Shown here: in pieces, positions 1 through 64,000 of the stretch
Layout: every line of letters starts with the position of its first letter
How positions within the stretch are numbered: position 1 is the first letter of the stretch
NCBI GenBank assembly: GCA_024614665.1
Contig: GCA_024614665.1_4861.1
Direction: 5' to 3' (one strand)
Length of the DNA stretch: 64,000 bases
Source of the DNA: a phage
Notes under the pieces: generated by a model
The model's database searches: none
What the model saw: only the letters and a program-made list of their open reading frames with translations
Told to the model about the DNA's origin: nothing
Made by a program: the position numbers and the translations under genes

Positions 1-174
1 CAAATCGATTCGCCGATACCGGCAGCCACCTTTAGGTTATCCAGTTCATCGACACCTGCTGAGATCCTGCCGAGTGTGACGTAATACTTTACCAACTGAC
101 GCTCAGTCGCTTTCTGTTGGTAGATATCCGTCTTGCGAAACCACTCTTCGACTGCCTGAACTTGCTGAATGATG

Positions 175-597
175 CTAGGCACAGACTTCTTCCTCCCGAT
201 ACGCGTAGCAGATTGCAAAGTTAAGCTGGCCGGTTGCGCGAGAAACCACAACGGCGATAGTCTGGTCTTCTACACCCGACATCGGTGTGCCCTGGTTAAC
301 CATCTGGCCAGCGGCTTTACTTACCGGACCCAACAAACGCCAGCTGTACAGACGACTACGTAACGCCGCGTTTTGTAAGAAAGCGGAACCGCAATCATAG
401 TCGACGTTAAACGCTGCAAACATTGGACCACAGTCCGCCATCGTGCCGTTAAACGGCAGCTCGCTCGTTACCACAATCTTCACAGGCTTGTCTTTGAGAC
501 GTTGCGCTAACGCTTCCCAGTTAGCGTTATTAGTGCCAGCGACGATGGTGTTGTTCAGAAGTAACCCAACGCCTTTTTCAAACGCGATATTGTTCAT
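175..597 (-). CDS. hypothetical protein (140 aa)
   Basis: Intact ORF in co-directional minus-strand block; no motif recognised. Confidence 0.45.
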   Translation of the reverse strand: MNNIAFEKGVGLLLNNTIVAGTNNANWEALAQRLKDKPVKIVVTSELPFNGTMADCGPMFAAFNVDYDCGSAFLQNAALRSRLYSWRLLGPVSKAAGQMVNQGTPMSGVEDQTIAVVVSRATGQLNFAICYAYREEEVCA

Positions 598-645
598 TAT
601 AGTTCTCCTTGAGGTCTTTTACATACGTACAGCCGTGGCCGTAAA

Positions 646-1008
646 TTATCGAAGAATAAGAATTTGGCTACTGTCGTGCACATTGTACGTATTCATCCTG
701 GGCTTGCTAGGCGGATTGAATCCCATCAATAATTCGCTCAATACACGACCAGGCTGCCCACTGAAGATAACCAGGTGTGTGGTGTCTTCGCCGTCTCCAA
801 GTCGGGAGAAAGCCACGCGTGGCGACGCAGCTTGCGTGTAGAGTTGCAATAGTTGAAACTTACCTTCTGCGAAGGGAGCAAGTTTCTCTTTCCACTCGAC
901 CATAGATGATTCGTCGAGTTCTAACGTGCGTACACGTCTCCCGTCGCTATCCGCAACCCCACAAACAAACACGATTCCGTGACGATTAAAGAAAAAACCG
1001 ATTTGCAT
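646..1008 (-). CDS. hypothetical protein (120 aa)
   Basis: Intact ORF, same strand as neighbours; no motif recognised. Confidence 0.4.
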   Translation of the reverse strand: MQIGFFFNRHGIVFVCGVADSDGRRVRTLELDESSMVEWKEKLAPFAEGKFQLLQLYTQAASPRVAFSRLGDGEDTTHLVIFSGQPGRVLSELLMGFNPPSKPRMNTYNVHDSSQILILR

Positions 1009-1025
1009 TTACATACTCCTTAAGA

Positions 1026-1060
1026 TAAAAAATGAAGATACCCTCCCCCGAAGGAGAGGG
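1026..1060 (-). terminator. hairpin + T-run (imperfect stem)
   Basis: ccctccccc-gaa-ggagaggg inverted repeat followed on minus strand by T-rich run. Confidence 0.35.
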
Positions 1061-1066
1061 TACGAC

Positions 1067-1729
1067 TTAGATGCGGGTTTCATTATCCCAGTAGTCCCGA
1101 ATGACTTCTTGGTCATCGGGGTTAGAAGGATTGCCTGGAATAGCGTCTTCTACTGCAAACGGCAATACGTCCTTGATAGACGTCAGCTCAAATCGCTCAA
1201 CTTCCAGTTCGACTTTTACCCACTCGCCGAATGTAGTGGAGTCGCGCAGTTCGTTGACAAGGTCTTCAAACCCCGCTTGCGATTCGATAACCGGATGACC
1301 TGCCAGTTTAAAGAACAGGTCGATATCCCAATGTTTCGCACCTTGCTCTGCCAGCTCGCCTGGCTCGAGTTTGATACGACGCACGAGATGCGCAAGATTG
1401 CCATCTTCGTAGAAGGTCAGACCGGAAGCAAACCCGATATCCGAGTTCTCTTCGATACGACCATCAGATGCTTGCCTTTTTAACGTCAGTACCGCGGTTT
1501 TATCGGTGGACAACCGCACCCGGCGTTTGCCGTTAACGACCGGCATAATCACATCCAGGAAGGTTTCGCCTGTCTGACCAAACAGCCATTGCCAACCTTC
1601 TTCAGTGGGCTTAACCCACATGCAATACTCACGTTCCTTCTCCGTAGAGATAGACTCACGCGCAACAGTAATGACTTCTTTTTCCTGCTGCTCGTCTAAG
1701 TTTTTGAGAATATCAAATAGTCCCATCAT
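1067..1729 (-). CDS. hypothetical acidic protein (220 aa)
   Basis: Long ORF followed downstream by hairpin+T-run; no motif recognised. Confidence 0.5.
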   Translation of the reverse strand: MMGLFDILKNLDEQQEKEVITVARESISTEKEREYCMWVKPTEEGWQWLFGQTGETFLDVIMPVVNGKRRVRLSTDKTAVLTLKRQASDGRIEENSDIGFASGLTFYEDGNLAHLVRRIKLEPGELAEQGAKHWDIDLFFKLAGHPVIESQAGFEDLVNELRDSTTFGEWVKVELEVERFELTSIKDVLPFAVEDAIPGNPSNPDDQEVIRDYWDNETRI

Positions 1730-2564
1730 CGATTCCTAGTTTCTTCAAAAGTTCGGTTCGATCAAACGTACTGTCCTCAGGATCGATATGTTCAGCTATC
1801 ATCTCAATCAGATTTGGTAGCCAGTCCCAGTGTGCTGGGAATATCTTACGCCCTTGCATCATGTAATAATGCTTAAGCGGGATACGTGCTCGCAGAATCT
1901 CTGCAAATACATTACCTAACGATGTCCCGTCGACCGACAGTATAAAGAGTTTATTTACCAGCGCATGGATAAAACGGCTTTCTGTAACCGGGGTAAATGA
2001 ACCGGGCTTATAACTGGTTCCTCCGTAGATTTCCGCTTTCAGATTACGACCTAGCCGGATACAGTCGGTGCCATCTAGTGCACGCAACTTCTCAATATCA
2101 GGCCAGGTGTTCACTGCCTGTCGCATGATATCAAATTCCATCACCAGAGTGCGGTCATCAATCTCACGCATCAGGTAATCCAGAATACGCAGATAGTGGT
2201 AATAACCCTCGAGCGTTCGGAAAGGCCCGTGGGGGGTAACAAAATACTCACCAGGGCGAGCATAGAAGTTACTCGCCATCCGACCTATCTCAGTTCGACC
2301 CTGCGAATAGATGTTGAAGTGATTCAGACCGTCTGTAGACGGCGTGATATCCACCAAGGTACTCTGGTAACCCATACGCAGTAAATAGCGTACAAAGGCT
2401 TCCTTTTCTTCTGGTGGGAGGATGGGACGTAAAACAGGATATGTGGCTTCTACCGAGGCGGGCAACGTAAACCCAAAAGCAGCCGCCAAAGCATCCACCG
2501 ATGCACCATCGACACGTAGACGTTCCAACGCACTACGCAAAAACTTACCTTCATCTTTCGACAT
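1713..2564 (-). CDS. hypothetical protein (283 aa)
   Basis: Long ORF, 17-nt overlap with downstream gene. Confidence 0.5.
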   Translation of the reverse strand: MSKDEGKFLRSALERLRVDGASVDALAAAFGFTLPASVEATYPVLRPILPPEEKEAFVRYLLRMGYQSTLVDITPSTDGLNHFNIYSQGRTEIGRMASNFYARPGEYFVTPHGPFRTLEGYYHYLRILDYLMREIDDRTLVMEFDIMRQAVNTWPDIEKLRALDGTDCIRLGRNLKAEIYGGTSYKPGSFTPVTESRFIHALVNKLFILSVDGTSLGNVFAEILRARIPLKHYYMMQGRKIFPAHWDWLPNLIEMIAEHIDPEDSTFDRTELLKKLGIDDGTI

Positions 2565-2573
2565 AGAGGTACC

Positions 2574-3848
2574 TTACAAGGCGAAATAGCTCTGCACCAG
2601 CGTACTGGCAGACTGATATTGGACACTACCACCGGCGATAACGTACGGACGTTTCTCGGTGGTCAGGAGTGCTTGAATCGCATTACTGTTGGCGTACGTG
2701 TAAAGCTTAAGCTCAACCATTCCAGGATTCGTTTTAGAGATATCCCAGTTCGGATTAAGCGCTTTAAACAACGTCAACAGTCGTTGGCCGTAGGTGCTGT
2801 AACCCACACCCGGCTCAACGTTAAGGTTCATCAGAAGATTCTGAATAACAGTATCTGCAATCTCAGCACCTTGACCTGGCTGTAGTTTAGGCAAGTAATA
2901 CTCAACAGAATTGAGATTGCCCGAAGCCGCAGCCTGTATCATCAGTTCGCCGTACAACGCTTGTTGTGCAACAGGATCGGTGATAGCCTGAATCATCGGA
3001 TCGATGCGATTCGGCAGACCGTATTGATTGAGCTTCGTGGACATACCGTATATCAACGCAGACGAGGTGTTGATATCCAGCGAGGAGAAATTCCCACTCC
3101 CGCCCGTAAAGCTATCAATGATCCCGTCGATAGACAAGAAGTCGTCCAGGTCCTTAAAGCTATCGAACGTGTGTGTAACATCGTCAATCAGTGCAGTGAC
3201 TTGCCATTTGGCGCTATTGGCCATGTCGACGTAGTTACCGATTTCACGTTGCACCTCACCAGGCAGTTTGGCAAGCTGTCCCGCGATGTTCATCGTGGAC
3301 TCCAGGCGAGCTTTCACCGACGCATAATCTGTCCCGACCGCGCTTAAAGCGCTATCGCGAAGATCAGTCAGCGTATCCCATCCCTTACTTAACAGGCTAC
3401 CTGCGCCACCCGGTGAGAGATAGCTCAGTGCAGTTTTCCCTTCCTGGTTTACCTTCTGAAAGGGTTCGGACACATCGCGCTTCTGCGGATCGATAACCGG
3501 CAGCGCTTCTTTCGTGTTGGAAGCAAAAGTAGGCACACGTTGTGGCGGCGATACTCCGGAAGCCGCTGAACCTGCTGCCTTTTTACCGCCTACCGTGACT
3601 TGGTCACCACCACCGAACACGTTACCAAATTTCTCACTTATCGTGTTGCCAATGTTGGAGATCTTGTCGAACGTCTCTCCGGCTTTAGCAGTTGCGTTAT
3701 TGTACAAATTTTGAGCACTTTCAATACCGCGCTCGGCATTACCAATCGTTGACTGGACACGGTTTTGAACATCGTTAACTTTGTTCTCTATTGCGCCCGT
3801 TGTGCTGCTTATCTGGTTGGTAATCCCATCAAGGTTGTTCAGTTTCAT
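2574..3848 (-). CDS. hypothetical protein with Gly/Ser-rich N-terminal third (424 aa)
   Basis: Long ORF; low-complexity Gly-rich segment (GNVFGGGDQVTVGGKKAAGSAASG); function unknown. Confidence 0.5.
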   Translation of the reverse strand: MKLNNLDGITNQISSTTGAIENKVNDVQNRVQSTIGNAERGIESAQNLYNNATAKAGETFDKISNIGNTISEKFGNVFGGGDQVTVGGKKAAGSAASGVSPPQRVPTFASNTKEALPVIDPQKRDVSEPFQKVNQEGKTALSYLSPGGAGSLLSKGWDTLTDLRDSALSAVGTDYASVKARLESTMNIAGQLAKLPGEVQREIGNYVDMANSAKWQVTALIDDVTHTFDSFKDLDDFLSIDGIIDSFTGGSGNFSSLDINTSSALIYGMSTKLNQYGLPNRIDPMIQAITDPVAQQALYGELMIQAAASGNLNSVEYYLPKLQPGQGAEIADTVIQNLLMNLNVEPGVGYSTYGQRLLTLFKALNPNWDISKTNPGMVELKLYTYANSNAIQALLTTEKRPYVIAGGSVQYQSASTLVQSYFAL

Positions 3849-4707
3849 TGGAACTCCAGAATCTATACGTCGCTAACGGAACGTTGTCGCTGACCTCATA
3901 TTCTCTACCACTGCGATGGCGAACTTTGAAAGTGATTTCGAACTCACGTACGTCCAGCGCTTGTAAGATTATTAGAAACCAACGCCAGGTGATTGCCTCG
4001 GTGTGACGCATCGCCTGTTTCATGTTGTTTCGTCTGTCCCCACGTTTGGATGATGTGCCTGGGCACAACTTAGGGTTGTTGACGTAGTTCGTCGTCCACC
4101 GTTCCAGTTTATCGCCATCGATTTTATACCCACGAATAACTTTGTAGATTAGACGCAGGAGAATATGCTTCATCACATGTTCGATGGTGTGGTCGATGTT
4201 CGCAACATACTCGTTAACGTCGTGAGATGCAGGATGCTCGAAACGCTCTTTACGTTTCTTCCTGTTCTCATTACGTAAGTTCTTAATGAAGTCCTCACGC
4301 ACAAACGTACTGTCGAATACAAAACACTTCGTGTCAAAGCTTCCCCGCTTAGTCAGCAGGGTGACTGTTAGCGTTTGCATCTCCAGGATAACTAATCCCT
4401 CGATGAAACGTTTCCACGTAAAATCGACTGTCAGGTTACGTACTGAACCACCCGTAAGTGAGGTGTTCAGCCGGTTAACGCGGTCGGTCATCGTGGTCAG
4501 TTTGCTGTCGCGAAACTGTTTCAGATACTCCGGGTCGTTGACATGTTGACGGATAAGGTTTTTCCATATCCCGTCGCTAATACCCATCAACTTAACCAGA
4601 TTCCAATAAGCTTTCCTTAACGGGTAGCTGGAATCTGACGCCGGTGGCGTACCGTGCCAAATTTGCTCGCGTGTGCTATTCAGCGGCGGCTTTTTCTCAT
4701 CATCCAT
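3829..4707 (-). CDS. hypothetical basic (Lys/Arg-rich) protein (292 aa)
   Basis: Long ORF; KR-rich stretches (RNENRKKRKERF); no catalytic motif recognised. Confidence 0.45.
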   Translation of the reverse strand: MDDEKKPPLNSTREQIWHGTPPASDSSYPLRKAYWNLVKLMGISDGIWKNLIRQHVNDPEYLKQFRDSKLTTMTDRVNRLNTSLTGGSVRNLTVDFTWKRFIEGLVILEMQTLTVTLLTKRGSFDTKCFVFDSTFVREDFIKNLRNENRKKRKERFEHPASHDVNEYVANIDHTIEHVMKHILLRLIYKVIRGYKIDGDKLERWTTNYVNNPKLCPGTSSKRGDRRNNMKQAMRHTEAITWRWFLIILQALDVREFEITFKVRHRSGREYEVSDNVPLATYRFWSSNETEQP

Positions 4708-4740
4708 ACATCACCTTGTTACAAGGGAATAGATTAAAAG

Positions 4741-5271
4741 TTAGAGATAGTGTTCCACTATCACTTCTAACTCGCGGAAGATATGTGCGGTTTGATTAAA
4801 CAGCGTATCCTGTTCGGGTGTTTGTTTATCAAATGCACGCTGATACTGTTCTAACATAGCGAAGACCGTGCGCAGTTTTTCGCGCGCGACTTCAGGATCG
4901 GATGCACCGAAATAGTGATCAAGCCATCGTGGTTCTGAACTCTCTCCTTTTCTATCGATTGCCTCAGGCAACTCTAACCAACGTTGATTGGGAATGTTGC
5001 TACTGGATACACGGTTATACTCAGAAATGAAGAATTCCAATCGCTCCACCAACGTGTCAAAATCTCGAATACGTAATTCGAGTTGTCCACGCAATGAAAA
5101 AGGAAGGTATTCTTTCCCATTATATTCCAGAGGCTCTGTAATGAGTTCTAAGCCCACCATCACTCTGTGCAGGGTGTTATGGGTATTCTTATGAAACTCA
5201 GCCTCCAAAGAGCGTCTGCGAGCTTCTACAGCCTTACGACGCAGGAGTGTTGAAAGCCATTTAAAAAGCAT
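4741..5271 (-). CDS. hypothetical protein (176 aa)
   Basis: Intact ORF preceded by divergent intergenic region with AGATAATATCT motif. Confidence 0.45.
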   Translation of the reverse strand: MLFKWLSTLLRRKAVEARRRSLEAEFHKNTHNTLHRVMVGLELITEPLEYNGKEYLPFSLRGQLELRIRDFDTLVERLEFFISEYNRVSSSNIPNQRWLELPEAIDRKGESSEPRWLDHYFGASDPEVAREKLRTVFAMLEQYQRAFDKQTPEQDTLFNQTAHIFRELEVIVEHYL

Positions 5272-5304
5272 AGGTGTTATCCTATTATGAGATGTTGTCT
5301 CGGA

Positions 5305-5318
5305 TAGATAATATCTGT
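5305..5318. promoter_or_regulatory. palindromic AGATAATATCT motif in divergent intergenic region
   Basis: Near-palindrome containing TAATAT/ATATTA hexamers 30-45 nt from both flanking start codons. Confidence 0.3.
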
Positions 5319-5347
5319 CTGAGTTCTTTTTGAGATGAGGTTATCCC

Positions 5348-5818
5348 ATGAGCGAAGAAGTGAAATACCAAGCGTTCGACGGAGATGTGGACAACGAAGA
5401 TTCGCTTCTCCGCCAAACACAACAGCTACGCGTTAAGCTCGTCACAGATATGGTTAACGACGGTGAAGTACACAAAGACTTAAAAGCCGTCGACCGAATC
5501 GAGCGCCTAATCAACGGCATCGACAAACAGGTCATGACGAAGCGGAAAATTAAAGCTGCTGAGAAAGGCGCTGAGGCGACTCAAGATTTGGCCAACAGTT
5601 TAAACGGCTTCTTAATGACCCGTGCAGGCGTTGGTATCAAACGTCACGACGATGAAGAAGATTTAAATAACGGATACCAACCCACCGTCCCACAGATTGC
5701 CGCAGTACGGCCTCCGAAAGAAGGTGAGTTGGCACCAGTAGGCGAAAAGATTGACGTTGACCAGATCATGGCATCTGCGTTTGCGAGTCGTCGTCCTGCT
5801 GATGACGACGAAGACTAA
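5348..5818 (+). CDS. hypothetical protein with acidic C-terminus (156 aa)
   Basis: ATG preceded by GAGG; ends PADDDED; convergent 53-nt overlap with next minus gene so one end may be mis-set. Confidence 0.4.
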   Translation: MSEEVKYQAFDGDVDNEDSLLRQTQQLRVKLVTDMVNDGEVHKDLKAVDRIERLINGIDKQVMTKRKIKAAEKGAEATQDLANSLNGFLMTRAGVGIKRHDDEEDLNNGYQPTVPQIAAVRPPKEGELAPVGEKIDVDQIMASAFASRRPADDDED

Positions 5819-6494
5819 ACAGCGCAGTGTCCTTTACGTCAGTACCGACGTATTGGGCAAGAAAACGGGTGGACTCCTTAAAGGGGTTCACCTTATCTCT
5901 TTTTATTTGCGCGATTGCTTCTTCCGTTAATTCGCTGGTCAGCATACTCGGTCGGGTAATCGTAAAATCCGGAATCGGTTTCTGGAAATGGCTCGCGTGT
6001 TGTTCTATCCACGGATACCAATCGTACATTATCCAACCATCCCATGCAGAAGCAAGTCGTCCTGGTGTAAGATCGCTGTGAGGAATAACAACGACGTCTA
6101 CTTGCACTTCGTTGTAGTAGTAGCGCAGTTCTTCCAAAAACGCATGACGTTCTTCATCATCGAGATCGGCGTATGGCCACAGGTTAAACGTTAAGACAGG
6201 TCGCTCGATAGGAGCGTGCATCTGTATCGTCATTAACATTGCCTGTACTTCGTTCTTTAGCGTAAGCAACATTTCTGTTGGCTGCGCGTTCTGCAACGCG
6301 CGTTTATCACGCTCCGCGAACTTTTTATTCCAGTCCTGAATTCCTACCACTTCGGCCCACGCATCCGTGAACCGCATCCGATACACTTCTAAATCAAGCT
6401 TCTCTAATACATCAGGCTGCAACACTTTCGCCCAACCAATTCGTGTATCGAAGATTGTGTCGATATCGACTAAGAAACGGCGTCCTAATCTCAT
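5766..6494 (-). CDS. hypothetical protein (242 aa)
   Basis: Long ORF; ATGA-type overlap with upstream gene. Confidence 0.45.
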   Translation of the reverse strand: MRLGRRFLVDIDTIFDTRIGWAKVLQPDVLEKLDLEVYRMRFTDAWAEVVGIQDWNKKFAERDKRALQNAQPTEMLLTLKNEVQAMLMTIQMHAPIERPVLTFNLWPYADLDDEERHAFLEELRYYYNEVQVDVVVIPHSDLTPGRLASAWDGWIMYDWYPWIEQHASHFQKPIPDFTITRPSMLTSELTEEAIAQIKRDKVNPFKESTRFLAQYVGTDVKDTALFSLRRHQQDDDSQTQMP

Positions 6495-7159
6495 TCCGGG
6501 CGTCCTAAGTTGTTACCGATGTGCATTGCTTTAAAGTACGAAGACCATGTACGCGGTGCTTTTGAACTGGTCCGCTCAGCCCCTTCCAGGTTGATGCGAC
6601 CTTTACCGGTTTGCCGTAGCGATTGATAGAACGCACGTTGTAACGTATCGTTACCACCACGCGCCCACAGGAACTCCTGGAGCGTTGAGTCGTGTCCATC
6701 CGAGTACATGATGTACGCTTCTGGAAACGAAACACCTGAAGCTTTGGAAGGCCCTACTACCTGACCTGAGAGTTTATCGCGGACTTTATCGTTCTTCGCC
6801 ACCGCCATTTTCTTCTCTTGCATCTGCGTCTGGCGACGTGCAGGTAAACGGAAGACTAAATGGGGGTAACGGGTACGCTGCAGGATACCGGTTTTCGGTT
6901 CCGTGAGCCACAGGCGCTGACACAAGTTCAGTCCCATCGCTTCGCAAATTTTAATATTGCGCATATGGTCAATTTTGACCTTGCCACCAGTTGGGTTGTA
7001 AACAGGCAACCCTTCGCGCAGACGATTGAACTCTTCGTCAGACATTCGCGAGAAAGCGCGCTTGGCAGCTTCCGCGTTAATCCCGGTCGGGTCAACTAAG
7101 TTCAGTAACTGTAAAGCATAAGCTTCTGCTTTTTTTCGCCGTGCCGGGTCTAATCTCAT
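6491..7159 (-). CDS. hypothetical protein (222 aa)
   Basis: Long ORF in operon-like array. Confidence 0.45.
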   Translation of the reverse strand: MRLDPARRKKAEAYALQLLNLVDPTGINAEAAKRAFSRMSDEEFNRLREGLPVYNPTGGKVKIDHMRNIKICEAMGLNLCQRLWLTEPKTGILQRTRYPHLVFRLPARRQTQMQEKKMAVAKNDKVRDKLSGQVVGPSKASGVSFPEAYIMYSDGHDSTLQEFLWARGGNDTLQRAFYQSLRQTGKGRINLEGAERTSSKAPRTWSSYFKAMHIGNNLGRPE

Positions 7160-7431
7160 TTTTTCATCCTCTCACGGAGCACTGGAAGAACCACACGTTC
7201 CAGGTCTTCAATCCAGTACGGGATATCTTCATTGTGTTCAGGCACACCGACCGCATCAACCTTCGGTTTATCATTAATCAGGTTGCCGTAGTGGGCATTT
7301 ACCTGATGACTAAATTCAGACAGTGCATGTCGCGGTGCTGAGAACTCGTTATGGAACGCAGTGCTAAGCTCCTGGCTAATGCCAGCGAGGCCCAGACAGA
7401 GACGCTCTACAATATCTTTCTGATAACGCAT
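7156..7431 (-). CDS. hypothetical protein (91 aa)
   Basis: Small ORF with 4-nt overlap to downstream gene. Confidence 0.35.
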   Translation of the reverse strand: MRYQKDIVERLCLGLAGISQELSTAFHNEFSAPRHALSEFSHQVNAHYGNLINDKPKVDAVGVPEHNEDIPYWIEDLERVVLPVLRERMKK

Positions 7432-7474
7432 CGCTAATCCTCAGGGGAAAACAGGCGGGTTGCCCCGCCCATGC

Positions 7475-8968
7475 TTATTTCTTCTTAGTCAAGAACTTCG
7501 GTTCCAGACCATCCACGGCCATCGCTAGTAATGACATTGCTGTTAAACAACGCTTACCACCTTTGACTTCCTGATCCTTGAACATCCAGTATTCCACCGT
7601 ATTGTCCAGAATTTCATTCCAGTCCCACTTTTCGTCGATAACCTTATAAAGCTCCGCCGGTGAGAGATGATATTTCATTTCCAGTCGGTGGTAGTTGTTC
7701 TGCATATACGCTAACGCAGCAGTGATTTCCAATGCCCTACGTAAACGCGGATTGCTGTCACACATGTCGCGAATCGTGGTACGCATGAAAGATGTACCAG
7801 GTAACAAATCGAGGGTATAATTAGCACCACTACGTTTGTAGCCCCATTCATCTTTCAGTGTGTCGCTCAGGTAATGCCACAGAGAGAGGTGATAAAGCAG
7901 ACCCATCTCCTGTGAGAAGACCATTTTGAACTTAACGCCTGTGTGACCACCTTTCGCACGGTACTGCGTGAAGACGATTTCTTTCAGGTCGTTTACCGAA
8001 GCATTCATCGCTTTTGAACGCGCAGTCGGGTATTTCTCTTCGTTTACACCGGTCTTCGCGTTGTAAGTCTGATCCTGCTTCAACTCACCAGACTTGGTTG
8101 CAACCAGCAGGGAGTTAGTTAAGAACGACAACTGACGACGCGGAATACCCGCAAACTTCAAATCATCGCCAGCATCGTCTAGCAGTTTACCGTTCGCTTT
8201 CGGTCCACCGCGACCGCCGGCAGCCATCGCCTTACCAGCATCGTCGGCCAGTTGAGCAACAAAGCCCATGTAGAAACCGCCACGCGCGAATGCAGATGGC
8301 CAACGACTCATCATGTTAGACTTTTGCAGCGCGTCGTGGGCGTTCAGGATGTTCTGTTCGGAGTCACCGACTTCTGATTTGGCATGTTTCTCTTCCAGAG
8401 AAGAGGTGTGCCATTCAGACAGGGAGTCAATCGAGTACAACCACGGGTCGAGAATCTTTTTCGCAGAGCGGCGAATTGGGTCCGGGAACGGCGTTTCGCG
8501 CGCTTTACCAGCCATATACTCTTTGAAACGTTTTTCGACTTCATCACGAATATAGGCAGAGTAATATTCTTCACCTGCCATGATATCCGAGCCAACCATG
8601 TTGTAACGACCTTCGTGGATCAGGTCCAGCACGCCGCCTGTTGGTGATACTTCTAATCCGTTTGCTTTCGCAGCGGAGATGTACCCCGTTTCCAGACGAC
8701 TTAATGCTGCCGTAACTTCGGTATCGTATTTCGATCCCCAGGCTGCATTATAACGTTGCAGAATCATGAAAATGCAGAAGTCTAATAAGGTAGACTTAAA
8801 AGTGTTCCCACGACCTGCGAAGCCCATGATGTGGGCAAAACCACCGTTGAGGTAGTACAAACCATCTTCCCCGCGCTCGTAGTTACCGAGAGCGTGGTCC
8901 ATGATGGTATATACGTTAAAACGAGGGCGAATTACTTCACCCATGACTTGTTTAGCTGGACCTGCCAT
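7475..8968 (-). CDS. putative RecA/UvsX-family recombinase-like ATPase (497 aa)
   Basis: N-terminal P-loop-like segment GFAGRGNTFKSTLLDFCIFMILQRY, which I recall resembles the T4 UvsX Walker A region (AGPSKSFKS...YMRQY); rest unassigned. Confidence 0.4.
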   Translation of the reverse strand: MAGPAKQVMGEVIRPRFNVYTIMDHALGNYERGEDGLYYLNGGFAHIMGFAGRGNTFKSTLLDFCIFMILQRYNAAWGSKYDTEVTAALSRLETGYISAAKANGLEVSPTGGVLDLIHEGRYNMVGSDIMAGEEYYSAYIRDEVEKRFKEYMAGKARETPFPDPIRRSAKKILDPWLYSIDSLSEWHTSSLEEKHAKSEVGDSEQNILNAHDALQKSNMMSRWPSAFARGGFYMGFVAQLADDAGKAMAAGGRGGPKANGKLLDDAGDDLKFAGIPRRQLSFLTNSLLVATKSGELKQDQTYNAKTGVNEEKYPTARSKAMNASVNDLKEIVFTQYRAKGGHTGVKFKMVFSQEMGLLYHLSLWHYLSDTLKDEWGYKRSGANYTLDLLPGTSFMRTTIRDMCDSNPRLRRALEITAALAYMQNNYHRLEMKYHLSPAELYKVIDEKWDWNEILDNTVEYWMFKDQEVKGGKRCLTAMSLLAMAVDGLEPKFLTKKK

Positions 8969-8983
8969 TTAGCGCTCCGTCAA

Positions 8984-9283
8984 TTAGCGTTTTTTCAGTG
9001 GGAGTAACAGACGACGTTTATGCCAAACTTCGAAATGCATTTCTGCCCACTCGGTGACTTGATTGTCATCCTTAGGATTGATGTTAGAAATGCTTTTGAA
9101 GCGGTTACGGTTACGTTCGTCGATTTCGATTTCTAGAACGCGCTTACCATCAGCACGAGTGGTCACGTTCAGGATTTTACCAACCACGATAGGACTACCA
9201 TCGGCATTCTTCTTCGTCGGGGTGGTGTAAATCTCAGGTTCGATACGAGAGGTTAAAGCACGAGTCAGTAATTTGATTCTCAT
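8984..9283 (-). CDS. hypothetical protein (99 aa)
   Basis: Small ORF directly upstream of the RecA-like gene on same strand. Confidence 0.4.
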   Translation of the reverse strand: MRIKLLTRALTSRIEPEIYTTPTKKNADGSPIVVGKILNVTTRADGKRVLEIEIDERNRNRFKSISNINPKDDNQVTEWAEMHFEVWHKRRLLLPLKKR

Positions 9284-9381
9284 CAGGTGTTACCTTTTTG
9301 CAGTTCTCGTACATAAGGTTTGGGTGATACGTAAAAGACTTACTATGTAGCCCAATCCCTTATATATTCGAGGTTGATAGA

Positions 9382-10137
9382 ATGAATGTTAATCCACTTG
9401 CAGCGTTGTCGGGCTTTGTTGCCAAAGCATCCACGATTCTGCCTAAAGCCTTTAGCGGCTCTCAACAGGAACTCGCGCTGACCACCTATGACGACATGTC
9501 TGATGTGTCCAAGTGGATGCAGCAAGAGAAGTTTTTAAACTTTACCGGAATGCTTGTACCCGTACCTCCGGGCTTCAACACGTATGTGATGGACCACATA
9601 GAACGGTTGGAATCTGTATGGGCTGTGCTCCAGAAGATTCAGGAAGGGGTTTTAACACCCATCGATAAACGTTTCGGTGCGATGACCCATGACCTGGGCA
9701 TGTTAACTCTGCCGATTGGGTTTAAGTTCAAAGACCTGAACTACCCGCTGAAAAATATCAATCCAAAAGATCTGGTTGAGAAACTGGCGAAGTCGTATAC
9801 CAACAACGTCATTGACCAGCGTCCGATTGAAAAGACCTACCACAGCGCAGGCGAGATCGATGTTGCATTTAATCGTGCCAAAGCGCTGAACCTGGAAGTG
9901 ACTAAGAAACTTCAGAAAAGTATTGACCGTACAGTTGAAAGCATCAATGTCTCTGTGGATATTATCTCTAATTCACAAGTCCATCCTAATGTGGCGGCAG
10001 AGTTAGTGAAAATGGCTGACATGGGTGCTGACTGGGTTGAGCTGTTCGGACTTTTTATGAAACAGATTAACGAACTGACAGAATGTCTGAACGTAACTGG
10101 TGATCGCCTCAAGACCCTGAAAGCAAACAAAAAATAA
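9382..10137 (+). CDS. hypothetical protein (251 aa)
   Basis: ATG start; followed by strong hairpin terminator at 10147-10188. Confidence 0.5.
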   Translation: MNVNPLAALSGFVAKASTILPKAFSGSQQELALTTYDDMSDVSKWMQQEKFLNFTGMLVPVPPGFNTYVMDHIERLESVWAVLQKIQEGVLTPIDKRFGAMTHDLGMLTLPIGFKFKDLNYPLKNINPKDLVEKLAKSYTNNVIDQRPIEKTYHSAGEIDVAFNRAKALNLEVTKKLQKSIDRTVESINVSVDIISNSQVHPNVAAELVKMADMGADWVELFGLFMKQINELTECLNVTGDRLKTLKANKK

Positions 10138-10146
10138 AACGTGATA

Positions 10147-10188
10147 CCTCCCACCTACCGTAACTGGTAGGTGGGAGGGTTTTATTTT
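10147..10188 (+). terminator. intrinsic terminator
   Basis: 13-bp GC-rich stem cctcccacctacc/ggtaggtgggagg then TTTTATTTT. Confidence 0.6.
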
Positions 10189-11110
10189 AAACGGTAAGGA
10201 AACCACGAACGAGCGTTGGTGGAATCCATCTTACGACTTTCTGGCGTACGCCATCGCGCGGACCTTTCCAGAAAGTGTGCCAATGTGCACGCCGCATATG
10301 TGCTTTACGACCACCTTCTCTTAATCCGCTCGTGGTTGTTCCGTACTGATTGAGATAGCGTTCCTGTTCGTTTATGGTTGAAATAACAATTGGCTTAGAT
10401 CGTGGCTGGACATGATAATCCGGCATCGTTTTTCTTTTCTTCCTTTTTGGGTATACCGTAGGTTCGGGATAACGCGGGATGAGAGAACAGGTAAAGAGCA
10501 TTGCAGTGACTAGCCGATGGGGTGCCTCTGTCCATTCATCGAACACCCCACTAAGTTTAACAAAGCCGTTCCCCACATCTACGATTTCTGCGGCATCAAC
10601 CTGTACACAATCGACCGCGTTACGAAAAATACTTAGAATCAAACAGTCTTTTCCTTGAATCCACCGCCTGGAGATATAATAAACCAATTCCAGTTTTTCA
10701 CCAGTCTGCTGTATGATCTCTAGGGGGAATTCTACGGTCCATCCTGGGATTTTATCAAACCAGTCACGCGGCAATTCATCGAGAAGATCGGAGCCTATCA
10801 TCTGTTCAAACACAAAAGAGTCACCGATAAGTAACACACCACCATAACGGTAACCGTGTGCGATAGTGGCGTAAAGATTTTGAACTTCAAGGTTTTTCGG
10901 AGTAGACGATAAGAAATATTCCGGTGGAATGAACCGCTGACCTATGCACCCCTCGTGCTCAGACGCATATTTCTCAACCAAGTTGATGCCCCTGGAACGT
11001 TCATTTGCTTTACTCAACATGACAAGGAAATCACCATCGGTTTTCACTCTATCAGCATCAATACCCAGCAATTTTAATGCTACTTTATCACTTTCACTAA
11101 TGTTAAACAT
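10187..11110 (-). CDS. hypothetical protein (307 aa)
   Basis: Long ORF; upstream has terminator hairpin, AATCGACTAT motif, AAGGTG RBS. Confidence 0.5.
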   Translation of the reverse strand: MFNISESDKVALKLLGIDADRVKTDGDFLVMLSKANERSRGINLVEKYASEHEGCIGQRFIPPEYFLSSTPKNLEVQNLYATIAHGYRYGGVLLIGDSFVFEQMIGSDLLDELPRDWFDKIPGWTVEFPLEIIQQTGEKLELVYYISRRWIQGKDCLILSIFRNAVDCVQVDAAEIVDVGNGFVKLSGVFDEWTEAPHRLVTAMLFTCSLIPRYPEPTVYPKRKKRKTMPDYHVQPRSKPIVISTINEQERYLNQYGTTTSGLREGGRKAHMRRAHWHTFWKGPRDGVRQKVVRWIPPTLVRGFLTV

Positions 11111-11130
11111 TTTAATACACCTTACGTAAA

Positions 11131-11142
11131 TAGTCGATTAAA
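11131..11142 (-). promoter_or_regulatory. conserved upstream motif AATCGACTAT (candidate promoter element)
   Basis: TTAATCGACTATTTACGTAAGG about 20 nt upstream of ATG at 11110; same motif recurs at three other gene starts. Confidence 0.3.
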
Positions 11143-11175
11143 AAATAAAACTGCGGACACCCCGAAGAGTGTCCG
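11140..11175 (-). terminator. intrinsic terminator
   Basis: cggacac/gtgtccg stem followed on minus strand by T-run. Confidence 0.45.
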
Positions 11176-11180
11176 TTTAA

Positions 11181-11723
11181 TTAGAAGTTGCCAATAGCGA
11201 TAGGCTGCATTGGCTCGACCACAATCAGTATTTCTTTCAGACGCGAAACGATATGCTCCCAGACTTGTGCTTCGAGGTGACGTAACATGGTGGTGAACTC
11301 GCCCATGTACATCTCTTTAAACTCGTCGCGATTGAGATGTTCCCACGCTTCTTTCAATGGGCCTGCTTCTGGACCAGACATCTTGATCATCATTTCGATG
11401 TCTTTCATCTCATCAAACGCCTTGCCGACTTTATCAATAACCTCGTCGGTCTTGAGTTCGAGTGAGAAACGACCCATCTTAGACTGCAGGAAGCCATCTT
11501 CAATATCTTCGTCGTTGTATTCGAAACACGCAATACGTTGCGCGAGTTGATGAACTTCATTTACCGCGATGTTGACGTACGCCGCAGAAATAAGTCCAGC
11601 GAGGTGCTGACGATCGATATTCTTTGGTATCAGATAGTCTTCACACTTACGCTTAAACTCGAACAACGCCGCTGGAAATATTTCACGAAATTCGTCATCG
11701 AGTAAATCAATGAATATTTTCAT
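11181..11723 (-). CDS. hypothetical protein (180 aa)
   Basis: Intact ORF; 4-nt overlap with upstream gene. Confidence 0.45.
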   Translation of the reverse strand: MKIFIDLLDDEFREIFPAALFEFKRKCEDYLIPKNIDRQHLAGLISAAYVNIAVNEVHQLAQRIACFEYNDEDIEDGFLQSKMGRFSLELKTDEVIDKVGKAFDEMKDIEMMIKMSGPEAGPLKEAWEHLNRDEFKEMYMGEFTTMLRHLEAQVWEHIVSRLKEILIVVEPMQPIAIGNF

Positions 11724-12259
11724 TCAACAGGTTTCCCATATTTCTCGCCGAGATACAGCAGTTCACGACGACAGATAGCCAGCACTTTCATTTCCGCTTC
11801 ACGATACAGCTTGGTGATTTTGTCAATGATTGGCTGGTCAACGATATCAGACCAAGTTACCGTATCCGTAACGTTCGATGATTGCCCGTTAATGACCACA
11901 GCAACGTATGTCTCGCCCAGGTTCTCTTGATGTAACCCCGCCAGAGATTCACCAACCTTATCAAAGGCTTCACTCAATAAGTCGGTGATTTGGTCCGTCC
12001 CTTCTACCAGTTCAAAACGATGGGGATAGTTCAGAATGTTACGCAGCCGCGTGAACATGCGTTCAATAAGCTGATTTACCATATCCTCAGTGTCACAGAT
12101 AGCCACATCTACGCCCGAACCTATTTCGTCAGACAAACGATTTTCGTGGACGACCAACGCGTCGTGAAGTTCAAATTCCACGTCTCGTTTTAATCCTAAC
12201 AGAATTTCATCTAGCTGACGTCTCGACTCCGACAGAGCGAAGTCTATTACGATTTGCAT
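11720..12259 (-). CDS. hypothetical protein (179 aa)
   Basis: Intact ORF in array. Confidence 0.45.
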   Translation of the reverse strand: MQIVIDFALSESRRQLDEILLGLKRDVEFELHDALVVHENRLSDEIGSGVDVAICDTEDMVNQLIERMFTRLRNILNYPHRFELVEGTDQITDLLSEAFDKVGESLAGLHQENLGETYVAVVINGQSSNVTDTVTWSDIVDQPIIDKITKLYREAEMKVLAICRRELLYLGEKYGKPVE

Positions 12260-12269
12260 CTAATACTCC

Positions 12270-12677
12270 TTAGAAGTTACTTACCTCGGGCTGCGTATAC
12301 CAGTATCTACACGCTACGAGATCCACAACGTTATATTTCAGTTGTCCGCCGTGCTGTGACGTATCTGCTAGTTCATGTGCAAGCTTGTACGCCAAATCTT
12401 CACGGTTGTCGAGGATAAGCAACACAACACGCTGCACCTCATTGAAGATATCTGGTTCACGTAAACAACTGTAGCGGTCGCCAAGATGCTTAATAACGCC
12501 TTTATAAACATCTCCTGGTACAGCAGTGCCATTTTCTGCCGCGTGGAATGAAACAAGCACGATTTTAATTAAAATCTCGACAACCATGGAGTATATCATT
12601 CCACGGTTGCCGTTAATTTCCACGTGCTTTAGATACTCTTGCAAATCCATCAGTGACTCGCTATACACCTTTAACAT
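12270..12677 (-). CDS. hypothetical protein (135 aa)
   Basis: Intact ORF in array. Confidence 0.4.
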   Translation of the reverse strand: MLKVYSESLMDLQEYLKHVEINGNRGMIYSMVVEILIKIVLVSFHAAENGTAVPGDVYKGVIKHLGDRYSCLREPDIFNEVQRVVLLILDNREDLAYKLAHELADTSQHGGQLKYNVVDLVACRYWYTQPEVSNF

Positions 12678-12687
12678 AGCGACCTCG

Positions 12688-13059
12688 CTATTTGTTCGCT
12701 GGCCATACCCCCGGTGAAGGTATTGCCGTTAATCCTCGCCACTTCTTGACGGTTATTTGATCCTGTCCAGCCACGCCGAATATGTCGAACCCCACAGTTG
12801 CCACCACATCGACTTCACGGTCAAGTGACGATTCGCTAAAGGGAGAGATATGCACAAACGACACCAGTTTGCCGCCGTTGATGGCCGTGTCGCGAACAAG
12901 ACGTGCCATCTTACGCAACTCTACGGTCACATCGCCGCGGATAGCCGTGCTTGCGGTAGTGGGATTTAACCATTGTTCATGGCCAGGTGCCACAATATAC
13001 AGAATAGCACCTTCTTTGTAATACTGTTTTACCATTGTTTCAAATTCATCTTGCGTCAT
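12688..13059 (-). CDS. hypothetical protein (123 aa)
   Basis: Intact ORF in array. Confidence 0.4.
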   Translation of the reverse strand: MTQDEFETMVKQYYKEGAILYIVAPGHEQWLNPTTASTAIRGDVTVELRKMARLVRDTAINGGKLVSFVHISPFSESSLDREVDVVATVGFDIFGVAGQDQITVKKWRGLTAIPSPGVWPANK

Positions 13060-13072
13060 GTTAAATACTCCT

Positions 13073-13807
13073 TCAGTAGTTTAGCTTCTCAGAGACTTCT
13101 TTACGGATGCGACACATCACCACCATCGCACCATTCGGAATTTGGCTCACGCAGTTATCCGTGTAAAACTTACCTTCACACAGATAAAAGTCCAGACACA
13201 TGGCATCGGTCAGCTCGTGCCACAGGGTGCCGAAACCATACTGCCAAGGGCCGGAATGAACGACATCGTAATCGCCATCAGTTATGCCAAATGCGGCAGT
13301 AGCGGAAGACCACAGTGTTGAGGAGGTGGTATAAGTGTCATACCAGTAACCGAGCAGTCGATGGTTACGACGTATCTCAGCTAACCGCTCGTACATTGGG
13401 ATGAATACGTCCTCCACTTGCGTGACAAAATCAGCCAGCATCAACTTTTCCGTGAACCACTCGATCCACGCAAAGATTTGTTCTTCAACGTCTTGCTGGC
13501 TTAACCCCGTGGCAGTAATGCCTTCTTCGTAGGAGTAACCTTCGTAGACGTCAACAACATTAATCTCTACATGTTCTAGCGTGAACAACCGTTCGGTGTT
13601 GATGCAGTCGTACATCTCTTGTAACCACGCAGTGAAGACTTCTATACAGACGTTGATGGCTGTATACTTGAACTCGTCACGCAGAGGATACCACTGTGGG
13701 TTATCCTTTAGTTCGTTCTTCGCGAACGCGGGCCAATGCTTTTCGAACAACGCTTCAAAGAACTGGGGCGTGAGGTTTAAAAGCACTGGCACTTCGACTT
13801 TAAGCAT
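13073..13807 (-). CDS. hypothetical protein (244 aa)
   Basis: AAGGAG RBS before ATG; AGATATTATCT motif about 40 nt upstream. Confidence 0.5.
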   Translation of the reverse strand: MLKVEVPVLLNLTPQFFEALFEKHWPAFAKNELKDNPQWYPLRDEFKYTAINVCIEVFTAWLQEMYDCINTERLFTLEHVEINVVDVYEGYSYEEGITATGLSQQDVEEQIFAWIEWFTEKLMLADFVTQVEDVFIPMYERLAEIRRNHRLLGYWYDTYTTSSTLWSSATAAFGITDGDYDVVHSGPWQYGFGTLWHELTDAMCLDFYLCEGKFYTDNCVSQIPNGAMVVMCRIRKEVSEKLNY

Positions 13808-13840
13808 CGTGAATAAATTCTCCTTAAGGTTACGTCCCTG

Positions 13841-13855
13841 TAGATAATATCTATC
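13841..13855 (-). promoter_or_regulatory. AGATATTATCT motif upstream of gene 13073..13807
   Basis: Same motif as at 5305, about 40 nt upstream of ATG. Confidence 0.3.
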
Positions 13856-13860
13856 TCAGA

Positions 13861-14601
13861 TTACTTTAAGAGATGCAAGAAGCGTGCTGCCTGTTCTGTA
13901 AAGTGAAAATACTCGATGGTATCAGGTTCGTCCGAGTGAATGTCATCCGGGTCCAGCAGGTAGCCCGAGATATCATCCGTTAAAACCCAAGCGTCCCCTT
14001 GCAGGAAAATACCCATCGGTTTTTCTACCACGGGCATCACTAAGTCCGAATAAGAGTTACCTTCTGCTACCCTTACAATGTCTACACACGGGTCAACAAT
14101 ATACAGGTTGCAGAGACTGCGATCTTTAAGACTGCGATGAAACATCGCTCGATCGTACCAAATAACCTGAGAACAATTATCTTCGTCACCCGCCACATCG
14201 ACCAACTCTGTCCAGAAACGATGTAAGAACCAGTTCAACGCACCGGTTATTAGCTCGTTCGGTTTCAGCATTCTAACGTGTTCGTCGTACAACTCTTCCA
14301 TTGTCCAGATTCGACACTGCTCACGATCGATTGTCGGTAGGGGAGGTATTTGCGGCGGGACTTGTTTAGGCATCGGTTCATCACATCTTGCATTGTAACG
14401 CGCAATTGTTTCGGTAACCAGCTCTGCCACAACATCACAAGCCGCTTCAAATCCCCACTTGTACAACACGTCGTAATCTTCCATGGGCGCAGCACCGAAC
14501 TCACGGTTCGTTGCCATCCACGACATCCATCCGTATTGCTCCACACAGTTAATCAGACTTTGTGTGTGGAGCGTGAGCGATTCACTCACGACTCGCAACA
14601 T
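13861..14601 (-). CDS. hypothetical protein (about 246 aa)
   Basis: Start moved to the ATG at 14601, directly after the stop of the upstream RNase H gene; the longer track ORF would overlap it. Confidence 0.45.
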   Translation of the reverse strand: MLRVVSESLTLHTQSLINCVEQYGWMSWMATNREFGAAPMEDYDVLYKWGFEAACDVVAELVTETIARYNARCDEPMPKQVPPQIPPLPTIDREQCRIWTMEELYDEHVRMLKPNELITGALNWFLHRFWTELVDVAGDEDNCSQVIWYDRAMFHRSLKDRSLCNLYIVDPCVDIVRVAEGNSYSDLVMPVVEKPMGIFLQGDAWVLTDDISGYLLDPDDIHSDEPDTIEYFHFTEQAARFLHLLK

Positions 14602-14602
14602 G

Positions 14603-16117
14603 TTACACCTCTTCTTCTCGCAGTATGCGACGGTTTGCGTAATACGCACACCACAACCCATGATACTCTTTACCGATATAGATTAAGAAGTAACGGATGT
14701 AGTATTTTTCAGGACGACACACCGCGATGTAATAACGGCCTTCCGGTTCTTTAATACGGTTGATTTCCGTACGCGATGGAATATCGATGCCGCGAGTCAA
14801 AATAACCGAGACAGGTCGTTTACCCATCGGAAAGTCAATCTTTAACGTTATTGACTTATCGACGCTACGGTAGTATTCCTTGACAGGTTTACCTTTGTCG
14901 TCGAATAGCAAGTCGGTAATGTCGTTTAAGACATAACCCTTTTCCTGATGCAGAACATCTCGCAACGTTGTAGCGAGTTCGTCACGAATATCCAGCGCAC
15001 GGTACGACAATAAGGGCGGGCGAAGCATTCTGGAGATGGCCAGGTCTTCAAAGAACCAGACATTGGAATCTTCTCCACTGAAATGCATCTTGTCTGCCGG
15101 TAATCCATCACCTGCCACATCAACGAACTTCTTACGTTTAACGAACTCATTGTTAACAACACCGATTGGATCATACTGCCGCATCTTCGGTGTATCTTTC
15201 CATGCCAGGGCGGCGTGGGTGTTTACAATCGTGTAGATGTTATCCCACGGTTGTTTAGTGAACATTACGGAAAAGTGTGCATCAGGAATCATTTTCCCAA
15301 TAAACACCAAGTCGTCCTTGTTCTTTGCATGGTTACCACCAAACATGTAATAGAAAGTTTCATCTTTCACTTTTACAGTAGGATGGTCCTCGTTCACCAA
15401 CGGATAGCAATATTTAACCGTACAAATCGGCGGATATGCCGCAAGGTTCATCCCAGCGGCGATGGGCTCGGGTTCCGCGGATGCAGGCAACTCATCTTTC
15501 GACCAGTACGGCTGATATGGAACGCCGTCGTTGGTCGCAGTGATAGCTGAACCTTTTCTAGCCAATTCGTCCGCCCGGTCGTTACCGTAGTGGCCGGAGT
15601 GTCCTTTGATTTTGATAACCTTAACACCCCGTCCTTCTTTTTTCATCTGCTGTTTGATTTCCCAGATACGAACAATAAGTTCTTTGTTCGCCAGCGGAGT
15701 ACCGTCAGCACGAACCCAACCACGTTTATGCCAGCCGTCTATCCACTCGTTAAAAGTGTTTACAACGTAACTGGCATCCACGTAGATGATATAGTTCTTC
15801 GCGCGGAAGGGTGCGTTCTCAAACAACGTGATGAAGGCGATTAACTCGCCCACATCTGAGTAGAACTCTTTCGGAACGGGAATAACGGCGTCGACAAATT
15901 GAACGGTGTCCGGCAACTCCGGACACTTCACATCCTGCGGCACTTTTTTGTATCCAACAGTGGTAATCCGTTCTGAAACACCCGGATGGCTATAAGCCTG
16001 ACTGTCTTCCAAATCTCCGTTGTTGAATAAATAACCATGAATACCAGCCCCCGAACCTTTCGGGGACTCAGTATGACTACCATCGGTATAAATAACCGCT
16101 ACGTCGACGTCTTTCAT
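14603..16117 (-). CDS. RNase H (type 1) domain protein with about 320-aa C-terminal extension
   Basis: N-terminal VIYTDGS and KIKGHSGHYGNDRADELARKG match RNase HI catalytic motifs; C-terminal two thirds have no recognisable motif. Confidence 0.65.
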   Translation of the reverse strand: MKDVDVAVIYTDGSHTESPKGSGAGIHGYLFNNGDLEDSQAYSHPGVSERITTVGYKKVPQDVKCPELPDTVQFVDAVIPVPKEFYSDVGELIAFITLFENAPFRAKNYIIYVDASYVVNTFNEWIDGWHKRGWVRADGTPLANKELIVRIWEIKQQMKKEGRGVKVIKIKGHSGHYGNDRADELARKGSAITATNDGVPYQPYWSKDELPASAEPEPIAAGMNLAAYPPICTVKYCYPLVNEDHPTVKVKDETFYYMFGGNHAKNKDDLVFIGKMIPDAHFSVMFTKQPWDNIYTIVNTHAALAWKDTPKMRQYDPIGVVNNEFVKRKKFVDVAGDGLPADKMHFSGEDSNVWFFEDLAISRMLRPPLLSYRALDIRDELATTLRDVLHQEKGYVLNDITDLLFDDKGKPVKEYYRSVDKSITLKIDFPMGKRPVSVILTRGIDIPSRTEINRIKEPEGRYYIAVCRPEKYYIRYFLIYIGKEYHGLWCAYYANRRILREEEV

Positions 16118-16836
16118 TATTCTCCTCGCAACTGCGGTGGAATGTATTCACCTGTGCACATTTCGCGGTGGGCTTCTAACATGCGCTCGAAGCCGTACGT
16201 ACGCGCGACCAGGGCCAAATGATAGATGCGTGCCGTAGAATACGCTTCCTTCGCAGCATCAAAGCTAGCGTTATGCTCGTACGCTTCTTTGCCACGGGTC
16301 CAATGGTGCGCTTCTGCGTGCCAGTTAGGTTCCAGGCCAAACGCATATGCAATACGCTCTGCAGTCCGGTCAGAGTCCAATATAGAAAACTTGCGGTACT
16401 TGCCCGGCGGGATATCGCACTGCGCGAACGCGTTCATCAGAATTGGAGCATCGAAATCGGGACCGCGCATGGTGATAACCATTTTCACGTTGCCCAGATC
16501 ATCCAACCATTTTTTGGCCGCCCACAGTGCTTCTGGCAGTGGCGTGGTCCCAGAAAACGCTTCAACACGTGCTTTCTCGCTCGGTGCGTATTCGGGGTCG
16601 CCTTTACCTTCCCAATAGCCGACCGTTTGTGGATCGATGTAGAAGATTTCTTTTGCTTTTGCATCGTTAGGGTCGATTTTGTGGTAACACGAACCGATCA
16701 TTTTCATTGTCGGAACATCGAATGCCACGTTTGCCAACGTTAAGATGTAGGCATCTGGACGTAAAGCCAGGGTCTCTAAGTCTGTACCAACAACCACGGT
16801 TGGTGTTAAAACAGGCAGAATTTTAGGATAGGTCAT
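16117..16836 (-). CDS. DEDDh-type 3'-5' exonuclease (DnaQ-like fold)
   Basis: VVGTDLETLAL (Exo I D-x-E) and HNASFDAAKEAY (H-x4-D Exo III) motifs; 1-nt overlap with RNase H gene. Confidence 0.55.
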   Translation of the reverse strand: MTYPKILPVLTPTVVVGTDLETLALRPDAYILTLANVAFDVPTMKMIGSCYHKIDPNDAKAKEIFYIDPQTVGYWEGKGDPEYAPSEKARVEAFSGTTPLPEALWAAKKWLDDLGNVKMVITMRGPDFDAPILMNAFAQCDIPPGKYRKFSILDSDRTAERIAYAFGLEPNWHAEAHHWTRGKEAYEHNASFDAAKEAYSTARIYHLALVARTYGFERMLEAHREMCTGEYIPPQLRGE

Positions 16837-16881
16837 TTCAACTCTCCACGAGATTATATATCACACTATTAACTATTAACG

Positions 16882-16918
16882 TAAAAAAGGAAATCCCTCT
16901 TACCCGAAGGTAAGAGGG
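16882..16918 (-). terminator. intrinsic terminator
   Basis: ccctcttacc-cgaa-ggtaagaggg stem followed on minus strand by T-run. Confidence 0.55.
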
Positions 16919-16924
16919 GAATTT

Positions 16925-17404
16925 TCATTGCACAAGGCAACTACTTCTGTGCCGTTCGTAGGCACGATTAAAAGACACTCTGTCTTCGCGATAGCCGCGA
17001 ATGAGAGACTTAATCTGTCGTGACAAATCACGACTAATGTCTTGAGGGCTACGAGAACCAGGGTCGAGATATATCCCAGTGGGTATATCATGAAGAGTGG
17101 GGCGAATAAACTCTTCACAAAGCGGTGCGGCCATCGGGGTGCGCCACCCCTTAGCTTCTGCGTAATTGTTCAACGACTTAGCGTACAGATAAACGTAATA
17201 AGCATAAGCGTTCACATCCGCAACAAACATTTTCCCTGCCAGCTTTTTCGCCTCAGGACTGTTCCCACCGACATAAACTGGTGGGTGTTCTAAAGGACGA
17301 AAAGGCCAATCTCCGGTTGAGGAGTAATCTGGGTCTACGTGACGGATGACCCCAGGGCATCCTGTCAACAATAGCACCAATATCGCCGCCAAAAATAACT
17401 TCAT
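16925..17404 (-). CDS. putative lipoprotein (159 aa)
   Basis: N-terminus MKLFLAAILVLLLTGC = signal peptide with lipobox LTGC; terminator hairpin downstream. Confidence 0.5.
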   Translation of the reverse strand: MKLFLAAILVLLLTGCPGVIRHVDPDYSSTGDWPFRPLEHPPVYVGGNSPEAKKLAGKMFVADVNAYAYYVYLYAKSLNNYAEAKGWRTPMAAPLCEEFIRPTLHDIPTGIYLDPGSRSPQDISRDLSRQIKSLIRGYREDRVSFNRAYERHRSSCLVQ

Positions 17405-17413
17405 GTATGCTCC

Positions 17414-17929
17414 TCATGGATTATTAAGCGTACTGATAATCTCCTGTCGGAAATCATTTGCCTCCTGCGACCCTACCGGGCGAGAAGCGGCCTGGTGTTT
17501 CTTGGCAGGTGGGCTAGACGGATTTAACGGTGCCGGCGGTGTTACCGGCTTGGGTTCTACAGGCGGAACCGCGGCCCCAGTGCCTGTTCCTGTTGGAGAT
17601 TTGGTACCATCATATGGCGGTCGAGAACCCAGGCACGTGAAGAGACGATCGTACAACTTATTGTTCTCCACTTCGCCGTGATCGGACTTCTCTTTTAGCT
17701 CCTTATAGGATATCTCCAGATACTGAGTACGCGATTGAACGCTAACCAGTGTGTGGTATTGAACAATATAGGCATATGAGACAAATGCAGAGAACGCGAT
17801 CAGTGCCACTATCACTAGTGTCACTATTTTCCCGGCTCGTGTTACTTTCTCCCCCTCGCCCGGTTTAAATGCTTCCCACAGTATCTGTAAGAATGGAAGC
17901 AGTTTGAAAACTGATGCTATCATGCTCAC
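17414..17929 (-). CDS. membrane protein with Pro-rich periplasmic/cytoplasmic tail (171 aa)
   Basis: Hydrophobic segments (KIVTLVIVALIAFSAFVSYAYIV); Pro-rich PVEPKPVTPPAPLNPSSPP. Confidence 0.45.
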   Translation of the reverse strand: MSMIASVFKLLPFLQILWEAFKPGEGEKVTRAGKIVTLVIVALIAFSAFVSYAYIVQYHTLVSVQSRTQYLEISYKELKEKSDHGEVENNKLYDRLFTCLGSRPPYDGTKSPTGTGTGAAVPPVEPKPVTPPAPLNPSSPPAKKHQAASRPVGSQEANDFRQEIISTLNNP

Positions 17930-17947
17930 CTCGGAGAGTTTTTAATT

Positions 17948-19327
17948 ATGTATGATTTACAAGGCTTTATTCAAATAGCGGCTCTGATTGATAATGGCCC
18001 TGGCAACACCGCTCCGGTAGGTGAGTTGTCTGAGCTGTCATATTCGTTCGCTAAAAGCAAGCAGTATTTTACTAAAGAAAATCTGCAGGTGGAACTGGTT
18101 GCTTTTACTTCTAAACGTGACGAGTTGCCTATTAAGACCCCGGCCGTCTTTAGCGACCACGTTCTTACTGTTTCCCAATGGATCTACCAACAGTCTATCC
18201 TTGGCAACTTAAGAAACGACGAAGTTGAATTCCAGCGTTTGCTGTTGGGGCAATTTAATAGTGTCATCAGCGGTGTTCAGTCTGGCGCGATGATTCAGAC
18301 TAACAGTAACTGGTTCCCACGTTGGGTCAGTTGGAAACTTGAAACCACAGCAGATAAAGTCGAAGACCCATCTGATGTGAATAACCAGATTATTCTCTGG
18401 TTTGCTGATGAAGATTTCAATCAGGACTATACCGGATTTGAAATTGAAGTCCAAATGCCGATATTACCGGTTGATACTTTCTTGGCTGTGAAATCTGTAG
18501 TCGAAAAGGCAATGGAAGGGTTCAACCTTCCGGATCACCATAATAAGATTAACGAATTAGCTGACGGTTATCCGTACACTAGCCTGATTACTAACATCTA
18601 TACTTGGCACGACCAGGAAGACTTTGATTCCACCCTACCGATACCGATGTCGGCTATCATCTACGGACGCGCGGGTCGTAACCCGAGCAGAATTAAACAA
18701 GCGTTACGTGATTACATTTTGGCAAACTCCAGTTTTACTGTGGCGTTGGGTGTCAAGGTGTTCCCAGAAATCTTTACGACCACCAAGTTCACAATTGTTC
18801 CCGGTTGGTCAATTCGTGGGATTCCAAATGAGGAAGATGTTGCGGCATTATACTCGCCGATTCTCCCATATGATTTCTGGGTCAAAGCAATCTCCCGATT
18901 TGGGGAGTGGACTGTTCAAACCATTACGGAAAAAAATAGTGGAGCAATCTCAACTCCAACTACCGATGTAACGGATTTACCGTCCATCTATAAATCACTA
19001 AACGCTGTAGTTATCGCAGGCCCTGAAAACGATTCACGCAAAACGACCCTGCACGATACGATTCCCGACTACGCATTAATCGGCACTAACAATGCAGATA
19101 TTGCGAGAATGTCGAAGAAAACCACCGAGTGGCTGGACCTGTTCTTCCAGGCGTTAATCGCAGCGGAAGAGTATCACCCACATTCCACCCCGCTGGATAT
19201 CGTGAAGCTCGTAGACGACGTTGATCCTAATGTTTACTTCTACGTCTTCGAATTCGATAACGTGGAGTATCGTGTCTTGGCCCGCAAAGCTGTTTGGGAT
19301 GTCCCTGCGGTAGAGCCAGAAGCCTAA
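17948..19327 (+). CDS. hypothetical protein (459 aa)
   Basis: Plus-strand island inside minus-strand block; function unknown. Confidence 0.5.
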   Translation: MYDLQGFIQIAALIDNGPGNTAPVGELSELSYSFAKSKQYFTKENLQVELVAFTSKRDELPIKTPAVFSDHVLTVSQWIYQQSILGNLRNDEVEFQRLLLGQFNSVISGVQSGAMIQTNSNWFPRWVSWKLETTADKVEDPSDVNNQIILWFADEDFNQDYTGFEIEVQMPILPVDTFLAVKSVVEKAMEGFNLPDHHNKINELADGYPYTSLITNIYTWHDQEDFDSTLPIPMSAIIYGRAGRNPSRIKQALRDYILANSSFTVALGVKVFPEIFTTTKFTIVPGWSIRGIPNEEDVAALYSPILPYDFWVKAISRFGEWTVQTITEKNSGAISTPTTDVTDLPSIYKSLNAVVIAGPENDSRKTTLHDTIPDYALIGTNNADIARMSKKTTEWLDLFFQALIAAEEYHPHSTPLDIVKLVDDVDPNVYFYVFEFDNVEYRVLARKAVWDVPAVEPEA

Positions 19328-19337
19328 GGAGGGTTAA

Positions 19338-19961
19338 ATGGCACAACTGTTGCCTAATACGCCTCAGGTTAACCTTGAGGGGTTGTTCAAGGTTAAGGCA
19401 CCTTATACGTTGCCAGATAAAGTGATTTACCGTGTTGACGCGGTACAGAACTTTCCGAAGCTCCAACGTAATAATATTGACGTTTATAGCAAGTATTATA
19501 AACCCGTCGGCCTAACTCGTGACGACTATATCAGCGACGCTAATGTCGAAGCTTCGATTGTAACATTAAAGTCGAGGGACGGTCAAGTCTACGAGTTGCC
19601 TGATACGTACATTGAGACGTATCCCGGACTGAACGGGTTAAATTATAGACGCAATGTTGTGGTTATTGACCTGGCATTAATACCCGAATACGTCGACGTC
19701 ACACTGCTAACGAACGACCTGAAAAGCATTTTAGAACGCGGTTTAGGAATCGATGCACGTGTGGACATCACATCGATGGATTACGAAGGGACGGTGACGG
19801 AAGAAGAACACTTGCAAATGGAAGCGGTGCGTAAAGCCAAAATCCGTGAGCAGGTTCCTCTGACAGAACAAGTTGCAACACTCACTAAGCAGAATCAAGA
19901 ACTGCAGGCGTTGAATGATGCGATGTTGAAAATCCTGAAAGATAACGGGTTAACAAATTAA
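19338..19961 (+). CDS. hypothetical protein with C-terminal coiled-coil-like region (207 aa)
   Basis: AAGGAGGG RBS; followed by bidirectional terminator. Confidence 0.5.
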   Translation: MAQLLPNTPQVNLEGLFKVKAPYTLPDKVIYRVDAVQNFPKLQRNNIDVYSKYYKPVGLTRDDYISDANVEASIVTLKSRDGQVYELPDTYIETYPGLNGLNYRRNVVVIDLALIPEYVDVTLLTNDLKSILERGLGIDARVDITSMDYEGTVTEEEHLQMEAVRKAKIREQVPLTEQVATLTKQNQELQALNDAMLKILKDNGLTN

Positions 19962-20011
19962 AGAAAAAAAGAACTACCTACTCCCTTGGGAGTAGGTAGG
20001 CTTTTATTTTT
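19962..20011. terminator. bidirectional intrinsic terminator
   Basis: A-run, stem ctacctactcc/ggagtaggtag, T-run; sits between convergent genes. Confidence 0.6.
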
Positions 20012-20018
20012 TATCGCA

Positions 20019-21176
20019 TTATTTACCGACGATGTCGCGGACCATTGCTTTGATTGTGGCAGCAGTACGTTTCTTTTTCGGCAGCTTGCGGATTTCCGCG
20101 TACAGTTTATCCAGGTTCAGAGTTTTCTGTACCTGAGCAACAATCTGCATTTGCTCTTCGTCGATTTTCACTTCGACGGTCTGCTCCTGCATTTTGCCCA
20201 GTTCCTGAATCACACTGGCAACCGACACCGGATAAGCTGTTGATTTTGGACGTTCGATACCGAGGGTAACAAAGATTTCGTCGTCAATAAACACATTTTC
20301 GATATCAGCCAAGTTTTCCAGAATGATTTCATCGTGGTCTTCATCTTCTGACGCATTCGGATATGGACGTTTGTAGGTGTAATCCCACACGTCATAGCCG
20401 AGTTTATCTGCGAGTTGTACGAAACCTTCCCAGGTTACTTCGCCGGGGTTGATAGTCTGACCACGGAAACCAGGGTTGGCCGTAAAGACTTTCACCCAGT
20501 CGATGTTTGCGATGCTGCGACACTCTTCCAGCGGCGCGTAACGATCTCCCACTTCGTCATTGTCAGACTCTTCAACATGCTCTGCTTCACAACGCTCGAA
20601 AGTAACTGAGTGTGGTTTACCGTCACCGAAGATAACGGAGGCAGAACGCCAGTCTTCGATAGTCCACTGGACATGAGTCAAATCAATGTAACAATGCCCA
20701 ACTTTAACACGACCTCGTGGGGCACTTACTGGTTTAATCAGTTCACCTGGTTCGAAGAAGAATTCGTCAGAATGTGCAATGGCATACCAGACACCATCAA
20801 CACCTTCAACGAGAATAGACCAGTTATACGGCGCATGGCAACTTTGGAAAGCTACGCCCAGCATACTTCCCCAACGGTCATCTGGCGAATATTTCAGCGG
20901 CGGTAGGTTATCAAACTGAAGAGTTTGAGAAGAAAGGCACAACTTATTACGCAGGTGCGGCAGCGGCAGATAAGCCTCCACATTGTTATCGAACAGCGCA
21001 TTGTAAAGATCCGGGTTGATAACACCGGTGCCAGTGACGTGTTGTGCAATCAGAGCTTCGGAATATGCACGAAAACCTTCGTAGCTAAGCACATACGCAC
21101 GGTTACGTACTACACGAGCCATATCTTCGATTACGGAAATTGGAAATTGCATGTTAATAGTCCTTATAAAAGTCAA
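20019..21176 (-). CDS. hypothetical protein (385 aa)
   Basis: Long ORF; start may be the internal ATG 24 nt downstream. Confidence 0.5.
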   Translation of the reverse strand: MTFIRTINMQFPISVIEDMARVVRNRAYVLSYEGFRAYSEALIAQHVTGTGVINPDLYNALFDNNVEAYLPLPHLRNKLCLSSQTLQFDNLPPLKYSPDDRWGSMLGVAFQSCHAPYNWSILVEGVDGVWYAIAHSDEFFFEPGELIKPVSAPRGRVKVGHCYIDLTHVQWTIEDWRSASVIFGDGKPHSVTFERCEAEHVEESDNDEVGDRYAPLEECRSIANIDWVKVFTANPGFRGQTINPGEVTWEGFVQLADKLGYDVWDYTYKRPYPNASEDEDHDEIILENLADIENVFIDDEIFVTLGIERPKSTAYPVSVASVIQELGKMQEQTVEVKIDEEQMQIVAQVQKTLNLDKLYAEIRKLPKKKRTAATIKAMVRDIVGK

Positions 21177-21211
21177 TGGTATTTTCAGATGATTAGTTAC
21201 TGCTGTAAAAA

Positions 21212-21478
21212 CTAGTTACGGTCGGAATTAAAGACGTGCCAGGTACTACGCCAGCGAAAGAATCGGGTCATGAAACCACGCACGTGGTAGCCTGAGAACA
21301 ACATCCAGATCGTGAGAAAAAGCTGCGCCCATGGAGTGGTGAGTTCCATCAAATGTGCGACTATCGCACCAACTATCAACATTACCGTGGAGAATAACAA
21401 ACCATACATCATCGGAATGTTGTGGCTATAGTGTTTCTCCATCCAGTAGAGAAAATTTATTAAACGTTTCACGAACAC
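21212..21478 (-). CDS. small membrane protein (88 aa)
   Basis: Two hydrophobic helices (LLFSTVMLIVGAIVAHL, LFLTIWMLFSGY). Confidence 0.4.
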   Translation of the reverse strand: MFVKRLINFLYWMEKHYSHNIPMMYGLLFSTVMLIVGAIVAHLMELTTPWAQLFLTIWMLFSGYHVRGFMTRFFRWRSTWHVFNSDRN

Positions 21479-21490
21479 ACATCCAAGAAT

Positions 21491-21525
21491 TAAATAAAAG
21501 GTGGTCAGACCCGAAGGTCTGACCG
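21491..21525 (-). terminator. intrinsic terminator
   Basis: ggtcagacc-cgaa-ggtctgacc followed on minus strand by T-run. Confidence 0.5.
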
Positions 21526-21529
21526 TTAA

Positions 21530-22123
21530 TTACGCATCGGCCTCAAAGAACGGCTGGTTTGGTACCACTGCGTATTCGAGCACGAACAGATGTTCTGGGG
21601 CATCTTCTGCTCGCCACAGTTTGTGACACGTTGCCAGTTTTTCCAGGATGGTCAGCCAGCTGAGTTGGCAAAACGCACGATCGCCGAAGAACAGTTTCTG
21701 CAGTGCAATTGACACATCCATATACGCCTGTTTGAAGTCGAGCCCTTTATCGTAACCTGCCGACTGTCGCCAGGTCAGCACGAAACCTGCTTCGGTTTCG
21801 TTAATTGCTGGACGTAAACCACAAATCCACATCAGTGCCAGATTAACGTTCCAGTCGAATTCGATACCTTCGTCTTCGTCATCACCAAACGCCGCGTTTA
21901 ACGCGTCGTAGAAACCGTGGTTCTCTGCGAACCATTCGCCGTACTCAACGTAGACCGGTGCTTCGACAGCCTCCCCATCGACTTCACCGATAGGGCGCTC
22001 TACATAGTTCGGGTTGGTTTGAACGTGTTCCGCACCCGCGCGAATCAGTTCGTAGACATCTTTGGCGGTGATTTGTGCGGCTGTTTTAAGACCTGGATAC
22101 CAGGGGCGTGTTACGAGTGTCAA
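21530..22123 (-). CDS. hypothetical protein (197 aa)
   Basis: Intact ORF; terminator hairpin downstream. Confidence 0.45.
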   Translation of the reverse strand: MTLVTRPWYPGLKTAAQITAKDVYELIRAGAEHVQTNPNYVERPIGEVDGEAVEAPVYVEYGEWFAENHGFYDALNAAFGDDEDEGIEFDWNVNLALMWICGLRPAINETEAGFVLTWRQSAGYDKGLDFKQAYMDVSIALQKLFFGDRAFCQLSWLTILEKLATCHKLWRAEDAPEHLFVLEYAVVPNQPFFEADA

Positions 22124-22881
22124 AGCAGTGCTCCTTTCATGATGGTGTTATTTGCCAGTAATGTACCGGCCGCAGGTGATATTTTGGTGTACAGCGTATC
22201 CCAGATTTTCTGAAGTTCAGCGACGCGTTGGTCGTGGTCTTCCTTCGCAAAAGCAAGCTGACGTGTTTCAGCTTTCGGTGGCGTCATTTTCGCACCGTAG
22301 AATGCTGCGTCTTTTCGGTAACTGGCCATCCAGCGTTTCCCGACCGGTGATTTCTTTTTAATCATCGCAACAGCAGCACTCTCACCGAAGCGGTAGCCTA
22401 ATGCGATTTCGGCTGTGCTCGGCTTGCGTTTGAGTTGTTTCGTCAGATGATCCTCGATGTGTTTCATGTAAACAGCAGCAAGCTGTACAGCATATTTCGG
22501 TTTATTAAGGTCTGCGTTCTTTGGGATGTTAAGTTGTTTCCCATACAGACGTATCATGGAGCGTTTAGTGCCTGTCGTCATTTGGACAACACTACTAGCA
22601 CTGCTCGATTTATTCTTACCCACGTTTTTATTAAAACGGGATTCACGGTAAATAGTGGTCGCAAGCATCCCGGCGTGTACACCTTGCTTTTGAGATGCGG
22701 AGACGATGAGAGGTTTAATCTCATTGAACTGGTCCTGGATAAGGACAAATTCTTTTTGATGTTTGTTACTGGTGGACTGGTAAGAAGCGTTGCTGTTGAA
22801 TGTGGTCACTGCTACCAGAAGAAATAAAATGGTGCGAAACATGGATGTTCTCCAAATGGATTTATACTTTTCCGTTCCCAA
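22120..22881 (-). CDS. putative exported lytic transglycosylase-like (SLT-like) protein
   Basis: N-terminal hydrophobic signal (MFRTILFLLVAVTTF from internal ATG); ESRFN...SSVVQMT...GYRFG resembles SLT catalytic Glu-Ser region; start uncertain. Confidence 0.4.
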   Translation of the reverse strand: MGTEKYKSIWRTSMFRTILFLLVAVTTFNSNASYQSTSNKHQKEFVLIQDQFNEIKPLIVSASQKQGVHAGMLATTIYRESRFNKNVGKNKSSSASSVVQMTTGTKRSMIRLYGKQLNIPKNADLNKPKYAVQLAAVYMKHIEDHLTKQLKRKPSTAEIALGYRFGESAAVAMIKKKSPVGKRWMASYRKDAAFYGAKMTPPKAETRQLAFAKEDHDQRVAELQKIWDTLYTKISPAAGTLLANNTIMKGALL

Positions 22882-22929
22882 TCCGGGAAGACGGCGCGGA
22901 CGGCATTGTGCTCCTTTGTAATGTGCCCT

Positions 22930-22944
22930 GATAATAATATCTAT
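22930..22944 (-). promoter_or_regulatory. AGATATTATTATC motif upstream of gene 22120..22881
   Basis: Related motif about 50 nt upstream of start. Confidence 0.25.
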
Positions 22945-23441
22945 TTGAAACTTTTTGGGATGATTTTCTCTGCTTCCCTCAGCAGGGTGTCTGGTAAATA
23001 GAATCGATAAGTCTGCTCCGTGTGCTGTAGTCGTTTCTGTAAGTGTATAAAGATTTCCAATCGCTCATGGTAACGTAACCAACCGTTAGCCATCCCTAGG
23101 GGCGGTATCGCAATCCCTCCTTCTAAGTCTTCCCCTAGTCGCGCCAGCGCATCAATGCCGGACGTGACATAGTAAATCTGCGATTTATAGCGAAAATGGG
23201 TTTTAGTAGGAAGGAGTATTACCCCTTCCTCAGGATAACAATAGACCTCACCGATAACGATTTGCTCTTTACGACATTTCTGGCGATAGTCGTTATAAAG
23301 CGATGGGAAGCGTTCTCGGCACGCCAAGGCAATGCCCCTTCCCATCGCACCAACACAGTTAACTGTAACGACCTTGAAGCGCTCAGGCGCGTTAAACAGG
23401 TCGTGGGAGATAATAGCCTCGTCGATCAGTTCGAGTGACAT
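22941..23441 (-). CDS. macrodomain protein, TARG1/DarG-like (166 aa)
   Basis: KVVTVNCVGAMGRGIALACRERFP and IAIPPLGMANGWL match the NCxGxMGxGIA / GxxNG pattern I recall for TARG1/DarG-type macrodomains. Confidence 0.5.
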   Translation of the reverse strand: MSLELIDEAIISHDLFNAPERFKVVTVNCVGAMGRGIALACRERFPSLYNDYRQKCRKEQIVIGEVYCYPEEGVILLPTKTHFRYKSQIYYVTSGIDALARLGEDLEGGIAIPPLGMANGWLRYHERLEIFIHLQKRLQHTEQTYRFYLPDTLLREAEKIIPKSFK

Positions 23442-23640
23442 CTATTGCCATACCCCATTGTGAAATAACCGGAGACTGAAGCAGCGATTCCAGCTCAGTA
23501 AGAACTCTGGCTTTTGCTTCTTCGCGCAACTTACGGACTTCCGGATCAGGTTTGCCTGCGCCCAAATATTGGGGTTCTGTCTGCGGGGTAGGGAAACCAC
23601 AGAAAGAACTAACCATTATTCCGATGATTGTTTTTTGCAT
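23392..23640 (-). CDS. hypothetical small protein with hydrophobic N-terminus (82 aa)
   Basis: ORF overlapping the macrodomain gene start by 50 nt; N-terminus MQKTIIGIMVSSFCGF. Confidence 0.3.
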   Translation of the reverse strand: MQKTIIGIMVSSFCGFPTPQTEPQYLGAGKPDPEVRKLREEAKARVLTELESLLQSPVISQWGMAIDVTRTDRRGYYLPRPV

Positions 23641-24063
23641 TTAGCTATTCCTTTTCGCCCAGGCATGTACCGCTGACTCGAAACCTTCGTGTTCGATACC
23701 GAGCCGTTTCATTGCCAACATAGTGTTGAGGCTATTCGTAATTTCTTCACGGTAGCGATGGTCATCCATCTTACGCCAACACTTCTCCGGGTCAACGCCT
23801 AAACGCTGGAGTAGATACGCCTCACGCACCATACCAGGCCGCCAGAATTTAGGGCGGGTAATCGCGATTTCAATCATGGGCGTCATGTCCAACGTGTGGG
23901 CGAGAATACTAACCGGCGTTTCCCCAACTTTATCACGTAGCGCTAAACGTAACCACCACTGAACATTTGCTTTGGTTTCAGGTAACAGGTCGTAGAATAA
24001 GGCTGTTTCTTCTTCTGATAAATGATCGTATAGTGATTTTGTTTCGCGAATAGCGGTAACCAT
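23641..24063 (-). CDS. hypothetical protein (140 aa)
   Basis: Intact ORF. Confidence 0.4.
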   Translation of the reverse strand: MVTAIRETKSLYDHLSEEETALFYDLLPETKANVQWWLRLALRDKVGETPVSILAHTLDMTPMIEIAITRPKFWRPGMVREAYLLQRLGVDPEKCWRKMDDHRYREEITNSLNTMLAMKRLGIEHEGFESAVHAWAKRNS

Positions 24064-24074
24064 TTTAATGCTCC

Positions 24075-24338
24075 TTAGGGTAAAGTTGCCTCCCAGTCGT
24101 AACGGTGAGGCTCAGGCAGCGTACCAAGCGCTGCTTTAATACACGTACTCAGCGGAGTATCATCGAACGCAACACGCCCGATAGTACCCACGTTGATGTG
24201 TTTTGGATTTACGGGTAAGAACTCCTTCACCCGCTCGTACTCAGCCCAACAGATATCGGTGTTTAAAGCTGAAAACCCAGGACGGTGAAACATAAATAGC
24301 ACTCCTCGCGTAAAAATACCCCACTCATAGTGAGGCAT
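24075..24338 (-). CDS. hypothetical protein (87 aa)
   Basis: Intact ORF. Confidence 0.35.
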   Translation of the reverse strand: MPHYEWGIFTRGVLFMFHRPGFSALNTDICWAEYERVKEFLPVNPKHINVGTIGRVAFDDTPLSTCIKAALGTLPEPHRYDWEATLP

Positions 24339-24363
24339 AATCGTAAGGAGTGCTAAAACAGGA

Positions 24364-24852
24364 CTATGCTACCGCAGTCCTTAAAGGTTCATCTGCTTCC
24401 GCAGGAACCTGCTTCGTAAATTCAAGCCATTGTCCGTCTGTAGAGACGGTCTTGCCAAAGCCGCGAGCGGTAAAGAACGCAATACCAGCTTCCTGGCAAG
24501 CGTATATTCCCCCATGCGCACTGGTGAACCGTTCATTCACATCAAGCGCATCAAAAATCTGCGTCATCGTTTTGCGACGGCGTGCCATTTCGGACACGAA
24601 CATCGTACGAATCTTCAGAACCCCGGCGATTACGCGATAGAGACAGTAACCAATAGGGGTGCCCCCTTCCAGAGCAACGCAAGCACGGTTCCCCGCCAAC
24701 AGTTTCTCCAGAGTGAGGTTCGGAATCTCACCTTTTTCGATATGGAGTATGGTACGTTGGTGGTTCAGAAATTTATAATGCAGCCCCAACAGCTGTTTAT
24801 TTTGTGCTTCCGTTAAATCTGAGGATGAGGTAAGAATGACAATTTCGGCCAT
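24364..24852 (-). CDS. hypothetical protein (about 162 aa)
   Basis: Start set at internal ATG (MAEIVILT) preceded by AGGAA; the longer track ORF begins at a TTG. Confidence 0.4.
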   Translation of the reverse strand: MAEIVILTSSSDLTEAQNKQLLGLHYKFLNHQRTILHIEKGEIPNLTLEKLLAGNRACVALEGGTPIGYCLYRVIAGVLKIRTMFVSEMARRRKTMTQIFDALDVNERFTSAHGGIYACQEAGIAFFTARGFGKTVSTDGQWLEFTKQVPAEADEPLRTAVA

Positions 24853-25013
24853 GAGCTGAATTCCTAAGTGAGCTTTCACCTGCAATGAAAGCGTGTGACG
24901 AAGAATTGCGTTTGTGTTTTCTTAAGTTTACCGGTAAAGCTTAGCGGTGTATACCGCCACAGATGAAGACCAGTTCTCTATCGGAACTATGTCTTTAATC
25001 AGCAACGACGTTT

Positions 25014-25277
25014 TCAACGTCGTGATGCTGAGGTAACCTTCCGTCGCCACATTCGCTCATGGCGCTTCTGATTACCACGCCAGTCTTCCCCGACTGTACG
25101 TGAAACTGCAAAATCATCCGGCCCGCAGACTTCCGCGATGTCTGCTAAAAGGTTCTTTGAAGACCCTATAGCCATCCCCACGCTAGAAAGAACGATACGC
25201 CGGGTTGGCTCGGCCGCCCCTAAACCCACGACCACGGGATCAGAGACTGTTTCACTGCTACATGTTGTTTCTCCCAC
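25014..25277 (-). CDS. hypothetical protein (87 aa)
   Basis: Intact ORF. Confidence 0.3.
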   Translation of the reverse strand: MGETTCSSETVSDPVVVGLGAAEPTRRIVLSSVGMAIGSSKNLLADIAEVCGPDDFAVSRTVGEDWRGNQKRHERMWRRKVTSASRR

Positions 25278-25390
25278 TTCGTAATTACCCTCCTGTTAAA
25301 ACCAACCTTGCGTCAATGCAAGGATTGCGCCTAGGGCGTATGCGCCTGCTCCTAGTATCAGGCTACAGACGATACACCCAATCCATTTCA

Positions 25391-25522
25391 CTAAAATAGC
25401 CACGTTACTACAAACGCTCCGATTGCGCAAACGATAAACGTGATACCAACATCTGTCCAGGTGGCACCGTCATACGCACCCGTTGCAATCATCGCCGCGT
25501 TGACACTATTCACGACTGTCAT
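25391..25522 (-). CDS. small hydrophobic peptide (43 aa)
   Basis: Not in the ORF track (below its length cut-off); ATG...TAG; translation MTVVNSVNAAMIATGAYDGATWTDVGITFIVCAIGAFVVTWLF. Confidence 0.25.
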   Translation of the reverse strand: MTVVNSVNAAMIATGAYDGATWTDVGITFIVCAIGAFVVTWLF

Positions 25523-25709
25523 AAGCCGGGTCCCTTAAACGTGGGGGCTTGCTCCACAGATTACCGAAGTAAACCCCTTCTAAGAACACCAAAACAACTA
25601 ATCCCCAAAAGGCAGGCGTGGCACGAGACAAGAAAATACCCAGCAGCACCGCAGTGTGCATTACCACAACTGCCCAAAACTTTAAACGTCGCGGTTTACG
25701 TGTTGCCAT
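25506..25709 (-). CDS. small membrane protein (about 67 aa)
   Basis: Start at internal ATG (MATRKPRRLKFWAVVVMHTAVLLGIF) with AAAGGA upstream; one TM helix. Confidence 0.35.
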   Translation of the reverse strand: MATRKPRRLKFWAVVVMHTAVLLGIFLSRATPAFWGLVVLVFLEGVYFGNLWSKPPRLRDPAYDSRE

Positions 25710-25796
25710 GGAATGCCCATCCTTTCGTGCGGATAATCCAATCCCAGGCACCACGAATTAACCACAGCGCAATACCGGTTAGTACAATACCTTCGA

Positions 25797-25988
25797 TCAT
25801 GACCGTTCCCCTACATCTCGCCACTCACAACGTGTGTCGAACAGACGTTCTTTAAGAGCAGCAGCTAAATAAACAACCGCAGCGATAACCACTACGGTTG
25901 CACAAAAGGAGAGGTACAGTACCATCACAACAAACTGAAGGAACTGAAAACCCCACCAAGCCCATAAGCGCCAACCTTTATGATGCAT
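25797..25988 (-). CDS. small membrane protein (63 aa)
   Basis: Trp-rich hydrophobic N-terminus and second helix VVVIAAVVYLAAAL. Confidence 0.35.
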   Translation of the reverse strand: MHHKGWRLWAWWGFQFLQFVVMVLYLSFCATVVVIAAVVYLAAALKERLFDTRCEWRDVGERS

Positions 25989-28488
25989 ATTTGATTATTA
26001 CCCCTTCGTTATAAACCGGTGGAAGCGTTACACCTTCTGGCTCGACGACACAGTAGGTGGCTTCGTTAAGTTTAGAATGAACTTCCGCTTCATGCGAAAC
26101 GACCAGTAATTGAGAAAACTCTCCCGACAACGCCAACGATTTAATGAAGTTAACTAATCGGTTTTTGTGTTCTTCATCCATGCCTTCAGATGGTTCATCC
26201 AATAACAAAGGATAGTTTTGTAAACCAAGCGCTTTATACGCCGTTAAACGAAACATCATGTTAAAGATAATACGCTGTGCTTTTGAACCTTTCTTCACAT
26301 CCGGTACCAGTTCTACATGGTCTTTTAATCGCACAGGGAACGTGTAGTCCAGATCCCCGTCGGTTAGATCGCACGGAATAACCTGCATCGGATATGCCCA
26401 CACCATTTCGATATACCGATTCATTAAATCCATGATGCGGGTAATCGCAGCGTAGAAGTAACGTCTCAGTAAACCTTTTTCAGGAGAAACCGCATTAATA
26501 ATCAGTCTGGCATGGTGGTGTTCTTTGAGCAACTCAGCTTGCTCTTTTTCCAGTTCCGCTAAACGTGCAATAGCCCCTTCCATTTGACGAAACCGTTCAC
26601 GAGCTGAAGTATACGCATCGAGCTTCGCTTCGCGGCGGTTTAACAACTCACGAACTACGACGTTGTTAACGGAGATGTTCATTTCCGATACCAGATGTTC
26701 GTAGCCCTTTTGGAAACGTTCGATTGCTTCTTTGGTTTGTTGCAGTTGGGTGGTTTCGCGTTCCAGCTCATTGGCTTGTCTGCGGTATTCTATCAGTCGA
26801 CGGTTAGCCCCGTCTAGTTGTGAACGGATATGTTCAATTTTCTGGCTCAGAGCACCATCAACATTACCTACTGCGGCAACAGCCTCTTGCCATTCCCGTT
26901 CCGCTGTTGCAAGCTTCGCTGATTGACGCAGATACATCATGGCCGAATCTAACTCTTCGGTAAAGGCACGTGCAATGGCACCATATCGATCCCGCGCCGT
27001 GGTGAAGATATCCAGCTCCTGTAGTTTACGGAAAAACAAACCGACAACGGGATGATTGGAATACGACATGACAATTTCGCGAATCGTACGTAGGCTACGG
27101 ACGTCCTCTTCAATCTCTTTGCGGTCACGCAAAAGACTATCCATTTCGTCTTTCAGCTGTTTTTTCCAACCTTCATTATCGTTGATGGCCTTTTCAATTT
27201 CAGGTAACGACTTACGAATCCCAGGACGGAAACGGTGGTTACACTGTGGACAATCAACTTCTGCAGTTTCTAAGAAGTGTTGACGGTCGTGGTATAAACC
27301 GTGTAGCACATTCTCACAACGTTGCAACTTTTCAGATAGACCCGCAGAGGTTAAATCCATACCCTGTAAACGCTTCTCTAACGCTCCTAGGCGCTCTGTT
27401 GTCTTTAACTGGTCCAGATGCATGGACAACGGTAAATTCCAGTTACAGGCGTCGTTTAACGCGTTCTGAATGCTATCCACGTCGATGCGGGTACCTTCAA
27501 ACAGAGCCGGGAACATCCAGTTCTGTTGGAACGTTGCCAGTTCCTGTTTTAAGCTGTCGATTGTTTGTTTTAGACCGGTATGGTTACGCATCAGATACGC
27601 TTGACGCGACTCCTCATCCAGTAGCTGTGACAACTCTTTATTGTACATGTTGCATTCAGTTTCAGCGGAGGCAGCTTGCTCACGCCAGGCAACCACACGA
27701 CTTTGAAACTCGTTAATCAGTTCGTCAGAAGGCAGAACGCCATAACGTTCCATAATGAGTTTTACAGCCGGTTGCAACGAAGCAATGCGTTTCCGGATAC
27801 TGTCAACCGAAACAGCGTTATCTAAACCGGGCCTTGCTTCAATTGTGCGGTTTAATTCTTGAAGCTCAGCATCGAGTTCTTTCAAACGAACTTCTAAACG
27901 TGCACGATCTTCTTCATCGTCAACGACGCGCATTTTTGCTTCGCCGATTTTTCGTCCGGTGTGTTCGATGGCCCCGCTTAAACTGGAAGCGAGTTTACGC
28001 AAACGTCGATAGCAGCCAACAACGTACGTCAGATCAGATTCTGACATTAACGTAAACCATTTACGACGAACTTCGGTAGTGGCGTCAGTTAATAAGGTCT
28101 CACCATTAATTAACTCTTTGATTTCTTTGGTGATTCCGGTTAATTGCTCCACCATGGAGTTGTAAACTTTGGCGTTTACCGAGTCCACAATGGGGACGCC
28201 TTTGGTGATATTGAAAATACTACAAGACAAAGAAGACCCACGTCGCAGGACTTCAAACTTAAGACGGTCGTCCCCGACTAACGCGTAGTTAGTGTAAGAA
28301 CCACCTTCACGGAATTCAGATTTTGCTGGAGCTAAGGGGAGAAAAACAGATAGGAGGCTTGTTTTACCGCAACCATTCCCACCAAGGATAATGGTAACGG
28401 TTGATTTAAGGGTGAAATCAAACGTTTCGATTTCATGTAACCCCATGCCGGTAAATCCTTTCAAAATGATACGTTCGACCTTGAGCAT
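25978..28488 (-). CDS. SbcC/Rad50-like recombination ATPase (836 aa)
   Basis: N-terminal Walker A GGNGCGKTS; long central coiled coil with CPQC hook-like motif; C-terminal LLLDEPSEGMD Walker B and VVSHE. Confidence 0.7.
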   Translation of the reverse strand: MLKVERIILKGFTGMGLHEIETFDFTLKSTVTIILGGNGCGKTSLLSVFLPLAPAKSEFREGGSYTNYALVGDDRLKFEVLRRGSSLSCSIFNITKGVPIVDSVNAKVYNSMVEQLTGITKEIKELINGETLLTDATTEVRRKWFTLMSESDLTYVVGCYRRLRKLASSLSGAIEHTGRKIGEAKMRVVDDEEDRARLEVRLKELDAELQELNRTIEARPGLDNAVSVDSIRKRIASLQPAVKLIMERYGVLPSDELINEFQSRVVAWREQAASAETECNMYNKELSQLLDEESRQAYLMRNHTGLKQTIDSLKQELATFQQNWMFPALFEGTRIDVDSIQNALNDACNWNLPLSMHLDQLKTTERLGALEKRLQGMDLTSAGLSEKLQRCENVLHGLYHDRQHFLETAEVDCPQCNHRFRPGIRKSLPEIEKAINDNEGWKKQLKDEMDSLLRDRKEIEEDVRSLRTIREIVMSYSNHPVVGLFFRKLQELDIFTTARDRYGAIARAFTEELDSAMMYLRQSAKLATAEREWQEAVAAVGNVDGALSQKIEHIRSQLDGANRRLIEYRRQANELERETTQLQQTKEAIERFQKGYEHLVSEMNISVNNVVVRELLNRREAKLDAYTSARERFRQMEGAIARLAELEKEQAELLKEHHHARLIINAVSPEKGLLRRYFYAAITRIMDLMNRYIEMVWAYPMQVIPCDLTDGDLDYTFPVRLKDHVELVPDVKKGSKAQRIIFNMMFRLTAYKALGLQNYPLLLDEPSEGMDEEHKNRLVNFIKSLALSGEFSQLLVVSHEAEVHSKLNEATYCVVEPEGVTLPPVYNEGVIIKYAS

Positions 28489-28541
28489 GTTTGCCTTCTA
28501 ATGAGAAAGTATTAGTCGTTCATATCCAAAAGGTCATGCGT

Positions 28542-28573
28542 AAAAAAGAAGAAATGGAACCCCGAAGGGTTCC
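28542..28573 (-). terminator. intrinsic terminator
   Basis: ggaaccc-cgaa-gggttcc followed on minus strand by T-run. Confidence 0.5.
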
Positions 28574-28584
28574 AGAGAGGAGAG

Positions 28585-29211
28585 TTATTGCGGAATAAAC
28601 TTACGGTGTCCGAGTGATTCCCAAAAACTATCGGTGCGCTCTTTGGTTAATTCATACCACGCACGCCCGGCATCAGAATCGACAACCTTTAACGTTTCAG
28701 TAAGCAGGAATTTGAACAGTTCAGCGCTACGACCGGGTGCTACACCGTCGAGATATATCGGAATTAAATAACCGGTTTTGATTTCTTCGTACGGTTGCGA
28801 TTGGTGCTGACCAACAACCCAGGCGTCAGCCGCGCTACCGACCAAAGTGGTGTTTACAGTTAACTCATCAGAAATCCAGTTAACGGTATCAGCCATTATT
28901 GAATCGCCATTGACGTAGAAGAAAACTAAACGTTTAGGTTGCTCCACCGAACCGGCCAAATCTAATGCAGTAGTTCCGGTGAAGATCGTATTATTGGGAT
29001 TACGTTCTGCAATAGGTAGAGCAAACCACGCTTCGAGCTGTTCCCAGCTACGCGGCAGTGCTTCTTTAAACCACTTCACCAATCGCGGGTATTCCAGAAA
29101 CCCTTCTACCTCTTCTTCCATCAGATTGATACGCAGTTTGGTATCCTGACGATTCGCTTTCTGACATGTCACCATGTCATCGATGAAACGAATCAGGGTA
29201 ATTTCGTTCAT
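28585..29211 (-). CDS. hypothetical protein (208 aa)
   Basis: Intact ORF followed by terminator hairpin; no phosphoesterase motifs. Confidence 0.45.
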   Translation of the reverse strand: MNEITLIRFIDDMVTCQKANRQDTKLRINLMEEEVEGFLEYPRLVKWFKEALPRSWEQLEAWFALPIAERNPNNTIFTGTTALDLAGSVEQPKRLVFFYVNGDSIMADTVNWISDELTVNTTLVGSAADAWVVGQHQSQPYEEIKTGYLIPIYLDGVAPGRSAELFKFLLTETLKVVDSDAGRAWYELTKERTDSFWESLGHRKFIPQ

Positions 29212-29228
29212 GTTTAATCCTTCTTCAA

Positions 29229-29256
29229 CAAAAAAAGAAGGTAGCCCGTAGGCTAC
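29229..29256 (-). terminator. intrinsic terminator
   Basis: ggtagcc-cgta-ggctacc followed on minus strand by T-run. Confidence 0.5.
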
Positions 29257-29265
29257 CTCTCGTAT

Positions 29266-29766
29266 TTACAGCCCCATATGCATAAGGGAAATGATAGGGA
29301 CTTTTCGGCCACGTATCATTGCATACGGTTCGTACATTTGTGCGTTAGTTTCGAATAACTCACAGGCCGGAATACGATCGCCGGTAGAGAGTTGTAAGAC
29401 TTCGATTTGGTCGCCCCAGAAGTTATTCACTAATACGTGGTCGACAGTGTTGTCTTCACGACCTTCAGGGGTTTTGCAATAAGTGGCGGCATCGTACCAA
29501 CCTTTGCGGTATACTTCATAACCCGCGTGAAGCATCCGGTAGTACGGACGCAGTTGTGGGGCATTCAACGCAGCATCTAGCCACTCGCTGTGAATGCTGT
29601 TAATCAACACGGTCGCTTCTTCTGGCCACTCGCTGCGGTTTAGGGTTAACTCGCCTAACAGCTTTAACTTCCAGCCAGTGGAAAGAATAGCGCGGGTACG
29701 TTCTGGATTGACGTTCATCTGAGTAAAGAAAGTAGAACGAGTATCGTCAAGAATGTTCATGTTCAT
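29266..29766 (-). CDS. hypothetical protein (about 166 aa)
   Basis: Start at ATG (MNMNILDD) with AAGGA RBS, preceded by AATCGACTAT motif and hairpin. Confidence 0.45.
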   Translation of the reverse strand: MNMNILDDTRSTFFTQMNVNPERTRAILSTGWKLKLLGELTLNRSEWPEEATVLINSIHSEWLDAALNAPQLRPYYRMLHAGYEVYRKGWYDAATYCKTPEGREDNTVDHVLVNNFWGDQIEVLQLSTGDRIPACELFETNAQMYEPYAMIRGRKVPIISLMHMGL

Positions 29767-29785
29767 TTGCTTAGTCCTTACGAGT

Positions 29786-29796
29786 AATAGTCGATT
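29786..29796 (-). promoter_or_regulatory. conserved upstream motif AATCGACTAT (candidate promoter element)
   Basis: TTAATCGACTATTACTCGTAAGG upstream of ATG at 29766, nearly identical to the 11131 copy. Confidence 0.3.
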
Positions 29797-29895
29797 AAAA
29801 AGGACCCTGCGGCTATGTGTTGGGGATATCACCGCAGGGCCAAAGTGAGATGGGTCGTCATCTCACGTTATAACATCTGTCTGAAAACTTTTCGG

Positions 29896-30279
29896 TTACT
29901 GGTCGAGCGCTACTGAACCACGCACCACTCCTTGCTGTTCAATAACCAGGAGGCGTTGTTTGGTTTTCGTATTGTAAGCGAGCGACGCGCGAAGCGTCGG
30001 GTCGCACGTTATTGTCTCTACTGGCACAATCTCTTGTGCCTTTGAGTTCAACAAAAAGTAGTAACCTGCCGGACAAGTTTCCTCGCCCTTTGCGTGGACC
30101 AGGATGTACTCGTCGTGCCGGCTGACTTCTTCACATCTACCATCATCCCCAGTACAGACTTCGAACGAAGGCGGGTTGTACTGATACGGTGTGCCTGGTA
30201 GTAAATCTTCTACGCTAGTTGTAGCTGAAGCAGAAGCGGTAAAGAACACCGCCACGATAATACCCATAAATCCACGCAT
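29896..30279 (-). CDS. secreted small protein with conserved Cys (127 aa)
   Basis: Signal peptide MRGFMGIIVAVFFTASASA; 4 Cys in mature part. Confidence 0.45.
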   Translation of the reverse strand: MRGFMGIIVAVFFTASASATTSVEDLLPGTPYQYNPPSFEVCTGDDGRCEEVSRHDEYILVHAKGEETCPAGYYFLLNSKAQEIVPVETITCDPTLRASLAYNTKTKQRLLVIEQQGVVRGSVALDQ

Positions 30280-30292
30280 GTTGTTTCCTTAC

Positions 30293-30703
30293 TTAAAAGT
30301 CGAGTTTATTGATGCCTACGTTTTTCTTAATCGTAGGGTCATACATGATAACCGTCAGGGCATTATCACCTGGGTCGCGAGTAAACTCAGCAACGGCTTC
30401 ACCACTGCAGGCCTGGTTATCATTATAGTTCATGGTTTCGGCTTGCCCGGTTGCCATGTTAATAACCCCGTATTCCGGGTCGCCACATGCGACGCCGCCC
30501 ATCGTTTTCACTAACAGGTAACGGTTGTTATCGGACATCGCAACGATCTGGCAGCTACCGCCTTGTACGTCAGAGTTCTGGCACCAGAACTGGCCGCCGT
30601 ATTCGTGATCGTTAACAACTTTTGGTAACTCGATACTTCCAGCACGAGCGAAGAAGCTAATGGCCAGAGTAGCAAGTAAAACTGGTAATAAAAAATGTTT
30701 CAT
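30293..30703 (-). CDS. secreted small protein with conserved Cys (136 aa)
   Basis: Signal peptide MKHFLLPVLLATLAISFFARA; about 5 Cys in mature part. Confidence 0.45.
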   Translation of the reverse strand: MKHFLLPVLLATLAISFFARAGSIELPKVVNDHEYGGQFWCQNSDVQGGSCQIVAMSDNNRYLLVKTMGGVACGDPEYGVINMATGQAETMNYNDNQACSGEAVAEFTRDPGDNALTVIMYDPTIKKNVGINKLDF

Positions 30704-30725
30704 AATAGCACCTCAATTTTTTGAG

Positions 30726-31217
30726 TTATTCTGAATAGTCGATTGTTTTGATAGTTTCCATACCGTAGTACATAGCGATGGAGGCCAGAGTTTTGGTATC
30801 CGGTCGCTGTACAAAACCGGCCCTGAAATCTTTGCTGCAAATTTTCTCCACTGATAGTTCATCACGATTAGGGATAAGCCATAACGCGTCACCGTTGTGA
30901 CGGTCGACTGCACCCCACCAACCACCTGGGCAATCTTTATCGCCCGGACGGTGTACGATAGCGACACGTCCGTTGAAGGATATGTCAACTACACGACACT
31001 GTTTCTTAAGCAGCTTACGCGCATTGCACCAGAACGGCTTATCATTAAGATTGATGGTGCGGGTATATGCTGGAATGCTGCCGTTAATACTGCCCTGGAA
31101 CCCGCTGAATTCGTCAGCGCGTGCCTTAGAAATCCGTAGCCCAACAACAAGTGCCATCAACAGCACAGTAAAAAGCACCACTTTGGCCAAGTGGCGATTA
31201 ACGTTATTGCATTTCAT
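30726..31217 (-). CDS. secreted or membrane-anchored small protein (about 163 aa)
   Basis: Start at ATG with GGAG RBS; hydrophobic N-terminus HLAKVVLFTVLLMALVVGL; 4 Cys. Confidence 0.4.
   Translation of the reverse strand: MKCNNVNRHLAKVVLFTVLLMALVVGLRISKARADEFSGFQGSINGSIPAYTRTINLNDKPFWCNARKLLKKQCRVVDISFNGRVAIVHRPGDKDCPGGWWGAVDRHNGDALWLIPNRDELSVEKICSKDFRAGFVQRPDTKTLASIAMYYGMETIKTIDYSE
30734..30744 (-). promoter_or_regulatory. conserved upstream motif AATCGACTAT (candidate promoter element)
   Basis: CAATCGACTATTCAG about 30 nt upstream of ATG at 30703, inside 3' end of upstream gene. Confidence 0.25.
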
Positions 31218-31605
31218 TTTTAATATCTCCACGATTAAGGGTGATGCGACCGACGAGCACATCGTTGTGATAAAAACTCACAGCAACCAGATCTGGCAAT
31301 TCCAACGGCGATACACTGACCGAGGTGACTTTTGGTTGATTGCACGATATGTCGATTAATCGCTGATACATTTTCAATTTCTTATCAGCGATAACCAGCC
31401 CTGTGCAGTTCTTACCGTCCGTCAGTCTGTAGATTTGTAACTGTTCGACCTCACGCATCAGTTCCGGTTTTTCATTCGGTGCAATGGCATAATCCGAATC
31501 AGCTGATGTGTATTCAGTCACGTCTGGCTTATCGAAAGCATAAGTTGCTGCAATACCACATGCGGCCAGAACTACTACTGCTTGTAAGAACTTCTTGATA
31601 GTCAT
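31204..31605 (-). CDS. putative lipoprotein (133 aa)
   Basis: MTIKKFLQAVVVLAACG = signal peptide + lipobox LAAC; AATCGACTAT motif 12 nt upstream. Confidence 0.45.
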   Translation of the reverse strand: MTIKKFLQAVVVLAACGIAATYAFDKPDVTEYTSADSDYAIAPNEKPELMREVEQLQIYRLTDGKNCTGLVIADKKLKMYQRLIDISCNQPKVTSVSVSPLELPDLVAVSFYHNDVLVGRITLNRGDIKNEMQ

Positions 31606-31614
31606 GTTTTGCTC

Positions 31615-31625
31615 TATAGTCGATT
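31615..31625 (-). promoter_or_regulatory. conserved upstream motif AATCGACTAT (candidate promoter element)
   Basis: CCAATCGACTATAGAG 12 nt upstream of ATG at 31605, just after terminator hairpin. Confidence 0.25.
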
Positions 31626-31630
31626 GGTTT

Positions 31631-31659
31631 AAAAAAGAATAGGCTACCCGAGGGTAGCC
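31631..31659 (-). terminator. intrinsic terminator
   Basis: ggctaccc-gag-ggtagcc followed on minus strand by T-run, then AATCGACTAT motif and gene start. Confidence 0.55.
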
Positions 31660-31710
31660 AGTTGAGTTAATCTCTTAACTCTCACCTAGGTAATATATAT
31701 CTGAGATATT

Positions 31711-32298
31711 TTACAATGTGAAGGTTGTGTTAAGAATACGAAAACCCAATGCTCGCTTAGCGATTTGCATATTTGCAGGCGTGAAGTCCACCAGTTTGAT
31801 TTGAACGATCGATAAATCGTAAAGCTTGTGAAGCACTTCGATTTTGTGCCGCCAATCTGTTTTTTGGTGCAGCTCTATCGTCGTTGGTATCTCGCCTAGT
31901 CTCGGCAACTGTGCCCCAAGTAAACGATGATGGACTTTACCGTTTATAGTTGGGGTACCTTCCGTAACCATCAGTCGTGCATCGATGTAGTTATTTCGCT
32001 TAGCGTACTCCATAAAAGTTTTGACATTTATCTTTTCCTCGTATAGAATGCTGCGAAAGTATTCGTAAATGATGTGTCCTGCCTCCCTACCGCTTTCCGA
32101 GTCTGGAATAACCTTATCGATGAAAATCGCAGAGACCACTTCGCTCCGACGCGAATGCATTGTAATGACCCTATCCCCGTGCTGTGCGGCAGTTAATAAT
32201 CCACTCACATCAAGCCCCACCGGAAACAAGCCACGACTACGCATTACGTGCAGGTCTTCTAACTTGTTCTCTTGCAGTCGTAAAATACGTTCTGTCAT
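31711..32298 (-). CDS. hypothetical protein (about 195 aa)
   Basis: Start at ATG (MTERIL) with GAGGTG RBS; the track ORF begins at an upstream GTG. Confidence 0.45.
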   Translation of the reverse strand: MTERILRLQENKLEDLHVMRSRGLFPVGLDVSGLLTAAQHGDRVITMHSRRSEVVSAIFIDKVIPDSESGREAGHIIYEYFRSILYEEKINVKTFMEYAKRNNYIDARLMVTEGTPTINGKVHHRLLGAQLPRLGEIPTTIELHQKTDWRHKIEVLHKLYDLSIVQIKLVDFTPANMQIAKRALGFRILNTTFTL

Positions 32299-32331
32299 AT
32301 ACCACACCTCAAATTAATTTGAGTTAAGTGT

Positions 32332-32372
32332 AAAAAATAAGAGGACTCCAGTAACCCTCGTGGTTACTGGAG
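32332..32372 (-). terminator. intrinsic terminator
   Basis: ctccagtaacc-ctcg-tggttactggag followed on minus strand by T-run. Confidence 0.55.
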
Positions 32373-32377
32373 ATAAA

Positions 32378-32905
32378 CTACACACTCAACGTTTCAATGA
32401 ATTTGATGCGCGCTGGGTGAAATGTGTGATAAACAGTTACCGGCGTGTGCGCGCCTTCTGCTGCGTGTATTGCACCATCGTATCCGTTCAGCAATAGATG
32501 GTCGTATATCGTACTGCAGTTATACGCCACCGATGCCCACAGAGGTAACTTGTCAAACTCTTTAGGGTGTTGGTGGTAAACCTCCATCAAACCCTTTTCA
32601 GGATGACGCTCTCGGATACGCTCCCACTCATTTGTTTCAATGAGCAAGTTCCCTTTCTTCTGTGCAACAGTCTGGTATTGGTGCGGGGAGAGAATCTCGC
32701 GGAAATTACCGATATCGACGAACGGGTCAGTAGGATCGTTGATAAACGGATTGGTGATTTCCAAAGAAACGTGGTTGATTAGCCAGCTGGGATTCGCTTT
32801 AACAATTTCAGCAGGGACATCGATGTCTTTATAGACAACTTGAGAACGTGAAAGGTTAGCCTCAACAAACGGCTTATCAGTAACAATATAACCTTCGAGT
32901 TTCAT
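32378..32905 (-). CDS. hypothetical protein (175 aa)
   Basis: Intact ORF; terminator downstream. Confidence 0.45.
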   Translation of the reverse strand: MKLEGYIVTDKPFVEANLSRSQVVYKDIDVPAEIVKANPSWLINHVSLEITNPFINDPTDPFVDIGNFREILSPHQYQTVAQKKGNLLIETNEWERIRERHPEKGLMEVYHQHPKEFDKLPLWASVAYNCSTIYDHLLLNGYDGAIHAAEGAHTPVTVYHTFHPARIKFIETLSV

Positions 32906-33468
32906 TATAAGGCTCCTTTAAAGTGGTATGTCATGCTTTCCACGAGGTGAGAAGTCTGGCTTTCAAAGAAGTGTAAAACGGGTTCGAGCGGTACACCACC
33001 GAGATTATAAATAGTGACGTCCTGCTTTAATCCCGCATTAATTTCACTAAGAAAAGACTCGATTGCCTGTTCGCTGTTCGTTGTGGAGAGGGTGATCGTT
33101 GTTTCACCCTCTTCGCTAAAGCCTGACGCATCTTGTAAACGTAAAACAGTTGGCACAGTTTTACTAATACGGATGTCTGGCGGAAGGATGACCTCCAATT
33201 GTGGCGTACGTACTTTACGCGCAAGGTAATTAACAAACAGATTGACATCAAGCTCACTGACTCCGCAGCAAATGCAGTTTAGAACCGTTGCCAAATTCGT
33301 TGTCTTCCGTTCAAAAATTCCCTTGATCTGTTTAGCTTTATCGCTGTAAAGGAACACCAGTAGTTGGTCGGGATTATCTGGTAAATCCTTTTCCACTCCC
33401 TCCCATTCCGGATCGTCGCGGACATGTTCTTGCCAGATATCGTTACGTATTTCTAACAAGCGGAACAT
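32905..33468 (-). CDS. hypothetical protein (187 aa)
   Basis: Intact ORF; 1-nt overlap with downstream gene. Confidence 0.45.
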   Translation of the reverse strand: MFRLLEIRNDIWQEHVRDDPEWEGVEKDLPDNPDQLLVFLYSDKAKQIKGIFERKTTNLATVLNCICCGVSELDVNLFVNYLARKVRTPQLEVILPPDIRISKTVPTVLRLQDASGFSEEGETTITLSTTNSEQAIESFLSEINAGLKQDVTIYNLGGVPLEPVLHFFESQTSHLVESMTYHFKGAL

Positions 33469-33477
33469 ATACCCTCC

Positions 33478-34059
33478 TTACGCAACGTAAACCGCGCGAT
33501 GGTTGCGGAAGCCGTGTTCTTCGGTAAGGTAGCGGGCGTAGGTGTGTTCAATAGACGGAGTATAACAAAGCAGATGCAGTTCCTGCCCTTCAGCTAGGCC
33601 AGGCAACATCACACTCAACCAGTCCATTCCACCGTTCTGTTGAAGCATGTCTTGAGTTAGCGTTAGCGGTTGAACAATATGTTCCGGACTGCTATCGTCT
33701 TCACTTTTTGTAAAACGAAGAATTCCCGGACGAGAACCCTCCACCAGTACCGTGCGCGGTAAGTCAAACGCGACCACTTTCGCTTTCTGTTCGTAGGACG
33801 ACTTATAACGACGTAGTAGTCCAATATCGGTATCCAGTACGGTAGCCATCACGTTATACAACATCACAAGACGGCCGTCGTTGTCGTTAGTGACATGTTT
33901 TACGAACACCAACATCGGAATACCTTCGCGTTGGAATACCACGAAGTCTGCTTCTTTGTATTTCTCGCAACCTTCTACTACCTGTGGGGCTTTCACGCGA
34001 TAGCGGCGGGTCAGTTCTTCGTAGTTCATTTCATGTTGTTCAATAATTGGTTGTGGCAT
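33478..34059 (-). CDS. hypothetical protein (193 aa)
   Basis: Intact ORF. Confidence 0.45.
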   Translation of the reverse strand: MPQPIIEQHEMNYEELTRRYRVKAPQVVEGCEKYKEADFVVFQREGIPMLVFVKHVTNDNDGRLVMLYNVMATVLDTDIGLLRRYKSSYEQKAKVVAFDLPRTVLVEGSRPGILRFTKSEDDSSPEHIVQPLTLTQDMLQQNGGMDWLSVMLPGLAEGQELHLLCYTPSIEHTYARYLTEEHGFRNHRAVYVA

Positions 34060-34080
34060 GGTTATATACTCTTTACGGTT

Positions 34081-34110
34081 AAAAAATAAGAAGGGGGTAC
34101 AAGACCCCCG
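34081..34110 (-). terminator. intrinsic terminator
   Basis: gggggt-acaaga-ccccc followed on minus strand by T-run. Confidence 0.45.
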
Positions 34111-34119
34111 ATGACGAGA

Positions 34120-35358
34120 TTACAGTAAACGCAAATCTGCGACAAACAACAGTTGACGGCCGTACTTAGTCACTTCTTTCCAGCCATTGTTAACACCCCA
34201 TTTGATGATAGCGTCGTAATGCCACTGTTTCAGTTCGCTGGTACCCCACGCATCCCGTACCGCCTTCGCCGACATCAAATAAGCAGGTTCGGCAACGGAG
34301 CGCATTTCAGAATCTGGCAGGCGAGAAACAACGGAACTGTTCACGCGCCGCAGCGTTCCTGACACTTGTATCCAGAACGCAGGCGATATTGTATTTGTCG
34401 GTCGACAGTCAAATACCCACGCCGTGTCATTTTCACTGGCCGGGGTCTTGCGTTTATAGATGCTTAACAGTATTTCTGACTGGATAACTTCGCGGAAAAC
34501 AGCAAGAAGAGCGACGACTTTCTCATTAACCACCTCACCCTTTTCGACCTTATAGTAATCTTTAAGGTTTCCTGGCTCTGTTATCGGCATTACTGACCAA
34601 ACATCGGCGTCTAACATCTCACCGAAATAATGGTTAGCGTTTTCATCAGATGTCCAGAACATCGTATTACCGTCATTGGCAGTGGTGACTAGATCACGCA
34701 GTGCTTCCTTGGTGTCTTCGTCAATTTCCACAGGTTTGGCTGCTTCACGCGGTGCGTTTTTCGTGTAGAATCTGCGCTTGCTTACCGCTCTATTCCATAC
34801 GGTAGTAATTTGGTACGCAGTGAATTCGGGGAACTGCTGCACCAACACTTCCGCATCAACATCGAGTCGCTCTGAATTAAAGTTTTGTAATTTCTCATTA
34901 AACCCTGTATTCAGCTCTCCGCCAGTCCACCAGTTGCTGTCGCTTAGTGCAGGCATGTCAGGTGTTAACTCGAACACCGGTTTACCGGTCAGCAGAGTAA
35001 GAATGTAGTGCACCCACATTGTGTTACCCTCAGCAATGGCGCGTCCGATGTTTTGATTACCCGATAGGTAAGTTACTCGCGAATCCCCTTCGAACGTCAT
35101 GGTTAACTCAACCCACGGCGCTAAGTCGGAGACGTGGTGGCCTAAACGGCACTTTACTTCCCCTTTGTCAAGCAGACGCTTTTCAACAACGGTTGAGAGC
35201 TTTTGTGGCAGGCACGCACAATCCTGCCACGTTACGTCGCTGTAAGCCATACTCCGAATATTGAACTGCATTCCCAACAGTACAATTGAGTTAGTAATTA
35301 CTGCATTAAAGAATGCTTCTTTCGGTGTCTGGTAAACTAATTCGTATTCGTTATACAT
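34120..35358 (-). CDS. hypothetical protein (412 aa)
   Basis: Long ORF; terminator hairpin downstream. Confidence 0.5.
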   Translation of the reverse strand: MYNEYELVYQTPKEAFFNAVITNSIVLLGMQFNIRSMAYSDVTWQDCACLPQKLSTVVEKRLLDKGEVKCRLGHHVSDLAPWVELTMTFEGDSRVTYLSGNQNIGRAIAEGNTMWVHYILTLLTGKPVFELTPDMPALSDSNWWTGGELNTGFNEKLQNFNSERLDVDAEVLVQQFPEFTAYQITTVWNRAVSKRRFYTKNAPREAAKPVEIDEDTKEALRDLVTTANDGNTMFWTSDENANHYFGEMLDADVWSVMPITEPGNLKDYYKVEKGEVVNEKVVALLAVFREVIQSEILLSIYKRKTPASENDTAWVFDCRPTNTISPAFWIQVSGTLRRVNSSVVSRLPDSEMRSVAEPAYLMSAKAVRDAWGTSELKQWHYDAIIKWGVNNGWKEVTKYGRQLLFVADLRLL

Positions 35359-35478
35359 TTGGTATTTCCTTTAAAGTACACTAAAGTGACCAAAAACTGT
35401 TACTAAAGAACAGTTGGTGTTTAAGCGACTGTGGGTTTATACACAATGCTCACTAAGATGACATCTATCTGTAAAAAC

Positions 35479-35796
35479 TTAGTATACGACCAGGACGACG
35501 CAGTCATCGATAGCCAGATTCAGTAATGAGTAGTCGTTACTTAACCGCTGGTAACGCATCCCTTTTTCAAACTGACTTAATTGTTCAGTCGGCATGGCGT
35601 ATACCGCGCTTTGCACTACTCCCGTAAACAGTTCGTCGTAGAACTGGTCTACTTCCCCGACTTTGTAAAAGCGCATTCTTTGATTGTTAGCAAAGACGCT
35701 GTCTAGCTTCCCGTTACTGGCTTTCTGTAACGCAGTAAAGGCACTGTCTGCATCATTACGCTCTAATGCACTTTTAATGGTTTGAAATAAAGACAT
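35479..35796 (-). CDS. hypothetical protein (105 aa)
   Basis: Intact ORF facing divergent intergenic region. Confidence 0.4.
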   Translation of the reverse strand: MSLFQTIKSALERNDADSAFTALQKASNGKLDSVFANNQRMRFYKVGEVDQFYDELFTGVVQSAVYAMPTEQLSQFEKGMRYQRLSNDYSLLNLAIDDCVVLVVY

Positions 35797-35976
35797 GGTA
35801 CTGCACTCCTCGTTAGGTTAAAAGTCAAGGTCAACTACAAAAAGGATGTCGGTATCCTACGGATACCTCCGTTTATGTTCGCATCCAATACATAAACCCC
35901 CTTACCCCCGTACTCTCCTCGATTGTCAAACGATGAGATCGAAACGTAAAAAAGTGTAGTATGAGAGGAGGGTGGT

Positions 35977-36909
35977 ATGAACAAATCTAAGTCAGGGTTG
36001 CACATCTTCTCGATAGGTATCGTCGCGGAAGATAAACCTCGTGGTGCCACTCGAGTTAAAGTCATCCCTATCGAAGTTAACTTTATTAATCCAACAGCTG
36101 TCGATGCAACAGAGACGCCTGTAGAGAAGCAACACAACAGTTTAAGTGGTACTGACAACCTTACTGTAAAGCAAGGTAATGCCATCACTGCAAAATGGAT
36201 GAAGTCCAATAGCAACCGGGTTAACCCTCCGGATGTGAAAAAAGAAGACTATGTAAGAATCTGGCGTATCGGTGAAACCGATATGTACTTCTGGGAAGAT
36301 TTAAACAACAGTAACGTTAAGCGACTGGAAGATGGGGTATATGCCTGGTCTGCTGACCCAGTAAACCAGATGGCCGATGACCTCTCTAACGCCTACGTAC
36401 TGAATATCTCCCCGATGGATGGTCACATTACCTTACGTACCAGTATGACCAACGGTGAGAAAAATGCGTATTTGCTCCAGCTGAATACCCGTGACGGACT
36501 TTGCCAGTTAGTGGATGACGAAGGGCGTAAGTTCTACCTCAATTCTCCGGAGGATGACTTAGGGTTTGAAAACGCCTGCCGGTCGAAGATTAATATCAAT
36601 AAAGAGGACGCTTTCATTTATGCTAAACGTTCTATTAATCTCGAGACAAAGACGATTAACGAGAAGTGCGAAACTCGCAACTCTACAGCGTCGAAAAACA
36701 TGGCATGGACGACTGAAGACTGGAAGACCACATGCCCAACGAATCTATTTACCGGTAACCTGGAAGTAGGTAAGGATTTCCTCTATAACGGCAAGGGTGA
36801 GGGTAAGGGCACATTCACAGTTACCGAATCGGTTATCGGCGGCATCACCTTTACTCTTCACGTACATACTGGCCATGGTCCGGGCAACGACACCAGTACA
36901 CCTCACTAA
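35977..36909 (+). CDS. hypothetical protein, possibly virion-associated (310 aa)
   Basis: GAGGAGGG RBS; first gene of plus-strand module; function unknown. Confidence 0.5.
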   Translation: MNKSKSGLHIFSIGIVAEDKPRGATRVKVIPIEVNFINPTAVDATETPVEKQHNSLSGTDNLTVKQGNAITAKWMKSNSNRVNPPDVKKEDYVRIWRIGETDMYFWEDLNNSNVKRLEDGVYAWSADPVNQMADDLSNAYVLNISPMDGHITLRTSMTNGEKNAYLLQLNTRDGLCQLVDDEGRKFYLNSPEDDLGFENACRSKININKEDAFIYAKRSINLETKTINEKCETRNSTASKNMAWTTEDWKTTCPTNLFTGNLEVGKDFLYNGKGEGKGTFTVTESVIGGITFTLHVHTGHGPGNDTSTPH

Positions 36910-36910
36910 G

Positions 36911-36934
36911 TTATTTACGTGTGTGGGGTATAAT
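36911..36934 (+). promoter_or_regulatory. candidate sigma70-like promoter (perfect TATAAT)
   Basis: TTATTTACGTGTGTGGGGTATAAT; -10 hexamer TATAAT at 36929-36934; about 180 nt upstream of DUF1471-like gene. Confidence 0.3.
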
Positions 36935-37116
36935 GTGACAATAAACCCCTAACTGTAACGATAACCCGAATCGCTTGTACACAGTTAGCCACTTTTTTCG
37001 CACAAAAGCCGGTTTATTGTCAACTAACTTACGAGTCGGGGCAGTTAATATGCCTCGTAGTACAAGTAGTTGAACATAGGGTTCTTCTGCTATCATTTGT
37101 TAATGGAGATAAGTAA

Positions 37117-37326
37117 ATGAGCATTCGTGAAATCACCGCAGGCAGCGACGTTTCTGGTCTGGTAGAAGCAGGCACCGTTCAGGTTTCTGGACTGAGCACC
37201 GTTACCGAAGTTACCGAAGCGCTGGCTAAAAAAGCCGAAGCTGAAGGCGGCGTAGCATTCAAAGTTACCGCTTGTGGCGGCAACAACAAAATGTTCGGCA
37301 ACGCGATCTATTACGTAAACGCGTAA
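37117..37326 (+). CDS. DUF1471 (YdgH/BhsA/McbA-like) domain protein without signal peptide (69 aa)
   Basis: LAKKAEAEGGVAFKVTACGGNNKMFGNAIYY closely resembles the BhsA-type C-terminal region as I recall it (LAQKADEMGAKSFRITSVTGPNTLHGTAVIY); in-frame stop directly upstream of ATG; GGAG RBS. Confidence 0.5.
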   Translation: MSIREITAGSDVSGLVEAGTVQVSGLSTVTEVTEALAKKAEAEGGVAFKVTACGGNNKMFGNAIYYVNA

Positions 37327-37339
37327 TCAGCCTGCAGGC

Positions 37340-37397
37340 AAAAAAAGATATAGGTACCCTACTCCCAACGGGAGTAGGGTTTACCTTTTATTTTTTT
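37340..37397. terminator. bidirectional intrinsic terminator
   Basis: A-run, stem ccctactcc/ggagtaggg, long T-run; between convergent genes. Confidence 0.6.
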
Positions 37398-38650
37398 CTT
37401 GCTTTGTAGCGATGCATTTCAACAAACGGCTTACCCCAAGCCCCGAAAGGCCCGACGATTGCCTGCGCGTCGTTTACCAAATTCTGGTTATACCAACGTG
37501 CGTTCCCCAACAAAAAGTTTTCCCGGTCGAAGAATGTGGTATTGAAAACCCACTCCCCTTCTTCCCAGGTCGGCCAGTACCCTACACATTTACCAATACG
37601 GTTAAAGATAGGACCTAGCGTTTTCTTCCCATCTGGGTCAGTTGGGTCTTTTAAATAGAACCGGCCCCAGATAGCGTTGTGGCTTATTCCGTGAATCTCT
37701 TTTTCGAGATACGGGTTGTCTATCGTAAAGATAAACGAGGATTCGTGCGTCAGCAACGCTTTTAACGTTTCTGAGTTACGAATACGTTGAACGGACGTAG
37801 GCGTACTTAAATCACCTACACCGATGGCGTCCCAATCGTAATAGCGACGGGTTTCCAATACAATCTTCGCCACGCTAAGGTTTGGCAGACTCAGCATAAT
37901 CGCACGGTCGCTGAAATAGCCCTGCGGTGGCAACCAATGCAGAATACCCCCGATGACGAACCCAACGGTTTTCCCTGTAATGGAATCGGGTAAGGTCAAC
38001 ATTAACGAAGAATAGTAATCTCGCGTAGTATCGAGTTTGTTCATCGTTAAACCGGATATGGGGTAGGTCTTTACTTTACCGATGTTTGCCATCACCAGAC
38101 AGCCGATGTCAGGTGTATTGGCACGCCGCACGATGTTACCAGCGCCAGTTAAGCGAACACCCACTGGGTCAGATTGGTGAGGTACCCATTGACCGTTGAT
38201 GTTGTACAGTACCCCGGTACGGTATTTCTCTTTCCACTCATCGTCGCAGACTACAACAACGTCATGTGCATCATCAGGATTGAAGTCCTGAGTGTAATGG
38301 TACCCAGGAGGGCATAGGTGCGTTTCTACGGGCACATCTGCATTAATAGACTGGTAGTGTGCCTCAACGAATTCGAGCTTCGGTAGGCCCTTCCCAAGCG
38401 TTGGAATCGCGATTCCTGACTTGGTGTTTAACCAATCTTGCAACGTGTCCGTACGGTTTTGTAAATCTGCCAGGTGATACTGGCTATAGAAGGTATATTC
38501 AGCACCTAGTGCTTCTAGTCCTACTTCGAAAAAGTGGTAGTTAGCACAAAGGGTATTTAAGGGCTGCGTGACATCGATGGTTCCCCAAGTTCGGGTGTCT
38601 CGAGAGAAGCCAAAAGCGCTGTCGGCCCGCACTTGATAAGCAGTAGTCAC
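37388..38650 (-). CDS. hypothetical protein (420 aa)
   Basis: Long minus-strand ORF between plus-strand structural genes. Confidence 0.5.
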   Translation of the reverse strand: MTTAYQVRADSAFGFSRDTRTWGTIDVTQPLNTLCANYHFFEVGLEALGAEYTFYSQYHLADLQNRTDTLQDWLNTKSGIAIPTLGKGLPKLEFVEAHYQSINADVPVETHLCPPGYHYTQDFNPDDAHDVVVVCDDEWKEKYRTGVLYNINGQWVPHQSDPVGVRLTGAGNIVRRANTPDIGCLVMANIGKVKTYPISGLTMNKLDTTRDYYSSLMLTLPDSITGKTVGFVIGGILHWLPPQGYFSDRAIMLSLPNLSVAKIVLETRRYYDWDAIGVGDLSTPTSVQRIRNSETLKALLTHESSFIFTIDNPYLEKEIHGISHNAIWGRFYLKDPTDPDGKKTLGPIFNRIGKCVGYWPTWEEGEWVFNTTFFDRENFLLGNARWYNQNLVNDAQAIVGPFGAWGKPFVEMHRYKARKK

Positions 38651-38717
38651 TGGCTGTTTCCTCTAAGGATTCGGGTCATAGTATGAACTCGACGCCCTCA
38701 GAGAAAAGGAGTGTAAA

Positions 38718-41700
38718 ATGGCTGTCGTCCCTGACCCGCACTATCAAGAACCGGGGAATATGCAGACCGGTGAAGCGGTAACGCCGATCGGTACTAAGTA
38801 CCGGATGCTGTTCCCCGCACACGCCCCCTTTTATACCACATCCCTGGTGGTCAAGAGTGGCGGCAAGAAATTAACATTAGGTGATGATTACGTCATCACC
38901 CATGCGTACGTTACGGGCATGGCCCGCACTGGTCATGTTTGTCACGGCGGCGTGTGGATTACCAACCCGAAATATCAGAGTGGCTTTACACTCGATTACC
39001 ATGCAATTGGTATCGGTGAAGCCACTGCAGAAATGATCGCCGCAGAACGAGAAGCGAATAAAGATCGCTATCCTGTAGACTGCCAATGGGATAACGTCAT
39101 TGGGGATTTATATTTCCCACCGGTCGATATTAAGTTCGACTGGGAAAACTGGCGTGGTGAATCCGAACTGATGGAAGCGATTGCCGAGATCGGACAGAAG
39201 ATCGCGACATTACCACCGATACCCGATCCGATGGCAAATAACACCGCAAAATACGTTGATAACGATTTAGTTGAACCGAACTTTACGTACGATAACGCCG
39301 GTGGCTTCGTTACTAATACGAACAAAGCTGACCAGTATAGCACCTTAGGGTCAAGGACGTATTCTCTTGGTGACTATAAGTTCCAGGCAACGTATACATT
39401 ACCAAGTTACTACTCGACAACCACTACGCCGTACTGGTGGTTCACGCTAATCGGGTACTGGGGATCGCCTTTCCGCAAGGCAACGCTTGAACTTGTTAAC
39501 GGTAACACTTTCCGCTTCCTAATTACCTACGACTCGTTTGACAAAAAAGAAACGTTCGTCTGGGCAACTTTGCCGGTTGGGATTGATTTCTTCAAGAAGC
39601 CTTTTACAGTTACCATTGACCGTAAACGTGCGGCCCGCACCATCGAATTGACTATTACGCAGGATTCGAAGGTCGTTTTACACTCGCTGATGGATATGAA
39701 TAATCCACCGGCAGAGTTTGCGACCAGGTTTACACAACTGGGTATTGCGTCGACGCTGGATCGCAATACGGACTTCCGTTTCCGTCACATCAGCAGCATC
39801 GGCGATAAAGTGTCTTTTAGGGCTCTTCCAGGCGCAGTCATTGAGGCCCCTGATGGCTCAGATGTACTATCGATACTCAAAAAGTATCACGCATTAGTTG
39901 ACCAACTGTACCGAGGCGCGCCAGCGCACGCGCACGTGCCGCGCAAGGATAACCCACATCGCGATTCGTGGGGTGCAATCCGTGCTTTGGAAAATAACGG
40001 TATTGCTTCGGACGCGACACTGGTATACGGAAAAACGCAACCGCAGCTGACAGATTACGTTAACAATCTGTTGCCGAAACTGTCAACGCTGGCGAATAAG
40101 CTTTTGCGTTTACCGGCGGCTGCACAGTCTATCAGCGGCACGTTCGGCATGAAGCCTGGCCTGACTTCGATAACGTCAGCAGTGGGTACCGATGAGTCTG
40201 AAGGCGTGGGTGCGCAATTCACGGTTGACCCGAGGGTTATCCGTTTTATTGGACGCGATTCGCAAACCGTTAACGCCGGGAACAACCCGATCACATGGCA
40301 AGGCGGTGCTAACCAACTCATCCTTTATCCGGATTCCCGTGGATTGGAGTTCAACGGTAAGAAACTGTTGGACCCTACTACGGTCGGGCCGTATTTGCCG
40401 GGTAACGAGTCAGGTGGCGATGGACTGTTTTACGGAACTTCCACAGCTACTGTAACCATTAACGGTAACGGTATTCAGTCTGTTCCGTTTATTTGTACCT
40501 TTGTTCCACCGGAGTCCGATGACCTTGGCCTGATGGCTGTCCGTTTGTTGGCTACTGAATTCGGCGATCGTGAGGACTTGGCCGCAACGCCGGCACTCAT
40601 CAAGAAATTGGATCAGCAGTTTACGGGCAAGTTGGTTGCCGTTAAATCGTACATCAACGACATGCCACTGACGAGTTCTATTTACATCGATAAAACTAAC
40701 TTTGGCTTATCGAACGTACAGAACGTCCCAGATGTACAATTGCCGATTTCCCCGCTCCAACAAGCTGAGCTGGACAAGTATGCAGTCGTCGGTCACAAAC
40801 ACACTTCTGCTGCGTTCGGGATTAAGCGTGCAACAACGACGGAGTTCGGTTTAGTACAGTTCGGCACCGCGGTTGACGATGCCACGCTGGCATTAGACGG
40901 CGGTGTGGTCATCCGACAGGCGGACGCCATCACAGAGATAGAGAAGGTTGCGAAGACGGTCGACTCTGGTGCTGCAATCGACATTATTCGTTACGGTTTA
41001 CCCGGCACAGATATCATTGAAAACGGCATCACTTACACCGACTGGATGGTTACTATTAAAGCGAACGATTATTTCGTTGGTCGCGAGTACAAAGTACCTC
41101 TTTCCACATTTAACTTGGCGGAGCTATTCCCAGCAACGCACGAGGATGCTGAGTTTGGCGTGTATGTTGACGTGGCAGGCAACGATGCTAAGTATATTAT
41201 CTACGAAAATCCAAATACGGCAGAAACTGAGACGATGACCAAAATAGGTTCCATCATCACCAGTGAAACCGGTGTGGTGTTTGTAGAAATCCGCAACGTG
41301 ACGCGTTTAGGTGAGTTCCGTGAATTAGGCGAGCATATCGAGGATGATAACGCCCATATTCGTCGGGGTATGACGCAAGCTGAATTCGGATTTACTTACG
41401 GTACGGGCGGGCCTGTGTGGTCCACGGGTGCACCGGGTACAAAACGTATAGATGCTGATTGGCGTTACGCGCAGGCTAACAGCTATACGCCTATGTTGGA
41501 AGCGGACTACGATCCGGCTGCTGACAAATGGACGTTTAAAACAACCAGTTTATCTGTAGCCGATTATCGTTTTGTCCACAACACATTCCCGATGTTCCAG
41601 AATAACGGCATTACCGCGACGTGGACACCTTTAACCGCAACAGCGGACAGTGTGCTAGAAACGGTAATTGGGTGTTGCCATCACTCGGCCACGTTCATGC

Positions 41701-42422
41701 ACCGTATTTCTGTACTCGTCGCACGCACCGCAGGGCGTATTACCACTCCAGGCGGCGTGAGCACGTATGCGGGAATCGCGGTTAACTACGGACGTGCTGC
41801 ACAGGTTGTTATTGGCCTGAATGGTGTCACTGGTTCTGGCCGAGACTGGACGGCACTTAATCCATCGGTGCGTTTCAGCCACACGCGAACAGCGGACGGT
41901 ATTTCGTTCGAGGGAACGATTAACATCGATTCCAAAACGATTAACTTTGAGTTGACGCTAACCGCGACAACAAAGACGCTGAAATACACCTTGCAGTCGA
42001 CCGGCGAGTCGTGGACTGAAGATTTGTCTACCCGTCTCCGTCCTGACTATATTGACTTGACGAAACTGATTACCGATCCGAGTACGCCGATTTATCACGG
42101 CATGGGTGGTTTGTTTAGTTCCGACACAGAAGTGCGTTTGACCTACGCTAACCTGAACACGATGCCGACAAAGAATCGTTATTACGCCACGTTCCTTGAT
42201 TATGCGATTAACTATTCCGGCTTAAACCGCGCAAGATTCTTTACTGGCGTGGTGGAAGCAGGTTCAACGATTAATGAGATGAACAGCGAGATGTGCAACT
42301 ATTCATACAGTTCGTTCCGACCAGTGGATACAGGTAAAATTCCGCCGGCGGCACACCCATCCAAGATGATGACGTTCAATCCGCAAAACACGTCAGGTCG
42401 AACACTTATTATTCGTGATTAA
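38718..42422 (+). CDS. large tail fibre / receptor-binding-like structural protein 1 (1234 aa)
   Basis: Very large ORF with AAAGGAG RBS; N-terminal domain shared with next three proteins (APFY...LGDDYVI...GVWITNPK); fibre role is inferred from size and arrangement. Confidence 0.55.
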   Translation: MAVVPDPHYQEPGNMQTGEAVTPIGTKYRMLFPAHAPFYTTSLVVKSGGKKLTLGDDYVITHAYVTGMARTGHVCHGGVWITNPKYQSGFTLDYHAIGIGEATAEMIAAEREANKDRYPVDCQWDNVIGDLYFPPVDIKFDWENWRGESELMEAIAEIGQKIATLPPIPDPMANNTAKYVDNDLVEPNFTYDNAGGFVTNTNKADQYSTLGSRTYSLGDYKFQATYTLPSYYSTTTTPYWWFTLIGYWGSPFRKATLELVNGNTFRFLITYDSFDKKETFVWATLPVGIDFFKKPFTVTIDRKRAARTIELTITQDSKVVLHSLMDMNNPPAEFATRFTQLGIASTLDRNTDFRFRHISSIGDKVSFRALPGAVIEAPDGSDVLSILKKYHALVDQLYRGAPAHAHVPRKDNPHRDSWGAIRALENNGIASDATLVYGKTQPQLTDYVNNLLPKLSTLANKLLRLPAAAQSISGTFGMKPGLTSITSAVGTDESEGVGAQFTVDPRVIRFIGRDSQTVNAGNNPITWQGGANQLILYPDSRGLEFNGKKLLDPTTVGPYLPGNESGGDGLFYGTSTATVTINGNGIQSVPFICTFVPPESDDLGLMAVRLLATEFGDREDLAATPALIKKLDQQFTGKLVAVKSYINDMPLTSSIYIDKTNFGLSNVQNVPDVQLPISPLQQAELDKYAVVGHKHTSAAFGIKRATTTEFGLVQFGTAVDDATLALDGGVVIRQADAITEIEKVAKTVDSGAAIDIIRYGLPGTDIIENGITYTDWMVTIKANDYFVGREYKVPLSTFNLAELFPATHEDAEFGVYVDVAGNDAKYIIYENPNTAETETMTKIGSIITSETGVVFVEIRNVTRLGEFRELGEHIEDDNAHIRRGMTQAEFGFTYGTGGPVWSTGAPGTKRIDADWRYAQANSYTPMLEADYDPAADKWTFKTTSLSVADYRFVHNTFPMFQNNGITATWTPLTATADSVLETVIGCCHHSATFMHRISVLVARTAGRITTPGGVSTYAGIAVNYGRAAQVVIGLNGVTGSGRDWTALNPSVRFSHTRTADGISFEGTINIDSKTINFELTLTATTKTLKYTLQSTGESWTEDLSTRLRPDYIDLTKLITDPSTPIYHGMGGLFSSDTEVRLTYANLNTMPTKNRYYATFLDYAINYSGLNRARFFTGVVEAGSTINEMNSEMCNYSYSSFRPVDTGKIPPAAHPSKMMTFNPQNTSGRTLIIRD

Positions 42423-42434
42423 GGAGATTTTTGA

Positions 42435-45400
42435 ATGAAAACGTATCCTTACGATCCTCGGGGTGTAAATCCCGAGTGTCACTTCATCGAGGAACGTATC
42501 ATCGACTCCGACAATCCTAACGATCGGGTGGTGATGCTAGATCATCGCCCGTTTTTCGAAGGATTGGTGGTAACGCTCGCCGGCTCGTCCATACCGCTTA
42601 CCCGCGGGACGGACTATGAGCTGGAGTATGCTTTAACACCGTTGGACGACTCGGTGACGACCCCGGTGTTCTGTGGGGTGCATCTTATTAACCCTAAACT
42701 GCGTGGTGCAGTGGTCTTTGAAGGCCAGATGCTCGGGGGTACGTTTTACAGTGGTCTGATTGAGATGTTGGATGAGCTAATTAAGGCTCTCAACAATCCA
42801 ACGGCTGCAGATTGGCTGCTTTTAGGTAATCGACCTTCCCTGTACCCAGCCACCCCTGCAGCGGTAGCTTGGTCAGACATGCTGAATAAAAAGTATGTTG
42901 CCTCTGCAGTGCATGATGTGGAGTTAGATGCCGGGGCGGCCAACGAGCAGATTCGTGAAAAGCTTACCGAGCTGAAAGATACGGTTCTGGCCTTAGGAAC
43001 TGAAATCGCCACATTTAACTACCCCGGACACATTGCGTCCACTAACCCTCATGGGACTACCGCGGCGCAGGCCGGTGCGCATCCTGTCAACCTGAAAACG
43101 CCAGATACTTTCCTGGCGTACGGAAAGACGTTGCGTCAGTTAACCAGCGAGGTCCGTGCACTGGGTCTGCAGCAATCGGATATCGACAAGTACATTTCTA
43201 AATGGGTATCGAAAGAATCCAAAGGGGTGTTTAATGCGACGATATCTGGTACTCGTGCCCTGTTCCGTTCTCCTGCTGGCGAATCTGAAATTGTGTTCTC
43301 TGCTGAGGCTTTCACTCTTAAATCTAATGGCTCTGTTGTGTTGGCGTGTGGGTATGCCGATACTACTGGAACCGTCCGGTTTATGGAGTGGAAAGCAGGC
43401 ATCAATACATTACGTATTGAGTCGACTGGCAGTGCCTTGGGGATGGATAAGCTGACGCTTAACGGAACAACGTTGCTGACCACCACCGCTCTCATGGGCT
43501 ATCAACAAGACCCTGGTGCCGGCGGTGGTACCGGCGGTGGTACCGTTGACCCGGATGACAATAAACTGTACATTAGCGGGGTGAACGGCATTACTTTCAC
43601 GGGTAAAGGGTCAAAAGCCGATCCCGTCGCCGGGAAGGTCACAGCCAAGCCAGCGACGACCTCTGAACCCGGCGTTGTGACGCTAACTGATAAGCCGAGC
43701 GATGTAGTCAAAGGACAAGCAGCCACCCCAGCTTCGCTCTTACCGTACGAGGGTGATCTGTCTTCGTACGTCAGGAAGACAACACTGCTGAATAACCAGC
43801 CGATGGACACTGGTAGCCGAACGCTAACGAAAAAGGATTTGGGTCTGGACTTGGCTGATAACACAGCTGACGTCGATAAACCACTTTCTGATTCGTTGGC
43901 AGAAGCAGTTACTGGTCTTAGTGATAAAGGCCACCATCACAACTTCGCCGATTTACAGATCCCAACGGCTTCTCAAACAGTTCCCGGTATCGCTCGATAT
44001 TCTACCAACCTAAATAGCTTGTCGGATAATCGCGGCGTTACCCCGAACGTACTGAACGATTTGTCAAAACGTTTAGACGTAGTTGCAGCTGCGCTAGCAA
44101 ACGCGAAAGAGGACACCGTGACCGATTTTGCCGCTGTGCGCGGTAAGACTTGGACTGTGGGGTCTTCACGTACCACCCTCGCCGTAACGGATTTGAATTA
44201 TTTCTATCTGTTAAATGGTGCACGTAAAGAGGGGACGGTATCCGGTTCGATAGACCTGCAAACCACGCCGATGTTCCAGTGGTTCTCTCCAGATAACCGT
44301 ATGGAAAGAACGTGGCAGAACGCGGTAATCAATACCGGTGCCGGTATTGATTTTAGTGGGTTTGAGGTTGCCGTCCCGGAAACGGACTACGGTGCCCAGA
44401 TTGGTTTAACGACAACCGGAATGGGTGATTTGTCGGTCGTTAACCTCTTGGCGAAAACGTGGGTTCGTTGCGACTCTGGTAAGCTGCGGATTTGGGTTCG
44501 TGGCGGTGGTGCTGTTTCTGTTTATCTAGACGGTGAAATTATCGCTGCGGGTATTACAGAAGCGGGGTATCTGGAGGCGACTGTCAAGGAGGGGTGGAAG
44601 CAACACTGCTTAGCATTCCGTGCCGAGTGTAACGATAGCGCTAAAGCAGCCGCAATTCGTTTCACAATTTACGACGGTGACTTTGCGGTTGGGGCCTCGG
44701 ATAAAAACACCAAAGTTGCCCGCCTGCAGGAGTTTGTTAAGACACCGAATGGTTTAAGGCATTACCTCTATGTGAACATGATAACCGATGCGTTATATTC
44801 GCGCGCCGAACCTATTGTGGACACGGATGGTATTAACCTGGAGCGCGGGTACATTGGTTACATTGATGTGCCCGAGACGGGATTGGTTGCAGGTACGACT
44901 TACGAGTTTGAAACGACGTTTGATTTTGGCATGGCGTCCGAACTTAAACGGCACTTCGAAACACGTCTGGCGCACGGAGTGAGTAATACCGACTGGTCGT
45001 TGACGGATAACCCGAAAATGCTGCCGTTGAATAAGGTTGATCCGTTACCTAAACAATGGCTGTACGCGTATCCAACTAACCCGTCAGTTTCTGGGGATAA
45101 CCTCGTTCGTTTAGATCGTGGGTTATTTGATTATAAATTCGTAAGTGCCACCTCGCTCACGATTCTTCTTGCGGCGGTTGTTTCCACTGAAAACGCGTCC
45201 CCGTATTGCTGGTTTACACCAAGCAACCCGAAAGAAAATGGAATGGCGACATTCGAGGGTTCGGTGGTAATCGACACTGATTATCCTGAAGTCCCAAAAA
45301 CCTCGGACGTCGAAGTTTCATTAAACTTCATGGCCCCTTCTGCTGATGGGAAAGGTAAAACCAGAGTTCTGCAGTGGAGTAATTCCAAGACCAGTTTAAA

Positions 45401-46577
45401 CTGTGGCTTTATTGCTGCGCCGTACGATAAACCAACCGGAAGAATTGCCAGCACACAATCCAGCGTTACTAATACGCTGGTTGATGCTCCTCGTGTAATC
45501 AAGAGCGTGGAAGTTCAGTCGCCTGACTGTTTAGACTATCTCCCGGTTTCAATCGCTAGCGAGTTCGCAGCCATTGGTTCACGCTGGCTTATTCGTTATC
45601 GCTATATTGTTGATACGCAGATACTGCGAATATCGACGATTAGTAAGATAGGTGGCCAGGCTTCGGCAACTGTTCGTGAGATAGAATACGACATTCCGTT
45701 TGACGCGATTGATTATTTTAAAGGTGGCGCTTTATCGATTAGTGTTACTGGCATCGAAACTGGTGAAGGCGTCACAATCAACCACGGTTTGATGGACCCC
45801 TCCACAACAGAAGTAGATTTAAATCGTTTCCATTATCTACGCTCATTATTTGAGTCGTATATTGAGCGTTCTCCAGACACCCAGTCTTCTGGGCATGAGG
45901 AGATGTCGATATCAACCGTCACGTTCGCGAACTTTGGAGATAACGTCGATAACCCGGTTACGGAATACATCACGTTGTCTGCTGCAGGCGAGGGTTATCC
46001 GGAACTTGCACCGAATGGTAAACTCCCTGCACCGTTTTACAAAGGACTGCAGAAACGTGGTGCTCCGCTACTTGAGTCGGCTCCTACAGACTATACGTCT
46101 AACGGTGGTGAATGGAAGTACGGCTTTATGCGGGCTTATCGCCCAACTCAAAATGAGCGTTTTGTGTCGGTAAATGGGACAATGCTCTCTAACTACCCTG
46201 GATACATCATCGTGGGTAGTGAGAAAATTCCGGGTAATGTTATACCTTTCAGTGCATCGACAACAGCTGTTCAGATATCTGGGACTCTTGCCCGCACGAA
46301 ACCGATGCAGCCAATTCACATCGTGTTCGTGCCTCCGGAAGGTTCTGTGCCGCCACTGCAAGCGAAGTTCACTATTAATGGTGTGGGCAGTAGTGGTAAT
46401 CCGTTGTTCGTGATTACTGAAACGACACCGGTGGAACTTCGCACAGGTGGCGAGACGGTCCTCATTGAGAAGCGTAATCCATTCCACATCCCCACCAGGA
46501 CATGGGATTGGATTTTACAAACGTTGGATACTGAACGTAGAAACGAAGGCAACAACTCGGGTGAGTGGGCCTCTTAG
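42435..46577 (+). CDS. large tail fibre / receptor-binding-like structural protein 2 (1380 aa)
   Basis: AAGGAG RBS; N-terminus RPFFEGLVV...GTDYELEYA...GVHLINPK; Gly-rich linker GGGTGGGT. Confidence 0.55.
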   Translation: MKTYPYDPRGVNPECHFIEERIIDSDNPNDRVVMLDHRPFFEGLVVTLAGSSIPLTRGTDYELEYALTPLDDSVTTPVFCGVHLINPKLRGAVVFEGQMLGGTFYSGLIEMLDELIKALNNPTAADWLLLGNRPSLYPATPAAVAWSDMLNKKYVASAVHDVELDAGAANEQIREKLTELKDTVLALGTEIATFNYPGHIASTNPHGTTAAQAGAHPVNLKTPDTFLAYGKTLRQLTSEVRALGLQQSDIDKYISKWVSKESKGVFNATISGTRALFRSPAGESEIVFSAEAFTLKSNGSVVLACGYADTTGTVRFMEWKAGINTLRIESTGSALGMDKLTLNGTTLLTTTALMGYQQDPGAGGGTGGGTVDPDDNKLYISGVNGITFTGKGSKADPVAGKVTAKPATTSEPGVVTLTDKPSDVVKGQAATPASLLPYEGDLSSYVRKTTLLNNQPMDTGSRTLTKKDLGLDLADNTADVDKPLSDSLAEAVTGLSDKGHHHNFADLQIPTASQTVPGIARYSTNLNSLSDNRGVTPNVLNDLSKRLDVVAAALANAKEDTVTDFAAVRGKTWTVGSSRTTLAVTDLNYFYLLNGARKEGTVSGSIDLQTTPMFQWFSPDNRMERTWQNAVINTGAGIDFSGFEVAVPETDYGAQIGLTTTGMGDLSVVNLLAKTWVRCDSGKLRIWVRGGGAVSVYLDGEIIAAGITEAGYLEATVKEGWKQHCLAFRAECNDSAKAAAIRFTIYDGDFAVGASDKNTKVARLQEFVKTPNGLRHYLYVNMITDALYSRAEPIVDTDGINLERGYIGYIDVPETGLVAGTTYEFETTFDFGMASELKRHFETRLAHGVSNTDWSLTDNPKMLPLNKVDPLPKQWLYAYPTNPSVSGDNLVRLDRGLFDYKFVSATSLTILLAAVVSTENASPYCWFTPSNPKENGMATFEGSVVIDTDYPEVPKTSDVEVSLNFMAPSADGKGKTRVLQWSNSKTSLNCGFIAAPYDKPTGRIASTQSSVTNTLVDAPRVIKSVEVQSPDCLDYLPVSIASEFAAIGSRWLIRYRYIVDTQILRISTISKIGGQASATVREIEYDIPFDAIDYFKGGALSISVTGIETGEGVTINHGLMDPSTTEVDLNRFHYLRSLFESYIERSPDTQSSGHEEMSISTVTFANFGDNVDNPVTEYITLSAAGEGYPELAPNGKLPAPFYKGLQKRGAPLLESAPTDYTSNGGEWKYGFMRAYRPTQNERFVSVNGTMLSNYPGYIIVGSEKIPGNVIPFSASTTAVQISGTLARTKPMQPIHIVFVPPEGSVPPLQAKFTINGVGSSGNPLFVITETTPVELRTGGETVLIEKRNPFHIPTRTWDWILQTLDTERRNEGNNSGEWAS

Positions 46578-46578
46578 G

Positions 46579-46652
46579 ACGGACTGCCTACGGGCGGGTA
46601 GTCCGTAGGTAAACCGCCCTTCCGTTATTGGGAGGGCGGTCTCCGTTTTATT
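46579..46652 (+). terminator. tandem hairpins + T-run between fibre genes (terminator/attenuator)
   Basis: acggact...agtccgt stem then accgccct/agggcggt stem followed by CTCCGTTTTATT. Confidence 0.4.
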
Positions 46653-46672
46653 ACAGATTAGGAGTGTTTGCA

Positions 46673-49600
46673 ATGCCGAGAGAAGATGCGGCGCAGTTTA
46701 ACGGTACGCTCAGTACCGCTACTTACCCGAACCGTTATTCGGCGGTCATTCCCGTCGAAGCACCGTTCTATCGCATCGGGTTAACGTTAACCGTTACCGA
46801 TAAAACAACCGGAACCAAACGCAAGTTAATAGAAGGTCTTGATTATTTCTTAGGACATTACTTCCAGGAATTAGCCGAGGCTGAGAACGATGCAATATAC
46901 GGCAGCATAATGCTGCTGAACGCCACAGAGGTAGAATACGAGTTGTTGTCGGTTGGTCGACAGTATCGCATCCCTGCTTCTGAAATCGGCAAGTATCTGG
47001 TTAAGACAGATATGAAAGACCCGCGTAACTGCGATTGGTCTGAGCTGATGAAATATCCGCCGATTATCTCGCCAATCGACCCGCCAAAAGACCTCGAAGA
47101 AGCGATTCTTCGCGATGAAATCGTAAAGGCGTTGGAAGATATCCGTCTGGGTATTTTAGAGCGCGCCCACGAGCTGGATGAGGCTTTTGCCGAAGTTACC
47201 GATTTGATTTATCAGAACGGTAAGCAGGTGTTTGAAGATGAGATGTATCAGCACCACCTGGTTAAAAACGCACACGGTTACACCTGCGGTGATATTGGCG
47301 CTCTCCCGGTACTCGGCAAAGCCGTAGATGCGACTAAGGCATTCGGACGTACCCTGGCAGAGCTAGTGACGTTAATGTCTACCAGCGGCATCCAACAGAA
47401 ACACGTTGACATGCTTCTGGATAATACCCTGGGTGATTTACTGGGCCGTATGCGTGTTCTGAATAACGACGCGATTACGTTCCAAACAACGTCTGGTCAC
47501 GTTATCAGCATGAAGGGTGAGAAGTTCATCATCACCTCGACAAAACCGCTGGTATTAAAAGCTGACCAGGATAACAACGAACCGGGTATCGCTACGGAGT
47601 TCAGTGCTGGTCTGAACACGCTTTGGGTTCACTCGGGTAAAGCAGGTGACAAGTGGGGCGATTATGATGCGGGTGTGCTTGCACCTGTGTATAATAGCGT
47701 GTATCTCGTTACACCGGATATGGTTAAGATGTACTTGACCTCGGTGAAGATACTTCCAGCAAACGCCTACTTCAAGTCCAGCGACACGTTGAAGATTTAT
47801 GGCTCTGGTAAAGAAACAAACAAAGTTTACATGAATGCGGAGCTGCCTGCAGCAACCACAACTGTGCAGGGTTTGTTTGCGATTACTAACCTTTCGGCGT
47901 CCGCTGCATCGTCCACAGCGATTTCCCAAAAAGCTGTTACTGACTTGAAGAACAAACTCGACGGATATGTGGACGACACGTATACGGTCAACGGCAAAGG
48001 GTTTGTGTTAGACGAAAACGGTCAAATGCATTTAACCTTAACCGCGTCGGATTTCGGTATTGAGAAGATGAACAATACCGGGCCGCTGGAGAAACCGGTT
48101 ACTAATGCGTTGCGCACCGTGCTATCAGGCAAGGCACTCTCAACACACACCCACACCATTGCTGATCTCGATGACGTGCCGTACGCATCCACATCTGTTA
48201 CAGGTTTGGCTAAACTGTGGGATGCTATTGACACCACAACAGATAAGATGGTTACTGCCCGCCAGGGTTTCTTGCTCGAACAGAAGATCGGTACACTGAA
48301 CGACAAGATTGCTACGTTGTTGCCAGCATGGACCGTTGGCGGATCGTCGTACGGTAACAATAACTTCTTGCCTATACCTGTCCAGGGGAACTACGAAGGG
48401 TACACCAAAAACCAAACTTGGCAAAAAGGACTGGCGCGTTACGAGGCTGGTAAGGTTTACTCGTTGCGTAATGGTTCCAACGGTAACGCCCCTGCTGACT
48501 GGGCTATCTATTACGCCTATGCTGATGTGTCGCCAAGCAATACGCTGGAAAATATGCAGCAGACGTCCGTACGTTATCACCCCGCTGGAATGTCGGCGTA
48601 TCCTGGGGTGAATCTGGTTGCTATTCTGATTACCGGTACAGATGCAATGATCTGCTTAGGCAGTGACGGTGCGTATTACCTGGTCATCTTTGACGGCACC
48701 ATTGACCATGCAAAACATCATCGTGTTGTTAAAGTTTACTTGGGCGATTACCGAAATGGTAACGCGGCCGGTGTGATTACAACCGCACCATGGGTTGCCG
48801 ATCCATCAACAAACGATTTGATCGTTTGCAACGATCGGGTTTATCTGCTCCGTACTGTGCTTACCTCCGGTGACTATTTCGTGAGTATGCGTAGCATCGC
48901 ACTCGACGAACTTAATCTGGGTGGTAGCAACACGTTTGTGGCGGATGTGTTAACGGGTGGGATGTTAACGTCGGGAGATAATATCTACTTGCGTCAGGGT
49001 CAGAAACGTTCTGATACAGATGTGTTGGTAGCGCCAGTAACACAAATCTACGCAGACGCATCGGCGAAGTGGAATAGTGCGCGAAATTTCGTCCATGGTC
49101 CGGAATGTAATCACGCGATTGCTGTGGATGGGCTGAACTTTCGTGTTGGTTTAACGCCAACAGTCTGGTTTGCTTCTACTACAGGGCAAACTATTAACTT
49201 TAAACAATGGGTGTCAAGCTTTGTTGTTGATTGCAGTTCAATGACGGTAACGCTGGAAGGGGCTGATCGATTCCCTATTGTGGCTGATCTTACCGCGGTT
49301 CGTTATAACGGTGGTGCTGAGATTGGGATTCCGAGCTGGAAGTGGGGCGAAGGTCAAGCTAATAACCGAACCTTTGCAACATCGCAAGACAAGTATATTG
49401 TTTCGCAAGGACTTTCAGGCGATCGCGACCTAATGCCTTATGTCAGGATTACAACGTTAGATGACGGTGTGAGTTGGTACGAGTACCTGTCGTGCGACTA
49501 CAACTTCACTGCCAGAAGTTTTAGTGCGGTAATGTTAAACCAAGGACGTGGTTCTATCTACGAGCTGGGTATGGCGTATCCGCTGACTCTGGGAGCGAAT

Positions 49601-51856
49601 TCCAGACTTATCTGGTTGTCACAACCGCGTACCCGTTTGGCAATTGAAGTTGAGTTTGATCCGAACACCACTTACTCAGGTAAGGCGGGGTATGGCCCAA
49701 CTAACAATCGTCGTGTAGTAGATTCTATCACGTATGAGAATCTGTCGCAGATGTGCCACATTGTTACACCGGCGTCGCCTGGTACAGAGTTAAACGGCTG
49801 GTATTGCACAGGACCAGAAACATTCCCTTACCACAACGTTTCCGGCACTTTCACGATTCATGCCGATCGATTGACGCTGTCACAAGCTGAATGGAATAAG
49901 ATGAAGCAGATGATCATCGACGGAGCACCGGCAGGCGCTGCGAATGGTTATGCTTCGGAATTTATCCTTGCTGCAAATAACGCAGGAAAGGCATTGTTTT
50001 CCGTTTGGTTCATCGGCATCGGAACGGCCACACCGCTCACATTAGCACAAGTAGCATGTACACGTACTGTGAACAATGTTAACGTGTTAGATATCTACTA
50101 CTTTACACTGAAACCAACAATCAGCAACGGGCAGGTAACATTCCCCGCAGCGATATTGGCACTGTTTGACTTCTATAACAACCTCGTCTATGGCTTGAAC
50201 TATGCTACGTTGGGAGAGATAACGGGAGGAAAAACACGCCGGCCGGGACAACCTACCATGGTGTCGGTAGATGGTACGCAGTTCGGGTTGTATCTTCCAC
50301 ACACGTTAACCTTGCGCCAAATTGGCGACTTGGGTGCGCTTAACTACGGTGTCGGTCTTACGCTGTCTAATGGTACCTGGACGCGTTCTTCTGCCCCGCG
50401 CGGCATTGGACGCATGGCACCATCACACACTCCAGTCAGCCCAGCTTATCTGGCTCATCGTGATCAGGTGATGCTACACAACTCATCTCTCGACTACGTC
50501 TATTGTGGTGGTATCGCAATGTCGTCGAGTGATTTTGTCGCGGCTCCTAATTTTAGTGGCCCGACTGAATCGGTCGTCATTGCTGGTGTGGAAACAGCCG
50601 AAGGTTGGCTGGTATATGTGACTGAGGAAGTTAACCTGCGTTTCGGCTCGAGCACTTATAAGCTGCCTACGTGGTATATTGACCTCAGCGCAGCGTTTCC
50701 AACAAACCATCAGAACCGGACATTCTACCTGCACGCCAAGGTAGAAAATGGTACACCGAAGTACGTAATGGACGTGATTCAACATCCAGACACTGAAACG
50801 GAACTCTATATCGGGTATGTTAAAACGGGCTCGTCGCGAGTCGTCGAGACTAATGTCGAACATGTTAAGCGCTTGGGTGCGGTGAAACAGCTGTTGGAAC
50901 ACGCAGCAGTTGAGAATAAGCACGATGTGGAAGTGGGAAGGGATGCAGCAACGGGCAGACTGGCACCATTACGTAAAGAAGCGATGGGTCCTTTGTCTAT
51001 CGATGGCAAGAAAGGCTATCTGGATAGTCAGTTGCTTTATACCGTATCTGACGCACAGCGTCGCGGTAAAGCGATGGTGTCCAAACGTTTCGAAGGCTTG
51101 AAAACCTTGCCGGTGTTTACTCAGGCAAACAAGTCGGGGGCGTTTTGGAAACATCCTACAACAATTGCGACGGTAACGGCCGATGAGAACGGTGAAGCGG
51201 CATCGTTGGGAATGGAGTGGGTAGGTATTCCAACGCCCGCCTTCTCTCCGACCACAACATACGCGATGGTGATGATACAAAGTAAATTCGTCGTCCCAGG
51301 TACACCTGGAGTGGAAACAACCTTTAATGTCAACATCGCCCCATGGGAGACGGTAGAAATGTTTTTCTACAACGTCGAGGCGGAAGGTAAGGATGTTAAC
51401 ATTGATGAAAGTTCAGAACTGTTAACGCCGAGACCACATACCGTGTATCACGAACAGCACTCTCTGCCCGCAGGCGTGCCATGTACGTTTACTTTCGTTG
51501 GTGTGTTGAGTTCCTCAGCGCTTGAGATGGCCAACCAGCATATTTGCTCTTGGCTTTTCACGGACGCGGGGGGACTACCAATCACCACCGATCTTTCGGA
51601 TAGTAAGATTCAAATCTTTCCAGCGGCGGGAGAGACCAACGGCACACCAGTTGTTTTTAACAGCCGTAGCTACACGTTTGTGGATGTGGCGGGTGCAATT
51701 CCGGTTGTTACCACGGGCGCTCAGGGTTTATACCCACCACCGATCGTGGCGTGGGATGGCGATGATCTTACGTTAACGATTGCGCACGATTGGGTGAACG
51801 AGAGAGGATGGCAACAGGCTAATGTTATCCAGGTCAATCTTATGTTCCGTACCTAA
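46673..51856 (+). CDS. large tail fibre / receptor-binding-like structural protein 3 (about 1727 aa)
   Basis: Start at ATG with AGGAG RBS (track ORF begins at upstream TTG); N-terminus APFYRIGLTLTV...LIEGLDYFLGHY. Confidence 0.55.
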   Translation: MPREDAAQFNGTLSTATYPNRYSAVIPVEAPFYRIGLTLTVTDKTTGTKRKLIEGLDYFLGHYFQELAEAENDAIYGSIMLLNATEVEYELLSVGRQYRIPASEIGKYLVKTDMKDPRNCDWSELMKYPPIISPIDPPKDLEEAILRDEIVKALEDIRLGILERAHELDEAFAEVTDLIYQNGKQVFEDEMYQHHLVKNAHGYTCGDIGALPVLGKAVDATKAFGRTLAELVTLMSTSGIQQKHVDMLLDNTLGDLLGRMRVLNNDAITFQTTSGHVISMKGEKFIITSTKPLVLKADQDNNEPGIATEFSAGLNTLWVHSGKAGDKWGDYDAGVLAPVYNSVYLVTPDMVKMYLTSVKILPANAYFKSSDTLKIYGSGKETNKVYMNAELPAATTTVQGLFAITNLSASAASSTAISQKAVTDLKNKLDGYVDDTYTVNGKGFVLDENGQMHLTLTASDFGIEKMNNTGPLEKPVTNALRTVLSGKALSTHTHTIADLDDVPYASTSVTGLAKLWDAIDTTTDKMVTARQGFLLEQKIGTLNDKIATLLPAWTVGGSSYGNNNFLPIPVQGNYEGYTKNQTWQKGLARYEAGKVYSLRNGSNGNAPADWAIYYAYADVSPSNTLENMQQTSVRYHPAGMSAYPGVNLVAILITGTDAMICLGSDGAYYLVIFDGTIDHAKHHRVVKVYLGDYRNGNAAGVITTAPWVADPSTNDLIVCNDRVYLLRTVLTSGDYFVSMRSIALDELNLGGSNTFVADVLTGGMLTSGDNIYLRQGQKRSDTDVLVAPVTQIYADASAKWNSARNFVHGPECNHAIAVDGLNFRVGLTPTVWFASTTGQTINFKQWVSSFVVDCSSMTVTLEGADRFPIVADLTAVRYNGGAEIGIPSWKWGEGQANNRTFATSQDKYIVSQGLSGDRDLMPYVRITTLDDGVSWYEYLSCDYNFTARSFSAVMLNQGRGSIYELGMAYPLTLGANSRLIWLSQPRTRLAIEVEFDPNTTYSGKAGYGPTNNRRVVDSITYENLSQMCHIVTPASPGTELNGWYCTGPETFPYHNVSGTFTIHADRLTLSQAEWNKMKQMIIDGAPAGAANGYASEFILAANNAGKALFSVWFIGIGTATPLTLAQVACTRTVNNVNVLDIYYFTLKPTISNGQVTFPAAILALFDFYNNLVYGLNYATLGEITGGKTRRPGQPTMVSVDGTQFGLYLPHTLTLRQIGDLGALNYGVGLTLSNGTWTRSSAPRGIGRMAPSHTPVSPAYLAHRDQVMLHNSSLDYVYCGGIAMSSSDFVAAPNFSGPTESVVIAGVETAEGWLVYVTEEVNLRFGSSTYKLPTWYIDLSAAFPTNHQNRTFYLHAKVENGTPKYVMDVIQHPDTETELYIGYVKTGSSRVVETNVEHVKRLGAVKQLLEHAAVENKHDVEVGRDAATGRLAPLRKEAMGPLSIDGKKGYLDSQLLYTVSDAQRRGKAMVSKRFEGLKTLPVFTQANKSGAFWKHPTTIATVTADENGEAASLGMEWVGIPTPAFSPTTTYAMVMIQSKFVVPGTPGVETTFNVNIAPWETVEMFFYNVEAEGKDVNIDESSELLTPRPHTVYHEQHSLPAGVPCTFTFVGVLSSSALEMANQHICSWLFTDAGGLPITTDLSDSKIQIFPAAGETNGTPVVFNSRSYTFVDVAGAIPVVTTGAQGLYPPPIVAWDGDDLTLTIAHDWVNERGWQQANVIQVNLMFRT

Positions 51857-51903
51857 CAGATAGCGCTATGGGGCAAGGAAGCCCCAATCAAAGGAGTTTG
51901 GCA

Positions 51904-53106
51904 ATGGCCGAAATCATTTATCAGTACCCGCTCGACCTTACCGGGACATTAACGTCGAACGCCGTTACGCGGCGTATTACGTTAGGTTCTGGTAAAGTTA
52001 ACCGGGCTTTTGCATTTCCTGACGGAGCTTTCTACGCGGATACTTTCCGCTTAGCGGCTGCGAACAAACCGGGTGTCTACCCGTACAAACGTGGTACAGA
52101 CTACGAGCTGATTTTTGCACATACTGCATATCAGAAAATGACCAAGAACCGCGAAGTGGTCATGGGTGTGGTGGTAACTAACTCGGCCATTCCTACAGAT
52201 ATCGAAGTCTCTGCGCAAGTCGTTGGTGGTTTTCAGTCTGCGAACGTCGAAGGCATCCGACAAGCGATTGCGTCGTTGAAAATTGAAGACCGCGTGGTGG
52301 ACTTCAAGGATCTTCGGAACGTACCCGATACGTTCCCGTCCGCACCGACGTATAAAGACCTTGGCGATATCTACGGTTTTGAGTACATCATTACCGTGCT
52401 CGCGGGGATTAAAGATGCGATTAACTCCGGCTCTGCAGTACAGCTGGAAGAAATTAAAGGTATTCTGGACGGTCTGAAAAACGACTTCCTCGATGCCTTA
52501 AATACCCACATCAACGCCGAAGGTAACGTACACAATCTCGACATTCATCAGGTTAATGGCCTGACGGAGACGGAGATTCGTGCTCTGATTCAAAGTGTAC
52601 AGACTGCCATTGACGCCACTATCAGAGATATCGGCGACTTAAGAGCAGCAGACACGGCGTTGGGGCAACGCATCGATGCAGTTGTGGCTTCGTTAGCCGC
52701 GTGGAACGACCAGCTTAATGTAGTTGCTCAAAATTACCAGAAAATGTCGTTAGCATTAGCTAACCTTAATTCTCTGGTGTTGCAATTACAGAAGAAGGTT
52801 AATGATCTTCAGTCTGCGCTGAATGAAACAAATCAGCGTGTCACGGATCTTGAGAATCAAGGCAAAGACTTCCAACAGCAAATTGATAACCTGCAAGGAC
52901 AAATCAACAGTCTTAAAACTCAGGTTGTAAACAACACCAACGCAATTTCGCAGGCAAACCAGAATCTGGCGAACCATGCGGCTGCGGATAACCCACACCC
53001 GAATTACCTCCATAAACAGTATGGCGGTGTTGTGCAGGCTGCTGTTCACGTCAACAACAACCTCACCTCGCGCGACGATGTTCAAGCTGAAGCGGGTACT
53101 AAGTAA
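51904..53106 (+). CDS. fibre-like protein with shared N-terminal domain and C-terminal coiled coil (about 400 aa)
   Basis: Start at ATG with AAAGGAG RBS; N-terminus GAFYADTF...KRGTDYELIFAH; heptad-like Q/N/L-rich C-terminus. Confidence 0.5.
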   Translation: MAEIIYQYPLDLTGTLTSNAVTRRITLGSGKVNRAFAFPDGAFYADTFRLAAANKPGVYPYKRGTDYELIFAHTAYQKMTKNREVVMGVVVTNSAIPTDIEVSAQVVGGFQSANVEGIRQAIASLKIEDRVVDFKDLRNVPDTFPSAPTYKDLGDIYGFEYIITVLAGIKDAINSGSAVQLEEIKGILDGLKNDFLDALNTHINAEGNVHNLDIHQVNGLTETEIRALIQSVQTAIDATIRDIGDLRAADTALGQRIDAVVASLAAWNDQLNVVAQNYQKMSLALANLNSLVLQLQKKVNDLQSALNETNQRVTDLENQGKDFQQQIDNLQGQINSLKTQVVNNTNAISQANQNLANHAAADNPHPNYLHKQYGGVVQAAVHVNNNLTSRDDVQAEAGTK

Positions 53107-53113
53107 CTTGTTT

Positions 53114-53160
53114 ACGAGCCGGACTATGTTTATGGACATAGTCCGCTCGTTCTACTTTTT
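53114..53160 (+). terminator. intrinsic terminator separating fibre module from Cys-peptide cassette
   Basis: cggactatgt/acatagtccg stem, then TCTACTTTTT. Confidence 0.5.
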
Positions 53161-53171
53161 AAGGAAGCGTA

Positions 53172-53564
53172 ATGGCGATATCTATTAAAGACGTCAGAAA
53201 CCGCGTCCAGATAGTCGAAGCTAACATGGCGACAGGCCCCCGTATCGACGCGCAAGTGGCCTCTAAAGCCCATAACGCGGCAGACCGATTTGGGGGTTGG
53301 ACGAAAACACAGCTAGATTGCGGCGGGACATGTTCTTGGACGTGCTCTAACGGTTGCTCGCATGGCTGTTCGAGCTGTTCAGGAAGCTGTTCTGCTTCTT
53401 GTATCGGTAGCTGTTCTTCGACGTGTGGCGGTAACTGTTCTGGTTGCTCTGGTTGTTCTGGTGGTTGCAGTAGTAGCTGTACCGGTAACTGCACAGGTGG
53501 TTGCGGTGGCTCTTGTTCCGCAAACTGCTCCGGGGCCTGCTCCGGCGGCTGTTCAGGTCGCTAA
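53172..53564 (+). CDS. Cys-rich leader+core peptide A (130 aa), candidate RiPP precursor
   Basis: AAGGAAG RBS; leader-like N-terminus (ISIKDVRNRVQIVEAN); core has about 21 Cys at Cxxx spacing. Confidence 0.6.
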   Translation: MAISIKDVRNRVQIVEANMATGPRIDAQVASKAHNAADRFGGWTKTQLDCGGTCSWTCSNGCSHGCSSCSGSCSASCIGSCSSTCGGNCSGCSGCSGGCSSSCTGNCTGGCGGSCSANCSGACSGGCSGR

Positions 53565-53574
53565 GGGGGATTAA

Positions 53575-53979
53575 ATGGCAATTGGATTAAAAGAACTGAA
53601 TAACCGATTAAACACGATCGATGCAAACGCTCTAAAGAATACCACGAATGTGCAAAACTACATTCGCAATAAAGCTACGAATAACGCCGACTTGTTCGCA
53701 GGTCAAGGCCGTTCGCACTATGACTGTGGTGGCACATGCTCTTTTAGTTGCTCGAGTTGTTCTGGCGGATGTACTGGGTCTGCGACAGGTGGTTGTGGGT
53801 CGACTTGTTCGGCAAACTGTGTATCAGGCTGTAGCAGCAGCTGCACGGGCTGTAGCTCTTCGTGCTCTGGTGGTTGTAGCGGCACGTGCACAGGCAGCTG
53901 TTCTGGGGGTTGTGGTAAATCCTGCTCCGCAAACTGCTCAGGTGCGTGCTCTGGTGGTTGTTCAGGTCCTAACTCCTAA
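53575..53979 (+). CDS. Cys-rich leader+core peptide B (134 aa), candidate RiPP precursor
   Basis: AAGGGGGA RBS; leader (IGLKELNNRLNTIDAN); core about 20 Cys; C-terminus near-identical to peptide A (SCSANCSGACSGGCSG). Confidence 0.6.
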   Translation: MAIGLKELNNRLNTIDANALKNTTNVQNYIRNKATNNADLFAGQGRSHYDCGGTCSFSCSSCSGGCTGSATGGCGSTCSANCVSGCSSSCTGCSSSCSGGCSGTCTGSCSGGCGKSCSANCSGACSGGCSGPNS

Positions 53980-53994
53980 CTGACGGAGGCTTAT

Positions 53995-54201
53995 GTGATC
54001 AGTCTCAAGACTATTCGAAACCGTCTCGTTACGGCAGAAGGCTACATTACAACCGCGCAGGCAAACAACTATATCGCTAACCAGGGCACCGTGTCAACCA
54101 CGAACAACCTGGCTGGTTTACCGCTTTCTCACTATAACTGTAATGGTGGGTGTAGCTGGTCCTGCAGCGGAAGCTGTAGCCGTGGAGCGGGGAATCGATA
54201 A
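53995..54201 (+). CDS. short Cys-containing leader+core peptide C (68 aa), candidate RiPP precursor
   Basis: GTG start 5 nt after GACGGAGG; leader (ISLKTIRNRLVTAEGY); short core CNGGCSWSCSGSCS. Confidence 0.45.
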   Translation: MISLKTIRNRLVTAEGYITTAQANNYIANQGTVSTTNNLAGLPLSHYNCNGGCSWSCSGSCSRGAGNR

Positions 54202-54223
54202 CAGAAAACGTTCGGAGTATTAA

Positions 54224-55111
54224 ATGAAAAACGATTTGCATCTTGCGTATAAAACCACATTCAACCACCCGCTGCATCTATCTTCCCCAGATTCGGTGCG
54301 TGCACACCTCGCTGACAAAGTCAGACTGATTGCACAGATTCCTGGTGAGTGGCCAAAGGTTCGTGGTCGCTTCTTGACCGACAAGAAGAACTACACCGTA
54401 GAAAATACGTTTAAGATCCGTGATATGGTTGCAGAGGCCATCGTTATCTTTAACGGCGATGGTAACTCTCGCGGCGTGTTGGTTGACGGTAAGTATTTCT
54501 TCAGTGAAGGGATTCTGAACAACAGTGTCGATTTAGAACTGATGTTTACACCGTTTGACGAACTCGAAGCAAAACCGATGGCGCGCCGTTGGTGGAGTCC
54601 GGACTATCTGGGCTCGTTCCCTTACTACTTTGTACTGGTACCTGCCGATACGGAAACGTATTTCGACACCGAACCGTACATCGATATCGAGGGATATAAA
54701 GAACTCGGCATCACCCGTTTAGCGGACATGATGGCGTATAGCTATAAGTTCGTGTGGGATAAAAAGCGTTCTGTCTGGTATGCGCTGACTGACGATTTTG
54801 AAATCACCAAACGTATTCGTAAGCCGTGGATGCAACACCTGGTTCAAACCCGATATGGGGATTACCCGGCGACAGAAGCGGATTTGAGTAAGCTGGTAAG
54901 CTTCCTCTTAACGAAGGTGGATTTAACGAAAGAAGAAGCAGAAGCTGTTTCTGAGATTCGTAGTCGTTCGGTTACGTTGGCCGATTTGAAACGCTTGAAC
55001 GAAAGACATGCCGACCTGAACAAAATTTTAGCTGCCTATCACGACCCGATGTTACTGGTGCCTGGCGCTAATGTAGACGAAGATCCTTTATTCGCCATTG
55101 ATTATATTTAA
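54224..55111 (+). CDS. hypothetical protein in Cys-peptide/radical SAM cassette (295 aa)
   Basis: Between the peptide genes and the radical SAM genes; no motif recognised. Confidence 0.5.
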   Translation: MKNDLHLAYKTTFNHPLHLSSPDSVRAHLADKVRLIAQIPGEWPKVRGRFLTDKKNYTVENTFKIRDMVAEAIVIFNGDGNSRGVLVDGKYFFSEGILNNSVDLELMFTPFDELEAKPMARRWWSPDYLGSFPYYFVLVPADTETYFDTEPYIDIEGYKELGITRLADMMAYSYKFVWDKKRSVWYALTDDFEITKRIRKPWMQHLVQTRYGDYPATEADLSKLVSFLLTKVDLTKEEAEAVSEIRSRSVTLADLKRLNERHADLNKILAAYHDPMLLVPGANVDEDPLFAIDYI

Positions 55112-55133
55112 AAATATACTGGAGCAACCTGCA

Positions 55134-56048
55134 ATGACAGATCAAGTAGAATCCAGGATCTCGTCTGAACTGTACGACAAACCGTCAATTCTGTCGGTTG
55201 TCGCAACTTCTAAGTGTAACTTAGACTGTAGCTTCTGTGGAGGGGCTTATTACATGGATAGAGAAGATACTTCTCGTGAGTTTCAACGTGAAGAGATTCT
55301 CTCGATTTTAGAGAAGAATCCGGATATCGGTGAAATTCATTGGACGGGCGGTGAGCCGCTGTTAGCGCAGCGCAAGATTGAAGACTTCGTGAACGAGTTG
55401 AAGGAGTCTCATCCGAACCTCCGTCATCACATGTACACCAACGGTTTAAAGATGCGTAAATCACATCTGCCGTTGCTGAAACAGTTCGACCTTATCTTTG
55501 TGTCCATTGACGGCTACAAGAAGTCGGAACGTCCGTTTATGAACTTTGTAAACGGTGGTAATCACGAAGCGCTGGAAGTGCTGTACGAGCTGGACAACTA
55601 TTACACCTGGGGTGTGATGACGCGTGACCAGTTAGGTGATAAACGCTGGTACGAAGATTTCATCGAGCTGCACCGAGCAATCTATCATTACCGTCCAGGT
55701 GGTATGTCGTTGCTGTTTGATGCGATGATGCCGAAACCGTTATCGCCAGACCACGTCATGAACTTCATGTACGGGTATTGGAAAATACTCGACAATATCG
55801 AACGCCTTAACATGCAGAACGATTCTGAGTGTGGGCTTGCGATCAGTAAAATGTTCGATACTGAGTGCAACACGTGCAGTGAAGTGCTGTGGCTTAACGC
55901 CGACGGTACGCAGGAGCAAATTCAGAACGCCCCAGAGATATTGGAAGTCGGCTGTAATCGCCTGGCGCGTTCTATCGGCGTTGATGCGTATAACTACATC
56001 AACCGTGTAATTTCTGCTAAGCGTAAACGGGCGGCGAACAATGAGTAA
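55134..56048 (+). CDS. radical SAM enzyme 1 (about 304 aa)
   Basis: CNLDCSFC (CxxxCxxC) near N-terminus and IHWTGGEPLL; extra C-terminal Cys; ATG with GGAG RBS (track ORF begins at upstream TTG). Confidence 0.7.
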   Translation: MTDQVESRISSELYDKPSILSVVATSKCNLDCSFCGGAYYMDREDTSREFQREEILSILEKNPDIGEIHWTGGEPLLAQRKIEDFVNELKESHPNLRHHMYTNGLKMRKSHLPLLKQFDLIFVSIDGYKKSERPFMNFVNGGNHEALEVLYELDNYYTWGVMTRDQLGDKRWYEDFIELHRAIYHYRPGGMSLLFDAMMPKPLSPDHVMNFMYGYWKILDNIERLNMQNDSECGLAISKMFDTECNTCSEVLWLNADGTQEQIQNAPEILEVGCNRLARSIGVDAYNYINRVISAKRKRAANNE

Positions 56049-57369
56049 CAGCGAACAGCAAATCCAGTACACACCACGCACGTATCAGGTTGTGACTAAC
56101 CTGTCATGTAATCTGGACTGCGAATACTGCTACGAGCGTAAATATCCTCGTAACAACAAAGTAGCAGACGTGATTGATTTTATCCACGCTTGTTTCGAGC
56201 GTGATAAAGATATCCCGAACGTTGAGGTCATCATCGATATCATCGGTGGTGAGCCGTTCATGCAGCCTAAACTTCTTTTGGCGGCCTTTGAAACCGCAGA
56301 GAAGTTATGCGCAGAACACAATCGCCCGTATATGTTCAGTATCTCCACGAACGGTACACTTCTGGACCGTCCGCTGAACAAAGAAATTATCGAGCGCTGG
56401 AAAGACAAACTGTCTATTGGGGTCTCCATCGATGGTTTACCTGAAGTCCATGACAAATATCGTATCTTTACCACGACGCGTGAAGGGTCGTACGAAGCTG
56501 CGGTACGCGGTTACAATTATCTGAAGAGTGTTGGCATCGCTGAATTAGGCGTAAAGGCGACGTTTACGATCGATACATTGCCGCACTATGCCGCCAGCAT
56601 GAAATCGTTAATTGACATGTCCGGCGGTGGTACCATTTCTGGTAACGTAACGTACGAAGATATCCTGCCGCGCCATATGGCGTTGGATATCGCGAACCAG
56701 ATGATGGACGTGATGGACTACTGGATTGAGAAGGGTCTGCACACCAACCCGCGTAACACGATTACACACATCATCCCGGATGGCCTGAACTTTATGGCAA
56801 CTTGGGACCCGGATTGGCGTGACAAACTCTTACATGACGACTCTGTTCGTCTCGACCCAGAACGCCTGAAACCGTACTGCGGTACGTTGACGCACATGAC
56901 CTGTCTCGGCTTTGATCGCAAGATTTACGGTTGTAACCGTTTCATGTCCACGGTAACTTCCCGTTCTGCTGTAGCAGAACTGGTCGGTCGTGAGTTTGTG
57001 AGCCTGGACGGTGGTAAGTTGTTAGAAGAGATTCAAACACAGTACACCAACTACCCAGAAACCTGTTTAGGGTGTCCGATGAAACACAGTTGCGGTAGCT
57101 GCGCAGCAGCATCGTACGAAAACGGTGAAGGTACACTGGAAGACCGTAAAGCGTATCACGCCGAGCGTCGTCAGTGTGGTTGGACTACTGCGAAGCTGAT
57201 GGCGGCGGAATATTGGTATCAGAAAACTGGTACGACCCGCGCATCAGATTTGCATGATAAATCCATGTGCTATTGTTCACGTTGTGTACGCCAACGTGCT
57301 GAAGCAGAAAAATTACAAAACGGAGCCCAGAATGAAGTCAATACTGATTCACAATTTTACGAAGCGTAA
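56041..57369 (+). CDS. radical SAM enzyme 2 with SPASM-like C-terminal Cys cluster (442 aa)
   Basis: CNLDCEYC and IIGGEPFMQP; C-terminal CGTLTHMTC...CLGCPMKHSCGSC...CYCSRC; ATGAGTAA overlap with enzyme 1. Confidence 0.7.
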   Translation: MSNSEQQIQYTPRTYQVVTNLSCNLDCEYCYERKYPRNNKVADVIDFIHACFERDKDIPNVEVIIDIIGGEPFMQPKLLLAAFETAEKLCAEHNRPYMFSISTNGTLLDRPLNKEIIERWKDKLSIGVSIDGLPEVHDKYRIFTTTREGSYEAAVRGYNYLKSVGIAELGVKATFTIDTLPHYAASMKSLIDMSGGGTISGNVTYEDILPRHMALDIANQMMDVMDYWIEKGLHTNPRNTITHIIPDGLNFMATWDPDWRDKLLHDDSVRLDPERLKPYCGTLTHMTCLGFDRKIYGCNRFMSTVTSRSAVAELVGREFVSLDGGKLLEEIQTQYTNYPETCLGCPMKHSCGSCAAASYENGEGTLEDRKAYHAERRQCGWTTAKLMAAEYWYQKTGTTRASDLHDKSMCYCSRCVRQRAEAEKLQNGAQNEVNTDSQFYEA

Positions 57370-57898
57370 ACTGCACTTGGTCGATCGCTTCCTGCGCAAA
57401 AGCAAGCTGTACAATGTGCACGCAATTGTGGCAGGGGAAGACTTCACTGATGAAATCCAAAGCCTGTTGATTAAATACGGGCTGAATGTGATGATCCCGG
57501 TCTACTGCGTTGAGAAAGGACACGAGTCTGTCGCGGAAATCGAAAAGCGCAACCCCGGCTTTGAGAAGCGACTGCTTGCATACCCACGCCACAAAATCGA
57601 ACTGCTACGTCACTCTATTGATGAAGCCAGTCCTGAAAGTTTAGTGGCTTTGGGCTTGTCTTTCCCGCGGATGCGTATTCGTAACTTACGCTCCAATAAC
57701 CCGGTTGACGCTTATTACACAGAGCGTCAAATCTTCGAAGAACACCTGCTCCCGCAGTTGGAAGAAGAAGAGCAACACAACATTTCTCTGTTGTGGGCCG
57801 GTAACCTCGATCAGGACTTCCAGATGCTGGACTTCGGTTTGTTGTTAGAACTTGGCCTGATTGAGGAGGACGAATGTCTGTTACTGACAAAAGCTTAA
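57332..57898 (+). CDS. hypothetical protein in cassette (about 188 aa)
   Basis: Start at ATG with GGAG RBS (MKSILIHNF); overlaps end of radical SAM 2. Confidence 0.45.
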   Translation: MKSILIHNFTKRKLHLVDRFLRKSKLYNVHAIVAGEDFTDEIQSLLIKYGLNVMIPVYCVEKGHESVAEIEKRNPGFEKRLLAYPRHKIELLRHSIDEASPESLVALGLSFPRMRIRNLRSNNPVDAYYTERQIFEEHLLPQLEEEEQHNISLLWAGNLDQDFQMLDFGLLLELGLIEEDECLLLTKA

Positions 57899-58545
57899 CG
57901 AACGAAGAGATCCGCGCCCGTTATTTCCAGCGTGATTTGCCGATTGATCGTCACGGTAATTTCATGGAACGAATCGGTGCGCAGGATCAGGGCCGTACAG
58001 GCTTTTGCGCTCTGCTCCATTATCATCTCATCGAAGGGATGTCTGATAAAGAAGCCCTGGCACGCATGAAGCTGTATGAGATGTCGGAGATTGAAGCTAA
58101 CTTCACATTGAAACGCACGAAAGAGTTTATTGCTAATGTGCTGGAGATTGACCTCGACGAAATTCGCGGGAATCTGAAATCTACCGCACGTTACATTTAC
58201 GAAGACGTGCAGAAGATGCTGTTGGAGCTTGACCACCGCTACGAAGATGAGCGTCATGGTTATATCGAGTTTGAAGGTAGTCACTTTCAAGCCGATGAAT
58301 CGTCGCGTACCATCCTCGGTCAATACATTCAGGCAGATACCGCACCAGAATACTGGCTCGATACGCTGAATACTAAGCACAGTCCGTTTACAGTAGCCCA
58401 ATGTAAAGCGTTGCTGGCCGCTATTGTTGCACGTGACCAAGTGTTGCACTCAGCAATGGCAGATAACAAACGCCATATCCGTGAGTTAGCTGAAAAGCGC
58501 GATTACACTGGATTAAAAACATTGTCCGAATCTCTCGGCATTTAA
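57874..58545 (+). CDS. hypothetical protein in cassette (223 aa)
   Basis: GGAGGA RBS; followed by bidirectional terminator. Confidence 0.45.
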   Translation: MSVTDKSLTNEEIRARYFQRDLPIDRHGNFMERIGAQDQGRTGFCALLHYHLIEGMSDKEALARMKLYEMSEIEANFTLKRTKEFIANVLEIDLDEIRGNLKSTARYIYEDVQKMLLELDHRYEDERHGYIEFEGSHFQADESSRTILGQYIQADTAPEYWLDTLNTKHSPFTVAQCKALLAAIVARDQVLHSAMADNKRHIRELAEKRDYTGLKTLSESLGI

Positions 58546-58547
58546 GC

Positions 58548-58602
58548 AAAGAAAATAAAGGCCCTACCTCCCTTCGGGGAGGTAGGTACCTTATTTTATT
58601 TC
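58548..58602. terminator. bidirectional intrinsic terminator
   Basis: A-rich run, stem cctacctccc/gggaggtagg, T-run CCTTATTTTATTTC. Confidence 0.6.
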
Positions 58603-58625
58603 TTAGAAACTACTAAGTTGTTTTG

Positions 58626-59153
58626 TTAAACGAATCCGTCCAGTTCACCGTTGGTGGTGCTCAGGTCAGTTTTAACGATTGGCTGCGTTACAGTATAAAC
58701 TGCAGGGCTGCCAGGTCGGTATTTAATGTGGCCTGATTTCACCTTAACAGTGATGACTTTCTCACCACTGCTGCCGTCCACGCGTTTAATGATGAGTTCA
58801 GACAATGCAAACGCATCTTCCGTTTTACCGGCGGCAATTAGATCTGCGTTGACAAAAGCAAGCACTTCTTCATCGGTATCCCATTCTGCCTGGTCAGCGG
58901 TAACTGCCTTCTCACCGATGATGTCCGATAAATTGAGGCGGGTATAATGCAGCTCTTTCACGCCAGTAAAGTTAGCGGATTCCGCGGTGGCGGTGATGGT
59001 GAGATTGGTGTTGCGAGTGTCTCCAGAATCTGCTGGTGAATAGTCAGCAACAGCGCCGAATGTAACGTCAGCAGCAGTTAACGGACTAGGCAGTCCGCTG
59101 TTTGCAGCATTAAACAGCGCGACGAGTTGGTCTTTTGCAGAGATGACTGCCAT
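58626..59153 (-). CDS. hypothetical protein, possibly structural (175 aa)
   Basis: Intact ORF; Thr/Ala/Val-rich composition; function unknown. Confidence 0.45.
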   Translation of the reverse strand: MAVISAKDQLVALFNAANSGLPSPLTAADVTFGAVADYSPADSGDTRNTNLTITATAESANFTGVKELHYTRLNLSDIIGEKAVTADQAEWDTDEEVLAFVNADLIAAGKTEDAFALSELIIKRVDGSSGEKVITVKVKSGHIKYRPGSPAVYTVTQPIVKTDLSTTNGELDGFV

Positions 59154-59280
59154 GGTTGTTTCCTTATAGTAGGTTTGTGGTGCATACTAAATCGTTCTAA
59201 AAAAAATACATAGTGGGCTTAATATGACAGTAAAGTTGACTGTTAAACGAGAAAATTATTTACCACTGAAAGGATACCTT

Positions 59281-59772
59281 ATGAAACGTCTATTTATCGT
59301 ATTCGCGATTATAAACCTGTTGGCCGGTTGTGTTCAGTCGCCAAGCAACATAGGGCAATTTAGCGCCACACCGGTAAAGAATCACGACTTGGTGATTTAT
59401 ACATGCACAGGGACGCAGGAGAAGTTTGTAGACTACCGTCCGGTTCTGGACAACCTACAAATGATGCCGCGGTCAGTAACAGTATTGGATGTGGGTGCAA
59501 ACTGGGTAGCAACGTGGGACGGCGGCAAACTAGAGTCGCCGATGATGTTTAAAGACATGATCGGCAAAATCGACGGGAATGTTAACACCACCACGGGCGA
59601 GCGTTATTACCGTATTAATAAAACCGTAAACGATGGCCCCACTTATTCTTTTTCGGATGTGAACCCGCATACCGGGGAAGGTAAAGGGATGACGTTCTTT
59701 CGCTGCAATGGCGGCCTTATTGACGAAGTTCCTACCCCGATTACGATTGTTCCGTTAGAAGAAAATAAATAG
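59281..59772 (+). CDS. putative lipoprotein (about 163 aa)
   Basis: ATG with AAAGGA RBS; MKRLFIVFAIINLLAGC = signal peptide + lipobox LAGC; own terminator. Confidence 0.5.
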   Translation: MKRLFIVFAIINLLAGCVQSPSNIGQFSATPVKNHDLVIYTCTGTQEKFVDYRPVLDNLQMMPRSVTVLDVGANWVATWDGGKLESPMMFKDMIGKIDGNVNTTTGERYYRINKTVNDGPTYSFSDVNPHTGEGKGMTFFRCNGGLIDEVPTPITIVPLEENK

Positions 59773-59774
59773 TG

Positions 59775-59818
59775 CTTACCCACTCCCGTAAGGGGAGTGG
59801 GTAAGGGCTTTATTTACC
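59775..59818 (+). terminator. intrinsic terminator
   Basis: cttacccactccc-gtaa-ggggagtgggtaag then GGCTTTATTT. Confidence 0.55.
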
Positions 59819-59897
59819 CTCTAAAACGCTCTGTAACGCTCTCTAAAAGCGCTAAACGTATTAGATGATAAATTATATTACTTTTGATTAAAGTAGC

Positions 59898-60413
59898 TTA
59901 GATTTTAACTAGCTTGCTCCAATCGATGGGTTGTTGTTTTACCACTTTAACGGTACCACGCGTTGGTGACCAGAAGGTGATATCAGGCTGGTTGCGTACG
60001 TCAACATGCAGCCAGGTAATATCGCACTCGATAAAGTGAATAAACGGAAACTCGTTAGGGTTCGCGGCAATATAGTCGTGTACTTTCTGCAACGGAGTAT
60101 CAAGCATTGTTGCATCAAACGCATTACCGAATTTATGCATACTGCCTGATTCCGCGTACAGTTTGTTTGCACGAGTTTGCCAATCGCCACCCTTTGGTTT
60201 CTCTTGATTAATAAAGAACTGCAGGGTACGCAGACTACGCTGTTGCTGGGAACTGGTTAAAATCACCATCCGCCCAAAACGATTACGAATCTGTTGGAGC
60301 GAGATTAGCAGTAACGGATTAAGGAAACGAATAGCGCCTTCACCGTATTTCGCGATGTACTCCTGCGGCATCAACTCTTTTAACGCGAAGTTGGCAGGAT
60401 TCGGATGAAACAT
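59898..60413 (-). CDS. LAS-type metallopeptidase (peptidase M15-like) cell-wall hydrolase
   Basis: SMHKFGNAFD (H-x6-D) and WLHVDV motifs as in M15/VanY-type zinc peptidases. Confidence 0.5.
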   Translation of the reverse strand: MFHPNPANFALKELMPQEYIAKYGEGAIRFLNPLLLISLQQIRNRFGRMVILTSSQQQRSLRTLQFFINQEKPKGGDWQTRANKLYAESGSMHKFGNAFDATMLDTPLQKVHDYIAANPNEFPFIHFIECDITWLHVDVRNQPDITFWSPTRGTVKVVKQQPIDWSKLVKI

Positions 60414-60422
60414 TTTCTCTCC

Positions 60423-61064
60423 TTAAGGGGCAGTCAGGAACGCACGTTTGATATTCAAATACTGCACGTTTACCGGTTGCCCATTAGTGATGTCAACACG
60501 TTCGTGTTCAGGAATCGCTAACGTATGCGACGTTCTAAAGAACAGGTAGTTGCGATTATAGGACAGCGTCTTTTCTACCGGCCGACTATAAACCACCTTA
60601 GAGTTATCGTCTACATAGGACGGCCAACCAAACTCGTGAACGGCACGGTAGAAGGACTTACGAATAAAAGTGTCAACGCCTAATGCCTCCATGATGCGTA
60701 AGAACATCAGGTCAGCGAATGTTTTGTCGCAAGCACGAGATAGATTACCTTCAGCGGTGTCAGGGTAAAAGCCTACCGATGAACGTTTCTGGTAAAACAA
60801 ATCATGCACACAAGCGGCAGCAGCCCAAGGGCCATCCGGATGCAGGATAGGACGTAACGCTTCTGGAATACTTGCCAGGTCCGTTACAAATCCTTTCGGC
60901 ACCGTTACCCATAACGGAGTATCCGGATGTACACCTGATAATGCTACCATCGCATCCATTCCGGTGTGTTCACGATACAAGCTGCGCAACGTAAACTCGA
61001 AATGGAAATCATCCGTGAGAATAAACCACGGCTTCTCTAACAACTTATACTTAAGTGCTTCCAT
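60423..61064 (-). CDS. DUF1353-like protein (213 aa)
   Basis: VPKGFVTDLASIP ... CVHDLFY matches the DUF1353 FxTDxASIP...HDxxY pattern as I recall it. Confidence 0.45.
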   Translation of the reverse strand: MEALKYKLLEKPWFILTDDFHFEFTLRSLYREHTGMDAMVALSGVHPDTPLWVTVPKGFVTDLASIPEALRPILHPDGPWAAAACVHDLFYQKRSSVGFYPDTAEGNLSRACDKTFADLMFLRIMEALGVDTFIRKSFYRAVHEFGWPSYVDDNSKVVYSRPVEKTLSYNRNYLFFRTSHTLAIPEHERVDITNGQPVNVQYLNIKRAFLTAP

Positions 61065-61352
61065 ACTGGCCTCACGTCATATAACGCACGAGCATCGTGA
61101 GCGCCATCAATCCCAGTAAAATGGGTATTAAGCCTTTCGGCCAGTCGTCGTTGTCGTATTGCATGGCTTTACCCTCCGACAGAAGATCGCACGTAATAGT
61201 TTGAAGAACCCAGAATCGTAATACGTTTCCGGAACGGTTCGTACTTCAGGGAACATAGGCGGAGTTGGACGGTGGGTCATTACGTTTTCTCCTTGCGGCA
61301 AACACAAGGGCACGCCAGATAGCTTTCATTAAGGTAGCAAACCAATTCTGTT

Positions 61353-61970
61353 TCATTTGCACATCCCCAACTTAGCCGCGTAGTCTGGCATTTCCTGATA
61401 GACGCGCCCATACCAGCCGTAAGTAAACTCTTCGTTATCCTCACGCCTTTCACTGATTTCCGTGTAGTACGCTACCTGATGACAGGTTAAAGCGAACATC
61501 AGTCGATTCAGGCCCTCTTCCCCACGAGCTTTGATAAAGCCTTCTAACGCTGTTAACGTACGTGGACCAATACCGCCATCTGCTTCGATGTCGTCGTACA
61601 GTTTACCCTGACGGTTTAATACGTTCAGAATACGCTGCAGGGACTTGATACAGTTGCCACGACCTGCGTTGATGCCGAAATCAAACATCCGGTCAGCTAG
61701 CAGGACATTCATTTTCATAATCTGGTCTAAGCGCATCCGCTGCCACCAGAGCTTGTTGTAAATGTCTAACGCGGTTTCTAGGCTCAGGTCACGCATATCC
61801 CCTTTATAGCCATATTCACGCGCCGTGAGTTCGGTGACACCACGGTTCGTTGCTTTACCCAAATCTTTCGGGTTATTAACGTAACCGGCTTCGATGTTTA
61901 CTTTGGCACGAATAATGCCCTCTTTACTCCAACGATCGACCACGATAACCTCCTGAGTTGATAGGGTCAT
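61353..61970 (-). CDS. endolysin-like: GH108-type muramidase with PG_binding_3-like C-terminal domain
   Basis: IEAGYVNNPKDLGKATNRGVT resembles GH108 EGGYVNDP...GIT; DGGIGPRTLTAL resembles peptidoglycan-binding motif; start at internal ATG (MTLSTQ), since the longer track ORF runs through a terminator hairpin. Confidence 0.55.
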   Translation of the reverse strand: MTLSTQEVIVVDRWSKEGIIRAKVNIEAGYVNNPKDLGKATNRGVTELTAREYGYKGDMRDLSLETALDIYNKLWWQRMRLDQIMKMNVLLADRMFDFGINAGRGNCIKSLQRILNVLNRQGKLYDDIEADGGIGPRTLTALEGFIKARGEEGLNRLMFALTCHQVAYYTEISERREDNEEFTYGWYGRVYQEMPDYAAKLGMCK

Positions 61971-62002
61971 AAAAAGAAAGCCTCTTCCCCGTGGGGAAGA
62001 GG
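61971..62002 (-). terminator. intrinsic terminator abutting endolysin start
   Basis: cctcttcc/ggaagagg stem followed on minus strand by CTTTCTTTTT then ATG. Confidence 0.45.
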
Positions 62003-62048
62003 GCATGGGTTATCCTCAGGCTTTAACCCCGTCAAGTTCCTCGTTAAA

Positions 62049-63998
62049 TTATGATAACGATTTCTTTGGCCGCTCCCACGGTTTAGGGGCGGATTTGGTA
62101 TACGGATTACATTCCATCATCTTGCCGAGATACGCATCGTAATACACGAAGCGATCGACATAGAACCTCTCCACCGGTGCACTACTGGTAGCCGATTTCA
62201 CCCGGTTGCGTTCCACAGCGAGGTTAATCGTCCCGGTAGGCGCGGGTTTTAGCGTGAACATCACCGCACGGTTGTAACGCCAAGTGTCGTGCACAATATC
62301 AAACTCCGATACACTGTGTGCCATGATACCAAACAATGTGGTGCTCGGTAAATTGGCTACAGCATCACCGTATGGTGTTCCCACCAAACCGCCGGGTAAG
62401 TTTTGCTTTTTGAACAGCGTACCTGAAATAATCGTACCTAAGAACTCCACAACTACAGGCTTGGTTGGGTCGGTGACTTTATCTATCCCATCCGCACTGG
62501 CCAATCTGTTGGCATCTAAATCTGCGAGGTAGTCGAGGAACTCTTGGTACTCGTCGGTGACATTCGGTTTCACCGTTCCGACGGATACCCAGTTGACGAT
62601 ACTTTTATTCCCACCGACAGCTTCGCCTGCCATCCCAGGGCGAGTCCATGACATCCCGTCTTCACGACCGTAGACATAGACTGGCGAGCCGGTAGCCGGG
62701 GTGTTCCATTGCTCGAACGCTGTATATCGTCCCGGCTGGCCCCAATCCCCACCCGGACCGCCATAGTAGCGACTCTGGTAGCCGGTAAATTGTGCGACGA
62801 CTAACTGGGTAGCACCGCCTTTGTCACGGGACCCAGCTAAGCCGTTACGGTTATTGGTGCCACTGGGTACCGCCGCGCCTGGCCCGAGTGGCGCACCACC
62901 AGCTCCACCGATCTTGGTGGTGCTAAACGCATAGTAGTCGCCCCCACCCCCACCACCGGCGATGGTGCCGTAGTTTTCGATGGTGACTTTGCCACGGAAG
63001 GTATCGCTAATGTGGATTGCGTCAGCTCCGTCCGCTGATGTGTTCGCAGGCAGTGAATAGACCATGCCCGAACCACCGCGACCAAGAATGGTTCCCCGGT
63101 TAACGAAGTTCCAAACCACCTCGCCAATTTGCGGCAATTCATCGATAACGAACGTCGGTTTCAGGTTGCTGTCGCGATAAACGAAAGCCCCCGCATCTAC
63201 GGTCACGTTAACAAACAAACGCCCGCACGCCGCATGGTTGGTCAACGTCGTGGCCCAGTAGCTGTCCGAAACTTGCGACGTAGTTGTGTAGTTCAGGTTA
63301 AGGGTTTGCTCGTTATCTTGATAGCGTGCCACATTCAACGTGGCGTTGCCCATGACTTTGTACGAACCCTCTACGGGTGCCAATTGCACTTGTCTTGGCC
63401 ACTCGCCTTCCAGGTTCTCTACAGGAGCAATTTCGTTTACATCAAAAACACCCCGAATGCCGAGTGTCTCGATGGCCAGAGCATCGTGCAGGCTACCGGT
63501 GAAATCATCCGGGACGTATGTGGTTTTGCCTGCATATGTCTCGAGTTTGTTACGTGAGAAGAACACATACTTCGTTCCAAACATCCCGCTCCCCGGTCTA
63601 GCGGTCAAAGCTACGACGCTGTTATACGCAGAGGTTTGGCCTATATCCTCCGGGGACATCGGGGCACTGACATCGACTTTATCAAGATCCACGATCCGTT
63701 TGGTTGCATTAGAGTAGAAGTTAATCCACTGCTGTTTATTCGCAGCCTTTAGCGTGAGAATGATGTTGGTAACAGTGTAGACGGTGTTGATATCCACGTC
63801 ACCGTTTATCACATCTAGCGTTTGGCTGCCGTACCAGATAAGACTTGTCTGTTTCGCCTGGAACGTGATGCGCGCAGCATTGTTTGTCCAAGTGATGGGC
63901 AGGTCTTCAAAGTCGTCGGTTAAAAAGGTAATCCCTAGTAGAGTGTCTAAATGCGGCAACAGTTCGTGGATGGACGCACAAGTGGGAATGGCATCCAA
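62049..63998 (-). CDS. structural (tail/fibre-like) protein with Gly-rich segments, N-terminus possibly beyond window end
   Basis: Long ORF reaching window edge; Gly-rich stretches (GTIAGGGGGGDYY, GGAGGAPLGPG); function inferred only from composition and context. Confidence 0.45.
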   Translation of the reverse strand: MDAIPTCASIHELLPHLDTLLGITFLTDDFEDLPITWTNNAARITFQAKQTSLIWYGSQTLDVINGDVDINTVYTVTNIILTLKAANKQQWINFYSNATKRIVDLDKVDVSAPMSPEDIGQTSAYNSVVALTARPGSGMFGTKYVFFSRNKLETYAGKTTYVPDDFTGSLHDALAIETLGIRGVFDVNEIAPVENLEGEWPRQVQLAPVEGSYKVMGNATLNVARYQDNEQTLNLNYTTTSQVSDSYWATTLTNHAACGRLFVNVTVDAGAFVYRDSNLKPTFVIDELPQIGEVVWNFVNRGTILGRGGSGMVYSLPANTSADGADAIHISDTFRGKVTIENYGTIAGGGGGGDYYAFSTTKIGGAGGAPLGPGAAVPSGTNNRNGLAGSRDKGGATQLVVAQFTGYQSRYYGGPGGDWGQPGRYTAFEQWNTPATGSPVYVYGREDGMSWTRPGMAGEAVGGNKSIVNWVSVGTVKPNVTDEYQEFLDYLADLDANRLASADGIDKVTDPTKPVVVEFLGTIISGTLFKKQNLPGGLVGTPYGDAVANLPSTTLFGIMAHSVSEFDIVHDTWRYNRAVMFTLKPAPTGTINLAVERNRVKSATSSAPVERFYVDRFVYYDAYLGKMMECNPYTKSAPKPWERPKKSLS

Positions 63999-64000
63999 CT

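What the first reader, a model, noticed from the sequence alone, without database searches (positions are those of the whole stretch)
29896..31605. Run of four small exported proteins (three signal-peptide/Cys-containing, one lipoprotein) in the early region
Seen: four adjacent minus-strand ORFs (127, 136, about 163, 133 aa) each begin with a hydrophobic signal sequence; three contain 4-5 Cys suggesting disulfide-stabilised periplasmic domains and one has a lipobox. Two are preceded by the AATCGACTAT motif. Inference: periplasm-targeted phage proteins commonly mediate superinfection exclusion, receptor masking or envelope remodelling; a four-gene run is notable.
Basis: partly seen in the sequence, partly recalled or inferred. 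Interest (0 to 1): 0.5.

Follow-up and report, generated by a model that had tools for sequence, protein, structure and literature searches.

The report
Exported four-paralog operon, jumbo phage
A giant Salmonella phage carries one tight operon of four related small proteins built for export into the space between the bacterial membranes. The same gene block sits in cryptic-prophage islands of Salmonella and E. coli, next to the unexplained K-12 genes yfjS/yafY, so it is a shared and still uncharacterised envelope-acting module.

Summary
The window is a SPN3US-like jumbo phage (Seoulvirus), and the ORFs are orthologs of gp180-gp183.

- **Operon:** the four genes are tightly spaced or overlapping, and the block is bounded by hairpin/T-run plus AATCGACTAT elements.
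- **Paralogy:** A, B and C share four invariant Cys. D keeps only Cys3 and Cys4 (hhalign against the A-type subfamily: 95% probability, E 2e-8).
- **Fold:** AlphaFold gives an all-beta domain resembling two propeller blades, with no close solved structure.
- **Distribution:** A, B and D each occur in 64 of 50,697 phage records, with identical organism breakdowns, all ~240 kb enterobacterial jumbo phages. None is listed in the SPN3US virion mass-spectrometry table.
- **Bacterial counterparts:** relatives sit in CP4-57/CP4-6-type islands. One Salmonella island has YfjS/YafY-like lipoprotein, then C, B and an A remnant, in the phage order, with 72-73% identity to the phage.
- **Named relative:** YfjS/YafY (Pfam PF20494) is a remote relative. 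YafY overproduction activates the Cpx envelope stress response.
- **Lipobox:** D's lipobox is not conserved among its orthologs.

Export to the periplasm is well supported. Superinfection exclusion or envelope remodelling is plausible but untested.

The parts
31642..31659 (-). Terminator-like hairpin (GGCTACCCTCGGGTAGCC) followed by a T-run, between the gp179 ortholog and gene D; marks the upstream edge of the operon
   Evidence: scan; sequence
31616..31625 (-). AATCGACTAT motif, copy 1, 10 nt upstream of D's ATG; promoter-like element that follows the terminator T-run
   Evidence: a related TTCGACTAT lies upstream of D in phage Asesino
31204..31605 (-). Gene D (133 aa, SPN3US gp180 ortholog). 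Divergent paralog that keeps only Cys3 and Cys4 (Cys67, Cys88); always the first gene of the array
31558..31605 (-). D signal sequence up to the lipobox L-A-A-C16 (Gly at +2). An alternative SPase I site is TYA|F after residue 23
   Evidence: not conserved among orthologs
30726..31217 (-). Gene C (163 aa, gp181 ortholog). Its start overlaps the end of D by 14 nt and has a GGAG Shine-Dalgarno. Signal peptide residues 1-34 (ARA|DEF); four mature Cys (64, 74, 96, 127)
30735..30744 (-). AATCGACTAT motif, copy 2, inside the 3' end of C and 31 nt before B's ATG (possible internal promoter)
30293..30703 (-). Gene B (136 aa, gp182 ortholog). Signal peptide residues 1-21 (ARA|GS); Cys41, 51, 73, 99. 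The mature domain was modelled with pLDDT 90.9
29896..30279 (-). Gene A (127 aa, gp183 ortholog). Signal peptide residues 1-19 (ASA|T); Cys42, 49, 69, 92
29805..29866 (-). Two inverted repeats (GTGAGATG...CATCTCAC and CCCTGCGG...CCGCAGGG) followed by TCCTTTTT; terminator-like downstream edge of the operon
   Evidence: read directly. The consensus scan did not list them (long loop; no T-run after the first)
29787..29796 (-). AATCGACTAT motif, copy 3, right after the T-run and 20 nt before the ATG of the gp184 ortholog
   Evidence: equivalent TATCGACTAT in Asesino and AATCGACTTT in Wellington

Best explanation
SHOWN. D-C-B-A is one compact block: a 14-nt overlap between D and C, then spacers of 22 and 13 nt, bounded on both sides by hairpin/T-run plus AATCGACTAT elements. 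It encodes four paralogs of a domain of about 100 residues. Each has an N-terminal Sec-type signal. A, B and C carry four invariant Cys. D keeps the second pair only and, in this phage, has a lipobox. The modelled fold is all-beta and resembles two propeller blades. The array is confined to SPN3US-like jumbo phages, where D, B and A are each found in 64 records and the four loci inspected keep the order D first. It is not listed among SPN3US virion proteins. It has a same-order counterpart (YfjS/YafY-type inner-membrane lipoprotein, C, B, A remnant) in CP4-type integrative islands of Salmonella.

INFERRED. During infection the proteins are exported by Sec and oxidised in the periplasm, probably as Cys1-Cys2 and Cys3-Cys4 disulfides. 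D is membrane-tethered, or at least first in line, and C, B and A are soluble. They work as binding modules on host envelope components, so that the infected cell (or the island-bearing cell) becomes refractory to incoming competitors. That is envelope-level exclusion or remodelling, analogous in logic to T4 Imm/Sp or T5 Llp.

My confidence that this is an exported, disulfide-stabilised, non-virion paralog module is about 0.85. My confidence in the exclusion or envelope-guard function is about 0.35.
For: - Operon anatomy.
- Paralogy: BLASTP B-C 4e-8 and A-C 9e-6; PHROG cross-hits; hhalign of the D family against the A-type subfamily gives probability 95.3%, E 2.1e-8, 78 columns, with D Cys67 and Cys88 on family Cys3 and Cys4.
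- Export: signal peptides in every full-length member, and Cys are the only invariant columns.
- Not virion: gene numbers 180-183 are absent from SPN3US Table S4.
- Clade-wide: A, B and D each in 64 phage records with identical organism breakdowns. Order D-(C)-B-A in Asesino, ChrisDB, Wellington and Machina.
- Island counterpart: in L019 the order is PF20494 lipoprotein, C-like (71% aa identity), B-like (72%) and an A-like remnant, with 72.8% nt identity over 856 nt.
- Other islands place family members in the same slot, near defence or anti-defence cargo (antirestriction, CbtA/CbeA, OLD+UvrD, SIR2).
- YfjS against the family: probability 84.6%, E 6.9e-6. Unrelated controls give E 0.004-0.56 over 37 columns or fewer.
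Against: - No experiment or expression data bears on function.
- The proteins diverge no faster than their neighbours (42-59% against 42-46% identity to Asesino), so there is no arms-race signature.
- The lipobox is not conserved.
- Signal peptides were judged without a trained predictor.
- Disulfide connectivity was not checked on model coordinates, which the tool does not return.
Confidence: 0.4

Rival explanations
1. Envelope-stress signalling module. The proteins, D in particular, engage an inner-membrane or periplasmic sensor such as the Cpx system, as their remote relative YafY does when overproduced. This reprograms envelope gene expression during infection. Known Cpx biology (my own knowledge) is that it down-regulates flagella, pili and porins, and SPN3US uses flagella as its receptor.
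For: - YfjS/YafY (PF20494) is a remote homolog.
- It occupies D's position ahead of C-B-A in a Salmonella island.
- YafY and NlpE were the only two of 90 E. coli lipoproteins whose overproduction activated Cpx (PMC6538781, citing Miyadai 2004).
- SPN3US targets flagella (PMC11428620).
Against: - The YafY effect is an overproduction phenotype of unknown physiological meaning.
- Deleting yafY had no phenotype in the lipoprotein-trafficking stress assays of PMC6538781.
- YfjS and YafY have Asp at +2 (inner-membrane retention), whereas window D has Gly at +2, and many D orthologs have no lipobox at all.
- D against YfjS directly is weak (E 0.074).
Confidence: 0.2
2. Periplasmic inhibitors or regulators of cell-wall hydrolases. 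They would hold the phage's own exported SLT transglycosylase or host lytic transglycosylases in check until lysis, or neutralise the tail lysozymes of superinfecting phages (Ivy- or T4 Spackle-like logic).
For: - In Salmonella and E. coli islands the B-like gene is followed by a 312-aa secreted protein. That protein joins an Ivy-like N-domain (PF08816 is the only Pfam hit in all 4 variants, best E 0.0012, 19.4 bits) to a C-terminal domain of this family (hhalign E 0.0018, all four Cys aligned).
- The window encodes an SLT-domain protein with a signal or SAR-like N-terminus at 22120-22842.
Against: - The Ivy hit is below Pfam's gathering score of 21.
- Its loop reads CEQGNC and lacks the His of Ivy's CKPHDC loop (the Ivy loop sequence is from my own knowledge).
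- A profile search of PDB sequences did not recover Ivy.
- hhalign values near 1e-3 are close to the noise seen in controls.
Confidence: 0.15
3. Lysis components: a two-component spanin (D as the outer-membrane lipoprotein, overlapping C as the inner-membrane partner) or periplasmic antiholin-type lysis regulators.
For: - D has a lipobox, and its gene overlaps the next gene, whose product has a long hydrophobic N-terminus.
- Conserved Cys are also a feature of spanins (my own knowledge).
Against: - Both modelled domains are all-beta. There is no coiled-coil periplasmic domain and no short proline-rich lipoprotein.
- C has a conserved cleavable A-x-A site rather than a stable membrane anchor.
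- The lipobox is absent in many orthologs.
- Neighbouring genes are not holin or endolysin genes.
- The same block occurs in islands that are not lytic phages.
Confidence: 0.04
4. Cargo that benefits the bacterium rather than the phage, for example adhesion, colonisation or colicin and bacteriocin protection. On this view the phage merely carries a module picked up from CP4-type islands.
For: - The family is more diverse in bacterial chromosomes. It is found in E. coli, Salmonella, Klebsiella, Enterobacter, Citrobacter, Edwardsiella and Shewanella, and one cluster has 1037 members.
- It sits in the variable cargo slot of CP4-type islands.
- The phage and island copies of C-B-A share 73% nt identity, which shows exchange between the two.
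Against: - D, B and A are each retained in 64 records spanning at least four genera of strictly lytic jumbo phages, at the same locus and in the same order where inspected. Each paralog is kept as a separate orthologous lineage.
- That retention argues for a role in the lytic cycle.
Confidence: 0.12
5. Virion or assembly proteins with hydrophobic N-termini that are not exported.
For: About 46% of the SPN3US genome encodes virion proteins (PMC5105663).
Against: - Gene numbers 180-183 are absent from the virion mass-spectrometry table, which lists genes by number.
- The N-termini are classical Sec signals.
- Invariant Cys pairs and the chromosomal homologs in islands do not fit a virion role.
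Confidence: 0.03

Closest known systems
YfjS/YafY lipoprotein domain (Pfam PF20494), E. coli K-12 cryptic prophages CP4-57 and CP4-6
   Same: - It is a remote homolog. hhalign of YfjS against the 31-member family gives probability 84.6%, E 6.9e-6, and YfjS Cys79 and Cys103 fall on family Cys3 and Cys4.
- Like D, it is a lipobox protein with only the second Cys pair.
- It occupies D's position, with an overlapping stop and start, ahead of C-like and B-like genes in a Salmonella island.
- It is exported, about 100 residues when mature, and of unknown function.
   Different: - None of A-D reaches the Pfam model, with no hit even at E<=1.
- YfjS and YafY have Asp at +2 (inner-membrane retention), whereas window D has Gly at +2 and its lipobox is not conserved.
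- A, B and C are soluble and have an extra N-terminal Cys pair.
- In K-12 the partner gene is yfjT/ykfB, a different secreted family, not paralogs of this one.
T4 Imm and Sp (Spackle), T5 Llp, phi80/N15 Cor: phage-encoded envelope proteins for superinfection exclusion (my own knowledge)
   Same: All are small phage-encoded proteins sent to the membrane or periplasm of the infected cell (a lipoprotein in Llp and Cor), are not part of the virion, and act on the envelope.
   Different: - There is no detectable sequence or fold similarity.
- Those are single genes, whereas this is a four-paralog array.
- No phenotype is known here.
Ivy (PF08816) and other periplasmic lysozyme inhibitors
   Same: Both are small, Sec-exported and disulfide-containing. 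An island protein fuses a sub-threshold Ivy-like domain to a domain of this family.
   Different: The phage proteins have no Ivy, PliC or MliC match and a different fold. The Ivy-like domain is below the gathering score and lacks the loop His.
Beta-propeller blades, including natural and designed two-blade fragments that oligomerise (PDB 6r5x, 2m3x, 3ww8)
   Different: - There are only two blade-like sheets in one chain, so it is not a closed propeller by itself.
- Oligomerisation was not tested.

Membership tests
Pfam PF20494 YfjS_YafY lipoprotein domain | Match to the family HMM above the gathering score (27 bits) | tested here: not met
   A, B, C and D have no Pfam hit at E<=1. YfjS itself scores 228.6 bits, and the 150-aa island protein ahead of the C-like gene carries PF20494.
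Pfam PF20494 YfjS_YafY lipoprotein domain | Remote homology by profile comparison, with the two mature Cys in register | tested here: met
   YfjS against the family alignment A7: probability 84.6%, E 6.9e-6, 83 columns. Against the A-type subfamily: 53%, E 1.3e-4. D against YfjS directly is weak (E 0.074). Controls give E 0.004-0.56.
Pfam PF20494 YfjS_YafY lipoprotein domain | Lipobox with Asp at +2 (inner-membrane lipoprotein) | tested here: not met
   Window D has LAAC16 followed by Gly. The lipobox Cys is missing or in a poor context in many orthologs. YfjS has LSAC21-D and the island protein has VSGC23-D.
Sec (SPase I) signal peptide proteins | Positive n-region, uncharged hydrophobic h-region, small residues at -3 and -1 | tested here: met
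   A: ASA|T. B: ARA|G. C: ARA|D. The signals are conserved across orthologs and bacterial homologs. A homolog with a swapped signal peptide confirms the C junction. This is heuristic only; no SignalP run was possible.
Bacterial lipoproteins (SPase II substrates) | [LVI][ASTVI][GAS]C lipobox at the end of the h-region | tested here: inconclusive
   Met in the window (LAAC16) and in a variant form in P0047 (LATC). It is absent in P0048-50 and Wellington, and poor (AVC) in Asesino, ChrisDB and Machina.
Tandem paralog family (all four genes) | Significant pairwise or profile similarity, plus shared fold and Cys register | tested here: met
   [not shown]
Two-component spanins (Rz/Rz1 type) | Small proline-rich outer-membrane lipoprotein, plus a type II inner-membrane protein with a coiled-coil periplasmic domain, in a lysis cassette | tested here: not met
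   The models are all-beta. C has a cleavable signal. Neighbouring genes are not lysis genes.
Ivy lysozyme inhibitors (PF08816) | HMM match above the gathering score; protruding C-x4-C loop with His | tested here: not met
   The phage proteins have no hit. Only the island 312-aa neighbour has a sub-threshold hit (19.4 bits, below 21), and its loop is CEQGNC.
Known anti-phage defence or exclusion proteins (PADLOC-DB) | Match to any PADLOC model | tested here: not met
   No hits for A-D or for the island homolog P0016.
Closed beta-propeller proteins | Four or more blades closing a ring, in one chain or by oligomerisation | not testable with these tools
   One chain gives only about two blades.
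Virion proteins of SPN3US | Detection in purified particles by mass spectrometry | tested here: not met
   Table S4 of PMC5105663 lists genes by number. 180, 181 and 182 never occur, and 183 occurs only in the CoreGenes table.

The most novel reading that the evidence does not exclude
The four paralogs are subunits of one machine. On this reading, a membrane-tethered D nucleates a hetero-oligomer with C, B and A in the periplasm (4 x 2 blades, a 'split' eight-bladed propeller encoded by separate genes). That assembly engages an envelope sensor or machine, with Cpx as the lead from YafY, to switch the infected cell's envelope into a state closed to competitors. The same device would be shared by nucleus-forming jumbo phages and CP4-type cryptic prophages, and it would give a function to the K-12 y-ome genes yfjS and yafY.
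Probability: 0.1. Interest if true: 0.75.

Novelty: new variant of a known kind. Interest (0 to 1): 0.5.

Why it matters
Work on nucleus-forming jumbo phages has centred on what happens inside the cytoplasm. A 2026 review of jumbo-phage biology contains none of the terms periplasm, secreted, signal peptide, lipoprotein or superinfection.

This operon is a conserved part of one whole clade of these phages that is aimed at the periplasm instead. It is not an orphan. The same block, in the same order, sits in CP4-57/CP4-6-type islands, and it connects by remote homology to yfjS and yafY. Those are long-unexplained E. coli K-12 genes, and the only known phenotype of either is Cpx activation by YafY overproduction.

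That gives a cheap and direct experimental handle: express the block, read out Cpx, and challenge with phages. The result would bear both on how jumbo phages handle the envelope and on part of the E. coli y-ome. If the proteins turn out to have no effect on the envelope or on competing phages, this remains an ordinary family of small secreted proteins of unknown function.

Tried and rejected
- **Family libraries.** Pfam, NCBIfam and PADLOC gave nothing for A-D. PHROGs gave only 'unknown function' families.
- **First D comparisons.** BLASTP of D against B found nothing. hhalign with a shallow D alignment was not significant (E 0.51). It became convincing only after adding diverged D orthologs and comparing with the A-type subfamily.
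- **Long hits in the 1.84-billion-protein search.** P0075, P0077 and P0085 are T9SS/HYR/Ig-repeat proteins. I rejected them as Cys-rich repeat noise.
- **The Ivy lead.** A PDB sequence search with the island protein's N-domain did not recover Ivy. A Kunitz hit at E 0.04 was ignored.
- **Literature.** The SPN3US infection-proteome paper (J Virol 2019, PMC6384053) is not held, so there is no timing data. One broad literature search was unproductive. A gp183 mention in PMC6893735 concerns another phage.
- **Blocked look-ups.** The search for related loci with the broad alignment had no usable pattern. The genome scan found a single Salmonella diarizonae locus.
- **Rate of divergence.** It is not elevated relative to neighbouring genes, so there is no arms-race signature.
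- **Rejected readings.** The spanin and virion readings were rejected, as set out under the rival explanations.
Full report
**Identity of the window.** The region 29600-31900 is 96-98% identical in DNA to about 25 Salmonella, E. coli and Proteus jumbo phages of the SPN3US type (Seoulvirus), and 90-95% identical to some other phages. The four ORFs are the orthologs of SPN3US gp183 (A, 29896-30279), gp182 (B, 30293-30703), gp181 (C, 30726-31217) and gp180 (D, 31204-31605). All four are annotated as hypothetical proteins.

**The observation.** All four ORFs are on the minus strand and tightly packed. D and C overlap by 14 nt, with a GGAG before C's ATG. C and B are 22 nt apart, and B and A 13 nt apart.

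- Upstream of D lie a terminator-like hairpin, a T-run and the motif AATCGACTAT.
- Downstream of A lie two inverted repeats, a T-run and the same motif, followed by the gp184 ortholog.
- A further exact copy of the motif lies in the 3' end of C, 31 nt before B.
- The window holds four exact copies, all on the minus strand, where about 0.1 is expected. A degenerate form is enriched at 9 copies against 2.55 expected, and 0 of 100 shuffles reach 9.
- Variants sit at the equivalent intergenic positions in phages Asesino and Wellington.

So the four genes look like one transcription unit, and the motif is a plausible phage promoter element. I found no data on its temporal class, so 'early region' cannot be judged.

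**Signals and cysteines.** Each product starts with a charged n-region and a hydrophobic core.

- A, B and C have A-x-A sites: ASA|T, ARA|G and ARA|D.
- A Salmonella homolog of C carries an unrelated signal peptide that joins the same mature N-terminus, AHA|DEFSGFQG. This pins the cleavage site.
- D has a canonical lipobox, LAAC16, with Gly at +2. The Cys is absent in closer orthologs (P0048-50). It is replaced by ordinary SPase-I-type signals in Wellington, ChrisDB and Machina. Lipidation may be real in Seoulvirus, but it is not a family trait.
- Mature A, B and C each have four Cys. These are the only invariant or near-invariant columns in a 31-sequence family alignment at 17-45% identity to B.

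No trained signal-peptide predictor was available. The export call rests on inspection, a heuristic scan, conservation, and the argument that invariant Cys pairs imply an oxidising compartment.

**All four are paralogs.**

- BLASTP links B to C (4e-8) and A to C (9e-6), and PHROG profiles cross-hit.
- D was not detectable at first.
- I then added diverged D orthologs from four genera (A9) and compared them with the A-type subfamily (A11). hhalign gave probability 95.3%, E 2.1e-8 over 78 columns. D Cys67 and Cys88 fall on family Cys3 and Cys4.
- Unrelated controls against the family gave E 0.004-0.56 over 37 columns or fewer.
- D has therefore lost the N-terminal Cys1-Cys2 element. This also suggests the disulfides are Cys1-Cys2 and Cys3-Cys4. 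That is an inference; I could not measure distances because model coordinates are not returned.

**Structure.**

- Mature B, modelled with a 25-sequence alignment, gave pLDDT 90.9 and pTM 0.85. It is all-beta, with seven strands.
- D gave pLDDT 69 and pTM 0.64, with seven strands in the same order and Cys at equivalent positions.
- BFVD found only uncharacterised proteins of Erwinia jumbo phages.

**Distribution in phages.** tblastn with A, B and D each found 64 of 50,697 phage records, with identical organism breakdowns: Salmonella 33, Erwinia 27, Escherichia 2, Enterobacteria 1 and Proteus 1. All listed hits are genomes of about 240-250 kb, apart from one 197-kb record. The locus is syntenic, upstream of the gp184, gp185 and SbcC orthologs. 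D always comes first:

| Phage | Gene order |
|---|---|
| Asesino | D-C-B-A |
| ChrisDB, Machina | D-B-A |
| Wellington | D-B-A-A' |

. Divergence from Asesino is 42-59% identity, similar to the neighbouring genes at 42-46%. This is a conserved clade feature, not a fast-evolving cargo gene. In the SPN3US virion mass-spectrometry table, which lists genes by number, 180-183 do not appear.

**Bacterial relatives.** A profile search of 5.8 billion proteins, and an exhaustive HMM search of 1.84 billion cluster representatives, found a small family. There are 38 representatives at E<=1e-3, and about 30 of them are credible. The credible ones are 105-165 aa, and almost all have signal peptides. Members occur in chromosomes of E. 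coli, Salmonella, Klebsiella, Enterobacter, Citrobacter, Edwardsiella (three copies in one genome) and Shewanella.

Where I could see context, they sit in one slot of CP4-57/CP4-44/CP4-6-type integrative islands. That slot lies between the YfjP/YeeP-type GTPase or WYL-type regulator and the run DUF932, antirestriction, RadC, CbeA and CbtA. In E. coli the segment is chromosomal in 142 of 5,426 complete genomes, and everything is annotated as hypothetical.

**The key locus.** A Salmonella Infantis island (L019) has this order after the regulator:

- a 189-aa secreted protein;
- a 150-aa PF20494 (YfjS/YafY) lipoprotein, with lipobox VSGC23 followed by Asp;
- a C-like gene whose ATG overlaps the stop of the gene before it (71% identical to phage C);
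- a B-like gene (72% identical to phage B);
- a 62-aa chimera, whose first 26 residues are A-like and whose tail is YfjT-like.

. At the DNA level the island and the window share 72.8% identity over 856 nt, from the mature part of C through B into A. So the phage order D-C-B-A is mirrored by YfjS-like, C, B, A in a bacterial island.

E. coli K-12 YfjS itself (lipobox LSAC21 followed by Asp, with Cys79 and Cys103) aligns to the family at probability 84.6%, E 6.9e-6, with its two Cys on Cys3 and Cys4. YafY in CP4-6 is 90% identical to YfjS. None of A-D reaches the Pfam model. They are therefore remote relatives, not members by Pfam's criterion.

**Leads to function.**

- *Cpx.* In a screen of 90 E. 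coli lipoproteins, only NlpE and YafY activated Cpx when overproduced. YafY is otherwise of unknown function, and its deletion had no phenotype in the trafficking-stress assays (PMC6538781).
- *Cell-wall hydrolases.* In other islands the B-like gene is followed by a 312-aa secreted protein. Its N-domain gives Ivy as its only Pfam hit, just under threshold (19.4 against 21 bits, in all four variants). Its C-domain aligns to this family with all four Cys (E 0.0018). That E-value is near the noise level of my controls, and PDB sequence searches did not recover Ivy. I treat this as a lead only.
- *Island cargo.* The islands carry defence and anti-defence genes: OLD+UvrD, SIR2, antirestriction, and in K-12 AbpAB and RnlAB.
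- *Receptor.* SPN3US uses flagella as its receptor (PMC11428620).

**Conclusion.** What is shown is a conserved, non-virion operon of four paralogous proteins built for Sec export and disulfide bonding. Its fold resembles two propeller blades, and it is shared between one clade of nucleus-forming jumbo phages and CP4-type islands. What is inferred is that the proteins bind envelope components in the periplasm of the infected cell.

I rank the possible roles as follows:

| Role | Confidence |
|---|---|
| Envelope-level exclusion or remodelling | about 0.35 |
| Cpx-type envelope signalling | 0.2 |
| Control of cell-wall hydrolases | 0.15 |
| Host-benefit cargo | 0.12 |
| Spanin or lysis role | 0.04 |
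| Virion role | 0.03 |

Its functional guess remains reasonable but unproven.

**Novelty.** It is a new variant of a known kind: small exported phage and prophage proteins, remotely related to PF20494. The Salmonella and Klebsiella homologs I scanned have no Pfam, NCBIfam or PADLOC match either. The 2026 jumbo-phage review uses none of the search terms periplasm, secreted, signal peptide, lipoprotein or superinfection.

Noticed in passing
window 11130-11139, 29787-29796, 30735-30744, 31616-31625 (all minus strand): AATCGACTAT looks like a phage promoter element. Three of the four exact copies directly follow a hairpin plus T-run and lie 10-25 nt before a start codon. Variants occupy the same intergenic positions in Asesino and Wellington. 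Its temporal class is unknown.
   Followed up: partly
window 22120-22842 (-): A 240-aa protein with an SLT transglycosylase domain (PF01464, E 2e-6) and a hydrophobic signal or SAR-like N-terminus (MFRTILFLLVAVTTFNSNA). It is possibly the exported endolysin of this phage.
   Followed up: partly
window 16925-17404 (-) and 59224-59772 (+): Two more predicted lipoproteins of unknown function. The first is 159 aa with a classic lipobox, LLLTGC16 (phrog_8165). The second has an internal start, MKRLFIVFAIINLLAGC (phrog_9559). Neither is related to the four-gene family (for the first).
   Followed up: partly
L004:10477-11412 (Salmonella island; also L005, L006, L008-L010): A 312-aa secreted two-domain protein. 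It joins a sub-threshold Ivy-like N-domain (loop CEQGNCGDH) to a C-terminal four-Cys domain of this family, through a variable Pro/Ala/Gln linker. It is encoded right after the B-like gene.
   Followed up: partly
L019:8039-8227 (Salmonella Infantis island): A 62-aa chimeric ORF. Its N-terminal 26 residues are A-like (62% identical to phage A residues 68-93) and its C-terminus is YfjT-like. It looks like a deletion that fused an A-like gene to a yfjT-like gene.
   Followed up: yes
L016:9525-9998 (Klebsiella); L017:12149-12616 (K-12 yfjT); L018:7621-8088 (K-12 ykfB): A second secreted family (YfjT/YkfB-like, two Cys, no Pfam family) regularly follows the YfjS/YafY-type or four-Cys gene in CP4-type islands. 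It has no counterpart in the phage window (tblastn negative).
   Followed up: partly
L009/L010:85-4004; L016:5263-6777: The islands that carry family members also carry defence-type cargo nearby: an OLD-family ATPase/TOPRIM protein plus a UvrD helicase (Gabija-like pair), and a SIR2-family protein.
   Followed up: no
P0003 against L019:7484-7894; P0025: One Logan assembly copy of the island B-like protein has Tyr in place of Cys3, while the NCBI copy has Cys. P0025 lacks the Cys1 region through a deletion between DVKDG repeats. These are either sequencing errors or decaying copies.
   Followed up: no
phage records LR5359xx (the SPFM series): Several SPFM phage genomes match this region only as many short pieces (up to 32), and their predicted proteins look frameshifted. 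This suggests low-quality assemblies, so I left them out of the alignments.
   Followed up: no

Follow-up and report, generated by a model that had tools for sequence, protein, structure and literature searches.

The protein encoded by gene 172 (gp172) of an SPN3US-type phage corresponds to a periplasmic DUF1471 (YhcN/BhsA/McbA-family) domain of enterobacteria in its mature form, with the Sec signal peptide removed, and in at least five related jumbo-phage genera, such signal-less forms are fixed at one locus, where the central-spike gene lies on one side and a baseplate gene on the other. The explanation that we favor overall, with confidence somewhat better than even, is that gp172 is an accessory virion protein of the tail module that is transcribed by the phage RNA polymerase. 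The analyzed stretch of DNA (hereinafter, the window; 64,000 nucleotides) comes from an SPN3US-type (Seoulvirus) jumbo phage, with 98.5-98.9% nucleotide identity to SPN3US and SaP7. As an object, gp172 is already on record: the SPN3US protein has a RefSeq entry (YP_009153466.1, 'DUF1471 domain-containing protein') and has been reported once by mass spectrometry. What is new is the presence of the signal-less copy at the same syntenic site across these genera, along with strong purifying selection and the occupation of this site by a PAAR gene in phiKZ.

A DUF1471 protein without a signal peptide

The open reading frame at 37117-37326 on the plus strand is gene 172 of the SPN3US-type giant Salmonella phage (Table 1). 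As noted in the initial annotation of this DNA, the 69-codon frame directly follows an in-frame stop codon (TAA, 37114-37116); the Shine-Dalgarno sequence GGAG is located at 37105-37108, with the ATG 8 nt further on. The same start and the same protein are found in approximately 23 Seoulvirus genomes, and signal-less orthologues are present in 4 further genera, so a sequencing error that hides an upstream start with a signal peptide, an objection that the annotation itself had raised, is excluded.

Table 1. Features of the gene 172 locus and its surroundings (positions in the window)
Feature	Position	Strand	Remarks
gp173, central tail spike gene	35977..36909	+	upstream neighbour of gp172, outside the gp172 unit
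P1, phage-type promoter-like motif TTACG-N14-TGTG	36915..36937	+	begins 6 nt past the gp173 stop codon
Structured RNA domain	36937..37021	+	85 nt, from the predicted P1 +1; predicted fold
P2, second promoter-like motif TTACG-N15-TATG	37029..37052	+	predicted +1 = G37052, 65-nt 5' UTR
Short 5' UTR with Shine-Dalgarno sequence	37052..37116	+	from the predicted P2 +1; no significant structure, z = -0.21
gp172 coding sequence	37117..37326	+	69 aa, ATG start, signal-less DUF1471 protein
Intrinsic terminator hairpin	37356..37380		common to convergent gp172 (+) and gp171 (-); A-run before, T-run after
gp171, baseplate/tail gene	37388..38650	-	convergent downstream neighbour of gp172; context only

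The assignment of the product to DUF1471, originally made from the sequence by eye, was borne out by profile search: the Pfam family PF07338 (YdgH_BhsA-like/DUF1471) matches residues 16-66 of gp172 with E = 3.3e-11 and 43.5 bits, against a gathering cut-off of 27 bits, and the match covers profile positions 2-54 of 55; the orthologues score 51-68 bits. By contrast, gp172 falls far short of the NCBIfam equivalog cut-offs for McbA (40.9 vs 110), BhsA (39.4 vs 90), YbiJ (29.6 vs 110) and YhcN (22.6 vs 125) and so is not an orthologue of any named DUF1471 paralogue; in PHROGs, it is assigned to family 8068, function unknown. The AlphaFold2 model of gp172 (pLDDT 85.4) shows the strand-strand-helix-strand-strand order, and the top Foldseek matches of this model are 2jna, 4evu, 2ma8, 2m2j, 2noc and 2ma4 (TM 0.67-0.76); with the first four, which are solved Salmonella DUF1471 structures, the agreement is TM 0.69-0.79. 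Thus, gp172 shares both the Pfam domain and the alpha+beta fold with the enterobacterial DUF1471/YhcN proteins (BhsA/YcfR, McbA/YbiM, YahO, SrfN, YbiJ, YdgH), as well as the core residues G19, G25, L36, A40, G44, G55, N57, G61, A63 and Y66, and the host range of the phages fits the restriction of the family to Enterobacterales. The structure of RcsF (2y1b) is also among the Foldseek matches; a relationship between the DUF1471 fold and RcsF has been described (PMC4092069).

The DUF1471 proteins of the host lose about the first 21 residues by cleavage and reside in the periplasm (PMC4092069), whereas gp172, judged by the length of the N-terminus and Kyte-Doolittle hydropathy in comparison with bacterial homologues, has no signal peptide, in agreement with what had been proposed initially. 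In gp172, the stretch ahead of the first conserved glycine is just 18 residues long and non-hydrophobic (top 10-residue mean hydropathy of 0.77), compared to 26-43 residues with values of 1.6-3.1 and typical MKK...AxA leaders in 52 bacterial homologues. The leader is missing in all 10 sequences of the phage clade and present in 52 of the 53 bacterial sequences compared, and the gp172 N-terminus, MSIREITA, aligns to the mature N-termini of bacterial proteins, e.g., ...FAAQEITA.

Signal-less orthologues of gp172 are encoded by Seoulvirus, Machinavirus (Caitlin, Machina, ChrisDB), Erskinevirus (Asesino), Derbicusvirus (CR5) and Wellingtonvirus, and by 9 metagenomic contigs; the divergent ones escaped tblastn (E <= 1e-3) and were located via synteny. 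The literature searched contained no mention of the orthologues from Asesino and Wellington. All these phages share a common layout that consists of the spike gene (+), a gap of 160-400 nt, a DUF1471 frame of 68-73 codons (+) and a convergent homologue of gp171, and all 11 IMG/VR loci sit on genomes of 224-248 kb. The phage proteins form a monophyletic DUF1471 clade that is syntenic across the genera and is about 30-45% identical to the bacterial members. In a word-index search, gp172 retrieved only phage-type relatives of 66-70 aa, and in an exhaustive profile search, bacterial matches, again at 30-45% identity, began at E = 1e-10 and weaker; the GC content of gp172 is in line with that of the neighbouring genes. 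We therefore reject a recent capture from the host, so that the original suggestion of a host domain captured by the phage stands only as an old event. Within Seoulvirus, gp172 differs by 3 synonymous and 0 non-synonymous codons (compared to 31-40 synonymous and 8-11 non-synonymous changes in gp173), a codon pattern that shows strong purifying selection.

The genes that flank gene 172 belong to the tail. Residues 6-223 of gp173, a member of PHROG 3216 ('baseplate assembly protein'), match phiKZ gp164 (PDB 6orj, E = 3e-27), and for residues 243-304, the match is the apex domain in gp45, the puncturing device of phage Mu (3vto, 9ki1). On the opposite side, gp171 is homologous to phiKZ gp130 in PDB 9xqd (E = 1e-10), and the convergent genes are separated by a terminator with an 11-bp stem, 7 G-C pairs and a T-rich tail. 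Published mass spectrometry shows that gp173 is missing from tailless particles, and SPN3US gp171 is essential and tail-associated (PMC5105663).

In phiKZ, the position equivalent to that of gp172 is occupied by gp163.1, which matches PAAR (E = 1.7e-6) and, like gp172, is the product of a small same-strand frame directly after the central-spike gene; the T4 gene for gp5.4 is likewise a small gene that follows the spike gene. We considered gp172 as a PAAR-like spike-tip protein and rejected this possibility: unlike gp163.1, it has no PAAR motif (PF05488), the Pfam search gives DUF1471 alone, and the SPN3US spike itself carries the Mu gp45-like apex domain. Nor does a link between apex-bearing spikes and the small gene hold, given that the spike of phage RAY has the apex region and no such gene follows it; in Ea35-70, which is RAY-like, the gene is missing as well. 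Thus, the likeness of gp172 to gp163.1 and gp5.4 is positional only.

Promoter-like motifs upstream of gene 172

In the initial annotation, a perfect TATAAT about 180 nt upstream of the gene was taken as a strong -10 box. The hexamer is indeed there, at 36929-36934, 183 nt 5' of the ATG, and is preceded by TTATTTACG (36911-36919), as described; as a promoter element, however, it does not hold up. There is no -35 hexamer at a distance of 16-18 nt, where the sequence reads CTAAGT, TAAGTT or ACTAAG, and no extended -10 TGn (GGG directly precedes the hexamer), and a sigma-70 scan reported no site at this position. TATAAT occurs in the window 21 times compared to 28.3 +/- 5.6 expected, i.e., no more often than by chance. 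Moreover, the hexamer is not conserved, being replaced by TATATT in SPFM4, Lh1B, MET_P1 and Proteus phage 7, by GATAAT in pEa_SNUABM_29, and by TATATG or CTGTAT in the Caitlin-like phages. Transcription in the phages of the phiKZ type is carried out by RNA polymerases of the phages themselves, and infection by phiKZ is resistant to rifampicin (PMC4666361); SPN3US virions carry RNA polymerase subunits according to published mass spectrometry. A scenario in which transcription from a host sigma-70 promoter yields a long leader with a regulatory role and a cytoplasmic protein of the DUF1471 family, although compatible with the perfect hexamer and with the missing signal peptide, is therefore extremely improbable. 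Gene 172 has no sigma-70 promoter; rather, TATAAT is part of the spacer in a phage motif of which further copies are found in front of other genes.

This motif, TTACG-N14-TRTG, is found in the window 10 times compared to 1.16 +/- 1.03 expected (none of 100 shuffles contained as many). Six of the 10 copies fall within the non-coding part, which makes up about 5% of the window: five of these are located 25-38 nt before gene starts, and the sixth is P1. The predicted start of P1 is G36937, just 3 nt past TATAAT, so the hexamer is too close to function as its -10 box. P1 ends in TGTG, as does another intergenic copy in the window, 26 nt ahead of a gene, and both its position and its sequence are kept in the relatives as TTAC[A/G]-N14-T[A/G]TGAC. 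For the N15 spacing of P2 taken alone, there was no enrichment in the window; most of the relatives have T[TA]AC-N15/16-TATG 41-65 nt 5' of the ATG, and outside the SPN3US species, this P2-like motif comes straight after the T-run of a terminator.

In phiKZ, middle and late promoters consist of AAanTTACc at about -24 and TATG, with the G as +1, they are used by the non-virion RNA polymerase of the phage, and single changes in TATG strongly lower transcription in vitro (PMC4666361); P1 here has TGTG. The likeness to these promoters includes the location of TTAC about 19-20 nt before T[A/G]TG, the T-rich stretch ahead of TTAC, and the recurrence 25-38 nt 5' of genes. The differences are that the window consensus is TTACG with the fixed N14 spacer, that P1 has TGTG and P2 has N15, and that the starts are predicted only. 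On sequence grounds, then, TTACG-N14-TRTG appears to be a motif of the phage-RNA-polymerase type that resembles the phiKZ middle/late promoters and provides a first candidate promoter consensus for SPN3US-like phages.

Predicted structure of the leader RNA

The inverted repeats reported in the initial annotation are present (CTAACTGT, 36949-36956, and ACAGTTAG, 36981-36988) and form a predicted inner hairpin nested in a larger, perfect 11-bp inverted repeat that had escaped mention (GACAATAAACC, 36937-36947, and GGTTTATTGTC, 37011-37021) and is the predicted closing stem of the domain; a U-rich block, CCACUUUUUUCGCACAAAAG, occupies 36990-37009. The 85-nt domain folds with a minimum free energy of -22.8 kcal/mol (z = -4.68), and none of 200 shuffles folds as well. 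Pairing is kept through sequence changes in pEa_SNUABM_29 (GACAAC/GUUGUC) and Asesino (GCAACAU/AUGUUGC and UAAUGC/GCGUUG), and in other Seoulviruses, an A-to-G change yields a G.U pair, on the plus strand only. This two-stem covariation is read by eye from few sequences because variation at the species level is small and, for distant relatives, MAFFT/RNAalifold on the short form misplaces the closing stem's 3' strand. Most genera examined share the block GCCACTTTTTTCGC, CR5 being an exception, whereas the flanking sequence has diverged.

In the relatives (Machinavirus, Erskinevirus, Wellingtonvirus), a canonical intrinsic terminator follows the predicted start by 125-180 nt, with compensatory changes in 6 of its 9 pairs; among the internal hairpins of this long form, 8 of the 44 pairs covary, and the folding z-scores of the leaders across the relatives range from -1.6 to -6.3. 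The SPN3US species falls short of the relatives by the terminator and about 60-80 nt (in L021, the gap is only 161 nt): a scan of 36937-37029 detected no intrinsic terminator, and the window leader is without the central hairpin of the long form. A search of 36910-37116 against Rfam 15 yielded no match, the best hits elsewhere being far under the threshold. A coding role for the leader was considered and rejected, given that the frames of 32 codons (+) and 61 codons (-) do not extend beyond the SPN3US species, being interrupted or missing elsewhere. The suggestion that the leader is a regulatory RNA is thus partially supported, by folding far superior to that of shuffled sequences and by the covarying hairpins of the relatives.

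We propose that the multisubunit RNA polymerase of the phage reads gene 172 from the two tandem promoter-like motifs, as suggested by the recurrence of the motif and the phiKZ precedent. Transcription from P1 (+1 at about 36937) would yield a 180-nt leader, the first 85 nt of which would adopt a closed structure, whereas P2 (+1 at about 37052) would provide a leader of 65 nt that lacks structure and has a good site for ribosome binding. In most of the related genera, the P1 RNA would stop at the covarying terminator just ahead of P2 and hence would be a separate RNA of 125-180 nt. Because the SPN3US species has lost this terminator, the structure in the window is most simply interpreted as a 5'-terminal domain of the longer mRNA and the 3' end of the spike message, and it probably affects the stability of the mRNA or the ratio of the two transcripts.

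Two other interpretations of the leader have to be weighed against this proposal. Under one of these, the P1-P2 interval is a small-RNA gene unrelated to gp172, of which the window contains a shortened copy that has lost its terminator. We entertain this possibility tentatively, and it is compatible with our preferred account. The terminators and covarying hairpins of the relatives speak in its favor, and so does the parallel with the small RNAs of 201phi2-1 and phiKZ identified by ONT-cappable-seq, which likewise combine a promoter, a terminator within 250 nt, a location in the tail-gene region and a conserved fold; 201phi2-1 has 11 such RNAs, and one of these is conserved upstream of a tail gene (PMC11512511). 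However, the leader RNA is predicted only, the window copy has neither the terminator nor the central hairpin and belongs to no Rfam family, and the published conserved small RNA precedes a different tail gene, of the phiKZ gp182 family (PMC11512511). The conserved P1 RNA might even be a small RNA of jumbo phages that has not been described before and is linked to the tail module, although this appears unlikely to us; the structured RNA and terminator before gene 172 are a small-RNA candidate in a phage group that serves as a genetic model. Under the other interpretation, the structure is a functionless, decayed remnant of the terminator region of the spike gene, and only P2 matters. The loss of the terminator with the adjacent 60-80 nt and the even shorter gap in L021 would be as expected, but the remaining 85 nt fold significantly, begin exactly at the predicted +1 and are closed by 11 perfect pairs, and a sequence block is kept across most of the genera, so we consider this interpretation unlikely.

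Possible virion association and roles of gp172

In wild-type SPN3US virions, gp172 was represented by 4 unique peptides and 6 spectra, with 81% coverage, in a single CsCl-purified preparation, and was reported as the smallest (7 kDa) virion protein, of low abundance; the authors concluded that its virion status needs further work (PMC5694885). No entry for it exists for any of the four preparations from the 2016 study or the three mutant ones from 2017, and the authors ascribe these absences to the loss of the gel's low-molecular-weight portion (PMC5694885). Normalized by mass, the spectral counts in these data are 0.86 per kDa for gp172, 0.23 for gp173 and 0.74 for gp171 (data of PMC5694885).

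In the account that we favor, gp172 would be made in the cytoplasm alongside the tail and baseplate proteins, as suggested by one published mass-spectrometry data set, and would enter the virion in few copies, with the baseplate or the spike as the most likely site. Built into the virion in this way, gp172 would need no export signal. If gp172 acts in the envelope, which is the usual place of action of the domain but for gp172 is a conjecture, the tail tip of the infecting phage would carry it there.

Alternatively, gp172 might not be a genuine virion component and would act in the infected cytoplasm, e.g., as an assembly factor for the spike or baseplate or as a host-directed factor, with its detection resulting from carry-over. 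This is possible although we tend to doubt it. On the one hand, the protein was seen in one preparation, by 6 spectra, and is missing from seven others, and low-level non-structural proteins were found in some preparations (PMC5694885). On the other hand, the coverage and the number of unique peptides were obtained with CsCl-purified phage, the mass-normalized count of gp172 exceeds that of the spike, which itself is missing from tailless particles, and the absences have the explanation offered by the authors. A further point for a cytoplasmic factor is that assembly factors are often encoded within tail modules. Another possibility, which appears quite unlikely to us, is that gp172 is a virion-delivered envelope effector: it would be derived from a periplasmic domain of the host, share its RcsF-like fold and bypass Sec altogether. 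Such an effector would be loaded on the baseplate or spike in the cytoplasm of one cell, freed into the periplasm of the next cell when the outer membrane is punctured, and act in the first seconds of infection, conceivably by mimicking or competing with the host DUF1471 proteins, e.g., in envelope-stress signalling or outer-membrane permeability.

The DUF1471 proteins rank with the most abundant envelope proteins that stress induces in Enterobacterales and yet, to our knowledge, no protein of this family has a known molecular function or biochemical activity. A phage lineage has long kept a signal-less DUF1471 protein alongside its cell-puncturing device and, it seems, within the particle, and since the partner of gp172 would sit either in the baseplate or, during entry, at the cell envelope, the phage protein could offer an independent route to the binding target of DUF1471. 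Should gp172 turn out to have only a minor structural or assembly role, there would be nothing out of the ordinary in the finding.

Unlike the host DUF1471 genes, gene 172 is located in a phage tail module, and its product was detected in virions. The arrangement of the unit, with a terminator, a promoter, the gene and another terminator between conserved tail genes, resembles that of phage morons, i.e., accessory genes with their own promoter and terminator inserted between conserved genes. In contrast to morons, the putative promoter here is of the phage type, not the host type, the gene has long been fixed in several genera, and the product is probably structural; gene 172 has little in common with a lysogenic-conversion gene of recent acquisition. 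As with morons, the slot is variable: in Wellington, it contains two extra frames, one of which (gp189), with an acidic tail that gave no functional hint when examined, encodes a second DUF1471 paralogue.

A distinct phage subfamily of DUF1471 proteins

Every element described at gp172 and in its leader by the initial annotation is present; of the interpretation, the part concerning the protein proved partly right, the suggestion of a leader RNA is supported, and the promoter was wrong. Gp172 (SPN3US_0172; RefSeq YP_009153466.1, 'DUF1471 domain-containing protein') itself has an annotation and one earlier report; no description appears to exist, in the literature searched, of the clade of signal-less proteins at its fixed place next to the spike gene, of the candidate promoter consensus for Seoulvirus or of the cassette of structured RNA and terminator. 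In a nucleotide search, the 1.4 kb around gp172 is 98.5-98.9% identical to the Salmonella phages SPN3US and SaP7 and also matches about 30 further Seoulvirus genomes of roughly 240 kb each, all phiKZ-related jumbo phages.

An HMM search placed gp172 above the Pfam threshold for DUF1471 (43.5 bits against 27, E = 3.3e-11). Its AlphaFold2 model (63 homologues as input, pLDDT 85.4) is closest in the PDB to Salmonella DUF1471 proteins solved by NMR or crystallography, namely STM0082, YdgH domains, SrfN and YahO (TM 0.67-0.76), followed by RcsF, a relationship of the family that has already been described (PMC4092069). As claimed, the signal peptide is missing: an in-frame TAA lies directly 5' of the ATG, with GGAG 8 nt upstream of the latter, and the first conserved glycine comes after only 18 residues, most of them polar, compared with 26-43 residues, forming a classic basic and hydrophobic leader, in 52 bacterial homologues (highest 10-residue hydropathy mean 0.77 versus 1.6-3.1). 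The N-terminus MSIREITA... aligns with mature bacterial N-termini (...FA/AQEITA...), and therefore gp172 corresponds closely to the processed form. A sequencing error does not account for the missing signal, the protein being 100% identical in about 23 genomes.

A word-indexed search with gp172 returned only phage-type relatives of 66-70 aa, and an exhaustive profile search of 1.8 billion representatives yielded a few further short forms and then ordinary bacterial proteins of 83-88 aa, with the match starting near residue 28-35, from E = 1e-10 downwards. When orthologues were traced by synteny from the spike gene, a common order emerged, namely, the spike gene (+), a gap of 160-400 nt, a DUF1471 ORF (+) of 68-73 aa and a convergent gp171 homologue. 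This arrangement is found in the Erwinia phages pEa_SNUABM_29 (Seoulvirus), Caitlin, Machina and ChrisDB (Machinavirus), Asesino (Erskinevirus), Wellington (Wellingtonvirus; ORF annotated 'putative multiple stress resistance protein BhsA'), Cronobacter phage CR5 (Derbicusvirus) and nine metagenomic contigs, and a signal peptide is absent from all DUF1471 ORFs at these loci. All 11 loci in IMG/VR lie on genomes of 224-248 kb. Gp172 (PHROG 8068) is conserved, syntenic and under purifying selection, with 3 synonymous and no non-synonymous codon differences within Seoulvirus (31-40 and 8-11, respectively, in neighbouring gp173); its GC content is unremarkable, and it scores under each of the NCBIfam equivalog cut-offs for BhsA, McbA, YbiJ and YhcN. 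By the synteny, the signal-less clade, the distant bacterial matches and the GC content, the proposed capture of a host domain was therefore a single event and an old one, and, judged by these comparisons, gp172 is a distinct phage subfamily rather than a recently borrowed BhsA.

Several of the SPFM phage records (LR535901, LR535903-LR535908, LR535911-LR535913, LR535917) match the gp172 region only as 14-19 short pieces, and the same assemblies give truncated 61-aa 'proteins' (protein handles P0009-P0011), which suggests that they are error-rich. In JN03 (MT799840), gene 172 is unannotated, and the match of SEGD1 (KU726251) to gp172 ends at residue 63.

Neighbouring genes, virions and possible role

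The N-terminal two-thirds of gp173 match phiKZ gp164 (PDB 6orj) and the C-terminal 60 residues, which include HVHTGH, match gp45, the puncturing device of phage Mu, in its apex domain; gp173 is therefore the central spike with a tip of its own. Gp171, which matches phiKZ gp130 (PDB 9xqd) and is essential and tail-associated in SPN3US (PMC5105663), shares with gp172 an intrinsic terminator 3' of the latter. The small gene right after the phiKZ spike gene, gp163.1, has a PAAR motif, so that in phiKZ the gp172 slot is filled by a spike-tip protein; the likeness is one of position only, and no PAAR motif was found in gp172. The phiKZ spike matched gp173 over the body, not the apex, with the PAAR gene coming next, and RAY-like phages have no small gene after the spike, though their spike aligns over the apex region; the Mu-type apex and the PAAR gene look like two different solutions, in a single phage family, for giving the spike a sharp point. 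The content of the slot varies: in Wellington it also holds an ORF of 52 aa and a second DUF1471 paralogue, likewise signal-less, whose long acidic tail is probably disordered.

Ali et al. 2017 (PMC5694885) found gp172 in CsCl-purified SPN3US (4 unique peptides, 6 spectra and 81% coverage in the supplementary table) and described it, at 7 kDa, as the smallest protein of the virion, with low abundance and unknown function; the mass-normalised counts are 0.86 for gp172, 0.23 for the gp173 spike and 0.74 for gp171. Virion proteomics, which the initial annotation named as a check, thus offers one published detection, but gp172 is missing from 47(am1) particles, where the authors suggest a possible gel-range artefact, and has no row in the other mutant tables of that paper, nor is it listed for any of the four preparations in the 2016 SPN3US paper, so the detection is positive but fragile. 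The main rival reading, in which gp172 has its role solely in the cytoplasm of the infected cell and was carried over into the mass-spectrometry sample, strikes us as rather unlikely. On the reading that we prefer, gp172 would be transcribed by the phage RNA polymerase along with the tail genes, incorporated at the baseplate or spike and brought on the tail tip to the envelope of the next host, and such arrival would explain why an otherwise always periplasmic domain manages without a Sec signal. The DUF1471 family gives no guide to its action, since none of the members has a defined biochemical activity; the one lead is the binding of sulfated polysaccharides by SrfN (PMC4092069).

Promoter-like motifs

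The initial annotation took TATAAT, preceded by TTATTTACG, for a strong -10 box. Both are present, but TATAAT occurs 21 times in the window against 28 expected, so that a lone copy is no evidence for a promoter; the copy here lacks both a -35 and a TGn partner, a sigma-70 scan reports no site there, and orthologous leaders read TATATT, GATAAT or TATATG in its place. A sigma-70 promoter was rejected. What orthologous leaders keep is TTAC[G/A]-N14-T[A/G]TGAC, immediately 3' of the spike stop codon; TTATTTACG thus represents the upstream element that is conserved, with TATAAT falling in the spacer.

On both strands of the window, TTACG-N14-T[A/G]TG has 10 copies, compared with 1.16 +/- 1.03 in shuffles (0 of 100 reach 10), most of them directly preceded by T-rich sequence. 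Only about 5% of the window is non-coding; P1, the copy following the spike gene, was placed by a crude gene map inside a spurious antisense ORF and is counted as non-coding. The motif resembles the phiKZ pattern, in which middle promoters carry AAanTTACc centred near -24 and late promoters carry TATG with G at +1, promoters of this type being served by a rifampicin-resistant RNA polymerase that belongs to the phage itself (PMC4666361), and we propose it as a candidate promoter consensus for SPN3US-like phages. P1 has TGTG where phiKZ has TATG, and single TATG substitutions cripple transcription in vitro from the phiKZ promoter P119L (PMC4666361). The spacer of P2, the second such motif, is off by one; relatives have T[TA]AC-N15/16-TATG 41-65 nt before the ATG.

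One copy precedes gp186, a non-virion essential gene, so structural genes are not the only ones with the motif. A TTACG-N14-TTTG variant with an upstream T-run sits between the divergent gp174 and gp173; on the gp173 side, TATG lies 14 nt before the ATG and is not accompanied by TTAC, so that a different promoter, of late type, may serve the spike gene.

Features of the gp172 region, promoter-like motif copies and compared loci
Feature	Position	Strand	Remark
gp174-gp173 gap	35797-35976		
TTACG-N14-TTTG variant	35905-35927	-	131 nt before gp174
gp173	35977-36909	+	upstream gene, central spike
TTATTTACG	36911-36919		
TATAAT	36929-36934		
Closing stem, 11 bp	36937-36947 / 37011-37021	+	opens at first predicted transcribed base
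Inner hairpin, CTAACTGT/ACAGTTAG	36949-36956 / 36981-36988	+	inverted repeat
GCCACT[T/A]TTTTCGC	36990-37003		
P2, TTACG-N15-TATG	37029-37052	+	65 nt before gp172 ATG
gp172	37117-37326	+	69-aa DUF1471 ORF
gp171	37388-38650	-	downstream gene, convergent to gp172
gp170	38718 (start)	+	next after gp171
TTACG-N14-T[A/G]TG	622-644	-	intergenic, 25-38 nt before gene start
TTACG-N14-T[A/G]TG	5943-5965	-	
TTACG-N14-T[A/G]TG	9312-9334	-	intergenic, 25-38 nt before gene start
TTACG-N14-T[A/G]TG	16862-16884	-	intergenic, 25-38 nt before gene start
TTACG-N14-T[A/G]TG	23719-23741	-	
TTACG-N14-T[A/G]TG	24291-24313	-	
TTACG-N14-T[A/G]TG	28521-28543	-	intergenic, 25-38 nt before gene start
TTACG-N14-T[A/G]TG (P1)	36915-36937	+	sixth non-coding copy
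TTACG-N14-T[A/G]TG	42182-42204	+	
TTACG-N14-T[A/G]TG	53112-53134	+	intergenic, 25-38 nt before gene start
Wellington (L026) ORF	3436-3594		52 aa
Wellington (L026) ORF	3822-4043		gp172 orthologue, annotated BhsA
Wellington (L026) ORF	4108-4668		186-aa second signal-less DUF1471 paralogue
Phage fnug (L029), phiKZ-type	3338-3604		compared with the gp173 locus

Leader RNA

The inverted repeats noted in the leader (aactgt...acagtt) form the inner hairpin of a larger fold. Starting at G36937, the predicted +1 of P1, and stopping just short of P2, the RNA has a folding energy of -22.8 kcal/mol (z = -4.68; 0 of 200 shuffles fold as well), with the U-rich block CCACUUUUUUCGCACAAAAG largely open, and the P2 leader is unstructured (z = -0.21). 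The P1-P2 interval holds no ORF conserved beyond the species and matches no Rfam family. Stem changes in relatives support the fold, which appears partly to covary: the closing stem is GACAAC/GUUGUC in pEa_SNUABM_29 and GCAACAU/AUGUUGC in Asesino, where the inner stem is UAAUGC/GCGUUG, and in several Seoulviruses an A-to-G change retains a G.U pair on the + strand only; z-scores across lineages are -1.6 to -6.3. The proposal that the leader may be a regulatory RNA element thus gains support, with more structure than had been noted.

Phages beyond the SPN3US species have a longer interval, and in nearly all of these relatives it ends in a canonical terminator, a GC-rich hairpin with a T-run, just before P2, with compensatory changes in 6 of 9 pairs; in the Machinavirus-type long form, these affect 8 of the 44 predicted pairs. 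Given P1 and the terminator, a discrete RNA of 125-180 nt would result in most genera, the same kind of unit as those reported as sRNAs in 201phi2-1, one of them a conserved sRNA that precedes a different tail gene (PMC11512511). In the window phage, the terminator and the central hairpin have been lost between P1 and P2, and therefore the 85-nt structure is best read both as a domain at the 5' end of a leader produced by read-through and as the 3' terminus of the spike message, with a likely effect on mRNA stability.

Over the 40 nt that lead up to the second promoter motif in the relatives' loci L004, L005, L010-L020, L022-L024 and L026, the terminator T-run continues straight into the TTAC element (hairpin-TTTTTCTTTTTACAG), and terminator and promoter appear to form one compact cassette; cttttTTACG also occurs at several promoter-like sites in the window. 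The GCCACT[T/A]TTTTCGC block is nearly unchanged in the leaders of most genera examined, CR5 excepted, while the leader sequence around it diverges. Part of the block lies in an A/U hairpin, which reads CUUUUUU/AAAAAAG in Asesino and Wellington.

What the first reader, a model, noticed from the sequence alone, without database searches (positions are those of the whole stretch)
38718..53106. Four consecutive giant fibre-like proteins share a conserved N-terminal domain
Seen: the N-termini of the 1234-, 1380-, about 1727- and about 400-aa proteins share a motif block ([AR]PF[YF]...L.V...G.DY.[LI]..., then GV..[IL]NPK in the first two), while the remainders diverge. Inference: a common anchoring domain attaching several distinct fibres or spikes to one baseplate site, i.e. 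a multivalent adsorption apparatus with several receptor specificities; the divergent C-termini are likely host-range determinants and recombination hotspots.
Basis: partly seen in the sequence, partly recalled or inferred. Interest (0 to 1): 0.5.

Follow-up and report, generated by a model that had tools for sequence, protein, structure and literature searches.

The report
Jumbo-phage tail fibres, shared anchor domain
Four neighbouring genes of a Salmonella SPN3US-like giant phage encode tail-fibre proteins that all start with the same baseplate-docking domain, a real arrangement that is already described for SPN3US and phiKZ.

Summary
The window is an SPN3US-like Salmonella jumbo phage, and the four ORFs are orthologues of SPN3US gp170, gp169, gp168 and gp167. 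A profile built only from the first 230 residues of phiKZ gp131/133/134/135 hits exactly these four of 359 window ORFs (E 3e-24 to 2e-8; next best 0.36).

The shared unit is the "gp131-like N-terminal domain". In the 2026 phiKZ cryo-EM atlas, six copies of this domain plus a six-helix bundle dock each fibre under baseplate protein gp130. The window gene just upstream on the opposite strand is a gp130 homologue.

Two corrections:
- The three large proteins also share a ~420-residue stem and a ~100-residue module.
- The fourth protein is short: anchor plus coiled coil, nearly invariant.

Variation within the genus is concentrated in P1 residues 145-400 (an allele unique to this window, closest to an Erwinia phage), P2 residues 850-1200 and the P3 C-terminus. 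The anchors are 98-100% identical.

The paralogue family, its tail location and its link to phiKZ gp131-135 were published in 2008-2026, so this is ordinary. How the chains combine at each docking site is unresolved.

The parts
37388..38650 (-). Divergently transcribed gene for the homologue of phiKZ gp130 (SPN3US gp171), the outer-baseplate protein under which the fibres dock in phiKZ.
   Evidence: A profile of SPN3US-like orthologues hits phiKZ gp130 at E 2e-32 over residues 11-404. Gene order and orientation match phiKZ gp130/gp131-135 and eleven other jumbo-phage loci. It is an essential tail protein in SPN3US (PMC5105663).
38718..42422 (+). P1, 1234 aa, orthologue of SPN3US gp170. Order of modules: anchor, inserted variable cassette, stem, module C, unique distal part.
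38721..39137 (+). P1 gp131-like N-terminal anchor domain (aa 2-140).
   Evidence: phiKZ-only HMM E 1e-13. hhalign gives 97-98% to P2, P3 and P4. It is 98-100% identical in six Seoulvirus phages.
39150..39917 (+). P1 inserted cassette (aa 145-400), a mosaic allele unique to this window.
   Evidence: Nucleotide identity to SPN3US is 35-50%, between flanks of 97-100%. Amino-acid identity to five other Seoulvirus phages is 14-44%. The best relative is Erwinia phage ChrisDB at 74%. No Pfam match.
39885..41048 (+). P1 stem module (aa 390-777), with the H..NPH motif and tail-fibre repeat motifs.
   Evidence: hhalign to P2 127-553 and P3 179-549, probability 83-99%. BLASTP P1 412-734 matches P3 199-531.
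41016..41384 (+). P1 module C (aa 767-889).
   Evidence: Matches P3 1302-1427 at E 3e-20 and P2 772-848. BLASTP E 1e-10.
42435..46577 (+). P2, 1380 aa, orthologue of SPN3US gp169. Anchor aa 3-147 (42441-42875), stem aa 150-568 (42882-44138), module C aa 770-853 (44742-44993), variable distal region aa ~850-1200.
   Evidence: Two allele groups exist within Seoulvirus, falling to 50-54% identity in aa 950-1050.
46673..51856 (+). P3, 1727 aa, orthologue of SPN3US gp168. Anchor aa 15-136 (46715-47080), stem aa 148-578 (47114-48406), module C aa 1302-1427 (50576-50953), variable aa 700-800 and 1500-1727.
   Evidence: gp168 is a tail protein and 'expected essential' (PMC5105663).
51904..53106 (+). 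P4, 400 aa, orthologue of SPN3US gp167. Anchor aa 7-156 (51922-52371), helix plus H..N.H motif to aa ~230, long coiled coil aa 222-361 (52567-52986). Nearly invariant.
   Evidence: phiKZ-only HMM E 3e-24; closest to phiKZ gp135/gp134. AF2 models. 96-100% identical in every 50-aa bin across the genus. Absent from tailless particles.
46578..46672 (+). Structured P2/P3 intergenic element: two hairpins inside an outer stem, followed by a U-tract.
   Evidence: MFE -51.6 kcal/mol. Terminator-like scan hit at 46613-46640. The same architecture occurs in Asesino and ChrisDB.

Best explanation
The region is the tail-fibre (outer baseplate) gene set of an SPN3US-like jumbo phage. It comprises orthologues of SPN3US gp170, gp169, gp168 and gp167, plus the divergently transcribed platform gene gp171.

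**The anchor.** Each of the four proteins begins with the gp131-like N-terminal domain. This is a ~100-residue beta domain, then a W..P..FPP loop, a helix and an H..NPH motif. By homology with phiKZ, this domain is the anchor. Six N-domains and a six-helix bundle form the base of each fibre, and that base docks beneath the gp130-family platform protein on the outer baseplate. phiKZ carries twelve such bases per virion.

**Consequence for this phage (inferred).** Four different paralogues must share these six-domain sites, so each site holds chains of more than one kind. The result would be a composite, probably branched, adsorption organelle.
- The anchor, and the stem shared by P1-P3, are kept constant because they must fit the platform and each other.
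- The distal modules are free to diverge and recombine, and presumably contact the host surface. These are the P1 cassette aa 145-400, P2 aa 850-1200, and P3 aa 700-800 and 1500-1727.
- P4 has only an anchor and a coiled coil and does not vary. It is most likely a structural partner in the fibre base, like phiKZ gp133-135.

**Shown versus inferred.**
- Shown here: the homology, the module map, the synteny and the variation pattern.
- Taken from the literature on orthologues: virion and tail location.
- Inferred: docking geometry, stoichiometry and receptor binding.
For: **Identity of the locus**
- 97% nucleotide identity to SPN3US, with the same gene order.

**Homology of the anchor to phiKZ gp131/133/134/135**
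-. Only these four of 359 window ORFs are hit.

**Platform homologue and synteny**
- The gp130 homologue lies adjacent and divergent, E 2e-32.
- Tandem N-domain genes next to the gp130 homologue are found in all 12 jumbo-phage loci examined.

**Docking role in phiKZ**
- PMC13250141.

**Virion and tail location of the orthologues**
- gp167-171 are detected in virions and are absent from tailless particles.

**Tail-fibre character**
- The stem hits 'minor tail protein' and 'tail fiber' families.
- The W..P..FPP segment matches a tail collar fibre in PDB 9d93.
- Of 72 short family members, 14 carry Peptidase_S74, 2 carry Collar and 1 carries Gp53-like_C.

**The domain as an N-terminal adaptor**
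- 3409 cluster representatives match, always at residues 1-230, in proteins of 219-2164 aa.

**Structure**
- The AF2 model of P4 1-230 has pLDDT 84, with the beta domain above 90.

**Conserved anchor, variable distal cassettes**
-.
Against: - No structure or adsorption experiment exists for SPN3US-like fibres. The phiKZ fibre base itself was modelled by fitting AlphaFold3 predictions into 4.4-4.6 A local maps, and its authors call it a 'candidate' complex.
- The distal parts of P1-P3 match no known receptor-binding or enzymatic family, and no solved structure by sequence. Receptor binding is therefore unproven.
- The phiKZ gp131 C-terminal beta-propeller is not present here.
- The number of N-domain paralogues varies between phages (2, 3 or 4), so stoichiometry cannot simply be copied from phiKZ.
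- Spectral counts per kDa for gp167-170 are roughly equal. This does not fit a 3:1:1:1 composition.
Confidence: 0.8

Rival explanations
1. Four separate homotrimeric fibres. Each paralogue forms its own trimer, and two trimers sit side by side at each six-domain docking site. With two sites per baseplate sector, this gives six trimers of each of the four kinds per virion. This differs from the best explanation only in how the chains combine.
For: - Spectral counts per kDa are roughly equal for gp167, 168, 169 and 170.
- Four paralogues x 3 chains = 2 sites x 6 domains, in SPN3US-like phages, pVa-21, phiKZ and 201phi2-1.
- Phages with two paralogues fit 3+3.
- Peptidase_S74 intramolecular chaperone domains are known from homotrimeric fibres and spikes (established knowledge). 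They occur in 14 of 72 family members.
- The P4 coiled coil resembles trimeric viral coiled coils.
Against: - The phiKZ atlas fits gp131x3 + gp133 + gp134 + gp135 into each site.
- P1-P3 share a homologous 420-residue stem, which would also allow a heterotrimer.
- RAY has three paralogues.
- Spectral counting is only semi-quantitative.
Confidence: 0.4
2. The proteins are structural struts of the very large outer baseplate, not receptor-binding fibres. On this view the shared domain is an assembly module without a role in host range.
For: - No recognisable receptor-binding or depolymerase domain.
- P4 is invariant.
- gp168 is 'expected essential'.
- The published label for gp168-170 is only 'baseplate/tail fiber candidate'.
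Against: - Localised hypervariable, recombined segments sit in otherwise near-identical genes, which is typical of host-contact proteins.
- P2's distal allele separates the E. coli-hosted EC001 and Lh1B (together with Salmonella phages SaP7 and JN03) from SPN3US.
- Tail-fibre motifs and fibre chaperone domains occur in the family.
- phiKZ gp131 was localised to the baseplate periphery and possibly to the fibres (Sycheva 2012, cited).
Confidence: 0.1
3. The shared motifs are chance or low-complexity similarity between unrelated large proteins.
For: Pairwise identity is only 17-21%, and BLASTP does not detect P1-P2 or P3-P4.
Against: - An independent phiKZ-only profile picks exactly these four ORFs with E <= 2e-8 against a background of 0.36.
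- hhalign probabilities are 87-99%.
- PHROG 2163 hits all four.
- 2691 representatives match at E <= 1e-10.
Confidence: 0.01

Closest known systems
SPN3US gp167-gp170: 'Paralog family C' = gp168, gp169, gp170 (Ali et al. 2017, PMC5694885; Thomas et al. 2016, PMC5105663)
   Same: These are direct orthologues with the same order and orientation. Amino-acid identity is 83% (P1), 98% (P2), 93% (P3) and 99.8% (P4). The family is described as baseplate/tail-fibre candidates similar to phiKZ gp131. The proteins are found in virions and are absent from tailless particles.
   Different: - The window carries a different allele of the P1 cassette (aa 145-400), not seen in any Seoulvirus record of the phage collection.
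- The 2017 paper lists only three family members. gp167 was paired with phiKZ ORF134 only in a supplementary table.
phiKZ gp131, gp133, gp134, gp135 fibre base docked under gp130 (Sycheva et al. 2012; structural atlas 2026, PMC13250141)
   Same: - The same N-terminal domain.
- The same tandem arrangement next to a divergent gp130 homologue.
- Four N-domain paralogues.
- P4 resembles gp134/gp135 in size and layout.
   Different: - phiKZ has one long protein (gp131, 771 aa, with a C-terminal seven-bladed propeller) and three short ones. This phage has three very long proteins with a shared stem and one short one.
- No propeller match.
- The small gp132 has no counterpart here.
201phi2-1 gp216-gp220 paralogues (GenBank EU197055 annotation)
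   Same: Annotated as mutual paralogues, virion proteins by mass spectrometry, similar to the phiKZ proteins, and next to gp215 (a gp130 homologue). Four carry the N-domain.
   Different: Sizes are phiKZ-like (459-741 aa), not 1200-1700 aa.
T7 gp17-type N-terminal tail-attachment domains and branched tailspike systems (T7 gp17, CBA120 TSP4, Klebsiella phage tailspikes)
   Different: There is no sequence family match. The scores sit among unrelated helical hits, so homology is not established. The attachment partner is also different.

Membership tests
gp131-like N-terminal domain fibre proteins of phiKZ-related jumbo phages | N-terminal ~150-230 residues match a profile of phiKZ gp131/133/134/135 | tested here: met
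   E 3e-24 (P4), 1e-13 (P1), 5e-12 (P2) and 2e-8 (P3); the next ORF in the window has E 0.36.
gp131-like N-terminal domain fibre proteins of phiKZ-related jumbo phages | The domain lies at the extreme N-terminus of proteins with diverse C-terminal parts | tested here: met
   The domain starts at residues 2-15 in all four proteins. In the 150 best representatives it occupies residues 1-230 of proteins 219-2164 aa long.
gp131-like N-terminal domain fibre proteins of phiKZ-related jumbo phages | Genes lie in tandem next to, and divergent from, the gp130-family platform gene | tested here: met
   The gp130 homologue is at 37388-38650 (-), E 2e-32. The same layout occurs in phiKZ, 201phi2-1, LucasX, RP31, Eowyn, RAY, pVa-21 and four SPN3US-like genera.
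gp131-like N-terminal domain fibre proteins of phiKZ-related jumbo phages | The proteins are part of the virion tail | not testable with these tools
   Literature on orthologues that are 83-99.8% identical: gp167-170 are found in virions by mass spectrometry and are absent from tailless particles.
gp131-like N-terminal domain fibre proteins of phiKZ-related jumbo phages | Six N-domains plus a six-helix bundle dock beneath gp130 | not testable with these tools
   Only monomer prediction was available. The monomer model shows the beta domain followed by helices at 159-204. The arrangement is known only from phiKZ maps.
phiKZ gp131 orthologues in the strict sense | C-terminal seven-bladed beta-propeller (the crystallised gp131 C-domain) | tested here: not met
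   P1-P3 have no sequence match to any PDB chain at E <= 1. Full-length family profiles match phiKZ gp131 only within its first 177 residues.
SPN3US Paralog family C | Orthology to gp168/169/170 by identity and synteny | tested here: met
   97% nucleotide identity over 91% of P1-P2. Gene-by-gene correspondence and identity profiles.
T7 gp17-type tail-attachment domain (Pfam Phage_T7_tail) | Sequence match to the family, or a clear fold match | tested here: inconclusive
Fibres and spikes with a C-terminal intramolecular chaperone (Peptidase_S74) | Peptidase_S74 domain at the C-terminus | tested here: not met
   No Pfam match in any of the four window proteins. The domain is present in 14 of 72 short family members.

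The most novel reading that the evidence does not exclude
The three giant paralogues P1, P2 and P3 might form one heterotrimeric fibre, held together by their homologous anchor, 420-residue stem and module C. P4 might form a homotrimer. Together they would give the six N-domains of each docking site. This would mirror phiKZ, where the long chain is the homotrimer and three short chains are the heterotrimer.

Each fibre would then end in three different tips. In addition, a horizontally exchanged, baseplate-proximal cassette in P1 (aa 145-400), here of Erwinia-phage type, would act as an extra host-range switch.

To my knowledge, heterotrimeric fibres built from three paralogous chains have not been described for tailed phages.
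Probability: 0.15. Interest if true: 0.55.

Novelty: already known. Interest (0 to 1): 0.2.

Why it matters
The finding correctly identifies the adsorption apparatus of a therapeutically relevant group of Salmonella and E. coli jumbo phages, and it shows where that apparatus is constant and where it varies.

The practical value is the map of exchangeable segments within the genus:
- P1 aa 145-400
- P2 aa 850-1200
- P3 aa 700-800 and aa 1500-1727

These are candidate host-range determinants for engineering or for explaining host-range differences. As biology it adds little. The paralogue family, its tail location and the docking role of the gp131-like N-domain are published.

Tried and rejected
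- **Word-indexed protein database.** Two searches with N-domain alignments returned only 6 and 8 proteins, mostly fragments. They were of little use for judging family breadth. The exhaustive representative search was used instead.
- **PDB by sequence.** There were no hits for P1-P3 and only coiled-coil noise for P4. A 23-sequence N-domain profile found only a weak match of the W..P..FPP segment to a tail collar fibre, 9d93. phiKZ gp131-N is not among the PDB sequences held.
- **Fold searches with the N-domain model.**
  - Foldseek against PDB gave nothing at E <= 0.001.
  - BFVD returned only other jumbo-phage family members.
- **Pfam.** There was nothing on the whole proteins or on six distal segments, apart from coiled-coil families on P4 and a sub-threshold DUF4465 hit.
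- **gp168 and phiKZ ORF145.** This pairing, from the 2016 supplementary table, could not be reproduced. Full-length family profiles do not hit phiKZ gp145 or gp146.
- **A fixed count of four paralogues.** I considered this as a rule and rejected it. LucasX, RP31 and Eowyn have two, and RAY has three.
- **First AF2 model.** The model of P4 built with a 9-sequence alignment was poor in residues 111-165 (pLDDT 64). It was replaced by the model built with a 73-sequence alignment.
Full report
**What the window is**

Megablast of 38718-46577 finds 97% identity to Salmonella phage SPN3US and its relatives in the genus Seoulvirus. The annotated SPN3US region has the same genes in the same order. By size, the four + strand ORFs correspond to four SPN3US proteins:

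| Window protein | Coordinates | Length | SPN3US orthologue |
|---|---|---|---|
| P1 | 38718-42422 | 1234 aa | gp170 (135.4 kDa) |
| P2 | 42435-46577 | 1380 aa | gp169 (149 kDa) |
| P3 | 46673-51856 | 1727 aa | gp168 (188.1 kDa) |
| P4 | 51904-53106 | 400 aa | gp167 (44.8 kDa) |

The mechanical ORF list starts P3 at TTG 46628 and P4 at ATG 51868. The TTG lies inside a strong intergenic hairpin. The related records start at the downstream ATGs.

There is one exception: P4 has GAFY rather than [AR]PF[YF] in this phage.

Raw similarity is low. Identity is 17-21% in a four-way alignment, and BLASTP sees only P2-P3, P2-P4 and, weakly, P1-P3. Profile methods settle the matter:
- PHROG 2163 matches the N-terminus of all four proteins (E 6e-14, 5e-23, 8e-89, 8e-109).
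- An HMM built only from the first 230 residues of phiKZ gp131, gp133, gp134 and gp135 contains no sequence from this phage group. Searched against all 359 stop-to-stop ORFs of at least 60 aa in the window, it hits exactly the four proteins (3e-24, 1e-13, 5e-12, 2e-8). The next best ORF has E 0.36.
- Profile-profile comparison of orthologue alignments gives 87-99% probability for all six pairs over the first ~140 residues.

**Anatomy**

Segment-wise profile comparison gives this module map.

| Module | P1 | P2 | P3 | P4 |
|---|---|---|---|---|
| N (anchor) | 2-140 | 3-147 | 15-136 | 7-156 |
| Stem (helix, H..NPH motif, tail-fibre repeat motifs) | 390-777 | 150-568 | 148-578 | not detected by segment-wise hhalign; AF2 shows helices to ~204, then H..N.H motif, to ~230 |
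| C (~100 aa) | 767-889 | 770-853 | 1302-1427 | absent |

- In P1 the stem is displaced by a ~250-residue insertion at 145-400.
- Everything else in P1-P3 is unique to each protein and matches no Pfam family and no PDB sequence.
- After its anchor and short helix, P4 has a ~140-residue continuous helix at 222-361.

So 'the remainders diverge' holds for the distal halves. It does not hold for the first ~570 residues of the three large proteins.

With a 73-sequence alignment, AlphaFold2 models P4 1-230 at pLDDT 84. The model has a beta domain (strands between residues 20 and 106, pLDDT above 90), a less certain loop carrying the conserved D/W..P..FPP segment, and then helices at 159-204. That loop segment matches a repeated motif in a solved tail collar fibre, 9d93 (E 6e-6).

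**Context**

The gene immediately upstream on the other strand (37388-38650) is SPN3US gp171. A profile of its orthologues hits phiKZ gp130 at E 2e-32 over almost the full length. In phiKZ, gp130 is likewise divergent from gp131-gp135.

The four-gene cassette is conserved in Erwinia phages Asesino, ChrisDB and Phobos and in Cronobacter phage CR5. In Vibrio phage pVa-21 it is interspersed with fibre-assembly genes.

Around the gp130 homologue, the number of ORFs with the N-domain varies between phages:
- four in the SPN3US-like loci examined (this window, Asesino, ChrisDB, Phobos, CR5), pVa-21, phiKZ and 201phi2-1;
- three in RAY;
- two in LucasX, RP31 and Eowyn.

An exhaustive HMMER search of 1.84 billion cluster representatives finds 3409 proteins at E <= 1e-3 and 2691 at E <= 1e-10. 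Among the 150 best hits, the domain always lies at residues 1-230, in proteins of 219-2164 aa.

Of 72 short members, 14 end in Peptidase_S74 (the intramolecular chaperone of fibres and spikes), 2 carry the phage tail Collar domain and 1 carries a gp53-like fibre C-terminus. Foldseek against predicted viral structures returns only jumbo-phage 'virion structural', 'tail fiber' and 'YomR' proteins, often several per phage.

**What is known**

- *201phi2-1:* the GenBank record already annotates gp216-220 as mutual paralogues, virion proteins and similar to phiKZ proteins.
- *Thomas et al. 2016:*
  - gp168 is stated to belong to a paralogue family found in phiKZ-related phages and to resemble gp131.
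  - The supplement pairs gp167 with phiKZ ORF134, gp169 with ORF133 and gp170 with ORF131.
  - It also shows gp167-171 present in complete virions and absent from tailless particles.
- *Ali et al. 2017:* gp168-170 are named 'Paralog family C, baseplate/tail fiber candidates'.
- *The 2026 phiKZ atlas:*
  - It reports fibre-attachment sites beneath gp130, two per baseplate sector and twelve in all.
  - The complex is modelled as gp131x3 + gp133 + gp134 + gp135. The models were AlphaFold3 predictions fitted into 4.4-4.6 A local maps, and the authors call the complex a candidate.

**Mechanism**

The best-supported reading is that the shared domain is the docking module. It fixes these proteins to the outer baseplate under the gp171 platform, in groups of six N-domains. 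Four paralogues share such sites, so each site should contain more than one kind of chain, giving a composite adsorption organelle.

How the chains combine is open. Two points favour equal copy numbers, for example four kinds of homotrimer with two per site:
- spectral counts per kDa are roughly equal for gp167-170;
- the Peptidase_S74 domains found in family members are known from homotrimeric fibres and spikes.

The homologous stems of P1-P3 and the phiKZ model would also allow mixed trimers. This could not be tested here, because only monomer prediction was available.

**Host range and recombination**

I compared six Seoulvirus phages in 50-residue bins.
- The anchors are 98-100% identical.
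- P4 is 96-100% identical in every bin.

Differences concentrate in a few places:
- *P1 aa 150-400.* The window's allele is only 14-44% identical to all five others. At the DNA level the boundaries are sharp: 97-100% identity falls to 35-50% between about 39150 and 39915. The closest relative of this cassette is Erwinia phage ChrisDB at 74% amino-acid identity. All other Seoulvirus records listed are at 26-28%.
- *P2 aa 850-1200.* There are two allele groups: window/SPN3US/1252 versus SaP7/EC001/JN03. Identity falls to 50-54% in aa 950-1050. In one search the E. coli-hosted phage Lh1B shows the same reduced identity over the P2 C-terminal region (79.5%, against 78.0% for SaP7 and ~97-98% for most others).
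- *P3 aa 700-800 and 1500-1727.* Identity is 74-90%.

Between genera, the N-terminal halves are also better conserved than the C-terminal thirds. Module C has weak matches in fibre-like genes of other jumbo phages, including rak2-like giants. The caveat is that the clearest exchange is internal and lies next to the anchor.

**Verdict**

The feature is real and correctly interpreted in outline, but it is an already described property of SPN3US-like and phiKZ-like phages. The points I did not find stated in the papers read are modest:
- a profile-level demonstration that gp167 (P4) is a full member of the family;
- the module map;
- the window-specific P1 cassette of Erwinia-phage type;
- the variation map within the genus.

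Interest is low.

Noticed in passing
window 46578-46672: The P2/P3 spacer folds into two GC-rich hairpins enclosed by an outer stem, followed by CCGUUUUAUU (MFE -51.6 kcal/mol). The same architecture with different hairpin sequences occurs in Erwinia phages Asesino and ChrisDB, with two compensatory pairs. It is absent in Phobos and CR5, where the spacer is 3-4 nt. It may be an internal terminator/attenuator or an RNA-stability element that sets relative expression within the fibre operon.
   Followed up: partly
window 53107-53171: A perfect 14-bp hairpin (GAGCGGACTATGT...ACATAGTCCGCTC) followed by a T-rich tract lies directly after the P4 stop codon. It is probably the terminator of the fibre operon.
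   Followed up: no
window 39150-39917: The P1 internal cassette has an allele found in no other Seoulvirus record of the phage collection (26-28% aa identity). It is 74% identical to Erwinia phage ChrisDB, which implies cross-genus exchange of a ~255-residue domain with sharp DNA boundaries.
   Followed up: yes
window ~55250-58545 (SPN3US L001 28533-31824): Two adjacent radical SAM genes and a DUF4376 gene lie a few kb downstream of the fibre genes. They are conserved at that position in SPN3US, Asesino, ChrisDB, Phobos and CR5. Their role near the fibre genes is unknown.
   Followed up: no
window ~37117-37326 (+): A small gene annotated in SPN3US as a DUF1471 domain protein (a family of bacterial periplasmic stress/biofilm proteins) sits between the baseplate assembly gene and the gp171 homologue. 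A small gene occupies this position in the related genera too.
   Followed up: no
phage records LR5359xx (SPFM1, 5, 7, 8, 9, 10, 12, 14, 15, 20); proteins P0010, P0011: These records match the fibre genes only in many short pieces. Their predicted proteins read like block-reversed versions of P1 and P4. This looks like an assembly artefact in those public records, not biology.
   Followed up: partly
window 50576-50953 (P3 aa 1302-1427); also P1 767-889 and P2 770-853: This ~100-residue module, shared by the three large proteins, has weak tblastn matches in fibre-like genes of distant jumbo phages (EL, Aeromonas D6, Ea35-70) and of rak2-like giants (GAP32, CBB, SP27). It therefore looks like a widely shared fibre domain of unknown fold.
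   Followed up: partly
loci L003, L008-L013: The number of N-domain paralogues beside the gp130 homologue is 4, 3 or 2 depending on the phage. Given six N-domains per docking site in phiKZ, these numbers constrain possible stoichiometries (3+3, 3+1+1+1, or pairs of homotrimers).
   Followed up: partly
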